From contig OY761535.1 in assembly GCA_963664525.1 (NCBI GenBank), positions 2,703,314 to 2,767,313 on the forward strand: 64,000 bases of DNA. Reading direction: 5' to 3'. Made by a program: the position numbers and the translations under genes. How positions within the stretch are numbered: the stretch's first letter is position 1; every line of letters starts with the position of its first letter. The DNA is from Arenicellales bacterium (GTDB taxonomy: Bacteria; Pseudomonadota; Gammaproteobacteria; Arenicellales; JAJDZL01). Of this stretch, positions 1 to 64,000 are shown in pieces. A model generated the notes under the pieces. The model did not search any database and had not been told where the DNA came from. It saw only the letters and a program-made list of their open reading frames with translations.

Positions 1-1356
1 CCACTCACTCCTGAAATCGACCGTGCTGACGTCATCGATCTTGACGATTTAAGGAATCCAATTTCCAAATCAATATTGCGAGTTGTGCGACGGCGATTAC
101 GAGAACTCCAGCGAAACAAAAGTTACCGACATCCAACGAGCATAGAAGCCAAATCAATCAGACAGTTTTTACGTCCGGATTTTGAATTGATTGTTGCGAA
201 AGGCGTTACTGTTGGCTATGCCGAATCTACGTTGTTGCGTTTAACCGAAGAGCAATATTCAAGACTTGATGAACTCGAAGCAAATTCCCGGTGTTTATTC
301 GACGGAGCCGCCGGAACTGGCAAAACACTGCTGTCTTTGGAGTACGCTCGTCGGGCTGGCTACTCTGGCAGGAAAGTTCTCTTCGTATGTTTTAATCGAC
401 TGTTAGGTGAATGGTTAAAGAAACAGACAACTGAAATGAACATTGTCACCGGTACATGGCACACTATCGCAAGAAGAATAATATTAACCAGTAGTGTCGC
501 GGATGAGTTCAAGGTGCTGGAGCGTGAGACATTAAAAACTGGCGATACGAATAAGTTGTTCAAAGAAACGTATCCGCTATTTGGAATGGTAGCACTTACG
601 GAGACAAGCAATAATTTGTTTGACGTTCTAGTAATTGATGAGGCACAGGATCTTTGTACCGAAGAAACCCTAGATTTCCTTAATTTGGCAATTCATGGTG
701 GATTGGCTGGCGGCCGCTGGGCAATATTTGGTGACTTTACCCGTCAAGCACTCTATGGTATACCCAAGAATTCCGTTGAAATTTTATCTAAGTATTGTGA
801 GCATTTTGTGAGAGCTAGACTTACATTGAATTGCAGGAATACTCGTAGAATTGCGGAAGAGACTTCAATTCTTTCAGGCTTCGAAAAACCACCATACAGG
901 ATGAATGTTGAGTTGGGACTTCCTGTCGAACATAGATATTGGCGAACACCTTCCGATCTTGTGGAGTCTCTCGAAACTACCCTAATGGGCTTGATTAAAG
1001 AGAAAGTCTCCATTGAGCATATCATGCTAATTTGCTCACGTCGACTAGAGCATTCAAGTTTGGCAGGAGTCAATCGAATACTGAATTATTCAATTATTGA
1101 CTGTTCAAGCGGCATGCCGAACGAAAATTCGAACGGCATCAAGTTTTCGACCATTCATTCATTTAAAGGGTTGGAAAGCCAAGTAGTTATTGTTTTGGAC
1201 ATCGAAGCAGTCGCCGGTGAGTTGGCACAGTCTCTGCTATACGTGGCAATGTCAAGAGCAAGAAGTCTTCTAATTCTTATGATTAACCAACGCATTAAGA
1301 AGGCTGTTGAATCCTGTATTCAGAAGGTAATTCAACAGGAGTTTAAATATGAGTGA
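1..1356 (+). CDS. SF1 (UvrD/RecD-like) P-loop helicase, 5'-truncated by the window edge
   Basis: Frame 1 is open from nt 1, with no stop before the first listed start at 76, so the gene begins upstream of the window. It has Walker A 'DGAAGTGKT', Walker B-like 'VLVIDEAQDL', 'LNCRNTRRI', and the C-terminal 'FSTIHSFKGLESQVVIVLD...LLYVAMSRARSLLIL' typical of SF1 helicases. Its stop overlaps the next ORF start by 8 nt. Confidence 0.75.
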   Translation, partial: PLTPEIDRADVIDLDDLRNPISKSILRVVRRRLRELQRNKSYRHPTSIEAKSIRQFLRPDFELIVAKGVTVGYAESTLLRLTEEQYSRLDELEANSRCLFDGAAGTGKTLLSLEYARRAGYSGRKVLFVCFNRLLGEWLKKQTTEMNIVTGTWHTIARRIILTSSVADEFKVLERETLKTGDTNKLFKETYPLFGMVALTETSNNLFDVLVIDEAQDLCTEETLDFLNLAIHGGLAGGRWAIFGDFTRQALYGIPKNSVEILSKYCEHFVRARLTLNCRNTRRIAEETSILSGFEKPPYRMNVELGLPVEHRYWRTPSDLVESLETTLMGLIKEKVSIEHIMLICSRRLEHSSLAGVNRILNYSIIDCSSGMPNENSNGIKFSTIHSFKGLESQVVIVLDIEAVAGELAQSLLYVAMSRARSLLILMINQRIKKAVESCIQKVIQQEFKYE

Positions 1357-4300
1357 AACCCTTTCTGCCCGGAAGTTTATCGTTGATTTCTTACGAAAGG
1401 AAATTGTAGGCCCCTCTCCAGGATTCCCTGCCATCCAACTTGACGGGCAAGAAATTCTTCGGCCGCAGGACCCACCGAGACAAAGATACAGTGCAGGAAT
1501 TTTGTTCCCAATGAGAGCGCAAGTTACCGGCCAAGAGGAAACAGGTGCCGAAGAAATTGCCAATCTAGAAGCCGAATCGCCAGAACCTGATCGAATCATG
1601 GAAGATACGAATGATACAGATACTTTCGATATGGCTGAGTCTGCCAGTACTGAAAACCCACCTGAAACTGACCGAGAAGTATCACTCGCTAACGAATACC
1701 TCCCTAGTGCAATGGGTCTTTCAGCGCTTTTGGAAATAACAGAATCTATTCAAGTGGATATACAAGTTGGAATTTATCAACATCAAGAACTTCAATCGAT
1801 TCGAAAAAAGCAAACCGGAAGTCATTATTGGAACTCTTACACGAAAGGCTGGTGGCGTGTTCCTGTTACGCACACAATAAAATTATCCGCCGCAGAACTA
1901 TTGGGAAATAGGCTGATATCTTTTGAAAGACCAGTTCATAAAGAGGATGAAAAGACAGTCTTGTCACTACACATTGTTAGTCGACCCTATCAACAATCTC
2001 CTGAGTTTAAACAAACAAGATTGATTACTTTCACCCTAATTAATCGAAGGCGTAGCGAAGGTCATACACCACATAATTCAGAGTGTTTTTTTCAATGTAG
2101 TTTTTCGGTAGTTGCAACTGATGGGAATGCCTGTTTCCGAAGTTACCCCGAAAAGGCAACCCAAAAAACTAACCCGGAGGAGTTGTCTCTACATCTGTTG
2201 TATTTGCACCGCCGAACTTTTGCGGTGGGGCATGGTTGTGCCGCTGACTGGAGGGAATCAGACACCGACCGTACAACACTCATTCGAACGGAGGTCATGC
2301 CGACGTACGAGATCAAGCCAGTCTTACCAACGCAAATTTCAAATCTAGATTTGTGTATGAAGGACTTGTCGTCCGATGACATTGAATCTTCGACGGTATC
2401 TTGTAGACAACTCTGTAAAGAATATGAGGCATGGATTACTGAAAGGGAAATCGAAATTGCACAAAGAATCGACTTGGCGGGCGAACTCAAGAATACTGCA
2501 AAAAAGCACATGGAAAACTGTAAAGAATGCCTTCGACGCATGTATGAAGGTATTGATCTTCTTGAGCAAGACGAAAACGTTACCCAAGCATTTCAGATGA
2601 TGAACGAAGCTATGTACATGCAACAGATCCATTATGAAATATCCTCTCGGAAAACGAGGAAATGGGTTCGCGATTCTGGCAATAAGTTAATACTAGAATG
2701 TCCGTTCGAACGACCCAACTATGAGGACATTGATCGAAAGTGGAGACCGTTTCAACTAGCTTTTATCCTGATGAACCTGAAAGCAGTCTCTGACCCTTAT
2801 TGTTCAGAGAGGAATATTGTTGATGTCATTTGGTTTCCGACGGGAGGTGGGAAAACAGAAGCTTATCTTGGACTTTCAGCATTTTGTATGTTTTTGAGAC
2901 GCCTCCGTAACCCTCGACATGCTGGAACAAGCATTCTTATGCGATACACGCTACGTCTATTGACGACACAACAATACCAGAGAGCAGCATCTTTAGTTTG
3001 TGCATGTGAAATAATTCGGCGTCGGGAGCAGAAACTATTGGGTAGCGATAGATTTTCGATCGGACTGTGGGTCGGTTCACAGGTAACTCCGAATTCCGAA
3101 GCTGATGCGGTAAATTCACTACGCGCAATGGCATCCAATCAAGGTGTTAACAAATTCATTCTACTCAGTTGCCCATGGTGTGGTGCGGCGATGGGACCGC
3201 AACAATTTGGAAAATTCACTAGGTGTAAGGGGTATAGACAACTGGCAAATCCGCGACGAGTCAGACATATTTGTGAAGACCCCGATTGTGACTTCAATTC
3301 CATTGGTAAAGGACTTCCGGTCGCAGTAATCGACGAACATATTTATGACTCCCCCCCTACACTACTTATCGGAACGGTCGACAAATTTGCCATGTTGACG
3401 TTCAGGCCAGAGGCACGCAGGTTATTTGGAATCGATACTCCCTACCCTCCACCTGAGTTAATCATTCAAGACGAATTGCACCTAATTTCTGGTCCGCTCG
3501 GCTCGATGGTTGGACACTATGAGACTGTTGTAAATGCATTGTGCGCGCGCGAATCCGGAGAAAATAAAATTCATGCAAAAATCATTGCTTCTACCGCAAC
3601 TGTATCTCGAGCGGACAGCCAGATAAAATGCCTATATGGTCGAGAAGCGTTTCTATTTCCGCCACAGGCACTCAAGGCTGGAGACTCATTCTTTGCGGAG
3701 GAAAGGGAAGATGAGGAAGGAAGACTCTATGTAGGAATTTTTGCGACGGCACTTCCGTCCCACGTAACAGCGCAAGTAAGAACGATGGGCGCATTATTAC
3801 AAGCACCGAAATGTTTTAGAACCAAGAATCCTGACACGATTGATCCCTATTGGACGATGATGGGTTATTTCAATAGTCTTCGAGAATTGGGGCACGCTGC
3901 TACATTAATCCGAGCAGATATTCGAGAATTCTTGAATGCTATGTGGGGCCGTCTCGGACTAAGATTCATCAAAGGAACAACAAGCGATGGCGACCTTCGC
4001 AGATTTTTGAAACCGAGTATAGAACTCACTAGTCGCGTGCAGAGCAATGACATTCCAGCAATTCTCCAGAGGTTATTTGCAACCTATGACAGTTCAAAGA
4101 ATACGGACGTTGTGGATGTCTGTTTTGCAACGAATATGATTCAGGTAGGGCTTGATGTTCCGAGATTAAGTTTGATGACAATAATTGGTCAACCAAAAAG
4201 TACATCCGAGTACATACAAGCGTCGAGCCGAGTTGGACGTGACCTCTCTCGTCCTGGCATTGTGGTTACAATTTACAACCCATTCAAGGCTAGGGACAGA

Positions 4301-4801
4301 TCGCACTATGAGCATTTTCGATCCTACCACCAAAGCATTTATCGACACGTAGAGCCAACTAGTGTCACCGCATTTGCCACACCAGTAAGGGAACGAGCAC
4401 TTCATGCACTCATCGTTATTTTGTGTCGATTTTGGGGCGGTGATCAACTCCTGAGGAATCCTAGTCCACCACCAAGCCCCAAATTAGTGGAGAGAATAAA
4501 GAAAATTATCCGAGAGAGAATTATGATTGTCGACCCAGAGGAATGGCTCAGTACAGAAGCATCAATTGATGAAATTATCCAACGATGGTCGACTACTCAA
4601 CCGTTTCGATACGGTGACTTCGGGCAACCTCTACCAGAATTACCTCTGTTGTATCCGGCAGGAGGACAAAAACATCCAAATTGGCAAAATTGGCCGTATG
4701 CAACACCTAGTTCAATGCGGAATGTGGATGCTGACTGCTCAGCACATCTTCTGTTCAACGGCTATAGTTCATCTTCACTTAACGAAGAAGAGTGGAATTA
4801 G
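1349..4801 (+). CDS. drmA: DrmA-like SF2 (DEAD/DEAH-type) helicase, 1150 aa
   Basis: Helicase motifs: I 'FPTGGGKTEAYLG', II 'IIQDELHLISGP', III 'IASTAT', VI 'QASSRVGR'. A Cys4 cluster 'CPWCG...CEDPDCDF' is inserted in the core. The ~480-aa N-terminal region has no motif I recognise. A DUF1998-type ORF follows after 4 nt, which is the DrmA/DrmB arrangement of DISARM. Confidence 0.65.
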   Translation: MSETLSARKFIVDFLRKEIVGPSPGFPAIQLDGQEILRPQDPPRQRYSAGILFPMRAQVTGQEETGAEEIANLEAESPEPDRIMEDTNDTDTFDMAESASTENPPETDREVSLANEYLPSAMGLSALLEITESIQVDIQVGIYQHQELQSIRKKQTGSHYWNSYTKGWWRVPVTHTIKLSAAELLGNRLISFERPVHKEDEKTVLSLHIVSRPYQQSPEFKQTRLITFTLINRRRSEGHTPHNSECFFQCSFSVVATDGNACFRSYPEKATQKTNPEELSLHLLYLHRRTFAVGHGCAADWRESDTDRTTLIRTEVMPTYEIKPVLPTQISNLDLCMKDLSSDDIESSTVSCRQLCKEYEAWITEREIEIAQRIDLAGELKNTAKKHMENCKECLRRMYEGIDLLEQDENVTQAFQMMNEAMYMQQIHYEISSRKTRKWVRDSGNKLILECPFERPNYEDIDRKWRPFQLAFILMNLKAVSDPYCSERNIVDVIWFPTGGGKTEAYLGLSAFCMFLRRLRNPRHAGTSILMRYTLRLLTTQQYQRAASLVCACEIIRRREQKLLGSDRFSIGLWVGSQVTPNSEADAVNSLRAMASNQGVNKFILLSCPWCGAAMGPQQFGKFTRCKGYRQLANPRRVRHICEDPDCDFNSIGKGLPVAVIDEHIYDSPPTLLIGTVDKFAMLTFRPEARRLFGIDTPYPPPELIIQDELHLISGPLGSMVGHYETVVNALCARESGENKIHAKIIASTATVSRADSQIKCLYGREAFLFPPQALKAGDSFFAEEREDEEGRLYVGIFATALPSHVTAQVRTMGALLQAPKCFRTKNPDTIDPYWTMMGYFNSLRELGHAATLIRADIREFLNAMWGRLGLRFIKGTTSDGDLRRFLKPSIELTSRVQSNDIPAILQRLFATYDSSKNTDVVDVCFATNMIQVGLDVPRLSLMTIIGQPKSTSEYIQASSRVGRDLSRPGIVVTIYNPFKARDRSHYEHFRSYHQSIYRHVEPTSVTAFATPVRERALHALIVILCRFWGGDQLLRNPSPPPSPKLVERIKKIIRERIMIVDPEEWLSTEASIDEIIQRWSTTQPFRYGDFGQPLPELPLLYPAGGQKHPNWQNWPYATPSSMRNVDADCSAHLLFNGYSSSSLNEEEWN

Positions 4802-4805
4802 CGAC

Positions 4806-6662
4806 ATGCCGAATTATCGACCAATTCGAAGAGGTCAATTGATCATACCGTTCGGAGTTGGAGCTTTGGTGGACTTCAGAAACGACGAATCACTCATGAC
4901 TGCTGGACTAGATGAATGGCCGTTTGCTAATGAAGAATGTCCAAAAGATTGGCACGTGAGCGAAGAACGGCTTCAATCACGACTGGATGTTTCCCATTTC
5001 AGGCTTCCTCCAGATTATCGAAATCCTGGACCAAACATAAACTATCCAAATCAACGCATCCCATTTGTTCGTTTCCCGAGATGGCACTACTGTCCAATGA
5101 GAGGGGCGATGGAAAAACTGTCGCTGTTCGGTGACCAACCAAAATGTCCCTGCCGTCCCGGTCTCGATTGTGAAAAATTACCCCAATCGAAGCGTCCAAA
5201 ATTGATTCCCAGTAGATTCGTTTCAATCTGCCCAAAAGGGCACATTGAAGACTTTCCATTTATGGAATGGGTTCACAAGAATGACAATTGGGATTCGACA
5301 CACAAGTTGCGCCTTCTGCCAGGCCGTTCTTCTGCCAGTCTGTCGGGAATCGAGATTCGATGCAACTGTGGTAAAGTCGAAAATTTGGCCGGTATATTCA
5401 ATTTTGATGCAACAGGTGGCTCACTTCACAGGATCGGATATGACTGTTCTGGAGGAAAACCTTGGGTTGGAGACGAAGGTAACAAAGGCTCTTGTGGAGA
5501 ACATCTTCGAGTAGTGCAAAGGGGATCATCCAACGTTTACTTCCCCCTTACGGTGTCATCGATTTATCTTCCTCTCTGGGGTGAAGATATATCTCGTACG
5601 ATAAATCAGATTCTCGATGACAAGCAGGTTTGGGAGGTTTTGACCTCTGGTTTGGACGATGGTAAATACATACAAATGTTCCGTTGTGAAATGATTGCGC
5701 AACTATATGGAGTTGATGCAGACGAACTAAGTAAAGCTGCTCAGAAAAAACTAGATGGGAGTTCAAATCTCAGGCACTCGAAGTATCGAACTGAAGAAGA
5801 GTTTCGACGACAGGAGTTTGAAGCACTCAGATTGGGTAGGGGTAGCGAATCAACAGACTTAATGGTTGAAGTGAGAAATGCAGACAAATATGGACCGGAA
5901 TTGGGAAAATTTTTAAACAAAATTTGTCTAGTAAAGAAACTTCGTGAAACACGGGTATTGGTTGGATTCTCGAGACTACTACCGGTAGAAGATTCAGAAT
6001 CTCAGCACCTGCTTCCCATCTCAGACAACATCAATTTAAATTGGTTGCCAGCATCCGTTGTTTATGGTGAAGGAATATTTTTTGAGTTCAACGGTGCAAT
6101 GATTTGTGATTGGTTGGAAAACGAAGAGGTAAGGGAACGAGTAATTAGTATGAAACGGAGTTATAACCAGAGTCGAATAGAACGAGGAATGGGTGAAGTC
6201 GAATTTGCCACAAAGTACATTCTTCTACATTCTTTCGCACATGCTTTGATCGGACAATTGAGTGTAGATTGTGGTTATGGCAGCGCAGCATTAAGAGAAC
6301 GAATTTACTGCGAACCGAACGACTCGGCTGAACCTATGCAAGGTGTGTTGATTTATACCGCATCAGGCGACTCCGAAGGCACTTTAGGCGGATTGGTCCG
6401 ACAAGGAGAACCTGAAAACATGATCTCCGCGTTCGAAAGAGCGCTTCATCGCGCACAATGGTGTTCCAGCGACCCTGTATGTATCGAAAGCGTGGGGCAG
6501 GGTAGCGACAATGCTAACTTGGCAGCTTGCCATGGTTGTTTACTGTTGCCAGAAACATCTTGTGAAACCGGGAATAGACTCTTGGACCGAGGTATGCTAT
6601 TAGGAACGCCACAAGATCCTAGCATAGGTTTCTTTTCGTATCTAGAAAAAACAAATGATTAA
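4806..6662 (+). CDS. drmB: DrmB-like DUF1998 (MrfA-type Zn-binding domain) protein
   Basis: The likely start is ATG 4806 (MPNYRPIRRGQ...), 4 nt after the drmA-like stop. The track ORF from 4527 is an upstream extension overlapping drmA. The C-terminal 'WCSSDPVC...ACHGCLLLPETSCETGNRLLDR' is the Cys-rich DUF1998 signature. Further Cys/His clusters occur mid-protein ('HYCPMRG..KCPCRPGLDCEK', 'ICPKGH', 'IRCNCG'). Confidence 0.65.
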   Translation: MPNYRPIRRGQLIIPFGVGALVDFRNDESLMTAGLDEWPFANEECPKDWHVSEERLQSRLDVSHFRLPPDYRNPGPNINYPNQRIPFVRFPRWHYCPMRGAMEKLSLFGDQPKCPCRPGLDCEKLPQSKRPKLIPSRFVSICPKGHIEDFPFMEWVHKNDNWDSTHKLRLLPGRSSASLSGIEIRCNCGKVENLAGIFNFDATGGSLHRIGYDCSGGKPWVGDEGNKGSCGEHLRVVQRGSSNVYFPLTVSSIYLPLWGEDISRTINQILDDKQVWEVLTSGLDDGKYIQMFRCEMIAQLYGVDADELSKAAQKKLDGSSNLRHSKYRTEEEFRRQEFEALRLGRGSESTDLMVEVRNADKYGPELGKFLNKICLVKKLRETRVLVGFSRLLPVEDSESQHLLPISDNINLNWLPASVVYGEGIFFEFNGAMICDWLENEEVRERVISMKRSYNQSRIERGMGEVEFATKYILLHSFAHALIGQLSVDCGYGSAALRERIYCEPNDSAEPMQGVLIYTASGDSEGTLGGLVRQGEPENMISAFERALHRAQWCSSDPVCIESVGQGSDNANLAACHGCLLLPETSCETGNRLLDRGMLLGTPQDPSIGFFSYLEKTND

Positions 6663-6961
6663 CTCTGCCTCGATTTAGCCTTAACTGCATTCGTTGTGTC
6701 CGAAGCCTGCTAACAGTACCTGAATTGAACATTTGATAGTGAGAATCATAAAATATTTTTGAATCGAGATTGATCTCCTAAAGATCATTTTGCCTACCAA
6801 CAAAAGGTAAGCTAACTTTCGTTCAAGTTCAAAATTTCCATTGAAAGCTAAGGGAAGTTACGCCACTTGATGAATTTGTTCAAAATATAATTAGGTGTGT
6901 TAAAAAATCTTGCGAATACTCGTTTCAGACACATCGAAATTGAAGTAAAAGGGACATAACT

Positions 6962-8029
6962 TTGAAATCATTTCGTTTTATTGATCTTTTTGCAGGGATC
7001 GGTGGTTTCAGAAAGGGATTTGAGACTGTTGGTGGACAGTGTGTATTCACTTCCGAATGGGACAAATTCTCGATAGATACTTATAGATCGAACAATGATT
7101 GCGACGACCATGTCGTCGTGGGTGATATTCAGTCTGTACATGCGGATGAAATCCCCGAACACGATGTGTTACTCGCAGGATTTCCTTGCCAGCCATTTTC
7201 ACTTGCTGGTGTATCGAAAAAAAACGCATTGAACCAGTATCACGGATTCAATTGCGCCACCCAAGGCACATTATTTTTCGATATTGCGCGTATTCTTGAT
7301 GTTCAAAGGCCGAAAGCTTTTCTGTTAGAAAACGTCAAGAATCTAGTCAGTCACAATCAGGGCAAAACATTTGACGTGATTCGTCGTACGTTGGAAATCG
7401 AGTTGGACTACAAGATAAATTTCCGCATAATTGATGCAAAAGGATTCGTACCTCAACACCGGGAGCGTATCTTTATTGTCGGTTTCAGAGATTCAAATGG
7501 CTTCACATTTGATGACTTTGAAATACCTCACGACTCCCCGCAACTAAAATCAATTTTACACCCGGAAAACGGTACTGAGGAAGCGGAAGAACCATTTACA
7601 TATGGGTGGTCGGCAAGAGTTGCAGACAAATACACGCTTTCTGACCGCCTCTGGCAATATTTACGAGACTATGCGAAAAAACATCGAGCAAAAGGTAATG
7701 GCTTTGGATATGGCCTAGTTGGAAAATACGATGTTTCACGCACGCTATCAGCCCGTTATTTCAAGGACGGTTCGGAAATACTGATAAAACAGAAAGGTAA
7801 AAAAAATCCCAGAAGATTGACTCCTCGCGAATGCGCTCGATTGATGGGGTTTGACAGTTCAGTAGAGCGCAAATTCACAATCCCTGTTTCAGATGCACAA
7901 GCATACAAACAATTCGGGAACGCGGTAGTTGTACCAGTTGTCGAAGCTGTGGCTCGGCACATGCGCCCTTGGATAATTGATGAAAATACCGATTATCGGC
8001 CGAGCAGTATCACTAATCACCGTGTCTGA
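6962..8029 (+). CDS. dcm: DNA (cytosine-5)-methyltransferase
   Basis: All the C5-MTase motifs are present: I 'FAGIGGF', IV 'GFPCQPFS', VI 'ENVKNL', VIII '[10 protein letters not shown]', IX '[14 protein letters not shown]', X 'QFGNAVVVP'. TTG start at 6962, preceded by AAGGGA. Confidence 0.9.
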
Positions 8030-8477
8030 CATAGTCGATGCTCAAACTCGTAGCCGGATGATGTCCGGCATTCGAAGCAAAAATACCAAGCCTGAATTGA
8101 TAATTCGGCAAGGGCTACACAGACTGGGATTTCGCTTCAGATTGCATTCAACCCAATTGCCGGGGAAACCTGATTTGATTCTTCCGCGTTATCGGGTCGC
8201 AATTTTTGTCAACGGTTGCTTTTGGCATGGCCATGGTTGCCACCTATTCAGATACCCTTCAACGCGCAAAGACTTTTGGCAAACTAAGATTCAACAGAAC
8301 GCGAAACGCGATCAGGAAGTTTCAACTAATTTGCTTAAAGCAGGCTGGAGGCAACTTGTAGTCTGGGAATGTGCCCTCAGGGGAAGAAAAAAACTTAACT
8401 TGGATGAATTATTGAAACATGCTGAAATATGGATCAAGGGAAGCGACAAATTTTTGGAGATCGCAGGTTCGGAATGA
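7980..8477 (+). CDS. vsr: Very-short-patch repair endonuclease (T:G mismatch)
   Basis: Close to E. coli Vsr over its whole length ('[17 protein letters not shown]', '[10 protein letters not shown]', '[13 protein letters not shown]', '[12 protein letters not shown]'). The start is either ATG 7980 or GTG 8022. Both overlap the dcm 3' end (stop 8027-8029), as in the E. coli dcm-vsr pair. Confidence 0.9.
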
Positions 8478-8512
8478 AGAGTTGGGTTGTTAGCAATGAT
8501 GTTCGGTGACAT

Positions 8513-8953
8513 ATGAGTGGTACAGTTCTCGATGACATTACAAGCGAATTCGTAGACGCGCAACATATTCAACGACGCGTTGATGACTGGGAGGAACGAG
8601 TAAAAAACCTCTATGTAAAGATCAGCGATTGGTTGCTAGATGGATGGGAAGCGCGCCAAGGGACACCTGTTATTATGCATGAGCCGTTAATGCGCAACTT
8701 CGAAATTGAAGCCAGGCAAATTCCAACGCTTAATCTCTTTAACCAGTCGGGTGATTCGGTTAAATTTGTACCTCGTGGACTGTGGATCATCGGTAACAAT
8801 GGACGTATCGATTTGAAACACAATGGCCAACACTACCTCATTGTTGATTTCGCTGAAAACTTTGAGCAACCGAACTGGCAGGCAATCAATGCTGAGAATA
8901 GATCTGAGCGTGAAGAAGTAACGCAAGAATGGCTGACACGCATTATTCAGTAA
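8513..8953 (+). CDS. Hypothetical protein (146 aa), no recognisable domain
   Basis: ATG-initiated ORF co-directional with dcm-vsr, 35 nt downstream of vsr. It is the last ORF before the compositional shift. No motif recognised. Confidence 0.45.
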   Translation: MSGTVLDDITSEFVDAQHIQRRVDDWEERVKNLYVKISDWLLDGWEARQGTPVIMHEPLMRNFEIEARQIPTLNLFNQSGDSVKFVPRGLWIIGNNGRIDLKHNGQHYLIVDFAENFEQPNWQAINAENRSEREEVTQEWLTRIIQ

Positions 8954-9280
8954 GTCAACAATTTCTAACTTGTACCCAGAATATATGACCCAATAACACT
9001 CGTAGGATTCTCCTTTAGCCGCAAAGTTGGTATGGCGATGGATTGACCGGCACTGGAGACTGAAGGCATTCAACATTCAAATCTGTCAATTTCCATGATC
9101 ATTACCCTGTCCAGTGAGACAATCTGCAACGCAGATCTACGACATTAAGGCTCAAACGAAAATGCTTCATTGTTGCACCCAAACGTATCTGGCAAGTTAA
9201 AATGATACCCTCTGAAATCTGATGATCCTGCGCCTGTCCACCGCAGCGCAGCGATTCACCGCAATGACACCATTTTGATT

Positions 9281-10210
9281 ATGTGTGGAATAGTAGGCCT
9301 TTATCTCAAAAACCCAAACCTGGAACCCAGGCTGGGAGAGTTTGTCTCCAACATGCTTGAAGAGATGGGGGACCGAGGTCCGGACAGCGCGGGTGTTGCA
9401 ATCTATCGCAATCCCGCTCCGCAAGATGGATCCAAGGTCTCTTTGTTTAGTGAAAACAAGTTTGAAAATTGGCAGGCGCACACAGACCAAATCAGTCAAT
9501 CTTTTGAACTTGACTTCCAACTGGAGATTCACGCCAGTCACGCCGTCCTGAGCAGCAAAGCACCGGTTGAAGCGATCGGCCAGTGGATCAACAGCCAATG
9601 GCCAGACCTTAGGGTCATGAGCATCGGCACCTCCATTGAAATTTACAAGGAAAAAGGCCACCCCAAAGACGTAGTAGAGCGTTTTGGCTTTAATGAATTC
9701 GCTGGAACCCACGCGGTGGCACATACCCGTATGGCAACAGAAAGTGCAGTGACTACCGAACACTCACACCCCTTTTCCACCGGACGCGACCTGTGCCTGG
9801 TGCACAATGGTTCGCTGTCCAATCACAATCGCCTCAGGAATTTCCTCACTCGGCAGGGCGGTGAATTTCAGACCGATAACGATAGTGAAGTGGCGGCAGG
9901 ATACCTGACTTGGCGGCTGTCTTTAGGCGAATCAGTCGTCGAGGCACTTGAGTCCGCAATTCGGGACCTGGACGGGTTTTATACATTCGCAATCGGAACG
10001 CAAGATGGCTTTTCTGTTTTGCGCGACCCCATTGCCTGTAAACCTGCGGTGCTCGCGGAAAACGATGACTGGGTCGCGATGTCCTCTGAATATCGCGCCA
10101 TCGCGCGTTTGCCAGACGCAAAGAATTCCAATATTTGGGAGCCAGCCCCCGCCCAGATTTATAGCTGGAGCCGCAGTTCTTCAAACGGCGAGTCACGTAA
10201 TGCAATTTGA
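9281..10210 (+). CDS. mgsA: Class-II (Ntn) glutamine amidotransferase, N-methylglutamate synthase subunit A-like (GlxB-like)
   Basis: N-terminal Met-Cys 'MCGIVGLY' (ATG 9281) supplies the Ntn nucleophile. It is the first gene of a GATase-II / GXGXG / FMN-GltB-like / GS-like quartet, which is the mgsABC+gmaS layout (also annotated glxBCD-glnT). Confidence 0.75.
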   Translation: MCGIVGLYLKNPNLEPRLGEFVSNMLEEMGDRGPDSAGVAIYRNPAPQDGSKVSLFSENKFENWQAHTDQISQSFELDFQLEIHASHAVLSSKAPVEAIGQWINSQWPDLRVMSIGTSIEIYKEKGHPKDVVERFGFNEFAGTHAVAHTRMATESAVTTEHSHPFSTGRDLCLVHNGSLSNHNRLRNFLTRQGGEFQTDNDSEVAAGYLTWRLSLGESVVEALESAIRDLDGFYTFAIGTQDGFSVLRDPIACKPAVLAENDDWVAMSSEYRAIARLPDAKNSNIWEPAPAQIYSWSRSSSNGESRNAI

Positions 10211-10877
10211 TCTTGCAACACAACCACTTCGGGAAGTCAACCAGGCTCTTCACAACGTGGGTCCAAACCACGACGAAACGTACTCGATTGCCCATCCAAA
10301 AGGGACACACTCTGTCGCTGTTGGACTGACCGAATCCATTGAAGTTACCATCGAAGGCCACGTCGGATACTATGGCGCCGGAATGAACAAGAACGCCAGT
10401 ATTCACATTGAGGGCAACGCCGGTCCGGGGCTGGCAGAAAACATGATGTCCGGGCGCGTTTTTGTAGATGGCAATGCCTCTCAATACGCAGGCGCCTCCG
10501 GTCACGGCGGGCTCTTGGTCATCAAGGGAAACACCAGCTCGCGCTGTGGCATCTCCATGAAAGGCATCGACATTGTTGTTGGCGGATCAATTGGTCATTT
10601 TGGTGCATTCATGGCACAATCCGGTCGACTCGTTGTCTGTGGAGACTGCGGTGGCAACCTGGGAGATTCGATTTACGAAGCGCAAATTTTTGTGCGCGGC
10701 AAAGTCGAAGGACTCGGGTCTGACTGTGTCGAAAAGAAAATGCGCCGTAAGCACAAAAGAGCGCTGCAAAGCCTGCTTGAACGTGCGTGTCTTAACTTTT
10801 CGGCTGATGAGTTTCGACGATATGGGTCGGCACGAAAACTTTACAATTTCAACATTGATAACGCCGATGCCATCTGA
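10200..10877 (+). CDS. mgsB: GXGXG-motif protein, N-methylglutamate synthase subunit B-like (GlxC-like)
   Basis: ATG 10200 overlaps the upstream stop. It has the repeated Gly-rich beta-helix pattern 'GHVGYYGAGM..GNAGPGLAENM..GNASQYAGASG..GNTSSRCGISM..GGSIGHFGAFM'. The track ORF from 9948 is an upstream extension. Confidence 0.75.
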   Translation: MQFDLATQPLREVNQALHNVGPNHDETYSIAHPKGTHSVAVGLTESIEVTIEGHVGYYGAGMNKNASIHIEGNAGPGLAENMMSGRVFVDGNASQYAGASGHGGLLVIKGNTSSRCGISMKGIDIVVGGSIGHFGAFMAQSGRLVVCGDCGGNLGDSIYEAQIFVRGKVEGLGSDCVEKKMRRKHKRALQSLLERACLNFSADEFRRYGSARKLYNFNIDNADAI

Positions 10878-12198
10878 CAAAAAACATCCCGGATTTGATC
10901 CTCGAAAGCTTCGCTCATCAGCGACGTTTCCGGATCATGTTTTGGCTGAAATTCATCGAGCAGCAGATCAGGGTGTATATGAAATCAGGGGATTCGGTGC
11001 CAAACGTGCAGTACCGACATTCGATGATCTGCTTTTTCTGGGCGCTTCCATGTCGCGTTATCCACTCGAAGGATATCGGGAACTTTGTGAGACCGATGTT
11101 GTCATCGGCAACCGATTTGCCAAACGCCCGCTTCACCTTAAGATTCCAATTACCATCGCAGGTATGAGTTTCGGAGCACTCGGTGCCAATGCAAAAGAGT
11201 CGATTGGACTGGCAGCATCACAAATGGGCACCAGTACAACGACAGGTGACGGCGGGATGACCGACGAAGAACGCCTATCGTCAAAATCTCTGATTTACCA
11301 GGTTCTGCCCTCCCGATATGGCTTAAATCCCGACGACGTGCGACGCGCCGATGCCCTTGAAGTCGTCGTTGGACAAGGAGCAAAACCAGGTGGTGGCGGC
11401 ATGCTTCTGGGTCAAAAAATTACCGAACGGGTGGCCGGGATGCGAAATCTGCCAGTCGGCATTGATCAGCGAAGCGCCTGCCGACATCCCGACTGGACCG
11501 GTCCAGACGACCTTGAAATCAAAATCCAGGAATTACGGGAAATTACCGACTGGGAAATTCCTATTCTGATCAAGATTGGCGCAACGCGCGTTCAGTATGA
11601 TGTTGCACTGGCGATTAAGGCGGGCGCCGATGCTATTGTGCTGGATGGCATGCAAGGCGGGACGGCCGCCACCCAAGATGTTTTTATCGAACATGTCGGT
11701 ATCCCGACACTGCCCGCCGTACGTCAGGCTGTCGAAACACTTGTTGAACTTGACATGCATCGCAAGGTCCAGCTCATTGTTTCAGGTGGCATTCGAAGCG
11801 GCGCCGATACAGCAAAAGCACTCGCACTTGGAGCAGACGCAGTCTCAGTTGGCAGTGCTGCGATGGTGGCGCTTGGATGCAATCGCCCCGTTTATCTTGA
11901 AGATTATGAATCTTTGGGGACCGCGCCAGGTTTTTGCCACCACTGTCACACAGGACGCTGTCCGGTTGGCATCACCACGCAGGACCCAAAACTTGAGGAA
12001 CGCCTCAGACCTGAACAAGGGTCCAGATGGCTAAAAAACTATCTCGCCACGATGGTGCTTGAAATGCAAACCCTGGCAAGAGCATGCGGAAAAAGCCATG
12101 TCCTTAACCTGGAACCGGAAGACATGGTCGCACTAACAGTAGAAGCAGCCGCCATGGCAAAGGTACCGCTTGCCGGCACAAGCTGGGTCCCTGGATGA
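10867..12198 (+). CDS. mgsC: FMN-dependent glutamate-synthase-domain protein, N-methylglutamate synthase subunit C-like (GlxD-like)
   Basis: ATG 10867 overlaps the upstream stop at 10877. GltB central-domain motifs are present: 'IAGMSFGALG', 'VVVGQGAKPGGGGML', 'LDGMQGGTAA', 'VSGGIRSGAD' and the Cys cluster 'CHHCHTGRCPVGITTQD'. Confidence 0.75.
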   Translation: MPSDKKHPGFDPRKLRSSATFPDHVLAEIHRAADQGVYEIRGFGAKRAVPTFDDLLFLGASMSRYPLEGYRELCETDVVIGNRFAKRPLHLKIPITIAGMSFGALGANAKESIGLAASQMGTSTTTGDGGMTDEERLSSKSLIYQVLPSRYGLNPDDVRRADALEVVVGQGAKPGGGGMLLGQKITERVAGMRNLPVGIDQRSACRHPDWTGPDDLEIKIQELREITDWEIPILIKIGATRVQYDVALAIKAGADAIVLDGMQGGTAATQDVFIEHVGIPTLPAVRQAVETLVELDMHRKVQLIVSGGIRSGADTAKALALGADAVSVGSAAMVALGCNRPVYLEDYESLGTAPGFCHHCHTGRCPVGITTQDPKLEERLRPEQGSRWLKNYLATMVLEMQTLARACGKSHVLNLEPEDMVALTVEAAAMAKVPLAGTSWVPG

Positions 12199-12334
12199 GC
12201 AGGTTCTGTTTTCGGGTTACAACCACTGTACAAGAACGTCAATACAAATCGAAGAGAACGGGATTCAATTTGACCCGTTTGGCAGGCCGAAAATTACAAT
12301 TTGTTCCAGTTAATATTTGGAAGGAGGTTGAAAA

Positions 12335-13642
12335 ATGTCGATTGATCTCGCAACAGTCGCAAAAGAACAATCAATCAAATACTTTTTGATCAGTTTCGTG
12401 GACCTTTTCGGAGTGCTTCGCGCAAAACTCGTCCCTGCCGGAGCGATCGCAGGTATGCAGGAAGATGGCGCGGGCTTTGCAGGGTTCGCAACCTGGCTGG
12501 ATATGACTCCAGCTGACCCTGATATGCTCGCCATCCCCGATCCGGAAAGCCTGATCATCTTGCCGTGGAATCGGGAAATTGGCTGGCTGGCAGCTGATTT
12601 GTGGATGAGTGGCGTTGAGGTTGAACAGTGCCCACGCGTCATGCTCAAACGCCAGATTGCCCGCCTCGGCGACGTTGGATATGTCATGAAAACTGGCGTG
12701 GAGTGTGAGTACATGCTGCTGGATAGTAGCGGTGAAAATATCAATGACACGCTCGATTCCCAGGAAAAACCGTGTTATGACCAGTCATCGCTGCTTCGTA
12801 AGTACCACATTGTCAGCGAAATCTGCGATGCAATGGTTGAACTTGGCTGGAATCCCTATCAGAACGACCACGAAGATGCCAACGGTCAGTTTGAAATGAA
12901 CTGGGATTATAGCGATGCCCTAACGACAGCTGACCGGCATACATTTTTCAAATTTATGGTAAAGACAATTGCCGAGCGCAATGGTGAACGCGCAACGTTT
13001 ATGCCAAAACCCTTCACCGATCTCACCGGTAACGGTTGTCATGCTCACGTATCCTTGTGGAATCCTGACAGCAGCAAAAATCTGTTTCTCGATGAATCCG
13101 AGGAAATGGGCTTGTCGTCGCTTGCCTACAGCTTTCTAGGCGGCATCATTAACAGTGCCGAAGCCCTGTGTTCAATCTTCAATCCAACCGTAAACAGCTA
13201 CAAACGAATCAACGCGTCACGCACCCGTTCCGGTGCATCCTGGTCCCCAAATTCGGTAACCTACACCGGTAACAATCGAACGCACATGATTCGCATTCCA
13301 GATGCTGGACGCTTCGAGCTTCGGCTGATGGATGGCTCCGCGAATCCTTACCTGCTTCAGGCAGGCATTGCAGCCACTGGTCTGGACGGAATTGAAAACC
13401 AACGCGATCCAGGTAAACGGCTGGACATTGATATGTATGCCAATCCTGAACTGGCTGGCGATGTCAAAAAACTGCCTCTGAATCTGCTCGATGCGATTCG
13501 AACGACCGAATCCAACGAGGTACTGCGAAACGCACTGGGAGGCGAAAATATCGACAGTTACTGCAAATTAAAAATGCAGAACTGGAACCAATACTGTGCG
13601 GACGTTTCAAATTGGGAGCGAAACAATACTCTCGACTGCTAA
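12335..13642 (+). CDS. gmaS: Glutamine-synthetase-family ligase, probable gamma-glutamylmethylamide synthetase
   Basis: Glutamine synthetase (GS) fold motifs ('IKYFLISFVDLFGVLRAK', 'NGCHAHVSLW', 'NSYKRI', 'NRTHMIRIP..RFELRLMDGSANPYL'). Its position directly after the mgsABC-like genes supports the call. Confidence 0.65.
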   Translation: MSIDLATVAKEQSIKYFLISFVDLFGVLRAKLVPAGAIAGMQEDGAGFAGFATWLDMTPADPDMLAIPDPESLIILPWNREIGWLAADLWMSGVEVEQCPRVMLKRQIARLGDVGYVMKTGVECEYMLLDSSGENINDTLDSQEKPCYDQSSLLRKYHIVSEICDAMVELGWNPYQNDHEDANGQFEMNWDYSDALTTADRHTFFKFMVKTIAERNGERATFMPKPFTDLTGNGCHAHVSLWNPDSSKNLFLDESEEMGLSSLAYSFLGGIINSAEALCSIFNPTVNSYKRINASRTRSGASWSPNSVTYTGNNRTHMIRIPDAGRFELRLMDGSANPYLLQAGIAATGLDGIENQRDPGKRLDIDMYANPELAGDVKKLPLNLLDAIRTTESNEVLRNALGGENIDSYCKLKMQNWNQYCADVSNWERNNTLDC

Positions 13643-13714
13643 GCCGTCAAGCCCTGCGCGGTAATGTGAATCATTGTCAAGCTTTGGCTGACGCTGTCGC
13701 GCAGTCAAAGCTGA

Positions 13715-14824
13715 TCATTGCGGGTAAGTTATCGAACCGAGCAGAACTCGTTTTCTTGCCCCGGTAACGGATGGCAAGTTGGCGGGGATACGATTCATAC
13801 GACGCTGGGCCAGCCACGCAAAAGTACACGCTTCAACATCATCTGGCGAAATGCCAATTTCCTCGGTGGTTGATACGGGCAAAGCCGAAATTTGTGCCAG
13901 TCTGCTGACAATAGCCTGGTTGTGTGCGCCGCCACCGCAAAGGACAATCCGATGCACCGGTGCCATCCACATTTCAATGGCCTGCCAGATTGATTGTGCA
14001 GTGAATGCCGCAACAGTACTTTGTACGACGGCGTCTTCATAGTTCGTTTTGACGGCACTGAGCTTCTTGTGAAGCCATTCGATATTGAAATACCGCGTAT
14101 CAAGGCTTTTTGGCGGAGGCAGATGGAAGTAATCATCTTGCATCAATCTCGCCAGTAAATTTTCGTCCACTGGTGCAGATTGCGCCCAGGCACCATTTTT
14201 GTCATAACGCATTCCTCGTGATGCCTGGATCCAGCGGTCTGAAAGTGTATTACCAGGCCCGGTATCGAACCCAATGATCTTTTCATCATCACTCACAGGC
14301 AGGTAGGTTGCATTGGCAATGCCACCGATGTTAACCACTGCAATGGCTTGAGATTGATGACTGAAAGCAAATTGGTGAAACGCGGGGGCAAGCGGCGCAC
14401 CCTGTCCACCGTGTTGCATATCCGCGTAGCGAAAGTCATCGACAACAGGAATCCCGGTTTGGTTTGCAAGCGTTTTGGCATCACCGGCTTGCCAGCTGAA
14501 TGGAGACTTCGTTGATGGCTGGTGCAAAATCGTCTGGCCATGACACCCGATCGCTTTGACCTTACCGTTTGAATACCCGTCAAGCAGCTTCAAGACTGCT
14601 TGGGTATACAGCTTGCCCAATTGAACATCAACCTCATGCGCAAGCGTCCTTTCTCGGCGCGGGTCATTCATAAGATCGTCCAGTAAAGCACGTACCTCAT
14701 CCGGGTACGGTGTATAGCCCGTGCGATGAATCTTGATACTCGCGCTTTTATCGAACGAAGCCAAGATTGCATCGATGCCATCGAGACTGGTACCAGACAT
14801 CAGTCCAGCGTAAAGATCTCTCAT
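13715..14824 (-). CDS. anmK: Anhydro-N-acetylmuramic acid kinase
   Basis: N-terminal 'YAGLMSGTSLDGIDA', 'GCHGQT', 'VNIGGIAN', 'FDTGPGN'. The neighbourhood anmK-M23-tyrS is as in Pseudomonas. Confidence 0.9.
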   Translation of the reverse strand: MRDLYAGLMSGTSLDGIDAILASFDKSASIKIHRTGYTPYPDEVRALLDDLMNDPRRERTLAHEVDVQLGKLYTQAVLKLLDGYSNGKVKAIGCHGQTILHQPSTKSPFSWQAGDAKTLANQTGIPVVDDFRYADMQHGGQGAPLAPAFHQFAFSHQSQAIAVVNIGGIANATYLPVSDDEKIIGFDTGPGNTLSDRWIQASRGMRYDKNGAWAQSAPVDENLLARLMQDDYFHLPPPKSLDTRYFNIEWLHKKLSAVKTNYEDAVVQSTVAAFTAQSIWQAIEMWMAPVHRIVLCGGGAHNQAIVSRLAQISALPVSTTEEIGISPDDVEACTFAWLAQRRMNRIPANLPSVTGARKRVLLGSITYPQ

Positions 14825-14868
14825 TTCTGGGATTTTGAAGCCGTGGGCGCGTTCAGCACCATTGACTG

Positions 14869-16857
14869 CTAATTGCTGGCCGTTTGAACAGAGCTCGCTT
14901 GGTACTTGACCTGTGGTGCTTCAATGCTGGCCAAGCGATGTGAGAAATCATCAACATAGGCTTGAAATTTATGCTGATATTCGTCGGCAATAGGCGCTCC
15001 TTTTGGCATGTCATACTCTAACGGATCGCGGTGCTTGCCATCGACGTGAAATTCATAGTGCAGATGTGGACCCGTTGACAGGCCAGTTGAACCGACGTAG
15101 CCAATCACTTGTCCCTGTTTTACGAAATTCCCAATTCCCGTGCCTTCAGCAAAGCGAGACATGTGTGCATAGATGGTACGGTATCGACTGCCATGTTGAA
15201 GTGCAACCATTTTGCCATAGCCTTTGTAATGTGCGCGCTTGATTACCCGGCCTGTTGCAGTCGCACGAATCGGTGTGCCTGTTTTCGCTCCGTAGTCGAC
15301 ACCAAGATGTGGACGTCTCTTTTTGAGAACCGGGTGGTAGCGGCTTTTGCTGTAAATCGAGGTTACTCTGGCGTATTTGATCGGTGATCTCAAAAAATGC
15401 CCCTGCATGCTCAGACCATTGTTGTCATAGTAGGCAATTTGCCCATCGTCATCAATGTGCCGAAAAGCGCTGAGTTTGAAATTTTTCTGCTCCAGTGAGG
15501 CAGCCTTGATGCTGATATCAAGCAGCGGTTTTCCGCGCACGTAGTTTTGATCGTAAATAATGCAAAAACGATCGCCGCTCCTTAACTGTCGACTAAAATC
15601 GATGCGCGAATCGAACAAGGCTACAAAGCCATTAATCGCCGCCCTGGGAATGTCGAGATTTTTACCTGCCTGGTACAGGTTGTTTTCGATGGTGGCGCAG
15701 GCGTAGTGTTCCTGTAGCTCGGTCTTAAGCTTCTTAAATCCCACGAAGTATCCGTCATCAACAGGAAATACAAGACGAACTTTCGCGGTTTTGTAATCAG
15801 GAGCTTCTAGAATCGCAAATTTGCCATCGTCTGAAATCGCGATACGAATTTCCTGGCCCGGCTGCAGTCCTGATGACAGCCACTCATTTCCTGGATACTG
15901 TGCAATCTCTACGGCATGAGTTGAATTAAGGCCTAAACGTCGGAAAATTTTGCCTAAGTTGTCCCCCCTTGAAATGACGACTTTATCCCAGGTCAGACCG
16001 GAACGTTTGAGTTCAGCATACGTTTTCTCATAGTCAGACAAATCACCCGGCTTGACTGCTTCGACCTCTTTTTTTAGCAACTTGACGAGTGAACCCGCTT
16101 GCCTGGCTTTGTTTTTACTGATAACACTGAACTGAGAGCCGTCGAACGTCGCCATCAGAACAACTTTTTTCTTGCGACGAAGTTCAATACCTAGCAGTTT
16201 GTTGTCGCTCCAGACGAATTTGAACTGGTCTCTCGGGTACAGCACCGATGCTGCCTTGGTCCCGGAGGTATTCAATAAAGCAATGGCATGCTTGTCTTTC
16301 AAATTATTGCGTCTGAAAACTCGAATCAGAGAATCGCCAACGTTGACCTCTGATTTGGTCAGAACGATGGGCGAGTTTGCCAATGATTCCAAATCACTGG
16401 ACAGCAATACAATGGGGTCTGCGTCGCCGGTAGGAACAAGCTTCTCTTCGCTGGCGACAGGGTCTAGAACTGTAATCTTCGGTTGTGCCTCTGATTCAGG
16501 CTCCTTGTCAACCTGAAGAGCCTGTTCGTAATCATTCAGGGGGCCACCGAAACCTGTATCTTCAATTGGGCCCTCCGAATCATCGGAAGACGTCAATCCT
16601 TCAGCGATCGTATCGGATATTGCTAATCCAACCGTTGATGCCAGCTGAGATTCGTGGGAATCGGTGTCAGATGAAAGCACCGACTGTAAAATGACGGCAT
16701 ACAAAATTGCAACCGAAAATATCAGTGCATTGCTCTTGCGGGGGGTGTAGGTGAAAAAACTGCGGTTAAGTGCGCGACCCGTGCTGCGCGGTTGCGAATC
16801 GGTTTCAGCGAATGTATGTTCGCCGGAACGATTTGATCTTTCGATTTCGCTATTCAT
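14869..16857 (-). CDS. M23-family murein DD-endopeptidase (MepM/YebA-like) with a long N-terminal region
   Basis: C-terminal M23 catalytic motifs 'HLGVDYGAKTGTPIRATATGRV' and 'GSTGLSTGPHLHYEF'. An N-terminal TM segment is present, plus LysM/OapA-like 'GDNLGKIFRRLGL'. Confidence 0.85.
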   Translation of the reverse strand: MNSEIERSNRSGEHTFAETDSQPRSTGRALNRSFFTYTPRKSNALIFSVAILYAVILQSVLSSDTDSHESQLASTVGLAISDTIAEGLTSSDDSEGPIEDTGFGGPLNDYEQALQVDKEPESEAQPKITVLDPVASEEKLVPTGDADPIVLLSSDLESLANSPIVLTKSEVNVGDSLIRVFRRNNLKDKHAIALLNTSGTKAASVLYPRDQFKFVWSDNKLLGIELRRKKKVVLMATFDGSQFSVISKNKARQAGSLVKLLKKEVEAVKPGDLSDYEKTYAELKRSGLTWDKVVISRGDNLGKIFRRLGLNSTHAVEIAQYPGNEWLSSGLQPGQEIRIAISDDGKFAILEAPDYKTAKVRLVFPVDDGYFVGFKKLKTELQEHYACATIENNLYQAGKNLDIPRAAINGFVALFDSRIDFSRQLRSGDRFCIIYDQNYVRGKPLLDISIKAASLEQKNFKLSAFRHIDDDGQIAYYDNNGLSMQGHFLRSPIKYARVTSIYSKSRYHPVLKKRRPHLGVDYGAKTGTPIRATATGRVIKRAHYKGYGKMVALQHGSRYRTIYAHMSRFAEGTGIGNFVKQGQVIGYVGSTGLSTGPHLHYEFHVDGKHRDPLEYDMPKGAPIADEYQHKFQAYVDDFSHRLASIEAPQVKYQASSVQTASN

Positions 16858-17387
16858 GAAAATTCGGAACCAGGAAAAATTTCACGATGTATGTTTATGC
16901 AAAAAAATTTGATTTCAGGCGCACTACCCGTCGATTCGAATTGCACGATTATTTTTTTCAATTCGAGAAAAATCGGATGAATTGGTTCACCTCCCGTTAA
17001 CTCCAACCATTGTCTACATGTAATTCATTCGGCGCAAACTTTTTTCTGATTTTATTATATATCACTTATATATGCGTTCAAATTCAGGTTGAATCGAAAA
17101 ACGTATACCAAAGAAATTAACGCCAAAGTCTAAACACAATCGAATTGTCAATGAGATCAACGCTCCCTTCACAGTCAATCAATTGACAGCCATTCACTCT
17201 TTCATTTGGAAAATCTGGCGATTTTGCAAACACCTTTTGCACCAACATTAGGATCAAAATTCCAGATATTATTTTTTCAAACAGACAACTTGGCAAAATG
17301 TACAAAGTGCATTCGAAATAAAATCTCTCGCGTCCTGACTGACTGCAACCCCTGACTCAATCCAAACCAAAAAGATTCGGTGACCCA

Positions 17388-18602
17388 TTGTCCGATCCCG
17401 TGCAAGAACAATTTGACCTGATCCAACGCGGAACCGACGAAATCCTGCTTGCATCGGAACTCAAAGACCGGCTCGCGACTTCCCAGGCGCTTAAAGTCAA
17501 GGCCGGCTTTGATCCAACCGCGCCTGACTTGCACCTCGGTCACGTCGTTCTGTTAGAGAAAATGCGTCAATTTCAACAGCTAGGACACGAGGTTACTTTC
17601 CTGATTGGAGACTTTACCGGAAAGATCGGCGATCCTTCCGGCAAATCGGCAACTCGCCCACCCATGACCGAAGCAGAGATTCATTCCAATGCCGTCACCT
17701 ACAAGGAACAGGTGTTCAAAGTCCTCGATGCTGATAAAACGATTGTCCGTTTTAATTCCGAGTGGTTTGAAAACCAGAATGCCAGCATGATGATCCGCCT
17801 AGCCGCACAGCACACTGTGGCCAGGATGCTTGAGCGAGATGATTTTAAAACCCGGTTCAATGCGCACCAGTCCATTGCCATTCACGAATTTCTTTATCCA
17901 CTCGTGCAAGGTTATGACTCTGTTGCCCTACGCTCAGACGTTGAATTAGGTGGGACCGACCAAAAGTTCAATTTGCTCGTTGGCCGGGAACTTCAAAAAA
18001 ACGCCGGGCAAGATCCTCAAATTGTCATCACCATGCCTATTTTAGAAGGACTCGACGGGGTCAAGAAAATGTCCAAGTCGCTCAACAATTACATTGGAAT
18101 CAACGAGCCACCTGACGAAATCTTCGGTAAAGTGATGTCAATATCTGATCAGTTAATGTGGCGTTTTTATGAATTGATCAGCTCGCGCTCAATGGAACAG
18201 ATTCGCGCTCTTAAAGACCAAGTCGCCGATGGGCACAACCCTCGTGATGTCAAGTTTCTACTCGCCGAAGAAATTGTCGAACGCTTTCATTCCAAGACAG
18301 CCGCAAAAAACGCGCGCCAGGCGTTCGTCGCAAGATTTCAAAAGGGTAACGTTCCCGAAGACCTTGAAGAAAAGGTCATTGAGATTGGTGAAAACGCCAT
18401 CGCACTGGCCAACCTACTCAAGGATGCCGGACTGGTTGCAACCACCTCCGACGCCCATCGACTGGTCAAGCAAGGCGCTGTACGAATTGACGGGGAACGC
18501 ATCAGCGACTCAAGACAGTCGATTCCAACCGGAGCAAAGCACGTCTTTCAGGTCGGTAAGCGCAGGATCGCCAAAATTGCGCTTCGACAATTAACGGACT
18601 GA
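17388..18602 (+). CDS. tyrS: Tyrosine--tRNA ligase (type 2, TyrZ-like)
   Basis: Class-I signature 'PDLHLGH' and 'KMSKS', plus a C-terminal S4-like domain. The start is uncertain (TTG 17388 or GTG 17400). Confidence 0.9.
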
Positions 18603-18628
18603 TGCTCTTGAAGCCGACTCGTTATTGA

Positions 18629-19366
18629 CTATTTATCTGCATTTAGAAGCATATTAGCCCAATTTCGATAAATTAAGGCTGCTGTTGCAGACAATTCCGA
18701 TTCAAGTTCTGTCGCTTTTTGCTTCAGTTCTACAGCACCATTGTCACCAAATGCAGACCGAAGTGCAACTTCATATTCTGGAACGGCGTTCCACTCATCA
18801 ACAGTCTTTGGGTTGGTTTCGACATGAAACTGAATACCCAGTGCGTCCTGAGCCACCGAAAATGACTGAACCTCGCAAAGCGGTGAGGACATCAGCACTG
18901 AGGTATCCTCAGGCAATGACTTGACTTCAGCGCCGTGCCATTGCAGTGTTTTAAATCGATGAGGCAGTCCTCGCATCAATGGGCTGTCCGTCGCTGCCTC
19001 AGTCAAATGCACATCCAGCATACCCACTTCCGGTGTGTCGGCTGGGGCGACTGAGCCTCCCACTGCTTCAGCAAGCAGTTGATGGCCCAGACAGACTCCA
19101 AGAAACGGCATGTTGCGTATGCGTACCGCCTCGTGAATTGCTTCTTTTTCCTGGGCCAGCCAGGGAAACTCCGCTTCTTGCCATACATCCATCGGGCCGC
19201 CCATCGATATCATCGCATCATAGGGCGCAAGATCCGGTATCGTCTCCCCTTCATCCAGTTCGACCGGATCCCACCTGATACCGTCAGTCTCCATAAACTG
19301 TCGAAATATGCCTGGATGTTCACAGGCAATGTGTTGAAAAACGATGACTCTAAATTGAACTGCCAT
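18629..19366 (-). CDS. Class-I glutamine amidotransferase-like protein (GuaA N-domain-like)
   Basis: Nucleophile elbow 'FLGVCLGHQLL', a downstream His/Glu region, 245 aa. Confidence 0.7.
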   Translation of the reverse strand: MAVQFRVIVFQHIACEHPGIFRQFMETDGIRWDPVELDEGETIPDLAPYDAMISMGGPMDVWQEAEFPWLAQEKEAIHEAVRIRNMPFLGVCLGHQLLAEAVGGSVAPADTPEVGMLDVHLTEAATDSPLMRGLPHRFKTLQWHGAEVKSLPEDTSVLMSSPLCEVQSFSVAQDALGIQFHVETNPKTVDEWNAVPEYEVALRSAFGDNGAVELKQKATELESELSATAALIYRNWANMLLNADK

Positions 19367-19534
19367 TTGTAAAGCCTCGAGAGTTGTCGATTCTGAATTG
19401 AGGTCTTAAAGCCTATCCGAAGCGCTCTGTCGCCTCTGAAATTCAAAATACTGGTAATGCTGATTATCGTACACCAGCAGCTACGGTAATCTGGTAACAT
19501 TTTGTGCAGTTTTTATCGTATTGAGGAAATTCGC

Positions 19535-19993
19535 GTGAAGTCGTTTAATTTTCACTCAGAACCCTTGCAGGATGAATGGCTTGATGCCTATGGTCATTTG
19601 AACGAAGCCTACTACTTGGTGCCGTTTACCAATGCCAATTGGTCCATGCAGGAATACTTTGAAATTGGCGTGCCCTATTTTGAACAGACCGGCTGTGCGT
19701 TATACACCTTGGAGACCCACGTCCGCTACGTGAATGAGGTCAGAAAACCAGCCCAGCTTAAAGTTGATACCATCATTGTCGGATCTGATCCAAAAAAAAT
19801 CTGGTGCGCGCACATGCTCGTTGTGAACGATCAGATCTGTGCAACAGCAGAGATGGTCATGTTGCACTACAGTACGCGAGACGAACGGGCTGCGCCGATG
19901 CCTGACGCTACACTGACAATGCTGCAGCAGGCGCAAATTACCACCCGCCCCGACTGGATCGGCCGGCATATATCGCTGACAAAAAAACAGTAA
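19535..19993 (+). CDS. Hot-dog-fold thioesterase family protein
   Basis: Probable GTG start at 19535, 8 nt after GAGGA. 'DAYGHLNEAYY' and its ~150 aa size fit 4HBT-type thioesterases. Confidence 0.55.
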   Translation: MKSFNFHSEPLQDEWLDAYGHLNEAYYLVPFTNANWSMQEYFEIGVPYFEQTGCALYTLETHVRYVNEVRKPAQLKVDTIIVGSDPKKIWCAHMLVVNDQICATAEMVMLHYSTRDERAAPMPDATLTMLQQAQITTRPDWIGRHISLTKKQ

Positions 19994-20031
19994 GGCCAAA
20001 CCATCAATATCGGTAATGGAATTGGCTTGAA

Positions 20032-20060
20032 CCAGTAAAATTGCAGGACAATTTTACTGG
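20032..20060 (+). terminator. Perfect 12-bp inverted repeat (CCAGTAAAATTG-cagga-CAATTTTACTGG): hairpin/terminator or operator
   Basis: Read directly: arms at 20032-20043 and 20049-20060 with a 5-nt loop. It lies between the thioesterase stop and the ABC-operon start. Only a weak T-tract follows (TATCACCTGTTTATT). Confidence 0.35.
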
Positions 20061-20128
20061 TATCACCTGTTTATTGATTTAATGCAAGTCTTTTGCGACT
20101 TGAGAAACGACGTTTATTGGAGAAAAAT

Positions 20129-21355
20129 ATGAAAATAAAAAAACTGCTGAGCCTCATTGTGGCTGGCACTGCGATGCTTTTTACAAATTCTGCCGTCATG
20201 GCGGATTGTAAGGACCTGGTACTGGGTTCTGCAATCTCATTGACCGGCAAGTACGCAACCAATGGTGTACATGCCAAGAACGGCTATGAATTCGCCATAC
20301 AAAAAATTAAAGAAGCAGGCGGTGTCAATATTGGCGACGATTGCTACAACTTTAGCGTTATTTATTACGACGATGAATCCAAGGGTGATCGGGGCGCCAC
20401 ACTCGCGGAGCGGTTGATCAACCAGGACCAGGTCCAGTACATGCTTGGACCGTATTCTTCTGGTCTAACCAAAGCCATTGCACCAGTCACCGAAAAATAC
20501 CAGATTCCGATGGTTGAAGCGGAAGGTGCCAGTCGGTCGCTGTTTAACCAAGGCTATAAGTATCTTTTCGCAGTGCTTTCGACATCTGAGCAGTATCTTG
20601 CCTCGGCCATCGCACTGGCTGCTGAAAAGGCCGAAAAGTCAGGCATGTCTTCAGCTGACGTGAAAGTCGCTGTCGCTGTCGAAAACGATCCATTTTCGCT
20701 TGATATTCGGGCTGGAGTGCTTGAAGATGCGAGCAAGTTCGACATGAAAATCGTGGTTGATGAACAGTTGCCACGCGATCTGTCAGACATGAGCGCGATC
20801 TTGACCAAGGTGAAACTGCTCAAGCCGGACGTACTGGTTGTCAGCGGACACTCAAAGGGTGCCGCAACAGCAGTTCGACAGATTGAAGAACAAAATGTCA
20901 ACGTCCCGATGATTGCAATCACGCACTGTGAAGCAGCAGATGTAGTCGGTAACTTTGGTGAAGCAGCTAACGATATTCTTTGTTCGACACAATGGGCTGA
21001 AACGCTGACCTACAGCGATGATATTTTCGGTACTGCCGCAAATTACGAACAAGAATTTAAGGCCGCATTCCCAGAATATGCCGAAAAAACAGTTCCCTAC
21101 CAGACTGCCCAGGCTTCCGCGGCCGTTTATGTATTCAAGGATGCATTCGAACGTGCAGGCTCATTGGACAAAGAAGCCGTCCGCGATGCGCTTGCCGAAA
21201 CTGACCTTCCGACTTTCTACGGGCAAATCAAGTTCTCAGAAGCTGGCAACAACATTGCCAAGCCCATGGTACTGCGCCAGATTCAAGACGGCAAGTACAA
21301 CGTGGTAGCCCCGTCAGCATTCGCTTCACACGAGCTGAACTGGCCGAGAAACTGA
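20129..21355 (+). CDS. ABC transporter substrate-binding protein (Leu/Ile/Val-binding, type-1 PBP family)
   Basis: Signal peptide 'MKIKKLLSLIVAGTAMLFTNSAVMA'. A LivJ-family-like sequence, followed by two HAAT permeases and two ATPases. Confidence 0.8.
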   Translation: MKIKKLLSLIVAGTAMLFTNSAVMADCKDLVLGSAISLTGKYATNGVHAKNGYEFAIQKIKEAGGVNIGDDCYNFSVIYYDDESKGDRGATLAERLINQDQVQYMLGPYSSGLTKAIAPVTEKYQIPMVEAEGASRSLFNQGYKYLFAVLSTSEQYLASAIALAAEKAEKSGMSSADVKVAVAVENDPFSLDIRAGVLEDASKFDMKIVVDEQLPRDLSDMSAILTKVKLLKPDVLVVSGHSKGAATAVRQIEEQNVNVPMIAITHCEAADVVGNFGEAANDILCSTQWAETLTYSDDIFGTAANYEQEFKAAFPEYAEKTVPYQTAQASAAVYVFKDAFERAGSLDKEAVRDALAETDLPTFYGQIKFSEAGNNIAKPMVLRQIQDGKYNVVAPSAFASHELNWPRN

Positions 21356-21372
21356 ATCTGATCAATCTCACT

Positions 21373-21411
21373 ACAGGCAGACCGGCTGTTCTACCCAGCG
21401 GGTCTGCCTGT
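21373..21411 (+). promoter_or_regulatory. Intercistronic stem-loop after the substrate-binding protein (SBP) gene (ACAGGCAGACC...GGTCTGCCTGT)
   Basis: 11-bp perfect arms at 21373-21383 and 21401-21411, with an inner GCTG/CAGC pairing and no U-tract. This is typical of mRNA-stabilising or attenuating hairpins between binding-protein and permease genes. Confidence 0.4.
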
Positions 21412-21478
21412 CAGCCAGTTTGTCCCAATCTCAGTCAAGCCTTCAGGCAATAAAACTTAAACACTTTGTCGCTACGCA

Positions 21479-22390
21479 ATGGAACAGTTTTTATCCAATA
21501 TCTCATTGCTGTTTGAGTTTCCAGTTGTCAATCTGAAGATCGTCATTGATGGAATCATGATTGGCGCACTGTTTGCACTGTCAGCATACGGTTTGGCTTT
21601 AGTTTGGGGGGTGATGAATGTTAAGAATCTGGCACAAGGTGATTTCGTCATTGCGGGCGGTTATGTCGCCTGGTGGCTGTCCAAGCAAGGCGTACACCCC
21701 CTGCTGGGCGTACCGGCAGCGTTTATCGTGCTTTGGGTGGTGGGCTGGCTGATTTACAAAGCTGTGATCACCCGCGTGATTGAGCGAGATCTATTCACGT
21801 CGCTGCTGGCAACCTTCGGCATAGCGATCATTATCGCCCAGGTTCTCAATTTGCTGTTTGGCTCAGATACTCAGAGCATCTCTCTCAAATACGAAACGCT
21901 CTATTTTATGGATGGTTTTATTGACGTACCGATTGCAAAACTGCTTGGAGTGCTGATGGCCTCTGCGTTGGCTGCAGGTGTTATCCTGTTTATGAAATTC
22001 AGCCGAATGGGGCAAGCGATCCGCGCGACGGCACAAGATGCCAGGGCGGCCCGGGTACTGGGCATCAACACTGAAAAAGTCTATGCCTTCACCTTCTCCC
22101 TGAATGCTGCCATATGCGGGGCGGCTGGCGCAATTGTTGTCATGGTCTGGGTTATCCAGCCCTTTTATGGCATCACCCATTCCATACGCTCGTTCGTCAT
22201 CGTCACTGCTGCGGGACTAGGCAACCTGCCTGGAGTGATTGCCGCAGGCTTGGGCATTGGCGCGCTGGAGCAATACGGCGCCCATATTTTTGGAATTGGA
22301 TACCAACAGGCTGTCGCCGTACTTTTATTGCTGCTGGTATTGCTGATTCGATTGCTGCAGCAAAAACGAGTTCGAAAGAGCTTGCAATAA
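21479..22390 (+). CDS. Branched-chain amino acid ABC transporter permease (LivH-like)
   Basis: Polytopic 303-aa protein with LivH-family pattern, in operon context. Confidence 0.8.
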   Translation: MEQFLSNISLLFEFPVVNLKIVIDGIMIGALFALSAYGLALVWGVMNVKNLAQGDFVIAGGYVAWWLSKQGVHPLLGVPAAFIVLWVVGWLIYKAVITRVIERDLFTSLLATFGIAIIIAQVLNLLFGSDTQSISLKYETLYFMDGFIDVPIAKLLGVLMASALAAGVILFMKFSRMGQAIRATAQDARAARVLGINTEKVYAFTFSLNAAICGAAGAIVVMVWVIQPFYGITHSIRSFVIVTAAGLGNLPGVIAAGLGIGALEQYGAHIFGIGYQQAVAVLLLLLVLLIRLLQQKRVRKSLQ

Positions 22391-22396
22391 GGAACC

Positions 22397-23440
22397 GTGG
22401 TGCATACAGTGAATACAAAACGATTTGCATTGTATGGCGGACTGATTGCCTTCACCTTGCTGGCGCCTTATATTCTGCCGGATTTCAAAACTCAGCTTGC
22501 AACGTTGTGGCTGATGATTATTGTCGCAATTACCTGGGACATGACCGGCGGCCAAATGGGATACAACTCGCTTGGAAACATATTCTTCTACGGGACCGGC
22601 ATGTACGTTGCGGCAGTCATCGCGATTGCTCTTGCGTTTAATGTTGGAGACTACACCAATGCATTTGGTACTACGGTCTACAAATTCACCGATCGCCAAT
22701 ATTTCTGGGGCGCATTTTTTGGCATACTTGGCGCAGGCTTTTTTTGTTCATTTTGCGCGCTGATCATCGGCTACATCACCTTTGGTCTGCGCGGCCCTTA
22801 TTTCGCCATTGGCACGCTGGGAGTGGCGATCGCAGCAGGAGAGCTTGTTTCCAACTGGGACTGGGTTGGCGGGGGCCAGGGCATTTCCTTGCCTGTCTTT
22901 CCATATGATCTCGAACTTGGCAAAGTCTATTTCTATTACATGTTTGCGGCAACAGGTGTCGCTGCATTCGTTTTTGCCAAGTGGCTGTACACAACGCGAT
23001 TTGGCGCCGCTATCAATGCCATTCGCGATGATGAAGAAAAGGCGGAAGCCATGGGGATTCATACGATGCGGTACAAACTCACCGCATGGTCTCTTTCGGC
23101 ATTTTTCGTTGGAATAGCAGGCGGAATCTCTGCGTTTCAACTGATTCACTTTGAACCACTGGAAACCGCCTACCAGACGATTAATTTGGGCATTTTTATG
23201 GTGGTATGCGTGTTGCTGGGTGGTAAGGGCACCCTGTGGGGGCCCGTGGTTGGTGCGGTTGTATTTCACCTGTTCAAAGAAGTCACCTGGAACTACCTGC
23301 TTGGCTGGCAGTGGGTTGCGCTTGGAACGCTGATCGTGGTGACCGTGGTGTACTTCAAAGACGGCATCATGGGCTGGCTTATGCATGTCAGACCCGAGTG
23401 GTTCGGCATCCGCGTCGAATCCAGGGAGGAGAGTGCATAG
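22397..23440 (+). CDS. Branched-chain amino acid ABC transporter permease (LivM-like)
   Basis: Polytopic 347-aa protein with LivM-family pattern ('AIRDDEEKAEAMGI'), in operon context. Confidence 0.8.
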   Translation: MVHTVNTKRFALYGGLIAFTLLAPYILPDFKTQLATLWLMIIVAITWDMTGGQMGYNSLGNIFFYGTGMYVAAVIAIALAFNVGDYTNAFGTTVYKFTDRQYFWGAFFGILGAGFFCSFCALIIGYITFGLRGPYFAIGTLGVAIAAGELVSNWDWVGGGQGISLPVFPYDLELGKVYFYYMFAATGVAAFVFAKWLYTTRFGAAINAIRDDEEKAEAMGIHTMRYKLTAWSLSAFFVGIAGGISAFQLIHFEPLETAYQTINLGIFMVVCVLLGGKGTLWGPVVGAVVFHLFKEVTWNYLLGWQWVALGTLIVVTVVYFKDGIMGWLMHVRPEWFGIRVESREESA

Positions 23441-23442
23441 TT

Positions 23443-24186
23443 GTGAGCCGAATTATTGAACTTGAAGGTGTATCGAAGCACTACGGCGGAGTCGTTGCTA
23501 ACAACAACATTTCGATGGGCGTCGAAAAAGGCGACATCACAGGTCTGATCGGGCCCAATGGTTCCGGTAAGACGACGTTGTTTAACTCGATCGTCGGATA
23601 TCACCCGATCGATGCAGGTTCTATTCATTTCGAAGGTCGCGAAATATCCAAAAAACCGGTACAGGATATTGCCCGTATGGGTCTGATCCGGACATTTCAG
23701 CAAACACGGGTCTACGGCAAGATGAACTGTGTGCAAAACATGCTGATATCACTGCCGCATCGAAAGATGAAATTCTTAGAGTCGTTTCACCGCAATACCG
23801 AGAGCGATTACGAAAAAGCCGATCGTCTGCTGGATTTTGTCGGACTTTACGAAAAGCGCTACCTGACAGCGGGGTCGCTTTCGTTTGGACAGCAAAAGCT
23901 CTTGGAATTTGCCATGGCTTTGATGAACGAACCCACCGCTTTACTACTGGATGAACCCACTGCCGGCATAAACCCAACGTTGATTAACGGGCTGATTGAT
24001 CGTTTAAAGCGTGCGAACAGTGAGTTTGGAATTACACTTTTTGTTATTGAGCACAACATGCGGGTCATCATGAATCTGGCAAATCGAATTTACTGTCTCG
24101 CACACGGCGAATTGCTTGCCGAGGGGCGCCCCGAGGAAATCCAGAACAACCAGAAAGTCATTGATGCCTATCTTGGAACTCACTGA
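23443..24186 (+). CDS. ABC transporter ATP-binding protein (LivG-like)
   Basis: GTG 23443 lies 2 nt after the permease stop. Walker A 'GPNGSGKTT', signature 'LSFGQQKLLE', Walker B 'LLLDEP'. The track ORF from 23236 is an upstream extension. Confidence 0.85.
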   Translation: MSRIIELEGVSKHYGGVVANNNISMGVEKGDITGLIGPNGSGKTTLFNSIVGYHPIDAGSIHFEGREISKKPVQDIARMGLIRTFQQTRVYGKMNCVQNMLISLPHRKMKFLESFHRNTESDYEKADRLLDFVGLYEKRYLTAGSLSFGQQKLLEFAMALMNEPTALLLDEPTAGINPTLINGLIDRLKRANSEFGITLFVIEHNMRVIMNLANRIYCLAHGELLAEGRPEEIQNNQKVIDAYLGTH

Positions 24187-24210
24187 TCGAACCGCCATCA
24201 TCCATCGAAA

Positions 24211-25083
24211 ATGAATAATTCCGAATCTGAATCAGTCAAAGGCTACGGCAGCGGAAACGTTGATGCGGTCATTTCCGTTGATGAAGTCACCCGCCAGGCG
24301 GCCCAAATTGCAGAAAATATCTCGCTGGAACAACTCGACGACTTGGTCGATGGCGAGCCCTTTGTCACCATCAATCATCTTAATGCAGGATACGGAAAAA
24401 TGGAAATCCTGCATGACTTCAACCTGCGCGTTGGCCGTAAGCAGTCGCTTTGCCTGATTGGCCCGAACGGTGCAGGTAAATCGACCATTTTGCATTCAAT
24501 CTTCGGTTTTACTAATATTTACTCGGGTCAAATTACGATCGGTAGCACAGACAATCCAATGGATGTAACCACGCTGACTCCCAACCAAAAACTCTCTGGC
24601 GCAGGTATTGCTTACATATTGCAGGACAAATCCATTTTCCCCGGTATGACGGTGGAGGAAAACCTTTGGATGGGTGGATTTTTGAAAGACCAGCCCAGCA
24701 AGGCCAAACAGAGTGCAGAAATGATATTTGAGCGTTATCCCAGGCTCGCAGCAAGACGCAAGCATCAGGCCAAAGTGCTTTCGGGCGGTGAACGCCGGCT
24801 TTTGGAGATATCACGCGCACTGGTTATGGAACCATCGGTTCTGCTTGTCGATGAACCATCTATTGGACTGGAACCGCGATTCATTGACATGGTATTTGAA
24901 ATCCTTGACGACTTGCAACACCGCGATGGCAAGACAATCATCATGGTTGAGCAAAACGCCAAAAAAGGGCTTGAATTTGCCGACATCGGTTATGTACTGG
25001 TATCTGGGCAGTTGGCGATTGCAGGCAAGGGCAACGACCTTCTTTCGAACCCCAAAGTTGGTGAGTTATTCTTGGGCGGTTAG
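24211..25083 (+). CDS. ABC transporter ATP-binding protein (LivF-like), possibly with ~50-aa N-terminal extension
   Basis: Walker A 'GPNGAGKST', signature 'LSGGERRLLE', Walker B 'LLVDEP'. The core starts near 'FVTINHLNAGYG'. An alternative TTG start exists at 24340. Confidence 0.8.
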   Translation: MNNSESESVKGYGSGNVDAVISVDEVTRQAAQIAENISLEQLDDLVDGEPFVTINHLNAGYGKMEILHDFNLRVGRKQSLCLIGPNGAGKSTILHSIFGFTNIYSGQITIGSTDNPMDVTTLTPNQKLSGAGIAYILQDKSIFPGMTVEENLWMGGFLKDQPSKAKQSAEMIFERYPRLAARRKHQAKVLSGGERRLLEISRALVMEPSVLLVDEPSIGLEPRFIDMVFEILDDLQHRDGKTIIMVEQNAKKGLEFADIGYVLVSGQLAIAGKGNDLLSNPKVGELFLGG

Positions 25084-25229
25084 CCGTATCAGCTGTAGCT
25101 AAGGCGAATCGTTTCGCCAAAGTGATCCGCCTTGACTGAAACAAGGGATGTTTTCCAGGTCACTGACGCACCCGTTCGAATCTTCCAAACATATGGCACT
25201 GATCTGATTCGATCGATTGTGTAATGAAC

Positions 25230-25272
25230 AAAAAAATCCCTGGCGACACGCCATTGCGCAACCGCCAGGGAT
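25230..25272 (-). terminator. Rho-independent terminator of the AGCS symporter gene
   Basis: On the minus strand: stem TCCCTGGCG/CGCCAGGGA (25237-25245 / 25263-25271) followed by a run of 7 U (plus-strand A-run at 25230-25236), ~35 nt after the stop. Confidence 0.7.
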
Positions 25273-25306
25273 CGTAGTTAGAAATTAACTAAGCTTCAAA
25301 ATGTCA

Positions 25307-26695
25307 TTAACGCATTCTGCTTAGGGGTGTGCCCTCTTTTTCAAAGTATTCGCGTGTCACCTTGAATACCATCGGTGCCAACAACAGCAGGCCAATCAGG
25401 TTGGGCACTGCCATCAGGCCGTTTAGCGTGTCTGACAGGTTCCATACAAGATCAACCTTAACGTTGGCGAATGACAATGCTGCCAGCACCCAAAATGCCC
25501 GATAGATCAGCACACTCTTTTCGCTGAACAAGTACTGCCAACAGCGCTCGCCGTAATATGACCACCCTAAAATCGTGGTAAATGCAAATACAACCAGTGC
25601 AATTGTCACGATGTATTGCCCGCCACCAATACTGGCATCAAATGCCTGTGAGGTGAGAACTGCGCCAGTGTAGCCACCGCCTTCTGGAGCAATCAAAGTC
25701 CACGCGCCAGAGGTCAGAATCACCAATGCGGTCATGGTGCACACGACCAATGTATCGATAAAAGTTCCCAACATTGCAATGATTCCTTGCCTGACAGGAT
25801 TATTTGTCTGTGCTGCAGCATGTGCAATCGCTGCTGAACCGAGTCCAGATTCATTCGAAAACACACCGCGCGCCACACCAAATCGAATCGCTGCTGCGAC
25901 AGCTGCCCCGGCAAATCCACCCGTTGCTGCTGCTGGATTGAATGCATAGGTAAAAATCATGCCGATTGCTTCTGGAACTTTTGAAATATTGAGCATAATG
26001 ATAATGAACGAGGCGCCAATATAGAGCACGATCATTGCGGGAACCAGCTTACCAGCGACATCACCGATACGACGGATTCCGCCAAGAATCACGAATCCAA
26101 CCAACCCTGCCACGACAACGCCAGTAATCCAGGTCGGTACGCTGAAACTCGAATCCAGTGCTTGGGCCATCGAATTGACTTGTACCGCGTTGCCGATACC
26201 AAAAGCTGCCACGGCGCCGAAAATTGCGAACGCCAAGCCCAGGTATTTACCCAATTCGGGAGCAAACTCACCAACACCATTTCTAAGGTAGTACATGGGT
26301 CCGCCAACAAACTTACCGTTTTTATCCACTTCTCTGTAGCGTACTGCACAAACCGCCTCGGCATACTTGGTTGCCATACCAAACAGCGCGATCAGCCACA
26401 TATAAAATATTGCGCCAGGCCCACCCAGTGCAATCGCCGTTGCTACGCCGGCGATATTTCCTGTACCAACAGTGGCTGAAAGTGCAGTCATCAGCGCGTT
26501 AAACGGCTTGACTTCTCCTTCTCCTTCTGCTGCTCCTTTGGCGAAAAGCAGTTTGAACCCATAGATTACTTTGCGCCACGGCATGAATACCAGTCCCAAC
26601 GTCAGCAATACGCCGGTAACTCCCAGCATACCGAGCATTGGCGGTCCCCACGCAAAGGCATTAATCGAATTGATAATTGAGTTTAATTGATCCAT
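25307..26695 (-). CDS. Alanine/glycine:cation (sodium) symporter, AGCS family
   Basis: 462-aa polytopic protein. The 'ALSATVGTGNIAGVATAI' motif is characteristic of AGCS transporters. Confidence 0.85.
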   Translation of the reverse strand: MDQLNSIINSINAFAWGPPMLGMLGVTGVLLTLGLVFMPWRKVIYGFKLLFAKGAAEGEGEVKPFNALMTALSATVGTGNIAGVATAIALGGPGAIFYMWLIALFGMATKYAEAVCAVRYREVDKNGKFVGGPMYYLRNGVGEFAPELGKYLGLAFAIFGAVAAFGIGNAVQVNSMAQALDSSFSVPTWITGVVVAGLVGFVILGGIRRIGDVAGKLVPAMIVLYIGASFIIIMLNISKVPEAIGMIFTYAFNPAAATGGFAGAAVAAAIRFGVARGVFSNESGLGSAAIAHAAAQTNNPVRQGIIAMLGTFIDTLVVCTMTALVILTSGAWTLIAPEGGGYTGAVLTSQAFDASIGGGQYIVTIALVVFAFTTILGWSYYGERCWQYLFSEKSVLIYRAFWVLAALSFANVKVDLVWNLSDTLNGLMAVPNLIGLLLLAPMVFKVTREYFEKEGTPLSRMR

Positions 26696-27321
26696 TATTT
26701 TCCTCCGACTCGGTCGAGTCTGCGATGATATTGTTTATTTCTACGCGCTGTGCAATTCAAATCATTTGAACTTCGCACACAGTAATTTTCAATATTAGCA
26801 TAAATGGATACCAATCGCACAATTCGATTTTGCACAATTCGCGCGAGGTTATACGAATAGTGAATAAATTTAGGAATTTGTGCGCCGAACGGATTTGAAG
26901 TGAGTGACAGCAGCGATAAATTTTGGTTACACACAGTGATGACTGCTGGACATGTTGAAATTGTAACGGAACTCGAATTCAGACGTTTGTATAAACGTAT
27001 CGGACTGGTATATCTTGTTGAAACTTGGTTTGGTCAGCAAAAACTCTCAGAGAATTTTGCATTTTGTGTGGGCTGGGACGAGAATTCTTGCTTTGGAGTC
27101 CATGACGTGTGCGGTATTTGCGAGTCGCTATAGTTTGAAGTGGATGTAGTTTTCAATTCAACGCTAAATGTTGTACTTTGACAGCTTTCGTCATTCCAAA
27201 AGTTCAATGCGATAAAATTTTGAACTCGGTCGATCAAAGCCCAAGCCTGATCAAGTCACGGGTTCATCACTTGGCTGTATTTTCGATCCTCGCCTGAAAT
27301 CTGGAACCAAGTTCAACAACA

Positions 27322-28707
27322 ATGAAATACATCAGCACGCGAGGCACTTCGCCTGAACTGGATTTTGAGCAGGCTGCAACCTGCGGCTTAGCATCTGATG
27401 GCGGCCTTTTTGTGCCAAAACAATGGCCGACGTTCAGTACGGACGAGATGCGCTCGCTCAGTGGCCACTCGTACGGCGAAGTCGCACACGCAGTGCTTCG
27501 CAAGTTTACGGGAAATCATGTGCCCGGCGAAGTGCTTCACAACATTGTCACCACCGCTTATGACGGTTTTGATCATCCACAAGTCGCACCGATTCGCGAA
27601 ATTCGCTCTGGCCTGCACATTTTGGAGCTGTTTCACGGTCCAACACTTTCATTTAAAGACTATGCGCTGCAGTTTCTCGGTCGATTTATGAACTGGAGTC
27701 TCAGTCAACGCAAAAACCATCTCACTGTTGTCGGCGCCACCTCTGGAGATACTGGCTCTGCAGCAATCAGTGCAGTCGCAGGTCTGGAAACTATTGATCT
27801 TTACATGCTCCACCCTTTTCAGCGCGTTTCCGAGATGCAGCGTCGTCAAATGACAACTTGCCAGGACCTAAACATCTTTAACTACGCAATAGACGGTACA
27901 TTCGATGACTGCCAGTCCATCGTTAAAACCATTTTTTCCGACCGCGAGGTCCAACAGCAATACAACCTTGGTGCAGTCAACTCGATTAACTGGGGCCGCA
28001 TTTCTGCCCAGGTCGCGTATTATTTTTATGCGGCTTTGCAATTGGGAGCACCGGGGACCAAGGTCAGTTTTGCTGTCCCAACTGGAAACTTCGGCAACGT
28101 CTTTGCTGCCTGGACCGCATCCAAGATGGGACTGCCAATCGATCAAATCATCGTATGCTCCAATGCCAATGACATTCTCACCCGGTTTTTTGAAACCGGT
28201 GTCATGAAAAAATATGGAGTCAAACAAACTGTTACGCCCAGCATGGATATCGAAGTTTCAAGCAATTTCGAGCGTTTTTTGTTTGAGATATATCAGCGCG
28301 ATGGTGAGTCGGTCGCTAATCTGATGCAAAGCCTCAAGCAAACGGGAAGCTTTGAAGTCGGATACGACAAGCTTCGCCAGGCCCAAAGCCACTTCAGCGC
28401 CATACGGGTCAATGATGCTCAAACCTGCGAGACCATCGCCAGCCACTACACCGCAACCGGGGAAATCATCGATCCTCATTCCGCCGTTGCCTTGACTGCG
28501 GTTAATCGCCTCGATGAGCCATTGAGCACACCGATGATTGTCGTTGCCACCGCCCACCCAGCGAAATTTTCTGAGACTATCGAACGCACAATCGGTATTC
28601 CTGTACCACTGCCCAATAAACTACGCGACATCGTAGACCTCCCTGAACGCTATCGACGTATATCAAGCGATTCAAATGAACTCAAGACCTTGATGCTGGA
28701 TGCATGA
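27322..28707 (+). CDS. thrC: Threonine synthase
   Basis: 'MKYISTRG' N-terminus, PLP-lysine motif 'PTLSFKD', 'ATSGDTGSAA'. Long-form ThrC, 461 aa. Confidence 0.9.
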   Translation: MKYISTRGTSPELDFEQAATCGLASDGGLFVPKQWPTFSTDEMRSLSGHSYGEVAHAVLRKFTGNHVPGEVLHNIVTTAYDGFDHPQVAPIREIRSGLHILELFHGPTLSFKDYALQFLGRFMNWSLSQRKNHLTVVGATSGDTGSAAISAVAGLETIDLYMLHPFQRVSEMQRRQMTTCQDLNIFNYAIDGTFDDCQSIVKTIFSDREVQQQYNLGAVNSINWGRISAQVAYYFYAALQLGAPGTKVSFAVPTGNFGNVFAAWTASKMGLPIDQIIVCSNANDILTRFFETGVMKKYGVKQTVTPSMDIEVSSNFERFLFEIYQRDGESVANLMQSLKQTGSFEVGYDKLRQAQSHFSAIRVNDAQTCETIASHYTATGEIIDPHSAVALTAVNRLDEPLSTPMIVVATAHPAKFSETIERTIGIPVPLPNKLRDIVDLPERYRRISSDSNELKTLMLDA

Positions 28708-29561
28708 GATATCGATTTTTCAAGACGCTTAGTGCTCTTTTTTTTGTTACAGGACTCATAAGCGGCGCATTCGCTGATGATTCCATCGACACTTCCAAAC
28801 GAGGTGCGGCGCTTCAAGGCAATTTCACCCAGGGTGGCTTGCTGTTTGGTACGACTGCCCCTGGAGCACGGGTGTTTGTCGATCAACGCGAAATTCGCGT
28901 GTCCCAGCAAGGCAATTTTCTGATTGGTTTTGGCCGCGATGCCAAACTTGACTGGCAACTGCTTGTGCGATATCTAGATGGACGAACTTTTGATAGCGAG
29001 ATTGGAATCACTGCTCGCCAATACAACATTCAGCGCATTGACGGCTTACCTGAGAGTAAGGTTTCGCCTTCCGCCAAAGACCTAAAGCGCATCCGCGAAG
29101 ATATCGCAGTCGTACGCGAAGCTCGTACAAGAGACGATGGCAGGGTTGATTTTCTCGGCTCCATCGACTGGCCGGTCCATGGAATTATTACGGGTGTTTA
29201 CGGCAGTCAGCGAATCTTGAACGGAGAACCACGCCGGCCGCATTTTGGCATCGACATCCATGCACCAACAGGAACCGCAGTGCGTTCGCCTGCACCCGGG
29301 ATTGTCACCGTTGCCCATCCAGATATGTTTTTTTCAGGCGCCACAATGATCATTGACCACGGACACGGGCTTTCATCAACTTTTCTTCACTTGGAAAAAA
29401 TTCTTGTCGAAGTTGGCGATTACGTCGAAAAAAACGAGGCTGTTGCTACGGTTGGTTCATCCGGACGCAGTACAGGTCCTCACCTTGACTGGAGGCTGAA
29501 TCTGTTTTCCACTCGTCTGGACCCGCAACTGATCGCCGGCGAGATGCCGAAAGTCGACTGA
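28704..29561 (+). CDS. Secreted M23-family peptidoglycan metalloendopeptidase
   Basis: Signal peptide ending 'ISGAFA'. M23 motifs 'HFGIDIHAPTGTAV' and 'GSSGRSTGPHLDW'. The start overlaps the thrC stop (ATGA). Confidence 0.85.
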   Translation: MRYRFFKTLSALFFVTGLISGAFADDSIDTSKRGAALQGNFTQGGLLFGTTAPGARVFVDQREIRVSQQGNFLIGFGRDAKLDWQLLVRYLDGRTFDSEIGITARQYNIQRIDGLPESKVSPSAKDLKRIREDIAVVREARTRDDGRVDFLGSIDWPVHGIITGVYGSQRILNGEPRRPHFGIDIHAPTGTAVRSPAPGIVTVAHPDMFFSGATMIIDHGHGLSSTFLHLEKILVEVGDYVEKNEAVATVGSSGRSTGPHLDWRLNLFSTRLDPQLIAGEMPKVD

Positions 29562-29581
29562 ACCCACAGCTACCTTAGTCT

Positions 29582-30136
29582 ATGCAAGCGTCAAATCTGC
29601 CACGCGGTCTCATTTTGGGCATTGTCTCAATGGCCACAGTGATTACTGCATCAAACATTCTGGTTGGATATCCGATCAACGACTGGCTAACCTGGGGACA
29701 TTTCAGTTTCCCGATCAGCTTCTTCATTACTGACCTTGTCAACCGTCGACTTGGTGCATCGCGCGCTCGAACTGTCGCCTACTTTGGTTTCACCGTTGCC
29801 GTTTTACTGTCATTCTGGCTCGCATCGCCTCGTATCGCATTGGCTTCAGGAAGCGCTTTTATCGTTGGGCAACTGACCAATATCGGAATATTTGACCGCC
29901 TGCGACGCCGCAACTGGTGGCATGCACCACTGATCTCTTCTTCTATCGCGTCAACAGTTGATACGATTTTGTTTTACTGCATCGCCTTTGCCGGGACGGG
30001 CTTGCCCTGGTTGACCTGGTCGATTGGCGACTATGCGGTAAAACTGGTTTGCGCCCTGTTTTTGATACTGCCTTATTTCGTGGTCACAAAGCGATTGTGG
30101 TCACAGCGGCCGGCGAGTTCATCTACAACGGGCTGA
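29582..30136 (+). CDS. VUT-family (YhhQ-like) queuosine-precursor transporter
   Basis: Polytopic 184-aa protein. 'FFITDLVNRRLGASRARTVAYFGF' resembles the YhhQ/DUF165 conserved segment. Confidence 0.55.
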   Translation: MQASNLPRGLILGIVSMATVITASNILVGYPINDWLTWGHFSFPISFFITDLVNRRLGASRARTVAYFGFTVAVLLSFWLASPRIALASGSAFIVGQLTNIGIFDRLRRRNWWHAPLISSSIASTVDTILFYCIAFAGTGLPWLTWSIGDYAVKLVCALFLILPYFVVTKRLWSQRPASSSTTG

Positions 30137-30154
30137 AAAAGTCTCCGCTACAAG

Positions 30155-30964
30155 TTACTTGTTTCGCCCGACACAAATACGCCCGGTCCAAGCGGCTGGT
30201 AGTTCAGCCAAGATGTCTTCACCGGCTTTTCGAGAATCAATGGGCAAAAACGAACTACTACCAGAGCCTGACATTCTTGGCTCACCCCAATTCTTAAGCC
30301 ACTCAAGCAAAATACCGACTTCGGGATAAAGCTGACAGGCGATCGCTTCGAGATCGTTGTTTAGTTTCCTGTTACCAAACTCCCCGATCGATAATTTTGG
30401 TCGGTACCGAGGTGTTTGGCTAAACGTTCGAAAAACCCTTGCAGTCGAAACAGAACAGGCCGGATACACCAGCAGGTAAAGTTGCTGTGGAATTGAAATG
30501 TCAGTCAACTGTTCTCCCCGACCTTCTGCCCATGCGTTTTTTCCATAGATGAAAACCGGAACATCGGCGCCGATTTCAAGGCCGATCGTGGCCAAATCTT
30601 TCTGCTTCAGACCCAGTTGCCATAGTTCGTTCAAGGCACATAGCGTCGCAGCTGCACAGGAACTGCCGCCTCCTAGCCCCGCACCGACCGGAAGTTGTTT
30701 ATTGCATTTGATCCTGACTCCTTGTGGGCCAGGAAAACGCATGCGTAAAAGCCGTGCAGCGCGAATCGTAACATCGTTCGCTTCAGAAATATTTTTGATT
30801 TTGGTGCTGCGACTGATGGAACCGTCGCAGGTGCATTCAAATTCAAGCTCATCACACCAGTCCAGCAATTGGTAGACCGTTTGCAATTCATGATAGCCAT
30901 CATCAAACTGCCCGACGACATGCAAAAACAGATTAATCTTTGCTGGGGCTGACCAAGACAGCAT
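30155..30964 (-). CDS. ispE: 4-diphosphocytidyl-2-C-methyl-D-erythritol kinase
   Basis: 'APAKINLFLHVVG', GHMP motif 'PVGAGLGGGSS'. The lolB-ispE neighbourhood supports the call. Confidence 0.9.
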   Translation of the reverse strand: MLSWSAPAKINLFLHVVGQFDDGYHELQTVYQLLDWCDELEFECTCDGSISRSTKIKNISEANDVTIRAARLLRMRFPGPQGVRIKCNKQLPVGAGLGGGSSCAAATLCALNELWQLGLKQKDLATIGLEIGADVPVFIYGKNAWAEGRGEQLTDISIPQQLYLLVYPACSVSTARVFRTFSQTPRYRPKLSIGEFGNRKLNNDLEAIACQLYPEVGILLEWLKNWGEPRMSGSGSSSFLPIDSRKAGEDILAELPAAWTGRICVGRNK

Positions 30965-30983
30965 TAATGCACCTCTTTGGGTT

Positions 30984-31628
30984 TCAATCCAGTGTCCAAC
31001 TCGTCACAATTAACCTGATTTGGTGAGGCTGCGCCTGTTCATTATTATTATTCGTAGGGCTTTGTTCGATCGTTTCCGTCGACACCAGCCGAAAGCGCGT
31101 GGGCAGCTGGTAGTGATCAACATCAGCATATTTCGAAAGTGAAACTTGCCAACCGGATTGCTCGATCCACACAACGTGCCCTAAGGTGTCCCATTTCTGC
31201 GCACCGAACGACCCCGGAAAAGCGGTGCCGATCACCCAATAACCCAATTCCTCGACTGGAAATTGCCAACCGAGATATTGATCAAGAACTTCTCGTGCAG
31301 TCGAACCGGTCAGCATCTCTCCTTCCGAATCAGCCAGTACAACTTCGCCAGGCTCCACCGAAATACGTACATGGCCTGATCCCAGGCTGCCATAAAGATC
31401 AAATTGGTGGACTTCACCTCGCCGCTTCCACACCAGTCGACCAATTTGGCCTCCATCAGCGGTGCGAATGCTAAGGCGTCCGCGAATATTCCAGCTATCG
31501 ATTGATGCAAGTTTGCTGATGTGTGATTCAAGCAGTGCGCGATCTGAGGAATAGTTGATTGTTTGTTGCGCCGAGCATCCGCTCAGAATGACCACAAGCG
31601 CCAGAACAATCAGCCTGGGGAAGGTCAT
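30984..31628 (-). CDS. lolB: Outer-membrane lipoprotein LolB
   Basis: Lipobox 'LSGC', ~200 aa, located upstream of ispE and downstream of the TPR gene, as in Pseudomonas. Confidence 0.75.
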   Translation of the reverse strand: MTFPRLIVLALVVILSGCSAQQTINYSSDRALLESHISKLASIDSWNIRGRLSIRTADGGQIGRLVWKRRGEVHQFDLYGSLGSGHVRISVEPGEVVLADSEGEMLTGSTAREVLDQYLGWQFPVEELGYWVIGTAFPGSFGAQKWDTLGHVVWIEQSGWQVSLSKYADVDHYQLPTRFRLVSTETIEQSPTNNNNEQAQPHQIRLIVTSWTLD

Positions 31629-33376
31629 TGGGTCGTCAGGCGTTCTATCGTCTCGATTAGAATTTCATTGCCAGGCGATTTTTTGATTGCCTGATCCCAG
31701 ACTTGTTTGGCTTTCTGGGTGCGGCCTAGCGTCCAGTACACTTCGCCCAGGTGTGCAGCCATCACTGGATCATCCCGCCGAGACAGCGCTATTTTCAGCA
31801 GTTTGAGCGCGTTTTTGTAATCTCCCATTTTAAAATGCGCCCAGCCCATACTGTCCAAAATGTAGGGATCATTGGGTTTGAGTTCGAGTGCTTTTTCGAT
31901 ATAACGAGTGCCTTCTTCCAGCCGATCAGTCTGATCAATCAGCGTATAACCCAAGGCATTGAGCGCCAGCGCATTGTCCGGTTGAGTCGCAAGCACCGCA
32001 TTGACGGAACTTTCCACTTGGTCGATGAGGTTGAGCTCCGAAGCAGTGTAGCTCTTTGCAATCAGCAAGGTGGTGTTGTCAGGAAATTCCTCCAGGCCTG
32101 CATCGAGCACTGATAATGCCTGTTGCGTTCGTCCGGAGTCACGATACAGGCTCTCAGCGACCAATATGATCCTGATACGCTGCTGGTTGTCATCAGTCCC
32201 ATATTCTTCGAGCAACGCGACCGCTTCATCAACACTACGGACTCCGGCAATGTACTTGGCTGTCAGCAGGTAGCGACTGAATGCCAGATTGCGTTGTGTG
32301 ATCCGACTGATCCAGACACTGGCTTCTTCATAGTTTTTTTGATCAAGGGCCAATTCAGCCAAATTGATCAACACTCTTTGGTTGTCCGGCTGAATTTCAT
32401 GAAAAGCCAGGTACTTTTCCTTAGAGCGCTGCGGAAAATTTGCCTGTTCATACAAATTGCCCTGCATGAGCAGCGATTCTGCATCAGAAAGTACCTCGTA
32501 GTGCTCAATAGCCTCTTGGTAAAGTCCGTCTTCGGACAGATACCGAGCGTAATTGTGGCGCAATCGGTTAGAATCAGGATACCGGTTCAGAAAGTCTTGC
32601 GCGAATTCCAACGCTTCGGAGATTTGTCCGCGATCCAGGTGCAACGTAAATGTAACGGTGGCGAAGTTATCCGAATCCGGCTGCGCGGCCAAGCCATCGG
32701 TAATTAAGCCGTCAATCAGCGAGTCATCCAACTCAGCGTTTATCGCCAGTTGAATCAACTGCAATTGGCCATACAGGCTCTGCGGCACATCAGCAATGAC
32801 CCTTTCGAACAATTCAAACGCGAGTTCGGGATTCAAATTACTGCTGAGCGTTCGGCCAATATTCTGAATTGTCGACTCCTCGGAGTCTGGTGATAGGGAC
32901 AGCGTCTTTTGAAACCCTTCGACTGCTCTGTCAAAATTCTGTGTTGCGACCATAGATACGGCATTGGCATACCATGCCGATGCTGAATTCGGGCGCAATT
33001 CCACCCACAGGTCGGAGGTGTTTGAAGCCACATCGAAATGACGCTGACTGATCGCTCGAATTGAAACGGTTTCAGCAATTCGGGGGTCGCGGGTTTCGAA
33101 CGCTATTTTTTCAAGAATTTCAAGCGAGGTGAGAGCATCGTTTCGAAAGTAAGCCAATTCCGCGGTCACGAGCTGATGCAAAATCTCGGCAGAAAGATCA
33201 ATTGAAGGAACACTTGCGACTTGTGACTGTTCTGCCGCATCGCTCTGAGTGCTGTCAACGGCCGTGTCTACGGGAGTTGGAACACAAGCAGACAAAAGCA
33301 GCGTACCCAGAATCAAGGGTACTAAACCCAATTTCATTTTTAGGTCAATCTGTTGAGTTGGAATCGTTAATTTCAT
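31625..33376 (-). CDS. TPR-repeat lipoprotein
   Basis: Lipobox 'LLSAC'. The real start is probably the second Met at 33337. Multiple TPR-like repeats occur through to the C-terminus ('GDYKNALKLLKIAL', 'AHLGEVYWTLGRTQKAKQVW'). Confidence 0.75.
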   Translation of the reverse strand: MKLTIPTQQIDLKMKLGLVPLILGTLLLSACVPTPVDTAVDSTQSDAAEQSQVASVPSIDLSAEILHQLVTAELAYFRNDALTSLEILEKIAFETRDPRIAETVSIRAISQRHFDVASNTSDLWVELRPNSASAWYANAVSMVATQNFDRAVEGFQKTLSLSPDSEESTIQNIGRTLSSNLNPELAFELFERVIADVPQSLYGQLQLIQLAINAELDDSLIDGLITDGLAAQPDSDNFATVTFTLHLDRGQISEALEFAQDFLNRYPDSNRLRHNYARYLSEDGLYQEAIEHYEVLSDAESLLMQGNLYEQANFPQRSKEKYLAFHEIQPDNQRVLINLAELALDQKNYEEASVWISRITQRNLAFSRYLLTAKYIAGVRSVDEAVALLEEYGTDDNQQRIRIILVAESLYRDSGRTQQALSVLDAGLEEFPDNTTLLIAKSYTASELNLIDQVESSVNAVLATQPDNALALNALGYTLIDQTDRLEEGTRYIEKALELKPNDPYILDSMGWAHFKMGDYKNALKLLKIALSRRDDPVMAAHLGEVYWTLGRTQKAKQVWDQAIKKSPGNEILIETIERLTTQ

Positions 33377-33654
33377 TGAATGAGGCAGTTAAAGGACAAT
33401 TTCATACCTAATCACCGCGGAAAGTGAAATCAAAGCCCTTCAATTGTTCGTTTTTTATGGCCTCGGCTCCAGATCTGCACTGGCGCAAAATACAAGGAGC
33501 AGCGTTCAGATCCTATGTCCCGGCAGTCATTTGCCGTGCTCAATTATAATGAAAGGGTTTCCAGTCATTTCATTTTCGAAATTCCTCAGTTCGTTATTTT
33601 CGGTCACCCAGACAAGTCATATCGCGCCCCACAGCGCAACAGTTCAATCTTCTC

Positions 33655-34743
33655 ATGAAAGAATCTCTAAGGGAAAAACTCAAGGTGCTTGTCGAGCGAA
33701 ATAATGCACTAAACCAGAAACTTTCAGATCCTGAAATTTTTCAACAGCCGAACCAGTTTCGCGAGCTTTCAATTGAGTTATCCGAAATCTCGCAAGTCGT
33801 CCAGAATTACGAAAAATACTGTGCCCTGGAAGCTGAACTTGAGGAAGTAAAGTCTCTCTTGGACGATCAGGACCCTCAAATTCAGTCCATTGCTAGCGAA
33901 GAGGTTGCACAAATCGAGTCGCAATTGCTCTGTACGTTGGAAGACATTCAAAAGCTGCTTTTGCCACGCGACCCCAACGACAACCGCAATATTTTTATTG
34001 AAATCCGTGCCGGCACCGGTGGCGATGAAGCGGCAATATTCGCCGGTGACCTGTTGCGAATGTACAAGTTGTATGTTCAAAACCAGGGCTGGGACAGCGA
34101 GACTGTCAGTCAGCATGAAGGCGAATATGGTGGTTACAAGGAAACCATTTTGCGGGTTATCGGCAAAGGTGCTTACTCAAAACTCAAGTTTGAATCCGGC
34201 ACCCACCGAGTCCAACGCGTCCCGAAAACCGAAACCCAAGGACGCATTCACACGTCTGCGTGCACCGTTGCGATTTTACCGGAAGCAGACAAAATTGACG
34301 ATGTCGAAATCGATTCACAGGATCTCAGGGTAGATACCTATCGCGCATCGGGAGCCGGTGGTCAGCATGTCAATCGAACAGATTCGGCGGTGCGCATCAC
34401 CCATTTGCCCTCCGGTATTGTTGTGGAATGCCAGGATGAACGCTCACAGCATCAAAACCGGGCGCGGGCGATGGCGATGCTTCGAGCACGTATGCTGCAA
34501 GCCGAAATTCAAAAACAGAATGAACAACAAACCCAAGCGCGCCGCCTGATGGTTGGAAGCGGTGACCGCTCTGAGCGGATTCGAACGTATAACTTTCCGC
34601 AAAACCGGGTGACGGACCATCGAATTAACCTCACCTTGTACAAACTGGAAGAGTTGGTTGCCGGCAACCTTGAACCGATCATTGAGCAACTGACAACCGA
34701 ATACCAGGCCGGGCTGATGGCAGACATGAGTGCATTTGAGTGA
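33655..34743 (+). CDS. prfA: Peptide chain release factor 1
   Basis: GGQ motif 'SGAGGQHVN' and the 'PKT' tripeptide region ('RVPKTE'), which substitutes for the RF1 'PxT' motif. Followed by prmC. Confidence 0.92.
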
Positions 34744-35594
34744 TCGTGCACCCAGTTGTTACCATTGGCAAAGCTCGTCGAGCCGCACGCGGCGTATTGG
34801 GAACAGTATCTGATACCGCAGCGCTGGATGCTGATTTACTGTTGAGTCAGGCACTTTTACTCGAGCGCAACATGCTTGATATGCTCAATGAAACCGAACT
34901 GGACCTGGTAGAACAACAGCGCTTTGAGAAACTGCTCACGCGACGAATGGCAGGAGAGCCCATCGCGTATATCACGCAGAGCAAGGCATTTTGGTCAATC
35001 GAAGTCAAAGTCGGTCCTTCGACCTTGGTCCCTCGACCTGAAACAGAACTGGTGGTCGAGCGAGCAATTTTCCACTGTCGCCATCTCGTCGGGCCGATGA
35101 TCGCAGATCTTGGCACCGGCACTGGTTGTATTGCTCTGGCTCTCGCAACCGAGCTTAAAGACGCGGGCGTTGTCGCGACGGACCGTTCAGCCGACGCACT
35201 GAAGATCGCACAACAAAACCAACAGTCTCTGGGTCTTAAGAGCGTTGATTTCCGTTTGGGCGACTGGCTTGATGCGCTGCCGCCGAGTGAATTTGACATC
35301 ATTGTGGCCAATCCACCTTACATTGCCGACAAAGATCCCTGTCTTGAAGACCCGGCGATGCGTTTTGAACCTAGACTCGCACTTTGTGGTGGGCTTGATG
35401 GGCTTGATTGCATTCGTAGTATTGTCTCTCGTGCCCGCAGTTATCTAAAACCTGGAGGGTGGCTGATTATTGAACATGGCTACAGCCAGGGACACGAGGT
35501 GCGACAGCTATTCGATGTCAATCAATTTGGCAAATTCAGTACGTTCAACGACCTTGCCGGGCTTGAACGGGTTACCGAGGGGCAGCGTCGCTAG
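34740..35594 (+). CDS. prmC: Release-factor glutamine N5-methyltransferase
   Basis: SAM motif '[11 protein letters not shown]' and catalytic 'NPPY'. The start overlaps the prfA stop. Confidence 0.9.
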
Positions 35595-35615
35595 GGCACA
35601 ACAGATTTTGTTTCA

Positions 35616-36383
35616 TTAGACGGCAAATTCAGCGAATACGGGAGCGTGGTCGGATGGTCGTTCCCACTTGCGAGGTTCTTTATCGATGCTGCAGCGCTGA
35701 CAATGCGCCTGTAAATCTTCGCTAACCAGGATGTGGTCAATACGAAGACCGAGGTCACGGCGAAACCCGGCGGCCCGATAGTCCCACCAGGAAAAGCTTC
35801 GTTCCAGCTGATCAAACAGGCGAAAGGCGTCGCCCAGTCCCAACGCAGCGAGTCTTTGAAACATCTCGCGCTCAGGCTCGCTGCAAAGTATTTTATCCCG
35901 CCAGACTTCAGGGTCGTGTACATCAGCATCTGCCGGTGCGATATTGAAATCGCCGACAATTGCAAGTTTGCTGTAGCGGGACAATTCCTGTTCAACGTAA
36001 CCGATCAAGTGCTCCAACCATTCCAACTTGTAGGTGTACTTTTCCGAACCGACCGCCTGGCCATTTGGCACGTAGACATTGATGATTCGAACTCCGTTGA
36101 CTGTGGCCGACAACACACGACGCTGTGGATCATCATAGTCCGGGATGCCACACACAACGTCGGACAACTCACCCAGCGCGAGTACAGCGACGCCATTGTA
36201 GGTTTTCTGTCCAAAATAGCAGGTGTTGAATCCCAATTCGGTGAGTTTTTCAGCCGGAAAATTTTCATCAATCGTTTTGGTTTCCTGCAGGCACAACACA
36301 TCCGGCGCTTGATTCTGAATCCAGTTTGCGACATGTTCCAGACGCACCTTTAAGGAATTAACGTTCCAAGTAGAGATTATCAA
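35616..36383 (-). CDS. xthA: Exodeoxyribonuclease III
   Basis: 'IISTWNVNSL', 'LCLQETK', 'GDFNIAP', 'SDHAPV'. These are EEP-family AP endonuclease motifs. Confidence 0.9.
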   Translation of the reverse strand: MIISTWNVNSLKVRLEHVANWIQNQAPDVLCLQETKTIDENFPAEKLTELGFNTCYFGQKTYNGVAVLALGELSDVVCGIPDYDDPQRRVLSATVNGVRIINVYVPNGQAVGSEKYTYKLEWLEHLIGYVEQELSRYSKLAIVGDFNIAPADADVHDPEVWRDKILCSEPEREMFQRLAALGLGDAFRLFDQLERSFSWWDYRAAGFRRDLGLRIDHILVSEDLQAHCQRCSIDKEPRKWERPSDHAPVFAEFAV

Positions 36384-36634
36384 AGTCTTCCTCGCTATGT
36401 AGATCGAAAAATCGAGTGCATCAAACTGATATTTCGCGATCGTTTAAGCAAAATATTCAATTTATTCAATGCAGTATTATGCTGGATTGTATGTCGACGA
36501 TATCAATGTTGCAACATGAGTCCAAGAGTTGCAGGGGGAATTTCTGATTTATTCTGAACTTAATCAGTGATTTTTCAACGCCCGAAAATCAAGCCTAAGG
36601 TCGGCTCCAACTCAGATTCAGCCATTGGCTCAAC

Positions 36635-37249
36635 TTACATCTCATTTGGCGTGCCTTTGTGAACAGTGTGTACTGGCCACAATTTACCGAGACTGAAACT
36701 GATCGCGTCAAACGGCGGCAGCGACACCAGCGCATCATCGAACAGGATGTCGATCAATTGCCACTTATTACCGCTTAGTTCAAATGCTTCCAAAGAACGG
36801 GCATCGGGGTCAACAAACCAGAGGTAGGCAACACCTTCACGAGCATAGACTGCCTGTTTGCCGCCAAGGTCAAGTTTTCGGGTGGATGGGGATAGCACTT
36901 CACAGACCCAATCGGGCGCCAGTGTAAAGTAAGCTTCACGTGGAAGCTCAGGCATGCGATCGCGTCGCCAGCCAGCAATATCAGGCACGACAATGTCTTC
37001 ACCCAAATGAAGCTCAGGCTCGTCAAGTATCCACCATCCGTCAGGCCCGTCTCGATCGAACTGAAAAAATTGATTGATCTTTCCCCCGAGTGCTGAACTG
37101 GCCACGGCGTGTCGTGGAGCAGGTCTTGGGTGAGTGTACAGTTTTCCATCGACAACTTCTGCGACCATGTGTGGCGGTGCGTCCAACACGTCCTGATAGG
37201 TCGCACGGGGTAATGATGTCAATTCCTTGGCACTTTGCGTTTTCTCCAC
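36635..37249 (-). CDS. Uma2-family (DUF820) putative endonuclease
   Basis: 'PDWVCEVLSPST' and 'D...K...Y...GV..YW.VDP' patterns ('DLGGKQAVYAREGVAYLWFVDP') are typical of Uma2/PD-(D/E)xK-like proteins. Confidence 0.7.
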   Translation of the reverse strand: MEKTQSAKELTSLPRATYQDVLDAPPHMVAEVVDGKLYTHPRPAPRHAVASSALGGKINQFFQFDRDGPDGWWILDEPELHLGEDIVVPDIAGWRRDRMPELPREAYFTLAPDWVCEVLSPSTRKLDLGGKQAVYAREGVAYLWFVDPDARSLEAFELSGNKWQLIDILFDDALVSLPPFDAISFSLGKLWPVHTVHKGTPNEM

Positions 37250-37664
37250 GGTGTCATGTACCTAAAAAGGTGAATCAGTCGTCCAATTCTAACCCAAGCG
37301 TTCACACTAAATCAAGCGTTGAAATTGTTGGTACGTTAATGAGCAGAAAATGGATTGATTTGCCGTGTTATTTGTGACATCTGATCGTATGACCTTTCCA
37401 GCATTTCGCAAAGTTGCGCAAATGCATGCAACCAATCGATATTTAATCGTATTGATCTTATTTTTCGCTGAAATTCTATTACGCCAGATACGAAGCAATC
37501 GATTGACCGTCACAAGCATCTGTTAAACTTCAACAAAAATAAGTACACTTGCGAGAAAACACCCGGAACAGACGTATTCAGGGTATAAAATTATCTGGCT
37601 GATTCACTTAACCAGACGGGAAAATACTGTCATCTGGTCGTACGTGCAGCAAATTTCGTGATGT

Positions 37665-37741
37665 GGCTATGTAGCTCAGCCGGTTAGAGCGCGGCACTCA
37701 TAATGCCGAAGTCGGTGGTTCGAGTCCACCCATAGCCACCA
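37665..37741 (+). tRNA. tRNA with CAT anticodon (elongator Met or lysidine-modified Ile2), CCA encoded
   Basis: Cloverleaf read by eye: acceptor GGCTATG/CATAGCC, D-arm GTAGCTCAGCCGGTTAGAGC, anticodon stem CGGCA/TGCCG with loop CTCATAA, T-arm GGTGGTTCGAGTCCACC, discriminator A plus CCA. The acceptor stem resembles E. coli metT. The T-arm and variable region resemble ileX. Confidence 0.85.
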
Positions 37742-37796
37742 GATTCTGAGTCAAATACCTCCAACCCGACTCTAATTTTCGATTGGAATTTTTCAA

Positions 37797-39038
37797 TCAA
37801 TCCTGATTTTGTGCCAAATGCTTGCGAAAATCAGCCCGCTCAATGAGAACAGCGACGCCTAATCCAAGCATCAGCCCCCAAAATGGCGCACCAATGTTCC
37901 AGACCGTAATATCCGACATCGTAACCAGTAAGGTAATCAGCGCACTCATCTGAAAGCTTCCAGAAAAGGAGGCAACAAACGCTCTTAACAAAACCGGCAA
38001 TAAAGCCAGCCCACTCAATACCGCAATAAATTCCGCTGGCAGTTTCAATATCAGCCAGGTCGCTGCAAAAGCCAGTATTCCAAACACGATATTCATCAAG
38101 CCAAACATGACACCTGCCGTGTATTGTCGGTGCGCTTCGCCACCGCTCACCAGTACCGCATTTGATGGGCCGGTGACACAGGTCGACACGGCACCGAATA
38201 TTGCATTGCATGCCGAGCCCAATCCACAGGCAATGGTCATGTTGTTGACTGGCGGCTGGTGGCCACCAGTCATCAGCACGGCAAAGCCTTGCGCATTTTG
38301 TGCGACCAGGACTGTCACCGCCAAGGGCACTACGAGCTCAAACAAGGATTGTTGGCTAAACTGCGGCAATTGCATAATCGGCCAGGCCACCCACTGAACA
38401 ATTTCGGTTTCTGAACTCGGGGCAAAATTTCCAGTAATCAAGACCACCGCAATACCGGCGATCAACGTCATCACCACGGGCGGTACAAATGCACTGAGGC
38501 CAGGCATCAACAACACGAAAACGTACGCCAGCACCATCGCCGAAGACAATATCAGCTCACTTTCGAAAGCCAGCACCAAGTCCAGACCAAACTGAAGAAA
38601 TATTCCAGCAACCATGGCCAAAACAATGGGCAGCGGGATCATCCGAAGTGCTCGTCGTACACCACCTGATACCCCAATCACCACCAGTAGCAGTGCCGTG
38701 ACCCAATAAGCGCCAATAATTTCGTGAAAGCTCAAGTGTTCGAAAGCTGAGGCAAGCAGTACGGTTCCAGGAATCGTCCAGGCGAAACTCAGCGGCTGGC
38801 GGTAGGCTAGCGAAAACCCGATCGTTATGAAGCCGCTAAATACACAGCCAGCGAATATCCACGATCCGATTTCAGCTTGCGTCAAGCCGCCTGTCAAGCC
38901 AACTGAAATGATGATCGCGACAGGCCCGGTACAAGAAAAAAGAAACGCAACGACCGCTGTACCGATATAAATTCCTCCGATATCCCGCCTTAGGTCCCTA
39001 AGGCCCGCGATCGGTCGTTCAAGTCGCTCGAATATCAT
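37797..39038 (-). CDS. Polytopic membrane transporter, probably BenE family (benzoate:H+ symporter-like)
   Basis: 413 aa, about 12 hydrophobic segments. The family assignment comes from overall resemblance only. Confidence 0.45.
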   Translation of the reverse strand: MIFERLERPIAGLRDLRRDIGGIYIGTAVVAFLFSCTGPVAIIISVGLTGGLTQAEIGSWIFAGCVFSGFITIGFSLAYRQPLSFAWTIPGTVLLASAFEHLSFHEIIGAYWVTALLLVVIGVSGGVRRALRMIPLPIVLAMVAGIFLQFGLDLVLAFESELILSSAMVLAYVFVLLMPGLSAFVPPVVMTLIAGIAVVLITGNFAPSSETEIVQWVAWPIMQLPQFSQQSLFELVVPLAVTVLVAQNAQGFAVLMTGGHQPPVNNMTIACGLGSACNAIFGAVSTCVTGPSNAVLVSGGEAHRQYTAGVMFGLMNIVFGILAFAATWLILKLPAEFIAVLSGLALLPVLLRAFVASFSGSFQMSALITLLVTMSDITVWNIGAPFWGLMLGLGVAVLIERADFRKHLAQNQD

Positions 39039-39160
39039 TCCTGGTGCCGATTACCAATTTTTACAATGCAGTGTATTCTATGTAATTTGTTCGATTCGGC
39101 GCGTGAGTGTTTTTACGCGCTTGAATCGAATCCCGAATCGCCACTGGAGAACAAGGGTTA

Positions 39161-40333
39161 ATGAAATTCAGCAGCCTGACCAACCGCGTCGGCGGTGACG
39201 GAGCAGACGCATGGGATATCCACTACGCCGCCGTGGAACGTCAACGCAAAGGCGATGACATCATTATCCTGTCAATCGGACAGGAAATGGGTGAAGCCAC
39301 GCCAAAGTTGATCATTGATGCAGCAGTGCGCAGCCTTGATAACAACCGTCACCACTACAGCGAAATTGGCGGTGAGCCAGATCTTAAACAGCTCATTGCC
39401 GACCGCTATACCAAGCTGCTCAATCGCCCCATATCCACGGCCAATGTCGCAGTGATGTCGGGTGCCCAAAATGCGCTGTTTGCGACATCCCTGTGTACCC
39501 TTGAAGCCGGTGACGAGGTGGTCATAGTCGAGCCCTACTACGCCACCTATCCAGCAACGTTCTCTGTTGGTGGCGCCAAGGTCGTAACCGTGTCAACTCT
39601 ACCTGAACACGATTTTCTGCCATCGATTGACGATATTGCGCAAAAACTGACTGGCAAGACGCGCGCAATTGTGATCAACTCACCCCACAACCCCTCGGGG
39701 ATGGTTTATCCGACAGAATTGTTGATTCAGCTTGTCGAAATTTGCAAATCAGAAAAGATTTGGCTGATCAGTGATGAAGTGTATGCTTTTTTTGTCGAGC
39801 CTGGAGCATTCTGCTCACCCGCTGCCTTACCTGGAGCGTTCGAGCATTGCATCACCGTTTCCAGTATTTCAAAATCGCACCGCATGACCGGTTGGCGAGT
39901 CGGGTGGGTCGTCGCAAGCGAGCCGGTGATTGAACGTATTTTTAATCTTTCAGTCTGTATGAGTTATGGACTGCCGATGTTTACTCAAGATGCCACTTGT
40001 GCCGCACTCACCGTCGCAGCACAATTCGAGACTTCCGTTCGACTTCAAATCAATCGCAAAAGACAAAGGGTGATTTCAAACCTCAGTCAAATTGAGCGCG
40101 TCGTCATTCGCGGTTCGCAGGTCGGGATGTTTGTTACAGTCGATATCAGGCAATTGCCCATCAGCGCCAGTGATTTTGCCTGGAGACTGCTGGACGAGTA
40201 CGATGTTGCAGTACTGCCGTGTTCGGCTTTTGGACCGAGTGGCAACGGAATTTTCAGGCTCAATATCGGTGAATCCGATGAGTCTTTGCAAGCCGCGTGC
40301 GAACGAATTCGACAATTGGCAGCGAAACTCTGA
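39161..40333 (+). CDS. Class I/II PLP-dependent aminotransferase (aspartate aminotransferase-like)
   Basis: PLP-lysine motif 'SSISKSHRMTGWRVGW', 'NSPHNPSG', 'SDEVY'. Confidence 0.85.
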   Translation: MKFSSLTNRVGGDGADAWDIHYAAVERQRKGDDIIILSIGQEMGEATPKLIIDAAVRSLDNNRHHYSEIGGEPDLKQLIADRYTKLLNRPISTANVAVMSGAQNALFATSLCTLEAGDEVVIVEPYYATYPATFSVGGAKVVTVSTLPEHDFLPSIDDIAQKLTGKTRAIVINSPHNPSGMVYPTELLIQLVEICKSEKIWLISDEVYAFFVEPGAFCSPAALPGAFEHCITVSSISKSHRMTGWRVGWVVASEPVIERIFNLSVCMSYGLPMFTQDATCAALTVAAQFETSVRLQINRKRQRVISNLSQIERVVIRGSQVGMFVTVDIRQLPISASDFAWRLLDEYDVAVLPCSAFGPSGNGIFRLNIGESDESLQAACERIRQLAAKL

Positions 40334-40434
40334 GCAAGCATCCAATTCTTTAAACTCACTGTAATAAAATAAAAATCTCGTATACGAATGCACACTTTGT
40401 ACCGTCTCTAACAGCACTTATTTCGGCAAAATCC

Positions 40435-41637
40435 ATGCTAAGCGCGCCTATTTTTGACTCTGAACTTGAAGCATTCAGACAAACTGTTCGAAATTTTATC
40501 GTCGACAATTTGCCGGATGATATTCGCGAGATGGTCGCTTGTGAAAGAATGGATTTACCGCGCGAAGCACAGGTGCGATGGCACCGTATACTTAGAGATC
40601 GCGGCGGGTGGTGCTGCCCTTCTTGGCCAAAACAGTACGGTGGCCCTGGTTGGAGTGATGAACAACAGTACATCTTTGAACAGGAGCTATCTCTAAACGA
40701 TGCGCCGCGTCTGATGGTTTACGGTGTCGGCATGCTGGGGCCTACACTTTTCGAATATGGCACTAATCAGCAAAAAGAGCGCTTTCTTGGGGAGATTCTC
40801 AACGCCGAAACCTTTTGGTGCCAGGGGTTCTCGGAACCAAATTCAGGTTCAGACCTGGCCTCCCTGCAGTGTCGAATGACGCCAGACGGAGATGAATACG
40901 TTGTCAATGGATCAAAAATCTGGACCAGCGAAGCCCATTTGGCCGACTGGATTTTTGGCTTGTTTCGTTCCAGTGTTGGTGAACGCAAACAGCAGGGAAT
41001 CTCGTTTTTGATGATTGATCTGGCCTCTCCAGGTGTTTCTATTCAACCGCTTAAGATTTTTGAAGGCACTCACGAAGTCAATCAGGTGTTTTTCGAACAA
41101 GTGCGCGTGCCAAAGGAAAATGTCGTCGGTGAACCGGGTCAGGGTTGGGAGATCGGCAAATACCTGCTCAGTCTTGAACGATTTGGCACTGCCGAAGTGT
41201 CTCGCACCAAGGCCAGCATGAAACGACTGACGCACTTGGCTTTCGCAACTCAGCCAGATGGTGACCGCTTAATCGATCACGTCGACTTCGCCGAGCGTTA
41301 CTGTAGAATTGAGCGCTCCCTGCATGCGTTGGAGATGACCGAAAGGCGCTTGCTTTTGGGTCATCAGCGTTCCGAATCCATCGACACTGGCGCATCAATG
41401 CTGAAAATTCGAGGCACTGAAATTCAGTCAGACGTCTTTCGTCTGACAGCACAGGCGCATGCTCACTTTGCGACGATAGACATGGCGCAAAGCGAGACAT
41501 GTTTCCAGGCAGACCACCCGTACCTTGCCAGTGACGCCGCCAGAAACTATTTCAACTATCGTAAAACTCCCATTTACTCGGGCTCCAATGAAATTCAGCG
41601 CAACATCATTGCCAAAGCAGAACTTGGACTCGTGTAA
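40435..41637 (+). CDS. Acyl-CoA dehydrogenase family protein (first of a coupled pair)
   Basis: 'WPKQYGGPGWS', 'CQGFSEPNSGSDLAS', 'GSKIWTS' and C-terminal 'IYSGSNEIQRNIIA', which has Ser where MCAD has the catalytic Glu of 'YEGT'. Confidence 0.85.
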   Translation: MLSAPIFDSELEAFRQTVRNFIVDNLPDDIREMVACERMDLPREAQVRWHRILRDRGGWCCPSWPKQYGGPGWSDEQQYIFEQELSLNDAPRLMVYGVGMLGPTLFEYGTNQQKERFLGEILNAETFWCQGFSEPNSGSDLASLQCRMTPDGDEYVVNGSKIWTSEAHLADWIFGLFRSSVGERKQQGISFLMIDLASPGVSIQPLKIFEGTHEVNQVFFEQVRVPKENVVGEPGQGWEIGKYLLSLERFGTAEVSRTKASMKRLTHLAFATQPDGDRLIDHVDFAERYCRIERSLHALEMTERRLLLGHQRSESIDTGASMLKIRGTEIQSDVFRLTAQAHAHFATIDMAQSETCFQADHPYLASDAARNYFNYRKTPIYSGSNEIQRNIIAKAELGLV

Positions 41638-42791
41638 TGGTGGATTCTTCAATTTTTGAACAGCAATCGCTTATCGAAGATGCCGCGCGGCGATTCTTAC
41701 AAGACAATTATGTCTTTGCAGACCATCGCAAAATGGTCGCTGAACAGCCTGGATATTCTCGCAGCCAATGGCGAGAAATGGCCAAACTCGGATGGATGCT
41801 GTTACCGATTAGAGCCGAGTTTGATGGCTTGGGCGGTGACATGGCATTGATTGCGGCTCTTGCGAAAGAATTTGGCCGCTCACTTTATATCAGTCCATTT
41901 CTACCTTCTGCTGTAGTCTCATCGCAGTTGATCCAAGACTCCAGCAACGAGTCGATTCGCGACTCAATGCTAAACGGTATTGGAAGCGGTGAATTCATTA
42001 TCTCACCAGCACTGTATGAACCCCAATCGCGCTATAGCTTGGAAAATATCAAGTGCACCGCGCACAGGTACTCGGACAAAATCGTTTTAAACGGTAAAAA
42101 ATCAGCTGTTCTTTATGCCAATGCTGCCGATTCCTTTGTGGTGCTCGCCCGATTAAATGGCTCCAACGATTCGCATGACGATTTGCTGTGCCTGGTTCCA
42201 TCAAACCACGATGGCGTTAAGTTAACCCATTACCGCACCCACGATGGCGCCAGTATGTCCGCACTGACGCTGAGCAATGTATCGCTGCAAGAAAACAGGG
42301 TTCTGCTTTGCACAAGCGCAGTGTATCAGTCAGTTGAACGAGCCATAGGCTTCGCCAATGCATCAATTTGCGCAGAATTGGTCGGCGCAATGGAGGCTAT
42401 CATGGAAATAACCCTGGAGTACGTCAAAACGCGTGCTCAGTTCGGGAAAAAATTAAGTTCATTTCAGTCCTTGCAGCATCGTTTAGTCGATATGTTCATC
42501 CGCTGCCAGCTGGCAGAATCCATGAGCCGCGAAGCTCTTCGTGCAACACAGTTGCGCGACCGAACAGAACGTGAAATGATAATTTGTGCAGCGAAGTGTG
42601 AAATTGCGCGCGCCGCACTGTTAAATGCCGAAGAAGCCGTGCAACTGCATGGCGCCATGGGCATGATGGAAGAAATGCCGGTCGGACACTACCTTAAAAG
42701 AATTTTCACACTCAGTTTATTATTTGGTGATGCCGATTATCATCAAGCCCGTTACCGTGATCTTAGATTACAGGCATCCAGATTGAACTGA
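41637..42791 (+). CDS. Acyl-CoA dehydrogenase family protein (second of a coupled pair)
   Basis: The start ATG shares one base with the upstream TAA (TAATG). ACAD fold-like ('FGKKLSSFQSLQHRLVDM', 'AVQLHGAMGMMEE'). The C-terminal 'LLFGDADYHQ' replaces the 'YEGTxxIQ' motif. Confidence 0.75.
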   Translation: MVDSSIFEQQSLIEDAARRFLQDNYVFADHRKMVAEQPGYSRSQWREMAKLGWMLLPIRAEFDGLGGDMALIAALAKEFGRSLYISPFLPSAVVSSQLIQDSSNESIRDSMLNGIGSGEFIISPALYEPQSRYSLENIKCTAHRYSDKIVLNGKKSAVLYANAADSFVVLARLNGSNDSHDDLLCLVPSNHDGVKLTHYRTHDGASMSALTLSNVSLQENRVLLCTSAVYQSVERAIGFANASICAELVGAMEAIMEITLEYVKTRAQFGKKLSSFQSLQHRLVDMFIRCQLAESMSREALRATQLRDRTEREMIICAAKCEIARAALLNAEEAVQLHGAMGMMEEMPVGHYLKRIFTLSLLFGDADYHQARYRDLRLQASRLN

Positions 42792-42829
42792 AACATCAAT
42801 TTGAGCGAAACCAATAAGAATTCTGATCA

Positions 42830-43213
42830 ATGACTATGGACAATGTTTACGATATCCAGGTTGACGTAAAAACCCATTATCTCGCTGATCGTTCGGACCC
42901 GTCCGATCATCGATTTGTTTTTGCTTACACCATCACCATCGCCAACCGAGGATCAGTCGGTGCACAATTGCTGAAACGAACCTGGGTGGTTACCGACAGC
43001 GATGAACAAGTACAAAATGTTCACGGTGATGGCGTGGTCGGCGAACAGCCGCACCTGATGCCAGGAGAAGCCTTTCAGTACACCAGTGGAACCGTACTGG
43101 AGACGCCGGTCGGTACTATGGAGGGCAGTTACACCATGCTTGCCGATGATGGCACTCGTTTTGAAGCAATAATTCCGTTATTTGTTCTATCTGCCAAGCG
43201 CACCTTACACTGA
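42830..43213 (+). CDS. apaG: ApaG (DUF525) protein
   Basis: 'FVFAYTITIANRG', 'RTWVVTDSDEQVQNVHGDGVVGEQP', 'PGEAFQYTSG', ~125 aa. Confidence 0.85.
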   Translation: MTMDNVYDIQVDVKTHYLADRSDPSDHRFVFAYTITIANRGSVGAQLLKRTWVVTDSDEQVQNVHGDGVVGEQPHLMPGEAFQYTSGTVLETPVGTMEGSYTMLADDGTRFEAIIPLFVLSAKRTLH

Positions 43214-43223
43214 ATCAGGCTTG

Positions 43224-45692
<2,469 letters not shown>

Positions 45693-45796
45693 TTAATCAA
45701 ATCTTTCCCGCATCATCTGACGGTGCGAATTTGAGTGTTCGGAGTGGAAGTTTTTGGCCGGTGTGTTTGGCCGATGTCAAAAGGAATCAAGCGATG

Positions 45797-47011
45797 TTAA
45801 CCGTCCTTTAACAACATCACCAGAAAACTTGTTGACGTGTCTTCGGGGAACTTGACCTGGCAAGCTGCTTGTGAGTCGCGCAGATACAAATCGACACTTT
45901 CGCACTCCGGCATCGCCTCTAGCGCATCCAGGAGATAGCGGTAATTGACCTGGAACTTGTGCTTTCCGGCATTTTCTAACACGTTCATTGAGTGTTCGAC
46001 TTTCTTTTGGACAATATCTGCGCGCATAACCAACTGTGTGTCATCAACATCGACGCTTGCGGCGATGCGGTTTTTGTTGACATCCTTTTGCGACATGCTC
46101 AAAATACCAACGAGCTTCAAGCCGTCGGACAACTCGCTGCGGTCTGCTCGAAAGGCAAGTTCCAAGTTACCGGGCACCGCTGCTCGCCAATCAGGAAATG
46201 CACCTTCCAATAATTTCGAAGTAAACGAATAACTCGGCGTAGACACCTGGATATGCGTGCCTTTGAAACGCAGCGTCACTCTGGAAGCCAGCGTTCCAAG
46301 TACTTTACTCAGTTCCAGTGCGGTTTTGCGGGGCAGTACCGCACGGTGTCGAAGATCGCTGTCGCCAATTTCCGAGTCCAGCATGGATTCACTGATCGCC
46401 ATGCGATGTCCATCGGTCGTTACCGCACGCACGACATTATTGGTGATCTCGAACAAGGTGGCGTTCAGATACATGCGAGGCTCATTTTGCCCCATGGCGT
46501 GTTCGGTGCGCTTGAGAATATTGCGCAGCGCAAATCGATCCATATCAAACTGCAAGTCCCAGTCCCCTTCACCGACACGCAGATAAGGAAAATCTTCGGC
46601 ATCAAGCAGTGTTTCAGTCAATGCATTCCTGTGTTGTTCGATGGATGTACCGGGATGCGTTGCATCACCATTGGCAACTGGAACATGTTCAGCTGCCTTC
46701 GTATCCACATTTTCGACAACCAACTCCGTGTCGTTCTGACTAAAGTCAAGGCGACTGCCATTGGGTTGACGTCTGCAGTATTCCAGCAGCATCTGTGCGG
46801 AACAGACGAACTTACCGCTGTCTGAGACCTCAACGTCATCAATCTGCTCACTGGCTTCAATGTCGATATTCGATCCCCACAGGCGAATACCACCAGGCGT
46901 CGATTCAATCAATATCTGCGCCAAAATCGGAATAGTCGGCCCCGTATCAATGACAGAAGTAACACGACTCAATGGGTCGATCAGTGCATCTTTTTCAATC
47001 AGGAATCGCAT
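45797..47011 (-). CDS. dnaN: DNA polymerase III beta sliding clamp (404 aa, with an insertion)
   Basis: Collinear with E. coli DnaN ('PTIPILAQILIE', 'RMYLNATLFE', 'VTTDGHRMA', 'FTSKLLEGAFPDW', 'FQVNYRYLLDAL'). There is extra sequence around 'VDTKAAEHVPVANGDATHPGTSIEQHRNALTETLL'. Confidence 0.9.
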   Translation of the reverse strand: MRFLIEKDALIDPLSRVTSVIDTGPTIPILAQILIESTPGGIRLWGSNIDIEASEQIDDVEVSDSGKFVCSAQMLLEYCRRQPNGSRLDFSQNDTELVVENVDTKAAEHVPVANGDATHPGTSIEQHRNALTETLLDAEDFPYLRVGEGDWDLQFDMDRFALRNILKRTEHAMGQNEPRMYLNATLFEITNNVVRAVTTDGHRMAISESMLDSEIGDSDLRHRAVLPRKTALELSKVLGTLASRVTLRFKGTHIQVSTPSYSFTSKLLEGAFPDWRAAVPGNLELAFRADRSELSDGLKLVGILSMSQKDVNKNRIAASVDVDDTQLVMRADIVQKKVEHSMNVLENAGKHKFQVNYRYLLDALEAMPECESVDLYLRDSQAACQVKFPEDTSTSFLVMLLKDG

Positions 47012-47304
47012 TGCAATCTAACAAGATATATACATATTTATTCTATTTTTATTGTTTGGTCTGTGAAGAACGTAAACAACCCCAAAAATAGAAAGTGGAT
47101 CAATGGGATAAATCGCCAATTTCTGTGAACTATTCAGTGAGGCGAAAGTGGAAGAGTGTAAATGAATTTCAACTTGAAATGAACTCAACAGTAGTTGTTC
47201 ACACTGACTTACAAATTATACACTCACTGCCTGTAATTTATGCATATTCCAGTGTTGTTTCGGCAACTTGGCACTGATGATGTCAGTTGTGTCTGCCTCG
47301 ATGC
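47012..47304. promoter_or_regulatory. 293-bp AT-rich dnaA-dnaN spacer with degenerate DnaA-box-like 9-mers
   Basis: AT-rich tract at 47021-47057 (ACAAGATATATACATATTTATTCTATTTTTATTG). 9-mers one mismatch from TTWTNCACA/TGTGNAWAA: TGTGAAGAA (47062-47070) and TTGTTCACA (47195-47203). Weaker ones: AGTGGATCA (47094-47102) and TGTGAACTA (47124-47132). Confidence 0.3.
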
Positions 47305-48675
47305 TTATTGAGTGAACTGATCTTGCAGGTTCTGGTATTCATCCCGAAAGCGTTTGTCTTTCTTTATTCGTTCTGCTACTCTTTTTTTTGCATAAAGCAC
47401 CGTGACGTGATCTTTCCCGCCAAACGCTTTCCCGATATCAGGCAGGCTCTTGCTGGTAAATTCGCGTGCTAAACTCATGGCAACCTGGCGGGGCAATACA
47501 ATGTCGGCACGTCTGTTTTTCGACAGCATATCCTTGAGACGGATCCCGTAAAAGTGCGATACGGTCTGTTGAATGAATTCGATCGTAATCGGCCGTTTGT
47601 TAAATTCCAAAAGATCAGACAATTGCTCTTTGACAAATCCGATTGAAATGTCCCTGCCCGTCAGGCGATGGCCGGCCGACAGCGTGTTCAGTGCCCCTTC
47701 AAGTTCCCTGACGCTCGCCGTGATATTCTCGGCCAGGTAGCGCGACACTTCCGGTTTGAGGTGTATTGCGCGTAATTTTGCCTTGGTTTCCAAAATGGCA
47801 ACACGCGTTTCGAGCTCTGGTGGCCAGATTCTCACCGTCAGCCCCTGACTGAGTCGGGATTTGATACGATCTTCGACCTGTTCGATTTCCTTGGGAAACT
47901 TATCGCTGGTGATAATGATCTGTTTGCCACCTTCGAGCAGCAAATTGAAAGTCTGCAAGAATTCTGCCTGTGATGCCTCTTTGCCTGAAAAAAGATGAAT
48001 ATCGTCGATCAGCAGGGCATCAAGCTGCCGGTAAGCATTCTTCATTCGCTCGGCAACTTCGTTGTTCCGATTCAACATGGCATTGATGATGTGCTGCACG
48101 AAATTTTGTGCATTCACATAACCGATTTTAGAATCCGGGTCTTTTGCTTTGAGCGCGTGTGCGGCCGCCTGCATCAGATGAGTTTTACCAATGCCGACAT
48201 CACCATAGATAAATAACGGGTTATACTCTCGTTTCCCAGGCTCTGTGCTGGCTGCTTCGGCTGTAAATCTCGCAAGTTTGTTCGATTCGCCGACGATGTG
48301 CTGTTCAAAAGTAAATATGGGGTTCAGCGGGCTGAAACCAAACTGGAGCTTACCATCGCGTTTAGCGGAATGATTCTTCTGGATTTGGGATTTGGTTTGC
48401 TTGCCTGAACCTTTCTTCTGATTTGCGCCACCGATGGATTCCATCTCGATTTTGACTGCGACACGGTCGCCCTGGTAAGCGCAGGCCAGTTCCGTAATTC
48501 GATCCAGCCATTTTGATTCAACGCCGGTTTTCACATAGGAATTGGGAGCCCGAAGTACCAATGTACCGTCTTCGGAGGCAACACTCAGTGTCCGCAACCA
48601 GGCATAGTGGTCTTTTTCACTGACCTCCAGTTCCAGTTGTCTTAAGACAGTTTCCCACAAAATCGATGGCACCAT
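47305..48675 (-). CDS. dnaA: Chromosomal replication initiator DnaA
   Basis: AAA+ Walker A 'GDVGIGKTHL', 'LLIDDIHLFSGKEASQ', 'RSRLSQGL'. DNA-binding domain IV 'IVLPRQVAMSLAREFT..SLPDIGKAFGGKDHVTVLYA'. Confidence 0.95.
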   Translation of the reverse strand: MVPSILWETVLRQLELEVSEKDHYAWLRTLSVASEDGTLVLRAPNSYVKTGVESKWLDRITELACAYQGDRVAVKIEMESIGGANQKKGSGKQTKSQIQKNHSAKRDGKLQFGFSPLNPIFTFEQHIVGESNKLARFTAEAASTEPGKREYNPLFIYGDVGIGKTHLMQAAAHALKAKDPDSKIGYVNAQNFVQHIINAMLNRNNEVAERMKNAYRQLDALLIDDIHLFSGKEASQAEFLQTFNLLLEGGKQIIITSDKFPKEIEQVEDRIKSRLSQGLTVRIWPPELETRVAILETKAKLRAIHLKPEVSRYLAENITASVRELEGALNTLSAGHRLTGRDISIGFVKEQLSDLLEFNKRPITIEFIQQTVSHFYGIRLKDMLSKNRRADIVLPRQVAMSLAREFTSKSLPDIGKAFGGKDHVTVLYAKKRVAERIKKDKRFRDEYQNLQDQFTQ

Positions 48676-48901
48676 CGCAATACGGCTCGACTACTCCCAC
48701 TGCATGACGTCGGGTTCAATGACTGAACACCGAGTAAAGGAAAAAATTCAACGTTTGCGCTTTTGAGCAAGTTTGCGTATTGACAGGCTTGCTTAACGGC
48801 AAATTTGCACACACTTCGTTACTATGCTATCTTACAACAACGGGCAGTGGTCAAGAGCAAAGATTTAACTGAATTTTCACTCCAATTGTCATTTTTGCGT
48901 T

Positions 48902-48910
48902 TGCTATAAT
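48902..48910 (+). promoter_or_regulatory. Candidate extended -10 promoter element (TGcTATAAT) for rpmH
   Basis: TGCTATAAT read at 48902-48910, ~105 nt upstream of the rpmH ATG. No well-spaced -35 was found (TTGTCA at 48886-48891 is only 13 nt away). Confidence 0.3.
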
Positions 48911-48938
48911 TTTCCATTCTGTTTTGCGCATGACTGAT

Positions 48939-48966
48939 GCCGGCGATGCCGGCTTCCCGTTTTTGG
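48939..48966 (+). terminator. Terminator-like hairpin in the rpmH leader (GCCGGC-gat-GCCGGC + T-tract)
   Basis: A tandem 9-mer GATGCCGGC x2 (48936-48953) forms a 6-bp GC stem with a 3-nt loop, followed by TTCCCGTTTTTGG. Confidence 0.3.
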
Positions 48967-49015
48967 TCGGTCGTCAGGCATTTCACAAATTCACTTTTTC
49001 TGGTTTATTTATCTT

Positions 49016-49150
49016 ATGAAACGCACCTTTCAGCCAAGTAATTTGAAACGCAAACGTAAGCACGGGTTCCGGGCCCGCATGCGTACTCGAGGCGGGCGAG
49101 CAGTGATCAACTCACGCAGAGCCAAGGGCCGTTCGCGTTTAAGTGCATGA
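49016..49150 (+). CDS. rpmH: 50S ribosomal protein L34
   Basis: Not in the ORF track because it is under 60 aa. Translated by hand: [44 protein letters not shown], the canonical L34 sequence. It lies upstream of rnpA. Confidence 0.95.
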
Positions 49151-49511
49151 CGCTCACAAGGCAACCACAGATTTTCAACTGCCAAAACGCGCGCGACTGA
49201 AGGACTTATCCGAGTTTCGGGCAGTTTTCAGTCAACACAAAAGAGTTTCAAACCGTTATTTCCGCATACTGGTCCGATACAGGCAAGATCAGCCAGATTC
49301 GCGGATCGGAATCATTGTTTCACGTCGTGTATCGCGCAAGGCCGTTAATCGCAACCGGATCAAACGTCAAGTGCGTGAAGCGTACCGGCTGAATCGACCA
49401 GCCTTGAAAAAGAAAGATTTGGTTGTCATTGCGCATCGCAGCTGCGAAACAGCAAACAATAGCGAACTTTATGCCAACATGGTCAAACTGCTCCGTCAAC
49501 TGAAAACATGA
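49143..49511 (+). CDS. rnpA: Ribonuclease P protein component
   Basis: '[29 protein letters not shown]' (RNR motif). Position rpmH-rnpA-yidD. GTG start overlaps the rpmH end. Confidence 0.9.
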
Positions 49512-49735
49512 AACGCCTGTTGATCATTGCTGTCAAGATTTATCGTTATGCGATCAGCCCGTTCATGGCACCGTGTTGTCGATTTCACCCGAGCTGTTCC
49601 ACTTATGCGCTCGAGGCGATTGAGCACTATGGAGCGATCAAAGGCAGTTGGTACTCGATCCGCCGAATCGGACGTTGTCACCCATGGAATCCAGGCGGAT
49701 ACGATCCCGTTCCAGGTACGACGGAGCGTAACTGA
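49508..49735 (+). CDS. yidD: Membrane protein insertion efficiency factor YidD
   Basis: '[56 protein letters not shown]'. Confidence 0.95.
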
Positions 49736-51447
49736 TGGATATTCGGCGCGCAATTTTGTCCATATCGCTTGGCTTGATTTTGCTGCTCATCTGGCAGGCA
49801 TGGCTGGATTACGAAAACACCAAGGACGCTGTACAGCTTTTGAGCGATTCGTCGACCGAATCCGATTTACCGCAAACGCCTGTTGCCCAGCCTCAACCTG
49901 AAGCATCATCTGTACCTCAAGCCCCCGATACCCCGGCACCACCGGCAGCGCCGAGCGAAGCTGACGCACCTTTGCCCACGACAGCACAATCAGGACAGTC
50001 AGGCTCTTTCATTAGCGTCGAAACCGATTTGCTGAAACTGAGGATTGATACAGTCGGTGGTCAGATCAGGGATACGCGCCTGATCCAGTATCCAGTTGAG
50101 GTCGAAATGCCCGACGTTCCGTTCCGGTTGCTGAAAGATATGCCGCCGGATGTCCTGGTTGCGCAGTCCGGTCTGGTTGGCAACGATTTTGAGTTTCCAA
50201 ATCATAAAACCCAGTTCAGCGCCGATTCAGACTCCTACACCTTGAGTGCCACAGACCAGTCGCTGTCGATACCAATTTACTGGACTTCCCCGGAAGGTAT
50301 TGAATATACGAAGATATTTACCTTCCAAAGGGACAGCTACCTGATTGACGTTGAACACCGGGTCAACAATCAAAGCGGTCGGATGTGGCAAGGATACCAG
50401 TACGGTCAATTCCTGGCAACGGAACAGCAGGTTGAAGGTGAAGGGTTTTTGTTTTTGCGCGCCTTGCCAAGTTACCAGGGTGCTGCGGTATACACACCGC
50501 AGAACAAGTACGACAAGATTGACTTTAAGGAAATTCGCAACGAAAAGCCTGCTTTTGAAACCGAATCCGGATGGGTGGCGATGCTGCAGCATTATTTTGT
50601 GACTGCCTGGCTGCCGGAGGACAATTCACCGTACCGATTCTATACCCGACCGCTGGACAGCGCCGGGGGCCAGACACGCTATCAGATCGGCTATGTCACC
50701 TTAAGTCCGAAATCGGTCGCCAATGGTTCTTTGGATTCGTTGCATACCCGCCTGTATGTCGGACCAAAGGAACAGGTGAGAATCAAAGAACCTGCCGAAG
50801 GCTTGATTTTGACCGTGGACTATGGTTGGCTGACCCCGGTTTCTTCACCGCTTTTTTGGGTTCTCGAAAAGATTTACAGCGTCATACAGAACTGGGGCTG
50901 GTCCATCATCATTTTGACCTTGATGGTAAAGATTGTGTTTTACCCCTTGTCCGCCGCCAGTTACAAGTCGATGGGCAAGATGAAAAAACTGCAGCCACGC
51001 CTAAAAACGCTGAAAGAGCGCTACGGTGATGACAAGCAGAAGCTCAATCAGGAAATGATGCAGATTTACAAAAAAGAGAAAATCAATCCCCTGGGCGGCT
51101 GTTTGCCGATTCTGATCCAGATACCGGTATTCATTGCGCTTTACTGGGTATTGCTGGAAAGCGTTGAGTTGCGTCAGGCACCGTTTATTTTCTGGCTGAC
51201 CGATCTTTCACGCTCAGATCCATATTTCGTGTTGCCGATTCTCATGGGCGCTTCCATGTTTGCACAGCAGTTTCTGAATCCGACTCCTTTGGATGCGATG
51301 CAAAAAAACATCATGATGAGTTTGCCGATTGTTTTCACCATATTCTTTTTGTGGTTCCCCTCCGGACTGGTGCTTTACTGGCTGGTTAATAACATCCTTT
51401 CAATTGCACAGCAGTGGTATATCACCCGCAAACTGCTGACCGAATAA
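49735..51447 (+). CDS. yidC: Membrane protein insertase YidC
   Basis: N-terminal TM, a large periplasmic domain, and the conserved C-terminal core 'GWSIIILTLMVKIVFYPLS', 'GCLPILIQIPVFIALYWVL', 'FPSGLVLYWLVNNILSIAQQ'. Confidence 0.95.
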   Translation: MDIRRAILSISLGLILLLIWQAWLDYENTKDAVQLLSDSSTESDLPQTPVAQPQPEASSVPQAPDTPAPPAAPSEADAPLPTTAQSGQSGSFISVETDLLKLRIDTVGGQIRDTRLIQYPVEVEMPDVPFRLLKDMPPDVLVAQSGLVGNDFEFPNHKTQFSADSDSYTLSATDQSLSIPIYWTSPEGIEYTKIFTFQRDSYLIDVEHRVNNQSGRMWQGYQYGQFLATEQQVEGEGFLFLRALPSYQGAAVYTPQNKYDKIDFKEIRNEKPAFETESGWVAMLQHYFVTAWLPEDNSPYRFYTRPLDSAGGQTRYQIGYVTLSPKSVANGSLDSLHTRLYVGPKEQVRIKEPAEGLILTVDYGWLTPVSSPLFWVLEKIYSVIQNWGWSIIILTLMVKIVFYPLSAASYKSMGKMKKLQPRLKTLKERYGDDKQKLNQEMMQIYKKEKINPLGGCLPILIQIPVFIALYWVLLESVELRQAPFIFWLTDLSRSDPYFVLPILMGASMFAQQFLNPTPLDAMQKNIMMSLPIVFTIFFLWFPSGLVLYWLVNNILSIAQQWYITRKLLTE

Positions 51448-52796
51448 ATGGCGGTAACGTCGATACGATCGCTGCCATAGCGACACCCGCCGGAATGGGC
51501 GGAATTGGCATTGTTCGCCTTTCCGGTCCCGAATCAACACCAATCATTCAACAGGTGGCAGGTACACTGCCCAAGGCGCGAAGCGCTCAGTACCTGGAGT
51601 TTACAGCTACAGATGGCAGTGTCATCGATCGAGGAATTGCCCTTTACTTTCCGGCACCTCATTCATACACCGGGGAAGATGTTGTCGAATTTCAATGTCA
51701 TGGTGGCCCGGTTGTACTCAATATGCTGTTGGCTCGTATCCTTGATCTCGGTGCCCGCACTGCCGAGCCGGGTGAATTCACCCGACGTGCGTTCCTTAAC
51801 GGCAAAATGGACCTGATGCAGGCTGAAGCGGTTTGCGATTTGATCAACAGCAAGACCGAAGCTGCGGCTCGCGGTGCTGTTCGTTCATTAAGCGGAGACT
51901 TTTCCATCCAGGTGAATGAAATTCGCGAGCAGCTTGTACGCTTGCGGATGTACGTTGAAGCAGCCATCGATTTTCCCGAAGAAGAAATCGATTTCCTTGA
52001 CAATACGCAAATTGATGAATCTGTTGACAAAATTCACGCTCGAATCACCAAACTTTTGGACGATGCAGCGCGCGGACAAATATTGCGAGAAGGCCTGGAA
52101 GTTGCGATCACCGGTCTGCCCAATGCCGGTAAATCCAGTCTGCTCAACCAGCTTGCGGGTCATCAACGCTCGATCGTTACTCCCCAGGCTGGTACCACAC
52201 GAGATACCATTGACCTGCTTGTCGACTTTGACGGTCTTGCAGTTTGTCTGACTGATACAGCGGGTCTTCGTAGCAGTGATGACCTGGTTGAAAAGCAAGG
52301 AATCGATCGTGCCTGGAAAATTGCCCGCGACGCTGACCTGGTGCTTTATCTGATCGACGTTACCCGCGCAGCTGTTGATATGGACCGGTACAATCTATCG
52401 CAGCTCGATCATTCTAAAGTACTGATCGTGTGGAACAAGATAGATCTTGGCGATTTGCCCAGCGACACCTCCCTACCCGATGAAGTCAAGCAGATATCTG
52501 TATCGGCCAAAACGGCGATCGGTGTGGATTCCCTGCGCCAGTATATTCGCCAGTTTGTCGGCTTCACAGTCAGCGATGAAGGCCAGTTTTTAGCCCGTCG
52601 CCGACACCTCGAAGCGCTTGAAAATGCACTGAAATTTGTAGAGCAGGCACAAACGGTATTAAAACGGCATCGTTCGGGTGAATTGATGGCCCAGGATTTG
52701 CGCGATGCAATGGATGAACTTGGCAAACTGGTTGGCACACTGTCTGCAGATGAACTGCTGGGTGAAATATTTGCAAATTTTTGCATTGGTAAATAG
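51414..52796 (+). CDS. mnmE: tRNA modification GTPase MnmE
   Basis: 'DTIAAIATPAGMGGIGIVRLSG', G-domain 'GLPNAGKSSLLN', 'DTAGLR', 'NKIDL', C-terminal 'FCIGK'. The only in-frame start is GTG 51414, which overlaps the yidC 3' end by 34 nt. Confidence 0.92.
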   Translation: MVYHPQTADRINGGNVDTIAAIATPAGMGGIGIVRLSGPESTPIIQQVAGTLPKARSAQYLEFTATDGSVIDRGIALYFPAPHSYTGEDVVEFQCHGGPVVLNMLLARILDLGARTAEPGEFTRRAFLNGKMDLMQAEAVCDLINSKTEAAARGAVRSLSGDFSIQVNEIREQLVRLRMYVEAAIDFPEEEIDFLDNTQIDESVDKIHARITKLLDDAARGQILREGLEVAITGLPNAGKSSLLNQLAGHQRSIVTPQAGTTRDTIDLLVDFDGLAVCLTDTAGLRSSDDLVEKQGIDRAWKIARDADLVLYLIDVTRAAVDMDRYNLSQLDHSKVLIVWNKIDLGDLPSDTSLPDEVKQISVSAKTAIGVDSLRQYIRQFVGFTVSDEGQFLARRRHLEALENALKFVEQAQTVLKRHRSGELMAQDLRDAMDELGKLVGTLSADELLGEIFANFCIGK

Positions 52797-52860
52797 CGAC
52801 ACCGGCTTGAATCCGAAGTAAACTATTCGTAATTCACACTAAAAGCCGAATTAACTCACC

Positions 52861-53787
52861 ATGCGAAAAAATCAATCCGAACGGGTACTGATTCAGATAA
52901 GCATCGTCTTGACAGTCATTGCTGCAGTTGTTATATGGCAGCACGACTATTTGATCAATCTGTACATTCACAATCAGTTAACCAATGTCGGCTTGATTGT
53001 CAATGGCGCCATTTTGGCACTGTTTGGGCTAGGTATGCTGCGTATGGTGCGTCTTTTCTGGTTTTATCGGGAACAGGAAAATGCGCTGGATGTTTTTTCT
53101 GCGGTCATTGAGTCAGGGGATATGGACCGTTTGGAAGACGCAGTACCGCCACAGTCCATCATTGGCCAGCGCTATCGCACGATTGTCAGTTTTTTTAGCT
53201 CACGTACGGAAATTAACCACAATGCGCTCGCTGCAACGCTGCTCGCCCGCGAGTCGAGCAAGATAAGTTTTGTTAAATTTATCAACAATATCCTGATATT
53301 GGCCGGTGTGTTTGGAACGATAGTTTCTTTGACGGTGGCATTGCTGGGGGCTTCAACCGCGATTTCCGAGACAGGAAGTCTGCGTGGCATTGATATCGTG
53401 ATTCACGGTATGTCGACCGCGCTTTCAACCACCATGACTGCGATCGTGGCCTATTTTCTGTTTGGCTATTTTTACTTAAAGTTGATGGACACCCAGTCTT
53501 ATGTTCTAGGACGCGTTGAACACGCAACTGCAACTGAACTGATGCCTCGATACCAGGCTGCTACCCGGTCGCCGGAGCAGGCTTTAAGCGAACTTTTAAC
53601 CGGTACGGTTGAAACCATTGAGAAGTTTAATGATTTTATTCAGCAAATCCAGACCATTGGTGTTTCCCAAAGCACGATGATGGAAAATTTTGAGCGACTG
53701 ACCGAACAGAATATGCACATGCTGAGCGACATTCGCAGTATTTTGCGAGCGGGCTTCAGGCTGCGGGAAGACTCTGAGCACAATTAA
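52861..53787 (+). CDS. MotA/TolQ/ExbB-family proton-channel-like membrane protein (308 aa)
   Basis: Four hydrophobic segments. The last two carry 'ILAGVFGTIVSLTVALLG' and 'GMSTALSTTMTAIVAYFLFGYFY', resembling the MotA/ExbB/TolQ channel signature. An ~85-aa helical cytoplasmic tail follows. Confidence 0.65.
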   Translation: MRKNQSERVLIQISIVLTVIAAVVIWQHDYLINLYIHNQLTNVGLIVNGAILALFGLGMLRMVRLFWFYREQENALDVFSAVIESGDMDRLEDAVPPQSIIGQRYRTIVSFFSSRTEINHNALAATLLARESSKISFVKFINNILILAGVFGTIVSLTVALLGASTAISETGSLRGIDIVIHGMSTALSTTMTAIVAYFLFGYFYLKLMDTQSYVLGRVEHATATELMPRYQAATRSPEQALSELLTGTVETIEKFNDFIQQIQTIGVSQSTMMENFERLTEQNMHMLSDIRSILRAGFRLREDSEHN

Positions 53788-53806
53788 CACTGTTGGGTAA
53801 ATCACG

Positions 53807-56218
53807 GTGACAATGAGCACAGGCGGTTTTATTGACCTGCGCGTTCACCGCGCCACGGAGAGCAGTCACTCCGACGACAGCATCTGGCCATCTTTTACTG
53901 ACATCATGATGGTTGTCGTCATGATTTTCCTCATGTCATCCGTCATTTTCATGCTACGCAATGTGCAGCTCGACGAAGATATTGAACGAGCCACGGTTGC
54001 CGAGAGCATGGCTGTTCAGGAAACAGAGTCCCTACGCGAACGCACGGCATATCTTGCTGAAATTATTGCCCAAACAAAAAAACAACTGTCACTGACCGAG
54101 CTGCAACGACAGGAACTGAAGACATTGTCGGAAGTGCGAGGCGTACGCATTTCGGAACTTGAAGTCGAAACCGCGCAGCTTTTTCAAACCCAACAGCAAC
54201 TGAATGTTGAAGTGACAGGATTGAATCAGCGCCTTGAGCAAATCAGGGGCGAGCGAAATTCATTGACTGAGCGCATCAGTTCGATGAACACGACCATCGA
54301 GCAGTTGAACGAATTAATCGACACCAAGTCCGCTGAGTATGACACTTTGCATGCAAACTTCCAGCAAAAGCAAAACACGTTACGCCTGGTCGAGGAACGT
54401 TTGGACAGCCGTAACCGCGACCTTGAAAACTTAAGCGCAAGCCTGGCCCAGCTTGAAGACCTTGAAGCAAGCCAACGTGGGCAAATTGCTACACTTGAAC
54501 AAATTAAGGCTGAACGCGAACTTCAGATTCAAAACCTTGTCGCAGAATCTGGCCTTAAGGATGAACAAATTGCAAGGCTGACTGAGACTCGTCGCCACTT
54601 GAGTGCGAGTTTGACTGCTCGTTTGGGTGAACTTGAGGTCCTGCAGCAAACCTATCGAGAAAGTCTCGCTTCGATTGAAAGTTTGCAGGCTCAATTGCAA
54701 GAACGAAGTGCCCAATTGCAAGATCAGACGCTGGCCAGCGCGCAGCTGCAAGGCGTTGTGGAACAGCTTGAATCGGTAAAGACTGAGCAGGGTGAGACCA
54801 TCGAGTTTCAGGTGGAGACCCAGGCCCAGTTGAGAGAGGAACTTTCCCGACGAGTCGCACAGGTGTCGGAACTGGAGCGACAATTGCTTGCCAAATCAGA
54901 CCAGTTCACACAATTAACGGCGCGTGAAGCGAGCTTAATGGCTGATTTTGAAACGTTATCCGCAAGCCATTTCGAAAATACACAAGTCATTGAGAATCAA
55001 GAACGTCAAATACAAACACTGCGCGATCAAATTGCACAGCAATTGGCAAATCTTGATGATGCTCAGCGCGCGATTGAATCACAAGCGACACAACTGACTG
55101 AAGTTAGAGAACAACAGGTCGCCACCCTCAATGAGCTTGAGCAAGAACGACGGCTCAACGAGCAGCTTAAGCAGCAACAAAGCGATCAAATTGCTTCAAT
55201 GACTGAGCAACTGTCAGTCAATGAACAAACCGCTGAGCAGCAAACCCAGCAGATCGAATCATTAAAGGTCCGATATGCTGAGCGCCTGGCCGAGTTGAAT
55301 CGAGTCGAGGCAGACTTCAAGGAACGCAAACTTGAAGTTACTCGTTTACAGGAACAACTGACATCAATGATTGAGCAACTCGATTCGCTTCAGACCGCCT
55401 TGAGCGTGCGCGATACACAGATTAGCACTCTCAATGTGCAAATTGGCGCACTTGATGATGAAGTCGATTGGCTCAGTGCTTCAGAAAAAGAACTAAAAGA
55501 ACAAATAATTCAATTGCTTAATGAAAAAAGCGAACATCAGGACGAAATTGCGCAGCAGCGCCAGGAACTGCAGGGGCTTGAAGACGAGATCCGTCGTGTC
55601 ACCATTGAGAACGATGATTTTAGGCGCGAACTGGAATACAGCAGACAATTGCAAGCAGACCGCCAGCAACAGCTTGTAACCCTTCAGACCGTCATGCAGC
55701 AGTTAAGTCAAGACCTCAAGGCTCGTGACGAACGACTCGAGTCCCTGCGATCTGAAAACGACAGACTGCTCAAAACAGAAATTCGCGGTGATCGCCAAAT
55801 CACCCAATTGCGCCAGGCCTATCAGGAAAGACTGAAAGAACTCAATAACTTACAGCAAGCCCTCGCTTCAAGAAGCGGCGAAGTTGAACAGCTTCAAAGC
55901 GAACTTGTTGAATTTGAGCATGAGCGTGAATTAATGTTGCGGCCAGCCCGAAGCCCCGCCAATCGATTTGTTGTCGAGGTCTTTTTCAGTAAATCTGATT
56001 CTGGCGATGCAATCTACCAGTATCGACTGCCAGGACAATCAGCGACAAATCGGGTTTCACGAGATGAACTTGAGAATTTGTTGGAACGACTGAAAAACGA
56101 ACGCTCCGAAGGACTTTATACCAAGATCATATTTCCTGACGAAGATCGGTTGTCGTTTTCGGAAGCCTGGGATTTTACGCAGCACATTCACTCGAATTAC
56201 GACTACTACAGCCGATAA
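53807..56218 (+). CDS. MotB/ExbD/TolR-like single-pass protein with ~640-aa coiled coil and ExbD/TolR-like C-terminal domain (803 aa)
   Basis: N-terminal 'SIWPSFTDIMMVVVMIFLM' is a TM helix with a conserved-position Asp (codon 53900-53902), as in stator B/D subunits. Residues ~55-700 are Q/E/L/R-rich and heptad-like. The last ~100 aa ('RFVVEVFFSKSDSGDAIYQYRL..VSRDELENLLERLKNE..LYTKIIFPDEDRLSFSEAWDFTQHI') fit the ExbD/TolR periplasmic-domain pattern. No OmpA-like motif was seen. Confidence 0.55.
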   Translation: MTMSTGGFIDLRVHRATESSHSDDSIWPSFTDIMMVVVMIFLMSSVIFMLRNVQLDEDIERATVAESMAVQETESLRERTAYLAEIIAQTKKQLSLTELQRQELKTLSEVRGVRISELEVETAQLFQTQQQLNVEVTGLNQRLEQIRGERNSLTERISSMNTTIEQLNELIDTKSAEYDTLHANFQQKQNTLRLVEERLDSRNRDLENLSASLAQLEDLEASQRGQIATLEQIKAERELQIQNLVAESGLKDEQIARLTETRRHLSASLTARLGELEVLQQTYRESLASIESLQAQLQERSAQLQDQTLASAQLQGVVEQLESVKTEQGETIEFQVETQAQLREELSRRVAQVSELERQLLAKSDQFTQLTAREASLMADFETLSASHFENTQVIENQERQIQTLRDQIAQQLANLDDAQRAIESQATQLTEVREQQVATLNELEQERRLNEQLKQQQSDQIASMTEQLSVNEQTAEQQTQQIESLKVRYAERLAELNRVEADFKERKLEVTRLQEQLTSMIEQLDSLQTALSVRDTQISTLNVQIGALDDEVDWLSASEKELKEQIIQLLNEKSEHQDEIAQQRQELQGLEDEIRRVTIENDDFRRELEYSRQLQADRQQQLVTLQTVMQQLSQDLKARDERLESLRSENDRLLKTEIRGDRQITQLRQAYQERLKELNNLQQALASRSGEVEQLQSELVEFEHERELMLRPARSPANRFVVEVFFSKSDSGDAIYQYRLPGQSATNRVSRDELENLLERLKNERSEGLYTKIIFPDEDRLSFSEAWDFTQHIHSNYDYYSR

Positions 56219-56409
56219 CGAAACCGTGTTCATCAGCGGCGGATAAATCCATGCGCAGTGCCGGGTCTGTGTGACCAACGTCGGATAACAGACTCAACAA
56301 AGCTTTTGGATGGGTCATATCCATGTTCGCTCGTAGCCTGGCCTGGGCTTCGATACTCTACCCCAAGGTTTTTGCCCGTCACGGATGTTGATTTCGCATC
56401 GAATAGACA

Positions 56410-56438
56410 TTCAGAAGAATAAACAATATTCATATAAT
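56410..56438 (+). promoter_or_regulatory. Candidate sigma70 promoter for mnmG (TTCAGA-17 nt-TATAAT)
   Basis: -35 TTCAGA at 56410-56415, a 17-nt spacer, -10 TATAAT at 56433-56438. It lies 86 nt upstream of the mnmG ATG. Confidence 0.3.
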
Positions 56439-56523
56439 GGCGAGCGTCTTCACTTTTTGTTAACACCGTGTTCCAAAACACTTTTTTCGATTTCACATTT
56501 CAGCTTTTGAACGATTACAAGCC

Positions 56524-58419
56524 ATGCGCTCAGAAATGAATTACGATGTTATTGTCATCGGCGGTGGACATGCCGGTTCAGAGGCTGCGATGGCTGCCGC
56601 GCGAACAGGCAGTCGCACGTTACTGCTCACCCAAAACATCGAAACGATCGGACAAATGTCCTGTAACCCTGCCATCGGTGGGATCGGTAAAGGCCACATT
56701 GTCCGTGAAATCGATGCACTGGGCGGTTTAATGGCACATGCGACTGATCGAAGTGGAATTCAGTTTCGACGCTTGAATATTCGTAAGGGACCTGCCGTGC
56801 GTGCGACGCGGGCACAAACTGACCGTTCCTTTTATCGATCCGCTGTTCGACAAATGCTGGAACAGCAGGAAAACCTGACTTTTTTTCAGCAGGAAGTCGA
56901 AGACCTGTGGGTCGAGGGAGACCAGGTGCTTGGCGTCGTTACACGATTTGGCGTACGCATCATGGCGCCTTGCGTTGTATTGGCAACAGGTACTTTCTTG
57001 GGCGGTGTGCTGCACATTGGCTTAAAGAATCGAAGCGGTGGACGCGCGGGTGATGCACCGTCCAATCGGCTTGCAAGCCGTCTTCGGGAAATGATGTTCC
57101 ACGTGGAACGTTTGAAAACCGGTACACCGCCACGTATTGATGGCCGAACCCTAGACTATTCCAAGCTGATCGAGCAACCCGGCGACATTCCGACGCTTGT
57201 GTTTTCATTTCTAGGCTCGGTAAAGGATCATCCTCGACAAGTTTCCTGTCACATTGCCCGGACCAATGAAAAAACGCACGAAATTATCCTTAAACACCTT
57301 GATCAGTCGGCGATGTACGGCGGTACAATCGACTCGGTCGGCCCGCGTTACTGCCCATCGGTTGAAGACAAGGTGGTGCGATTCTCCGACCGTTCTTCTC
57401 ACCAGATTTTCGTTGAACCGGAAGGCTTGAACACTTCGGAGATTTATCCGAACGGTATCTCTACCAGTTTGCCATTTGAGGCGCAGTGCGATTTTGTACG
57501 CTCAATCGAGGGCTTTGAAAACGCGCAGATTACCCGCCCCGGCTATGCCATCGAGTATGATTTTTTCGATCCCCGTGATTTGCATCCGAGCCTGGAAACC
57601 AAATCGTTGAACGGTTTGTTTTTTGCAGGCCAAATCAATGGAACCACCGGTTATGAGGAAGCTGCGTGCCAAGGCTTGATCGCTGGCTTCAATGCTTCTC
57701 GACGCGTACAGCAGTTAGACTCGTGGTGGCCTCGACGAGATGAAGCCTACATTGGCGTACTGATTGATGATTTGGTGAGCAAAGGGGCCGATGAACCCTA
57801 CCGGATGTTCAGTTCGCGTGCTGAACACCGGCTACTGTTGCGCGAGGATAACGCGGATTTACGCTTGACAGAAAAAGGGCGTGAGCTTGGTTTGGTTTGC
57901 GAGCGACGCTGGAAGTCTTTTTGTGCCCGACGCGACGCCCTTCAGAAAGAACGTGCCCGACTTGAGGCAATCAAGATTACTCCGAACGCCGAAGTACGGG
58001 AAGTGTCAAGAAAAATAACAGGCCGACCAATCAGTCACGAAGCGACCCTGTTTGAGCTTTTGCGCGACCCGAATATTGATTACGATGCCGTCATGCAATT
58101 TACTCAAAGCGGCAACCCCGTGACCGACTGCGGTGTAAAAGAGCAGTTGGAAATCGAAGCGCATTATGCGGGCTATATCCAGCGGCAACAGTCTGCGGTC
58201 CAAAAGTCCTTGAAACTCGAAAATGTTTCGTTCCCAGACGCGATTGATTTTTCAGATATTCATGGTCTGTCGAACGAGGTCCGACAGAAATTGCAACGCC
58301 ATCGCCCCAAGACTTTGGGCTTGGCATCCAGAATTCCTGGTGTAACCCCTGCCGCAATCTCAGTGCTTGCAGTGCACCTGAAAAAACAATACCAAAAACA
58401 GGCCAAGCGAGTGGGGTAG
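56524..58419 (+). CDS. mnmG: tRNA uridine 5-carboxymethylaminomethyl modification enzyme MnmG (GidA)
   Basis: '[16 protein letters not shown]', '[24 protein letters not shown]', '[12 protein letters not shown]', '[17 protein letters not shown]'. Confidence 0.95.
57095..57110. promoter_or_regulatory. parS centromere-like site (TGTTCCACGTGGAACG) inside mnmG
   Basis: The 14-bp core GTTCCACGTGGAAC is a perfect palindrome. It matches 15/16 positions of the Pseudomonas-type parS TGTTCCACGTGGAACA. It lies ~2 kb upstream of parAB. Confidence 0.65.
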
Positions 58420-58468
58420 TGCGCCACTTGATGTTCCGTCCAGCATTTCTTGTAGAACCCGGCGATCG

Positions 58469-59137
58469 ATGACGCCACGGTCAAGGCAGCAGATATACGG
58501 CGATGAATTACGCGCCAGGATGGCGAGTCGGATTCAAACTGCATCAAAAAGGATGATGGTCGATCTGCCAGACAAGCAGATCGAACGTGCGATCGCTTAT
58601 TCGGAGCTTTTGTTGAAGTGGAATCAAACGAGCAATCTTACAGCCATTCGTAACTTGGAAGATATTGTTGATAAACACATTTTGGATTGTTTGGCGATTG
58701 TGAACCATGTTCAGGGATCGAAAATCATTGACCTTGGCAGCGGTGCAGGGTTTCCGGGAATCGCATTGGCATTGGCCAGACCAGATTGGAAGGTCATGCT
58801 CGTCGATTCGAAGGCCAAGAAGATACAGTTTTTACGTCACGCGGTGGCCTGTCTGGGTTTCGTCAACGTTCAAGTTCTTCATCAGCGCATTCAGGACATC
58901 GCGACCGGGGAGTTATTTGATACTGCAGTGGCTCGAAGTCTGGGCTCGCTCAAAGCAATTGCTGATCTTGCATGGCCACTGATCGCATCGGATGGCCGCA
59001 TTATTGCGATGAAAGGTCAACTGCCTGTTGCCGAGATTGCAGCGCTTGAATCACCATGCCGTCTGACGGTTCGAAAATTAAACGTGCCTTTTCTCGACAG
59101 TGAGCGGCACTGCATCATTTTAAGATCTGTTTCCTAA
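58469..59137 (+). CDS. rsmG: 16S rRNA (guanine527-N7)-methyltransferase RsmG (GidB)
   Basis: 'LLLKWNQTSNLTAIR', SAM motif 'DLGSGAGFPGIALAL'. Position between mnmG and parA. The exact start is uncertain. Confidence 0.9.
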   Translation: MTPRSRQQIYGDELRARMASRIQTASKRMMVDLPDKQIERAIAYSELLLKWNQTSNLTAIRNLEDIVDKHILDCLAIVNHVQGSKIIDLGSGAGFPGIALALARPDWKVMLVDSKAKKIQFLRHAVACLGFVNVQVLHQRIQDIATGELFDTAVARSLGSLKAIADLAWPLIASDGRIIAMKGQLPVAEIAALESPCRLTVRKLNVPFLDSERHCIILRSVS

Positions 59138-59148
59138 GCGGAGGAATA

Positions 59149-59922
59149 TTGAAAAACTCTCGCATCGTTGCGGTTGCCAGTCAAAAGGGCGGCGTTGGTA
59201 AAACGACTTCGGTGATCAACATCGCAGCTGCACTGGCGCGGGCAAAGCGCAGGGTATTGTTGATTGACCTTGATTCTCAGGCCAATTTGACTTCCGGCGT
59301 CGGCATTGAACCGCTTCCCGGTCAGCGCGGCATTTACGAAGTACTGCTGGGGAATGCAACTTTGGATGAGGTGAGCGTTCACCTTGATGCGGGCTTTGAT
59401 GTTGTATCGGCCAACCGTAACCTGTCCGGTGTTCAGGTTGAGCTTTTGGATTTTGCGCGCCGGGAGTTTAAACTCAAGGACGCATTGAATAAGGTACGTA
59501 AGGAATATAATTGGATTTTGCTGGACTGTCCGCCTTCATTGAATATCGTCGTCATCAATGCACTGGTCGCCGCCGACAGCGTCATTGTACCGACACAGTG
59601 TGAGTATTTCGCATTGCAAGGACTCGTCGAACTGCTCGCGACCATCAAAAAAGTGCAGCGCAACTTCAATACTGAACTCAAATTGGGCGGTATACTTAGA
59701 ACGATGCACGACCGAAGAAATAAACTGAACAGGGAAGTTTCCGATCAACTGAAGGAGCATTTAGGCGCACAGGTGTATCACACGATCATTCCCAGAAACA
59801 TCCGCCTCGCGGAGGCACCAAGTCACGGGAAAAGTGCGCTCGAATACGATAAAAGATGTGCTGGAACAATGGCTTATATGGCTTTTACAGGTGAATTGCT
59901 AAACCAGGAATCTACGTTTTGA
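59149..59922 (+). CDS. parA: Chromosome partitioning ATPase ParA (Soj)
   Basis: Deviant Walker A 'SQKGGVGKTT', 'LIDLDSQAN', 'ILLDCPPSL'. TTG start. Confidence 0.92.
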   Translation: MKNSRIVAVASQKGGVGKTTSVINIAAALARAKRRVLLIDLDSQANLTSGVGIEPLPGQRGIYEVLLGNATLDEVSVHLDAGFDVVSANRNLSGVQVELLDFARREFKLKDALNKVRKEYNWILLDCPPSLNIVVINALVAADSVIVPTQCEYFALQGLVELLATIKKVQRNFNTELKLGGILRTMHDRRNKLNREVSDQLKEHLGAQVYHTIIPRNIRLAEAPSHGKSALEYDKRCAGTMAYMAFTGELLNQESTF

Positions 59923-60776
59923 GTCGCACAGAAAAATTAGGGCGTGGGCTGGATGCGTTATTGGGTTCCCTTGAACCGGACCCGGAGCAGTCCGGTCAAG
60001 ATCGCATTGAGATGATTGCGATCGAAAAACTCCGTCCTGGTCCATTTCAACCGCGCACTCAGTTCAGCGAAGAATCATTGCAAGAACTGGCCGATTCGAT
60101 CACCGCACATGGCATAATTCAGCCAATCGTGGCTCGTGAGGTCGATGGCGATACCTATGACATCATTACGGGCGAACGACGCTGGCGAGCGGCACAAATA
60201 GCGGCGCACCATGAGGTGCCTGTCATCGTACGGCTGCTGCCTGATCAGGAGGCCATGGCACTGGCGCTGATCGAAAATATCCAGCGTGAAGACTTAAACG
60301 TAACTGAAGTTGCCGGTCTGCTGAAGCGTTTGATTGACGAATTTGGGCTCACTCATGCTGAAATTGCCCAAAACGTGGGTCTGTCGCGTGCATCAGTGAC
60401 CAATATTCTCAGACTGCTCAATCTTGCTGAACCGGTGTTCAAGATGCTTGCACAAGGGGAAATAGAAAATGGGCACGCCAAAGCCTTGTTGGCATTGAGC
60501 GGGCAAGATCAAGTTGAAGCGGCTCGGCATGTGGTGACACACTCGCTTTCGGTTCGGCGGACCGAAGCACTGGTCAAAAACTGGTCAAAACGTGCCCAGG
60601 CAAATGATTCCCAGACACAGTCGACTCCCGACGCTGATATCGCTAATCTCGAGCGCCGACTGTGTGAAAAGCTAACAGCTAAGGTGACCATTCACGACCG
60701 AAACGGTAGTGGACATATTAGAATCAAATATCAGAATCTGGATGAACTCGAAGGCGTACTGCAACGCATCGGATAA
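59919..60776 (+). CDS. parB: Chromosome partitioning protein ParB (Spo0J)
   Basis: 'LRPGPFQPR', arginine patch 'ITGERRWRAA', HTH 'LTHAEIAQNVGLSRASVTN'. The start overlaps the parA stop. Confidence 0.92.
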   Translation: MSRTEKLGRGLDALLGSLEPDPEQSGQDRIEMIAIEKLRPGPFQPRTQFSEESLQELADSITAHGIIQPIVAREVDGDTYDIITGERRWRAAQIAAHHEVPVIVRLLPDQEAMALALIENIQREDLNVTEVAGLLKRLIDEFGLTHAEIAQNVGLSRASVTNILRLLNLAEPVFKMLAQGEIENGHAKALLALSGQDQVEAARHVVTHSLSVRRTEALVKNWSKRAQANDSQTQSTPDADIANLERRLCEKLTAKVTIHDRNGSGHIRIKYQNLDELEGVLQRIG

Positions 60777-60838
60777 ATGACACGCCTTTGTTTATAACTG
60801 AACGAAAGATGAATGGCTGAAATGCCAGGAAGACTGGA

Positions 60839-61999
60839 ATGACAAAATCAATTGACAATATTAACACACAATATCAGGTACTTATTCCTATTATCGCAGC
60901 GGTATTTTTGATCACGGGCTGTGCTGGTTTCGGTGATACAGAAGTGTCATTGCTGCCGCGTTCCAAACTGGCAGATCCACTGGAAGTACCACCGGGATTG
61001 TCACCGCTGCCAGAACCGGAGCAGTTCGTTGTTCCAGGTCAGTTGGAAACTGATCCTGACGCTGCGCCGGACTTGGGTCCCGAACAGTTGCGAGCATATA
61101 AGTTGTGGCTTGAGTTTGAACAATTCAAACAGTATCAACACCAGTTGGAAGGCGCCGGCTTAACGCAAGCAGAATATCAACAAGCCAAGCTTAGCGGTGA
61201 AGGGATTTTTAGAATCGCAACAGTCGAAGAATTCGAAGAACAGACGATTCGACTGGAGGTGTTTGACAACATCGACTCTGTATGGAACATGCTGCCGTCG
61301 GTACTTGCCGATATGTCTGCCTATGTCGCCGAAGTCAATGACTCAACCCGCACCATATTAGTTGGCAATACGGGTGGGAAAGAAACGCGCAGTCTGTTGG
61401 CGCGCTTCCGGTTGAAGGAGTATTCCGGTAGCGTTGATAAGCTTCAAGTGCGAGAGCTTGGAAACAACAAAGTCGAAATTATCGCGCTGACAGACCAGGA
61501 TGTACTGGTGAACCCGAAAGCTGGACGGGAATTTTTTGAACGATTGCGTTTTTACCTGTTGGCACGCTACGAAGTGGAAGAGACCGCATTGCCCGAAGCC
61601 AGAGAAGTGCTGCTGAGTAAACAACTGATCCAGGGTGATGATGGGCGACAAGCGATTTTGCTATCAGAAAGCTTTGAATCGACTTGGGTTCGAGTAGGAC
61701 GTACCTTGCAAGGCGCCGGTGCCGGTATTCAGGACATGAACCGCAGTGAAGGCATTTACTACGTGAGTTTTGCCGAAAGTGCTAAACAGCGAAAAAAGAA
61801 GAAAAAGCGGCGGTGGCAGTTCTGGAGACGCAAGGAAGTGGCGTTGCCTGAACAGCTGCAGTACCAGGTGTTTGTCAACAGCCGCGGTGAGCAGACTGAA
61901 GTGGCGGTTGAATTTGTTGGCGACACGGCAGCCGAGGACTACGATCCCGATGCTGCGCAAAAGCTCCTGCTCATTATCTATGAGCGCCTAACTGCATGA
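60839..61999 (+). CDS. Lipoprotein, BamC (NlpB)-like
   Basis: Lipobox 'LITGC'. 'LEVPPGLSPLP' follows the lipidation site. There are two helix-grip-like repeats resembling BamC ('VWNMLPSVLADMSAYVAEVNDSTRTILV', 'TWVRVGRTLQGAGAGIQDMNRSEGIYYVSF'). An unusual basic patch 'KQRKKKKKRRWQFWRRK' is present. Confidence 0.5.
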   Translation: MTKSIDNINTQYQVLIPIIAAVFLITGCAGFGDTEVSLLPRSKLADPLEVPPGLSPLPEPEQFVVPGQLETDPDAAPDLGPEQLRAYKLWLEFEQFKQYQHQLEGAGLTQAEYQQAKLSGEGIFRIATVEEFEEQTIRLEVFDNIDSVWNMLPSVLADMSAYVAEVNDSTRTILVGNTGGKETRSLLARFRLKEYSGSVDKLQVRELGNNKVEIIALTDQDVLVNPKAGREFFERLRFYLLARYEVEETALPEAREVLLSKQLIQGDDGRQAILLSESFESTWVRVGRTLQGAGAGIQDMNRSEGIYYVSFAESAKQRKKKKKRRWQFWRRKEVALPEQLQYQVFVNSRGEQTEVAVEFVGDTAAEDYDPDAAQKLLLIIYERLTA

Positions 62000-62012
62000 A
62001 TGGAAAGGTAAT

Positions 62013-62056
62013 AATCCTGCTTTCGATCAGAAGTGCACTGTTGCGAATGCAGGATT
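62013..62056. terminator. Imperfect hairpin between convergent lipoprotein genes (AATCCTGC...GCAGGATT)
   Basis: 8-bp arms at 62013-62020 and 62049-62056, with inner TCG/CGA pairing and no clear U-tract. Confidence 0.25.
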
Positions 62057-62149
62057 GCTGAAAATCTCTGCTGTTGTGCTGGCAGGGTCGACGGACCTTG
62101 CTTGATGACAGCAGGCCTTACTCAGATGTTTTGATTGCGTCAGAAAAAG

Positions 62150-62482
62150 TTATTCCTGATTTTCTGATTGTTCGGTGTTGGAAATGTCCCGACCTTGTGA
62201 TTTGAGAAACTCCCTGTAACGTTGATATTCTTTCCACTCTTTCCACAACAGGTATTCCTGGTATTCCGGGTCGTCAGCACCTGGGCGTAAACGCGGTCCG
62301 CCACCAAAAAGCCGTATGGGTGTCCCTGTACCTTGGTATGCGCGCGGTGAGTCTGGTATTGGAGGGCCTTTCGGGGCATCAGGGTCTTGCGCGCCACAGC
62401 CCGATAATGCAATGAGCATGCCGCACAACAAACCAATGGTCAACTTGGTGGACACTCGAAAACGATGAGAAAAATTATGCAT
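62150..62482 (-). CDS. Small lipoprotein of unknown function (110 aa)
   Basis: Signal peptide plus lipobox 'IALSGC'. A Pro/Gly-rich linker, then the aromatic helix 'PEYQEYLLWKEWKEYQRYREFL'. Confidence 0.55.
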   Translation of the reverse strand: MHNFSHRFRVSTKLTIGLLCGMLIALSGCGAQDPDAPKGPPIPDSPRAYQGTGTPIRLFGGGPRLRPGADDPEYQEYLLWKEWKEYQRYREFLKSQGRDISNTEQSENQE

Positions 62483-62709
62483 GGATTAACTGATTTGGCG
62501 AAGTACAACTCGAATGGCAAATTGCGTGAATGCACATTATACGATTCAAAAAACAGATTCAGTCGTTTGTTGGGTGATTGAAAAATCGAACCTGAAACTG
62601 TCGTAAATCGTACTTCTGCGATGAAAAATGTGAAAGGGCAGACCAAACATCAACGGATTTTGACTGACAACTGAAATGATCACTGTTGAATTCACCGGTG
62701 CGTCCCTGT

Positions 62710-63336
62710 TTACTGTGCAGACTGTTCGATCAGTTGTTCCACGTAAGGAAGGATTCGCTCCACGATCTGCGCAACTCCTAATTTATTAGGATGAATGCCG
62801 TCTTCCTGATTCAGGTCAAATTCAGTGGCAACGCCATCGAGAAAAAACGGATAGAACAAAATGTCGTGTTTTTCGGCCAAATCCGGATAAATCGCGTCAA
62901 ACGCTTCGTAATAGTCAGGCCCGAGGTTTCTTGGTGCCATCGCACCTGCGAGCAATATGGGTAAACCGTGCGATTTTATTTTTGCAATCAATTCATCCAG
63001 ATTCTGGCGAACCAAATCAACGGGAATCGCTCGAAACGCATCGTTGTACCCCAGGTGTAATAAAACCGCTGAGAACGGCTCCGATAAGATCCAGTCGATT
63101 CGTGCGAGCCCGCCACCGGTCGTGTCTCCAGTCACACCGGCATTGACGACTCGGACATCGTATGAATGGTTTGCTAAAGCGGCTTCTAACTGCGGTACAA
63201 ATCCATCTGCTACAGGTAAACCGTGACCGGCGGTCAGACTGTCGCCAATTGCAATTAAGCGAATCCTCTCGTCGGCATTCGCGACCGTAAGGGGAACCAA
63301 TAGCAGCAGGCTGATCAGAAACTTGCTGAAAATCAT
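62710..63336 (-). CDS. SGNH/GDSL hydrolase (TesA-like arylesterase / acyl-CoA thioesterase I)
   Basis: Signal peptide, block I 'IAIGDSLTAGHG', block III 'GYNDA', block V 'DGIHPN'. Confidence 0.85.
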   Translation of the reverse strand: MIFSKFLISLLLLVPLTVANADERIRLIAIGDSLTAGHGLPVADGFVPQLEAALANHSYDVRVVNAGVTGDTTGGGLARIDWILSEPFSAVLLHLGYNDAFRAIPVDLVRQNLDELIAKIKSHGLPILLAGAMAPRNLGPDYYEAFDAIYPDLAEKHDILFYPFFLDGVATEFDLNQEDGIHPNKLGVAQIVERILPYVEQLIEQSAQ

Positions 63337-63440
63337 GCGATAACAAAAACTTGCAGCTTAGATATGCAGTCAGACCCAGACTGAATAAAGCCTTTTGTTG
63401 TCAGATTCGATGGGGATTCAATCGTCGCTACAGCGAGGAA

Positions 63441-63480
63441 ACTTGGCAGTCACGATGAGTCGTATGATCGACTGCCAAGT
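63441..63480 (-). terminator. Hairpin downstream of the BCCT gene (ACTTGGCAGTC...GACTGCCAAGT)
   Basis: 11-bp perfect arms at 63441-63451 and 63470-63480 with an 18-nt loop. On the minus strand it is followed by TTTCCTCG, a short U-tract. Confidence 0.35.
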
Positions 63481-63546
63481 CTTCGCCGCAACCCATTTCA
63501 GATTAACGGGTCAATAGTTTGATTGACTTGCTGCTCGTAGCAAGCA

Positions 63547-64000
63547 CTATGATTTTGCGTCAGATTCACCCACGACAATCGTCGAGTCGTGTTCTGCTTC
63601 ATCACCATAGTCTTCTTCCAGCCACTTCTTGAATGACAGGACCATCACAATCAATACCCCCATCAGTGGTAAAGCAACCACAATGGATGCGGTCTGCAAT
63701 GGCTTTAAGCCACCAAGATACATCAAGCTCAACGACACGCCTGCCAGAACAAATGCCCAGAACAGTCGGTGCCAGCGTGCGGGTTCCTGGATTTCACCCG
63801 TCTGCTCTTCGGTCGCGACCGCAGCGAGGGTAAATGCTGACGAGTCAAGTGTCGTTGCCCCGAAAATGAACGCCAATACCACGAACACGATGAGCACCAG
63901 GATGCCAAGTGGCAACGCTGTGATCGTCGCAATAATCGCTTCCGGTGCACCGGTGTTGGCCAGAATATCGGAAATCGGAACGATACCATTGAGGTCAAAA
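63547..64000 (-). CDS. BCCT-family (betaine/carnitine/choline) transporter, C-terminal part; 5' end lies beyond the window
   Basis: The reading frame stays open upstream of the listed start up to nt 64000 (FDLNGIVPISDILANTGAPEAIIATITALPLGIL...). 'GATTLDSSAFTLAAV' and 'RLFWAFVLAGVSLSLMYLGGLKPLQTASIVVALPLMGVLIVM' match the last BCCT TM helices. Confidence 0.7.
   Translation of the reverse strand, partial: FDLNGIVPISDILANTGAPEAIIATITALPLGILVLIVFVVLAFIFGATTLDSSAFTLAAVATEEQTGEIQEPARWHRLFWAFVLAGVSLSLMYLGGLKPLQTASIVVALPLMGVLIVMVLSFKKWLEEDYGDEAEHDSTIVVGESDAKS

Follow-up and report, generated by a model that had tools for sequence, protein, structure and literature searches.

A class-2-type DISARM locus without drmC carries a predicted NERD-SF1 nuclease-helicase coupled to drmA

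The left end of the 64,000-nt stretch of DNA analyzed here (the window) carries a DISARM locus that is an undescribed variant of this known defense system and not a new kind of system. The locus is non-canonical only in that the PLD gene drmC is absent and that a NERD-SF1 helicase has a predicted place between drmE and drmA; what is new here is this helicase. The explanation we favor, and hold to be probable as a whole, is that the window contains the right-hand part of a six-gene island of class 2 type, drmE/NERD-SF1/drmA/drmB/drmMII/vsr, with drmE placed just off the left edge and with the mode of action outlined below. Re-reading of the ORFs placed all genes of positions 1–8953 on the + strand at the coordinates given by the original prediction (Table 1), and the domain assignments for DrmA, DrmB, the methyltransferase and Vsr greatly exceed chance expectation.

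Table 1. Features of the DISARM locus at the left end of the window
Feature	Coordinates	Strand	Basis
NERD-SF1 (UvrD/RecD-like) nuclease-helicase gene, 3' 451 codons	1..1356	+	ORF read, Pfam, PADLOC
drmA, short (class-2-type) DISARM SF2 helicase, 1150 aa	1349..4801	+	NCBIfam, PADLOC, PDB
drmB, DUF1998/MZB zinc-binding partner of DrmA, 618 aa	4806..6662	+	NCBIfam, Pfam, PDB
AT-rich intergenic spacer, 299 bp	6663..6961	no strand	sequence read
drmMII, Dcm-like C5-cytosine DNA methyltransferase, 355 aa, TTG start	6962..8029	+	Pfam, PADLOC
vsr, very-short-patch T:G mismatch endonuclease	7977..8477	+	Pfam, TIGR00632
orphan ORF, 146 aa, without family assignment	8513..8953	+	ORF read

That the locus belongs to DISARM, as had been proposed, was confirmed by its core: DrmA and DrmB both score above curated NCBIfam thresholds and match the solved DrmAB of Serratia. 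DrmA (ATG at 1349, TAG at 4799–4801) reached 959.7 bits with the DISARM_DrmAS equivalog (cutoff 950) and E=9e-224 with the PADLOC DrmA model, and aligned with Serratia PDB 7S9V_A at E=1.6e-147 from Serratia residue 164 onwards. On the long-form model it scored 628 bits, below the cutoff of 999. The motifs GGGKT and DELH are found at residues 499 and 708, and an acidic loop at about residues 55–115, with 18 D/E in 61 residues, lies where the Serratia protein has its trigger loop. A separate drmB is encoded directly after drmA, its ATG at 4806 following the drmA stop after a 4-nt spacer and its end lying at 6662. The protein belongs to the MZB/DUF1998 family (NCBIfam DrmB_fam 460.7 bits, cutoff 240; Pfam MZB E=1e-9), aligns with PDB 7S9V_B at E=1.3e-71 over residues 7–610 and has a C-terminal Cys cluster at 553–586.

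L023, the closest relative, shares the gene order of the window between position 1 and about 8510, beyond which colinearity ends; it has a DrmE gene upstream and shows housekeeping genes on the borders of its cassette. In the window the genes beyond about 9.2 kb are housekeeping genes as well and GC content climbs from 0.44 to 0.51, so that the island ends just past 8953. The orphan ORF at its right end had no match in Pfam, PADLOC or NCBIfam and no tblastn match in any related locus; it probably lies outside the system and is not kept with the cassette.

DrmE had been reported as missing, and a third DISARM class without it had been considered. Neither claim is supported. The window begins inside the helicase gene, and the absence of DrmE is most probably an artefact of the window edge: all related loci with this helicase (20 of 20) have a DrmE-family gene immediately in front of it, about 855 aa long and ending about 20–30 nt before the helicase start. 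An upstream drmE had been named beforehand as grounds for regarding the locus as an ordinary DISARM class, and in effect the relatives provide it. Four of these genes scored 129–191 bits with NCBIfam DrmE_fam (cutoff 80), and Pfam DrmE_C matched 17 of 18. A DrmE-family protein, P0122, is present in the source genome itself. It scores 189.9 bits with DrmE_fam, and its contig measures 3,458,003 bp, which is also the size of the contig carrying the full-length helicase P0001. Given the relatives and the equal contig sizes, we infer that drmE lies next to the helicase gene in the source genome. With DrmE upstream in the relatives and P0122 in the source genome, the predicted gene content is that of class 2 DISARM. 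The DrmE proteins fall short of the narrow DISARM_DrmE equivalog, scoring 18 bits where 250 are required. With PADLOC-DB v2.0.0 the DrmE proteins of two tested relatives gave no match and that of a third matched only to the N-terminal mREase_IV domain, so such loci could be filed as incomplete or 'other' DISARM.

The absence of a PLD gene, also predicted originally, extends to every relative examined. No PLD family was detected in the 64-kb window, the HxKx4D...GSxN motif is absent from six frames of the window and of 24 related loci (L001–L024), and a set of 133 flanking ORFs contains no recurrent PLD family. The locus is without the PLD nuclease DrmC, which is core by the original definition of DISARM. 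DrmC has been described as dispensable and often missing, and the acting DISARM nuclease has been called a mystery (PMC9142583). The predicted lack of class 1 genes likewise stood: Pfam and PADLOC found neither the SNF2 helicase DrmD nor the N6-adenine methyltransferase DrmMI in positions 1–9000 of the window, the relatives share no conserved extra gene cluster, and the combination of DrmD, DrmMI and long-form DrmA that defines class 1 is not present.

We then considered the methyltransferase, which matched Pfam DNA_methylase (PF00145, E=2e-82, 277.9 bits) and the PADLOC models MTase_II (489 bits) and DrmMII (426 bits, E=1e-128). It is a DISARM-associated methyltransferase of the C5-cytosine type (pfam00145) belonging to class 2. 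In its catalytic and target-recognition regions it shares 53% identity with E. coli K-12 Dcm, and its predicted specificity is CCWGG, the site also marked by Bacillus class 2 DrmMII (10.1101/2021.12.28.474362). The vsr gene overlaps dcm, as in E. coli, and its product (Pfam E=2e-30; TIGR00632 147 bits) is 43% identical to E. coli Vsr; the similarity to Vsr sets in near codon 16, and translation may therefore start slightly later than annotated here. At least 13 related loci have vsr with the cassette. The spacer in front of the pair contains promoter-like hexamers at 6725–6754, in a number of sites not above chance, and probably holds a separate promoter for dcm-vsr.

Nearly all intact related loci have a 5mC methyltransferase no more than a few kb away, in agreement with the proposed association; L009 and the IS-flanked remnant L004 are the loci without one. 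The methyltransferases of the relatives are 24–79% identical to the window Dcm, vary in type and are located upstream, downstream or on the opposite strand, and EcoRII-C restriction enzymes occur in two flanks, so that some of these methylases may belong to ordinary restriction-modification modules. An unlikely alternative is built on this variation: two unrelated modules would be neighbors here, a methylation-independent DrmE/NERD-helicase/DrmAB system and an independent Dcm-Vsr pair, the latter being either an orphan methylase accompanied by its repair partner or what is left of an EcoRII-type restriction-modification system, and the methylase would not provide the self mark. The 299-bp gap with its possible promoter-like hexamers would fit such a separation, as would the self-contained dcm-vsr unit of E. 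coli and the plasmid-borne DrmAB plus NERD-helicase operons of Azospirillum and Rhizobium, which have no annotated methylase nearby. However, the proximity of a 5mC methyltransferase in nearly all intact relatives, the same drmB-dcm-vsr order in L023 and the DrmMII score argue for one system, and a 5mC DrmMII is part of the definition of class 2 DISARM, the characterized one marking CCWGG too.

The remaining gene is the helicase. Frame 1 is free of stops from position 1 to the TGA at 1354–1356, so the ORF runs off the left edge. Its full-length counterpart P0001 has 590 aa, consists of an N-terminal NERD nuclease domain and an SF1 ATPase, and is 100% identical to the part in the window; the first 139 aa, comprising the NERD domain, lie outside on the left side. 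The protein is indeed an SF1 helicase of UvrD/RecD type as first described, but that description lacked the nuclease domain beyond the edge, with which the likely role differs from the one envisaged. The window part matched Pfam UvrD_C_2, ResIII and AAA_30 and PADLOC RTasNERD-Hel (E=6e-30), the best PADLOC model for this helicase at 103–139 bits (139 bits for the full-length L015 orthologue), while Pfam NERD (PF08378) matches P0001 and its orthologues. In an alignment of 40 homologues the residues D54, E68 and K70 of P0001 are invariant, as are Walker A (241–248) and DEAQD (352–356). P0001 thus shows the D...E-x-K motif of the NERD (PD-(D/E)xK) fold and is a predicted nuclease. The structural model of the protein is mediocre (pLDDT 68), and a search by sequence detected no homologue of solved structure.

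The stop codon of the helicase gene overlaps the drmA start by 8 nt, and in related loci it overlaps or abuts it. The order DrmE, NERD-helicase, DrmA, DrmB is kept in 20 loci of several phyla (Dehalococcoidia, Alpha- and Gammaproteobacteria and one Spartobacteria MAG), which bears out the earlier view of the helicase as a conserved, translationally coupled partner and speaks against its being there by chance. All three homologues sampled at 56–62% identity occupy the DrmE/DrmA slot. Of 15 plasmids with more distant NERD-helicases (24–32% identity), 8 have DrmA/DrmB-like genes beside the helicase gene; in Azospirillum and Rhizobium the latter directly follows drmB, the usual position of DrmC. 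The helicase is not indispensable to this DrmA clade, since L009 and L016 have DrmE-DrmA-DrmB without it and L012 and L033–L035 have, in its stead, a DrmE fused to a ScoMcrA-type modified-DNA-binding domain.

Members of the clade without the gene (L009, L016), together with distant NERD-helicases that occur without DrmAB on plasmids of Thermomicrobium and Selenomonas and with PADLOC matches to Nhi, GajB, AbiO and a NERD+UvrD candidate, could also point to a self-sufficient single-gene defense of Nhi or GajB type that is lodged in the DISARM operon and acts independently of DrmAB. We consider this quite improbable: the Nhi and GajB matches cover generic helicase motifs only, the gene overlaps drmA by 8 nt, its fixed slot between drmE and drmA recurs in 20 loci across phyla and is occupied by all three of the closer homologues, and independent distant homologues pair with DrmAB again in a different gene order. 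Membership in RTasNERD-Hel, GajB or Nhi was rejected as well, as neither a reverse transcriptase nor a GajA partner is found in the window or the relatives and the context is always DrmE/DrmA, never stand-alone. Hardly credible is a third alternative, in which the helicase-DUF1998 pair would be an MrfA/YprA-like repair module or a Druantia- or Dpd-type system: DUF1998/MZB is common to MrfA, DruE and DpdJ and there are weak PADLOC and NCBIfam matches to DpdJ, DpdF and DruE, but these reach 13–29 bits (DruE 12.8, DpdJ 25–29) against 743–960 for DrmA, helicase and DUF1998 are encoded by two genes, the DISARM arrangement, and not fused as in DruE, MrfA-YprA and DpdJ, both proteins are similar over their full length to the solved DrmA and DrmB, and DrmE and a methylase are present while MrfB, 7-deazaguanine or Druantia genes were not seen.

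Under the favored reading of a single class-2-type island, DrmMII would label the host DNA as self by placing 5mC at its CCWGG sites, and Vsr would repair the T:G mismatches arising there from deamination of 5mC. DrmA and DrmB would form the core helicase complex, held off by the acidic trigger loop and activated by unmethylated ends of invader DNA, and DrmE would be needed for the DrmAB system as in Bacillus class 2. The NERD-SF1 protein, which is co-translated with DrmA and joins a predicted PD-(D/E)xK nuclease to an SF1 translocase, would take the place of the absent PLD nuclease DrmC and, as the effector, unwind and cut the marked invader DNA. That it stands in for DrmC as an effector nuclease-helicase is what we infer. 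A wider proposal is more tentative, and we put it somewhat below even chances: a widespread branch of DISARM that lacks DrmC may use NERD-SF1 as its dedicated effector for degrading DNA, with DrmAB or DrmE bringing it to invader DNA that is unmethylated. This partnership would have arisen in at least two arrangements, one in which the gene precedes drmA and DrmE is present, and one in which it follows drmB and a UvrD-like helicase is present.

DISARM is widespread, and its sole predicted nuclease DrmC is dispensable and often absent. The locus described here represents at least 20 loci from several phyla which, instead of the PLD gene, have a nuclease-helicase gene that is hard-wired into the operon and encodes intact active sites, making NERD-SF1 a concrete candidate effector for DISARM. 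If this role were true, it would answer which nuclease acts in DISARM without a PLD protein.

Comparison with characterized systems places the locus closest in composition to class 2 DISARM of Bacillus paralicheniformis (drmE, drmA, drmB, drmC, drmMII), with which it shares a short-form DrmA, a separate DUF1998 protein DrmB, a predicted upstream DrmE-family gene (from the relatives and the source genome), a 5mC DrmMII with probably the same CCWGG target and a defense-island setting of lower GC. In contrast to that system, DrmC is absent, a NERD-SF1 nuclease-helicase is added between drmE and drmA, the methylase gene comes with a vsr gene and DrmE fits the broad DrmE_fam only. DrmA and DrmB are also clear homologues of the class 1 proteins from Serratia sp. 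SCBI (PDB 7S9V/7S9W), with the acidic loop at the place of the autoinhibitory trigger loop, but the class 1 genes DrmD and DrmMI are absent and the N-terminal ~160 residues of long-form DrmA (EVE-like region) are not present. Nhi, Gabija GajB and RTasNERD-Hel, the last being NERD-helicases that accompany defense reverse transcriptases, also combine a nuclease with an SF1/UvrD-like ATPase, whereas the gene described here forms part of a DISARM operon, with which it is co-translated. Unlike its E. coli counterpart, the dcm-vsr pair is located in a mobile defense island beside DrmAB, and its methylase is without the ~85-residue N-terminal extension of E. coli Dcm.

Among the searched papers that mention both DISARM and DrmA, no link between DISARM and a NERD helicase was found; in the single paper that also contains the term NERD, it refers to the unrelated TALON system. 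DISARM-like operons with a ShdA/RmuC nuclease instead of DrmC (PMC10270631) and a DISARM-like locus of SAR11 that has helicases but lacks DrmC (10.64898/2025.12.11.693642) resemble the present locus in having a DrmAB core and a methylase, no PLD protein and another recruited nuclease or helicase; compared with the ShdA/RmuC loci, the recruited protein is here a NERD (PD-(D/E)xK) domain fused to an SF1 helicase and not an RmuC-domain protein. The nuclease slot of DISARM would thus be modular, occupied by PLD, RmuC/ShdA and now NERD-SF1 proteins, and in sister loci DrmE is fused to a reader of modified DNA.

The locus is best read as a DISARM system of class 2 type. Its ORF layout agrees base for base with the original prediction and is listed in the table below. 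The ATG of drmA at position 1349 lies within AAATATGAGTGA, giving an overlap of 8 nt with the SF1 helicase gene. The 1150-aa protein scores 959.7 bits on the NCBIfam model DISARM_DrmAS, which reaches the equivalog threshold of 950, and matches the PADLOC DrmA model with E=9e-224. Its 618-aa partner contains the Pfam MZB/DUF1998 domain and, with 460.7 bits, exceeds the DrmB_fam cutoff of 240. Both proteins match the Serratia DrmAB structure 7S9V (E=1.6e-147 for DrmA and E=1.3e-71 for DrmB). An identity as DruE, DpdJ or DpdF was rejected, as these matches reach merely 13-29 bits.

Genes and intergenic gap of the locus (window coordinates)
Feature	Position	Strand	Details
SF1 helicase gene, 3' part	1-1356	+	frame 1 open to TGA 1354-1356; runs off the left edge
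drmA	1349-4801	+	ATG 1349, TAG 4799-4801; 1150 aa
drmB	4806-6662	+	ATG 4806 after spacer CGAC; 618 aa
Intergenic gap	between drmB and methyltransferase gene		299 bp; AT-rich
C5-methyltransferase gene	6962-8029		355 aa
vsr	7977-8477		overlaps methyltransferase gene
Orphan ORF	8513-8953		146 aa, ATG start; between vsr and the GC shift marking the island end

Since the alignment to Serratia DrmA begins only at Serratia residue 164, the DrmA found here is without the N-terminal region of the long class 1 form. It carries an acidic low-complexity loop at residues 55-115 (window 1511-1693; 18 D/E and 3 K/R in 61 residues), which aligns with Serratia residues 176-232, described as the autoinhibitory trigger loop (PMC9142583). 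The alignment suggests that autoinhibition by DNA mimicry is kept in the short class 2-type DrmA.

When a genome collection was scanned with DrmA, MAGs belonging to several phyla contributed 18 loci (52-72% identity), and further loci were added through metagenome and protein-index look-ups. The metagenome scan yielded relatives at ≤64% identity only, and no match was obtained in the E. coli genomes searched. In 20 loci a gene for a protein of ~855 aa is followed by the NERD-helicase (a NERD nuclease domain joined to an SF1 ATPase), DrmA and DrmB, with small gaps or overlaps between the genes. Four of the upstream proteins were tested and aligned to almost the full length of NCBIfam DrmE_fam, with 129-191 bits against a cutoff of 80, and Pfam DrmE_C matches 17 of 18. 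The closest relative, L023, shows 79-82% protein identity to the window and stays colinear with it over positions 1 to ~8510. Its genes are ordered DrmE, NERD-helicase, DrmA, DrmB, Dcm and Vsr, flanked upstream by housekeeping genes and downstream by an AbiEi-domain gene and then housekeeping genes. Using the DrmE of L023 as query we found an 850-aa protein in the source genome (P0122; 63% identity, DrmE_fam 189.9 bits). The contig encoding P0122 measures 3,458,003 bp, as does the one encoding the full-length helicase P0001. DrmE had originally not been recognised in the window; the DrmE-family gene upstream of the NERD-helicase in 20 relatives and P0122 speak against its absence. On these grounds, drmE very probably lies directly upstream of the window.

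PADLOC-DB v2.0.0 gave no DrmE match for the DrmE-family proteins of three related loci (L015:5635-8220, L009:7008-9719 and L012:6743-9898), which score 129-179 bits on NCBIfam DrmE_fam; the L012 protein was matched by mREase_IV alone, in its N-terminal domain. This database version could call such loci incomplete or "other" DISARM.

The full-length helicase (P0001, 590 aa) is 100% identical to the part encoded in the window. Its first 139 residues, outside the window, form a NERD domain of the PD-(D/E)xK type. In an alignment of 40 homologues, D54, E68 and K70 of the NERD domain are invariant, as are Walker A (241-248), DEAQD (352-356) and the arginine of motif VI. Within the defence library the highest-scoring model describes NERD-helicases that accompany defence reverse transcriptases (139 bits, determined with the full-length L015 orthologue); models of GajB, Nhi and AbiO match solely at generic motifs. 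A sequence search for a solved structure of the NERD-helicase detected none. The AlphaFold model is moderate (pLDDT 68, pTM 0.46), and Foldseek ranked Schlafen-11/14 first, followed by UvrD, Rep, Upf1 and GajB, at TM scores of 0.2-0.36. Matches to human Schlafen-11 and Schlafen-14 reached E-values down to 2e-15 with a TM score of only ~0.27, and Pfam reported weak SLFN-g3_helicase matches. Schlafen-11/14 are immune proteins combining a nuclease with an SF1 helicase. The predicted fold fits a nuclease-plus-SF1 build and is not diagnostic.

As originally noted, no PLD gene is in view: the signature HxKx4D...GSxN is absent from the whole window and from all six frames of L001-L024. Among 133 flanking ORFs scanned with Pfam no PLD family recurred, and all-against-all clustering of the flanking ORFs revealed no conserved family besides DrmE, helicase, DrmA, DrmB, methylase and Vsr. 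DrmC is dispensable and often missing in DISARM (PMC9142583).

We also assessed how closely the helicase is linked to DISARM. All three homologues sampled at 56-62% identity, the lower end of the best 120 matches, occupy the same slot. On complete plasmids NERD-helicases of just 24-32% identity have DrmA/DrmB-like neighbours in 8 of 15 records. They are located upstream of drmA in Rhodococcus opacus pROB02, Deinococcus gobiensis P4 and D. psychrotolerans, and directly 3' of drmB, the usual position of DrmC, in Azospirillum ramasamyi and three Rhizobium plasmids. In the latter four the upstream gene encodes a UvrD-like helicase, not DrmE; homology of the Azospirillum protein to DrmE was rejected (hhalign probability 0.1). 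Other members of the NERD-helicase family stand alone or in other contexts. Close DrmA relatives without the helicase also exist: L009 and L016 consist of DrmE-DrmA-DrmB, and in L012 and L033-L035 DrmE is N-terminally fused to a ScoMcrA-type sulfur-binding domain reading modified DNA. In view of the same-slot and plasmid pairings on the one hand and these close relatives on the other, the helicase is a recurrent but optional module.

Aligned with E. coli K-12 Dcm, the methyltransferase shows 53% identity, extending across the target-recognition region, and Vsr shows 43% identity to its E. coli counterpart; we infer a specificity for CCWGG from this. The same motif has been reported for the Bacillus class 2 DrmMII (10.1101/2021.12.28.474362). 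The main alternative regards dcm-vsr as an independent neighbour of the DISARM cassette. The 299-bp gap after drmB, the variable type and position of the methylase among relatives and the EcoRII-C enzymes in two flanks argue for it, whereas a 5mC methylase is nearly always present with the cassette and L023 keeps the same gene order. A scan of the gap for promoters and terminators yielded nothing above chance. In the two flanking ORFs of related loci the match is to the C-terminal domain of EcoRII (E=2e-60), a restriction enzyme specific for CCWGG. Some Dcm-like methylases nearby may accordingly be components of EcoRII-type R-M modules, not of DISARM.

CCWGG appeared twofold enriched in comparison to dinucleotide shuffles. 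Against a third-order Markov expectation the enrichment in the host part (9001-64000) is only 1.14-fold (O/E), and a VSP-repair signature as evidence of long-term Dcm/Vsr activity was therefore dropped. Within the island (1-9000) CCWGG is depleted, with 5 sites versus 14.3 expected under the same model (O/E 0.35); CTWGG/CCWAG, CCSGG and GGWCC show no depletion there. One possible explanation of the CCWGG depletion is that a mobile island avoids restriction.

By composition the locus corresponds to class 2 DISARM lacking DrmC and extended by the NERD-SF1 helicase and Vsr. Based on homology to characterised systems, DrmMII would mark CCWGG, Vsr would limit the mutational cost of 5mC, and DrmAB together with DrmE would sense unmodified invader DNA. 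The NERD-SF1 protein would supply nuclease and translocase activity, elsewhere the dispensable role of DrmC. Gene coupling, conservation and intact catalytic residues point to this role, as do the absence of PLD and the placement of distant relatives in the position of DrmC. The NERD-SF1 helicase is a testable candidate for the missing nuclease of DISARM.

DISARM itself, with its core and logic, is already established; this combination of genes is probably new. "Many uncharacterized DISARM-like classes" have been mentioned beyond classes 1 and 2 (10.1101/2025.09.15.676423), RmuC/ShdA proteins occur in ~70 DISARM-like operons (PMC10270631), and a DISARM-like operon of SAR11 contains helicases and lacks DrmC (10.64898/2025.12.11.693642). 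In the literature covered, the only paper that brings DISARM, NERD and DrmA together uses NERD for the unrelated TALON system.

GC content in the window stays at 0.43-0.45 until ~9 kb and then rises to 0.50-0.53, and housekeeping genes occupy 9.2-21 kb (glutamate-synthase-like proteins, glutamine synthetase, AnmK, M23 peptidase and TyrRS). The island therefore ends just past 8953. Its 146-aa orphan ORF matched no family in Pfam, PADLOC or NCBIfam and has no counterpart in any related locus. In relatives, defence genes adjoin the cassette (L017:17048-22270, L026:1-3848 and L009:3379-6618), among them a gene for a 1741-aa DUF4011/AAA_11/AAA_12/MTES_1575 protein (PADLOC PDC-S37, Hhe-like) and one for an EruA-like NACHT protein (587 bits, under the cutoff), which places the cassette in defence islands.

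In the sister variant of the cassette with a DrmE fusion in place of the NERD-helicase (L012:6743-9898, L033:8001-11123, L034:1902-5024 and L035:957-4115), the fused domain is of the phosphorothioate-reader type (NCBIfam PT-DNA_restrict, 128 bits; Pfam PF26340). Downstream lie DrmA and DrmB, Vsr and a 5mC methylase are also present in L012, L033 and L034, and the L035 sequence stops inside DrmB. Decayed cassettes were found in L021 (7000-9956) and L022 (6166-9122), where DrmE is split over four frames and followed only by a NERD fragment. L004:8694-17029 is a remnant in which DrmA-DrmB, without DrmE, helicase and methylase, lies between IS30 and IS66 transposases. The plasmids of Azospirillum ramasamyi (L030, 2143-11662) and Rhizobium ruizarguesonis (pTA1_2; L031, 2464-11500) carry a four-gene operon of a UvrD-like helicase (787-929 aa), a DrmA-like gene, DUF1998 and the NERD-helicase. 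No methylase is annotated near either operon, the Azospirillum operon is followed by a DarT toxin gene, and the L030 DrmA-like protein scores 909.8 bits on DrmAS, slightly under the cutoff. This operon looks like an unnamed DISARM-like architecture.

Follow-up and report, generated by a model that had tools for sequence, protein, structure and literature searches.

A candidate family of MotAB/ZorAB-type envelope motors with a giant coiled-coil rod, encoded between mnmE and mnmG in an Arenicellales bacterium

Two adjacent genes of an Arenicellales bacterium, hereafter A and B, have led us to lean, on balance, towards the existence of a new and chromosomally inherited family of ion-driven motors of the MotAB/ZorAB type, presumably with an A5:B2 composition and a housekeeping function in the cell envelope. 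Both genes lie in a 64,000-nucleotide stretch of DNA, called the window below. Exactly two ORFs, on the same strand, are listed between mnmE (51414-52796, + strand; NCBIfam MnmE model, 458 bits, cutoff 380) and mnmG (56524-58419, + strand; MnmG model, 865 bits, cutoff 525). Their coordinates agree with those given in an earlier, sequence-only reading of this DNA: gene A (52861-53787, + strand) starts with ATG and encodes 308 aa, gene B (53807-56218, + strand) starts with GTG and encodes 803 aa, and a spacer of 19 nt (53788-53806, + strand) separates them. The stretches quoted in that reading, GMSTALSTTMTAIVAYFLFGYFY, SIWPSFTDIMMVVVMIFLM and LAGVFGTIVSL, are all present in the translations, as is Asp32 of B, encoded by GAC at 53900-53902. 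Since 2922 homologues were found for A and 2092 with a coil-free profile of B, neither can be regarded as a chance ORF. The GC content of both genes (0.456-0.494) is only slightly lower than that of mnmE and mnmG (0.50-0.53), so that the pair does not look foreign and its base composition was rightly described as native. A promoter scan picked out a promoter-like site ahead of mnmG (56410-56438), the count of such sites being no higher than in shuffled sequence. It is worth mentioning that the pair lies among origin-proximal genes in this genome, with dnaA, dnaN and gyrB on one side and parA and parB on the other, and that the window also contains a methylase/Vsr/helicase cluster about 45 kb from the pair.

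Judged from profile searches and a predicted model, protein A is a four-helix membrane protein distantly related to MotA, ExbB, TolQ and ZorA, the fold class to which it had been assigned at first sight. The Pfam family MotA_ExbB (PF01618) hits the window protein under its gathering cutoff (E 5.5e-4; 20.1 bits against 22.9) and matches 22 of 24 A homologues at E<=0.01, the best of them at 2.7e-5; three A homologues carry a precomputed PF01618 match, and in PADLOC, ZorA models alone match A at E<0.04. When the PDB was searched with a profile of the A core, neither ExbB nor MotA sequences came up. The AlphaFold2 model (mean pLDDT 81) displays the long transmembrane helices reaching into the cytoplasm that characterize the MotA/ExbB/TolQ fold, and ranks 1-41 of a Foldseek search of this model against the PDB are all ExbB, TolQ, ZorA or MotA chains, at E values from 2e-3 to 0.16 (none reaches E<=0.001); most of the top 35 have a probability of 1.0, and TM-scores normalised to the target go up to 0.66. 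TM1 (residues 13-33) and TM2 (44-66) are predicted to be joined by a short periplasmic loop (52897-53058, + strand; model helices 5-26, 28-37 and 42-85). Lysines and arginines, of which there are three in the N-terminus, none in loop 27-43 and eight in loop 64-137, fit an N-in, four-helix topology like that of MotA.

The TM3-TM4 core (residues 138-206; 53272-53478, + strand) is the most conserved part of the A family. G152, T153 (53317-53319) and the block H182-T191, which ends on T191 (53431-53433), are invariant there, both threonines being kept across the 24 homologues. In E. coli TolQ, T145 and T178 line the ion pathway, and an hhalign alignment, albeit weak (E 0.034, low probability), puts T153 on the former and T191 on the latter. 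A ends in a predicted cytoplasmic helical tail (residues 207-308; 53479-53784, + strand) with a conserved end motif, I-L-R-x-G-F-R-L, in which L295, G298, F299 and R300 are invariant. The model draws residues 174-304 as one helix, along which pLDDT falls off between residues 231 and 240. The length of A hardly varies, 119 of the 120 best homologues having 296-328 aa and the remaining one 346 aa.

Protein B, by contrast, ranges from 258 to 1261 aa across its family and appears from its sequence to be a bitopic protein in which a giant coiled coil links a transmembrane helix of ZorB/MotB type to a small C-terminal domain. Its N-terminal motif G-F-I-D-L-R (residues 7-12; 53825-53842, + strand), which we infer to be cytoplasmic, has an invariant F8, with conservation of 90% or more at D10, L11 and R12. 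The transmembrane helix (residues 27-50, WPSFTDIMMVVVMIFLM...; 53885-53956, + strand) contains Asp32; W-P-S-F-T-D-[IV]-M or a closely similar motif that includes the Asp occurs in 200 of 201 family proteins, the Asp being present in all 200 where the motif could be located and the motif search having failed for the 201st. The coil-free B profile retrieves ZorB type I from the PDB (8vvn_B, E 7.5e-6) with ZorB D24 aligned to Asp32, as well as the PADLOC models ZorB2 (E 6.8e-8) and ZorB1 (E 2.2e-7), and ZorB models match 21 of 21 members. The NCBIfam ExbD models, on the other hand, reach 2 of 21 members, at 0.035, and PF02472 (ExbD/TolR) yields no match to B at E<=10. Sequence comparison hence assigns this membrane module to the ZorB/MotB branch and not to ExbD/TolR, so that of the MotB/ExbD-like character first attributed to B, the MotB half is upheld together with its conserved Asp, and the ExbD half is not, as far as this module is concerned.

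The rod that follows (residues 51-708; 53957-55930, + strand) would measure about 98 nm if extended. It comprises about 650-660 heptad residues without proline, none being found anywhere in residues 28-713, and the spectral power of its core hydrophobic residues (L, I, V, M, F) is 9.2 at a period of 3.5 and does not exceed 0.5 at any other period tried; the long uninterrupted coil on the B subunit is thereby borne out. Two heptad registers (residues ~109-436 and ~477-723) are separated by a single +4 shift, that is, one stutter. The first twenty or so residues past the membrane are conserved (R-N-x-x-L...R-x-T..A-E), and no tandem repeats were found in the DNA of the rod region. Across the B family, the distance from the Asp to the R-P-A-R motif of the C-terminal domain ranges from 123 to 1138 residues in 63 different values, of which 34 equal 4 modulo 7, 13 equal 1 modulo 7 and none equals 3 modulo 7. 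Rod length is thus quantised in heptads throughout the family (chi-square p about 1e-17), which speaks for the continuity of the coil only and does not demonstrate the transmission of torque. These distances correspond to rods of about 16 to 166 nm. With the commonest distances (193 and 207 residues) the stalk comes to some 26-28 nm, about as long as a Gram-negative periplasm is wide; the rod of the window (~98 nm) and those of its relatives (up to ~166 nm) represent 3-6 times that width with no obvious hinge. Within Arenicellales, B extends from 624 to 1261 aa in loci whose A proteins retain 56-75% identity to the A of the window.

The rod ends in a predicted α/β domain (residues 709-803, ~95 aa; 55931-56215, + strand), with R-P-A-R at 55940-55951, a β-β-β-α-β-α order and a terminal Y-D-Y-Y, which AlphaFold2 models at pLDDT 88-98 (means of 10-residue blocks). 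An ExbD/TolR-like pattern had been proposed for these last ~100 aa, and we could not demonstrate it. The modelled order of secondary structures is similar to that of the TolR/ExbD periplasmic α/β fold; TolR (5by4) comes at Foldseek rank 19 with E 0.48, a probability of 0.44 and TM-scores of 0.34/0.39, and hhalign against a TolR+ExbD profile yields E 0.23 (probability 0.3%) or E 0.0015 (probability 16%), the runs choosing the same collinear α-β-α stretch each time at low significance. Scanned alone, the C-terminal domains match no Pfam family, apart from one of 18 that hits PF02472 at E 0.056, and the structure search returned no significant match in the PDB or BFVD. An exhaustive HMM search of 1.84 billion proteins delineates a closed family of 371 representatives, 345 of them matched at E<=1e-10, in which the domain is C-terminal in 150 of 150 among the matches listed. 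Neither Pfam, Foldseek nor this HMM search brought out a recognisable binding function. As anticipated by the sequence-only reading, no OmpA-type match was obtained for the B of the window, for the separate C-terminal domains, in the family list of 18 short homologues or in the Foldseek search of the domain model.

The two genes are strictly coupled, each of the 80 loci having a B homologue immediately after A, with an overlap of 4 nt in 43 of them and a gap of 3-33 nt in most of the others. The co-conservation expected for such a pair is therefore observed; a permanent location between mnmE and mnmG is not. These genes flank the pair on both sides in 20 of the 80 loci and on one side in 13 more, neither being adjacent in the other 47, and the position, kept across Arenicellales, is a feature of the lineage and not of the family. 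The neighbours are unrelated housekeeping genes, those identified with Pfam or by eye being MnmE/MnmG, a MOFRL-type kinase, DUF455, an Slp lipoprotein and TgpA/MoxR. Beside the pair, no ZorC, ZorD, ZorE or other defence gene was recognised in the 80 loci, nor was any flagellar gene recognised next to it; TonB, TolA or outer-membrane partner genes were recognised neither in the window nor in the 80 loci. No relatives were found in 2.9 million viral contigs or on 72,556 plasmids; the pair is chromosomal and inherited vertically within an order. It had been suspected to be uncharacterised, and we found no description of it in curated family models or in the literature.

The homology of both subunits and the strict pairing of their genes lead us to propose the 5:2 stoichiometry. 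In such a complex, ions would pass between the TM3/TM4 threonines of A (T153, T191) and Asp32 of B, and their flow would turn the ring of A and the dimer of B relative to each other. The B dimer would leave the membrane straight on as a single, uninterrupted and parallel coiled coil, probably located in the periplasm, and the family-specific end domain would presumably bind a distal target in the envelope. One polypeptide might then, through its continuous coil and end domain, act both as an axle, like TolR or MotB, and as the element of reach, like TolA, and the cytoplasmic tail of A, of fixed length, may be a second output. A housekeeping role in the envelope is most likely, rather than motility or phage defence. 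It is tempting to go one step further, although we regard this extension as tentative and rather doubtful, and to see in the pair an unrecognised class of 5:2 motors whose output would be the B dimer itself. As a continuous shaft or a cable under tension, 16-166 nm long and rigidly in register with the helix that binds the ion, the dimer would transmit rotation or pull from the inner membrane, by way of the new end domain, to a distant target in the envelope; this might serve an envelope function peculiar to sulfur- and iron-oxidising Gammaproteobacteria and Zetaproteobacteria and to their symbiotic relatives, the giant versions working along the membrane and not across the periplasm.

By functional analogy, the proposed motor may be compared with TolQ-TolR-TolA and ExbB-ExbD-TonB, where an inner-membrane motor is also combined with a long helical periplasmic element whose small globular end domain reaches the outer membrane. 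The fold of A matches ExbB/TolQ best and two channel threonines are conserved; however, axle and reach would form one polypeptide here, the B helix is of MotB/ZorB type, the relation of the C-terminal domain to TolR/ExbD is not significant, and TolA, TolB, Pal or TonB genes are not adjacent. Like MotAB/PomAB, the pair combines a four-helix, N-in A with a B whose N-terminal helix bears an Asp near its cytoplasmic end, in the same gene order, and the A model matches MotA structures (Foldseek ranks 38-47), more weakly than ExbB/TolQ. In contrast to MotAB/PomAB, A has a short cytoplasmic loop (~70 aa) in which no interface for generating torque can be recognised, B lacks an OmpA-like domain and flagellar genes are absent from the vicinity; Pfam MotB_plug is not among the families matched by at least 3 of 18 short B homologues. 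The NCBIfam models PRK09039.1-1 and PRK09040, both of MotB-like families, match 17 and 20 of 21 members through the MotB-like helix, and full-length window B aligns over helix and coil with positions 1-169 of PRK09039.1-2 (E 7.6e-8), although PRK09039/PRK09040 scores of 17-33 bits are far under the family cutoffs (194-388). NCBI names PRK09039 a "peptidoglycan-binding protein", yet B has no such domain; PRK09040 is named a "hypothetical protein", and to our knowledge neither family has been characterised. GldLM (PorLM), the motor of gliding and type IX secretion, offers a conceptual likeness only, in that a dimeric subunit serves as a long periplasmic shaft passing the motor output to the outer membrane; the periplasmic part of GldM consists of globular domains and not of a coiled coil, and neither GldL nor GldM matched A or B in the Pfam, NCBIfam or Foldseek outputs.

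The same rod could instead belong to a passive tether or ruler, a static A-B complex that links or spaces envelope layers, as Lpp does, with no ion flow. Heptad-quantised and lineage-specific lengths, the agreement of the commonest ones with the width of the periplasm and the terminal position of the end domain would suit this explanation, which we nevertheless deem unlikely, given that the near-universal membrane Asp, the channel-type threonines of A, its G-T motif and its HGMSTALSTT block would hardly be expected of an anchor with a structural role alone and that anchoring would take no more than one transmembrane helix, so that a strictly coupled A gene would be superfluous.

Zorya ZorAB (PDB 8VVN, 8VVI, 8QYD) provides the best profile matches of both subunits, and shares with the pair a two-gene module, A then B, a long helical extension on one subunit and the alignment of ZorB D24 with Asp32. 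ZorAB is the 5:2 motor of an anti-phage system, and its long tail is borne by ZorA and is cytoplasmic. One may thus imagine a Zorya-like sensor in which A and B are the membrane module, the effectors are encoded elsewhere and the B rod probes the envelope for phage damage; besides the profile matches, the fast change of rod length between related genomes and the methylase/Vsr/helicase cluster of the window could be invoked. We find this improbable. The long coil is on B, and the tail of A has only ~100 aa as opposed to several hundred residues in ZorA; no adjacent effectors, be they ZorC/D/E or other defence genes, were recognised at the side of the pair in the 80 loci. The locus is a conserved core one with vertical inheritance, not a defence island, and plasmids and viral contigs yielded no copies. 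Finally, ZorB ends in the peptidoglycan-binding OmpA-type domain that Zorya requires (PMC11890865), whereas B ends in a domain without recognised relatives.

An inverted topology, with the rod in the cytoplasm, B as a membrane-anchored filament or tether (to chromosome, pole or organelle) and A as its membrane partner, would better accommodate rods of 70-166 nm and recalls the origin-proximal genes around the pair in this genome, and the orientation of the B helix is not decided by its flanking charges, with 2 K/R at either end; an inverted topology nonetheless seems to us an improbable arrangement too, as the B helix and the next segment align with ZorB/MotB, whose N-terminus is cytoplasmic and whose Asp lies at the cytoplasmic end of the helix, as the charges of A fit N-in, and as most family members are short-rodded and away from origin genes, 47 of 80 loci being without adjacent mnmE or mnmG.

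The mnmE and mnmG genes of this Arenicellales bacterium, whose products both score over the NCBIfam cutoffs, enclose two co-directional ORFs that we interpret, from sequence and predicted structure, as a so far undescribed variant within the known 5:2 ion-driven motors. Both ORFs were found exactly where the sequence-only reading had placed them, together with every peptide string it had quoted: A (52861-53787, plus strand, 308 aa), a four-helix membrane protein, and, after a spacer of 19 nt, B (53807-56218, plus strand, GTG start, 803 aa), which comprises an N-terminal transmembrane helix, a coiled-coil rod and a small C-terminal domain. Since A has 2922 homologues and the coil-free B profile 2092, both are genuine genes. 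The two are also co-conserved: scanning each species through a single genome yielded at least 488 loci, and in all of the best 80, which we examined, a B homologue directly follows A, with a 4-nt overlap in 43 and a 3-33 nt gap in most others. In the window, the pair has a GC content of 0.456-0.494 versus 0.50-0.53 in mnmE and mnmG, and lies in an origin-proximal block (43224-60776) in which the minus strand carries gyrB, dnaN and dnaA and the plus strand rnpA-yidC-mnmE-[A-B]-mnmG-rsmG-parA-parB. A replication origin in the B-mnmG spacer was considered and rejected, DnaA-box matches showing no enrichment across the window (15 versus 13.8 expected). The same 305-nt spacer holds a promoter-like site (56410-56438; TTCAGA, 17 nt, TATAAT; 10 of 12 matches) suggesting that mnmG may have its own promoter, with scan counts at the level of shuffled sequence; scanning found no terminator-like site 3' of B, and neither the promoter nor the terminator scan exceeded shuffled sequence as an operon signal. 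The coil-coding region also contains several long antisense ORFs (54276-54990, minus strand; up to 150 aa), which are most likely by-products of repetitive Q/E/L codon usage and not genes.

At the sequence level, the link between A and MotA/ExbB is weak but consistent. The Pfam MotA_ExbB model scores A at 20.1 bits (E 5.5e-4, residues 127-210), slightly short of its gathering score of 22.9 bits, and matches 22 of 24 diverse A homologues at E<=0.01, while in the PADLOC library of defence proteins the ZorA models are the only matches of A at E<0.04 and are matched by 17 of the 24 members. Searches of the PDB with the single A sequence, the full-length family profile and the TM3-TM4 core profile returned coiled-coil or chance matches only and no motor protein, so that the assignment is built on the Pfam and PADLOC profiles and on the fold. 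The latter speaks more clearly: the AlphaFold2 model of A, computed from 24 homologues, is all-helical (mean pLDDT 81), and its Foldseek matches 1-41 in the PDB are ExbB, TolQ, ZorA or MotA chains without exception, at E 2e-3 to 0.16 (none <=0.001) and with target-normalised TM-scores of at most 0.66. The Foldseek matches, together with the weaker profile evidence, uphold the MotA/ExbB-like character first read from the sequence. The TM3-TM4 core, which contains the invariant threonines T153 and T191, is near-invariant throughout the family. In a weak hhalign alignment (E 0.034, indicative only), for which the E. coli TolQ query sequence had been checked against the PDB beforehand, T153 falls on TolQ T145 and T191 on TolQ T178; the two TolQ threonines are known to line the ion path around the Asp of TolR/ExbD. 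The distribution of Lys and Arg (three in the N-terminus, zero and one in the two short loops, eight in the loop 64-137 and ten in the tail) fits a predicted four-helix, MotA-like topology with the N-terminus inside. The length of A is 296-328 aa in 119 of the 120 best homologues and 346 aa in the remaining one, and the last ~100 residues of the protein are a helical tail that closes with a conserved ILRxGFRL motif. It is worth mentioning that two short motifs, both cytoplasmic by prediction, are alike: G-F-R-L-R at the C-terminus of A (53752-53766, residues 298-302; G298, F299 and R300 invariant) and G-F-[VI]-D-L-R at the N-terminus of B (53825-53842, residues 7-12; F8 invariant, D10, L11 and R12 at least 90% conserved). 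The two may touch one another, or the same partner may bind both.

The membrane helix of B had been described as MotB/ExbD-like; the MotB half of this description stands, whereas the ExbD half does not. Profile-library searches with full-length B were swamped by coiled-coil matches (SMC, Rad50, JetC, LmuB), and we therefore joined the conserved N-terminal ~70 and C-terminal ~110 residues of 21 family members into a coil-free alignment; in these libraries the ZorB signal is visible only with the coil removed. The coil-free profile matches ZorB chains of the PDB (8vvn_B, E 7.5e-6; 8vvi_A, 2.8e-4; 8qyd_F, 0.014), with ExbD at 1.3, and aligns ZorB D24, whose mutation abolishes Zorya defence (PMC11890865), on the Asp of B. 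In PADLOC, coil-free window B matches ZorB2 (6.8e-8) and ZorB1 (2.2e-7), and all 21 members match the ZorB1, ZorB2 and ZorB3 models; in NCBIfam, the members match ZorB1 (20/21), PRK09040 (20/21), PRK09039 (17/21) and ExbD (2/21). Given the ZorB profile matches, the position of D24 and the scarcity of ExbD matches, the membrane module of B belongs to the MotB/ZorB branch and not to the ExbD/TolR branch. The Asp itself (residue 32, GAC at 53900-53902), which the sequence-only reading had placed at the position of the ion-binding residue of MotB/TolR/ExbD, is conserved in 200 of 201 family proteins within WPSFTD[IV]M or a near variant retaining it.

The long unbroken coil noticed on B is likewise real: residues 51-708 lack proline, have only 12 glycines and abound in Q, E and L, the core hydrophobics reach a spectral power of 9.2 at period 3.5 (<=0.5 at other tested periods), and the heptads keep one register over residues ~109-436 and, after a single +4 shift, that is a stutter, another over ~477-723. 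Growth of the rod through recent tandem duplication was rejected, DNA tandem repeats being absent. Rod length, taken as the distance from the Asp to the conserved RPAR motif of the C-terminal domain, assumes 63 distinct values between 123 and 1138 residues in 289 family proteins. Thirty-four of these values equal 4 mod 7, 13 equal 1 mod 7 and none equals 3 mod 7, a quantisation with a chi-square p of ~1e-17, uncorrected for shared ancestry, each distinct length implying at least one indel; 250 of the 289 proteins belong to the main class, and the 1 mod 7 class, which includes window B (680), has one extra stutter. The rod is therefore a single continuous coiled coil that stays in register all the way between membrane helix and end domain, with indels that preserve heptad phase. 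At the coiled-coil rise of 0.148 nm per residue, and with ~18 membrane residues subtracted first, the commonest lengths, 193 and 207, correspond to ~26-28 nm, about the width of the Gram-negative periplasm; the estimate is ~98 nm for window B and ~166 nm for its longest relative.

As for the last 124 residues of B, the AlphaFold2 model has pLDDT means of 88-98 per 10-residue block across the C-terminal domain, whose elements are arranged as β-β-β-α-β-α. An ExbD/TolR-like pattern had been read into this domain but could not be demonstrated: Pfam, hhalign, Foldseek and an exhaustive HMM search all failed to reach significance. Foldseek returned nothing significant from the PDB (best E 0.08; TolR 5by4 at rank 19, E 0.48, probability 0.44) and no match among viral models; Pfam gave none on the C-terminal domains, one of 18 touching ExbD at E 0.056. 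Against E. coli TolR, ExbD and a 20-sequence TolR+ExbD profile, hhalign chose the same collinear α-β-α stretch every time, at E 0.23-0.72, or at E 0.0015 with a probability of 16% if the N-terminal part was included. The exhaustive search of 1.84 billion representative proteins produced 371 matches to the domain, 345 of them at E<=1e-10, and the match was C-terminal in 150 of 150 listed of the 371. Neither the window nor the examined loci contained TolR/ExbD paralogues for comparison. The domain is therefore a family closed in itself; it may have a remote TolR-like origin.

Both A and B display hallmark features of the MotAB/ZorAB membrane core, the two are strictly coupled, and B continues as an uninterrupted, phase-conserved coiled coil out to its conserved terminal domain. 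It is tempting to propose an A5B2 complex in which ion passage at D32/T153/T191 would drive relative rotation. The rod would be a parallel dimer in the periplasm, where the homologous ZorB and MotB, oriented N-in, lead us to place it, and the terminal domain would bind a target in the envelope; a single protein would then do the jobs of both TolR and TolA. B could be fixed while the tail of A delivers the output, as happens in Zorya and MotAB, or could turn or pull as GldM does. MotAB, ExbBD, TolQR, GldLM and ZorAB each convert ion flow to work differently, and the pair would bring yet another design, in which the axle subunit itself bears the long element and no transducer protein of its own is needed. 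Its family would also provide a natural length series, from ~120 to 1140 residues and always in heptad steps, for probing the transmission of force or rotation by a coiled coil. A static tether would equally use the continuous rod and conserved end domain, and would have to accommodate the near-universal Asp and the near-invariant core of A; we consider it improbable. A cytoplasmic rod draws on the fact that the rods of window B and its relatives measure 3-6 times the periplasm width with no hinge visible: such over-long rods may run parallel to the membrane, or the predicted topology may be mistaken. With the homology to ZorB and MotB and the periplasm-sized commonest lengths on the other side, we find a cytoplasmic location quite unlikely and retain the periplasmic motor. 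Should the pair turn out to be no more than a static tether or an offshoot of Zorya, it would lose some of its interest but not all.

A defence sensor, to which the ZorA and ZorB profile matches might point, has little to recommend it, as no recognisable defence, flagellar, Ton or Tol gene neighbours the pair in the best 80 loci; the sequence-only reading had likewise noted no ZorC/D-, TonB- or TolA-like or flagellar gene adjacent to it. A mobile element or defence island was ruled out by these neighbourhoods and by the absence of relatives from 2.9 million viral contigs and 72,556 plasmids. The window has a gene cluster resembling a restriction or defence island at 76-8477, with two helicase-like ORFs (76-1356, UvrD_C/ResIII matches; 1349-4801, 1150 aa, Helicase_C match), a C5 cytosine methylase (6962-8029) and an overlapping Vsr mismatch endonuclease (7977-8477). 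The position between mnmE and mnmG, presented earlier as the setting of the module, turned out to be lineage-specific: both genes flank the pair in only 20 of the best 80 loci, one of the two in 13 more and neither in 47, and the 20 belong mainly to Arenicellales, the closest relatives of the window (A identity <=75%). At four loci (L020, L022, L024, L078), the opposite strand carries TgpA (transglutaminase), an unassigned 306-aa ORF and a MoxR AAA ATPase in the interval from B to mnmG. Among Thiodiazotropha, Sedimenticola and the symbionts of tubeworms or clams, the neighbours include a MOFRL-type kinase, DUF455 and Slp lipoproteins (Pfam-confirmed) and, read by eye, LpxH, cyclophilin, TsaB and an RND pump. 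One or two genes for Slp-family outer-membrane lipoproteins come after the pair, in the same orientation, in 28 loci, immediately 3' of B in L021-L062 (Thiodiazotropha, tubeworm and clam symbionts; for example 10626-11144 of L032), and are absent at the Arenicellales locus; they could be a matter of lineage synteny or encode a genuine partner. Among the best 80 loci, no gene family recurs beside the pair from one lineage to the next.

The claim that the pair is uncharacterised can be maintained, with no curated family model and no description in our literature searches; a B subunit with a coiled coil was not found described, including in a 2025 survey of MotAB relatives (PMC12505986), and an exact sequence look-up found window B not on record. 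Family members are publicly named 'hypothetical protein', 'Chromosome partition protein Smc' or 'ATP synthase subunit B family protein', and a correct description would therefore also mend annotation. Chemolithoautotrophs, free-living as well as symbiotic, carry the pair widely (~2000-2900 clusters at 90% identity). According to the record titles of the related loci (L001-L080), the carriers are for the most part chemolithoautotrophs that oxidise sulfur or iron, and symbionts of animals, namely Arenicellales, Candidatus Thiodiazotropha, Sedimenticola, endosymbionts of tubeworms, clams and snails, a SUP05/Thioglobus genome, Chromatiales and a Zetaproteobacterium; Acidiferrobacterales also occur among the names of A homologues.
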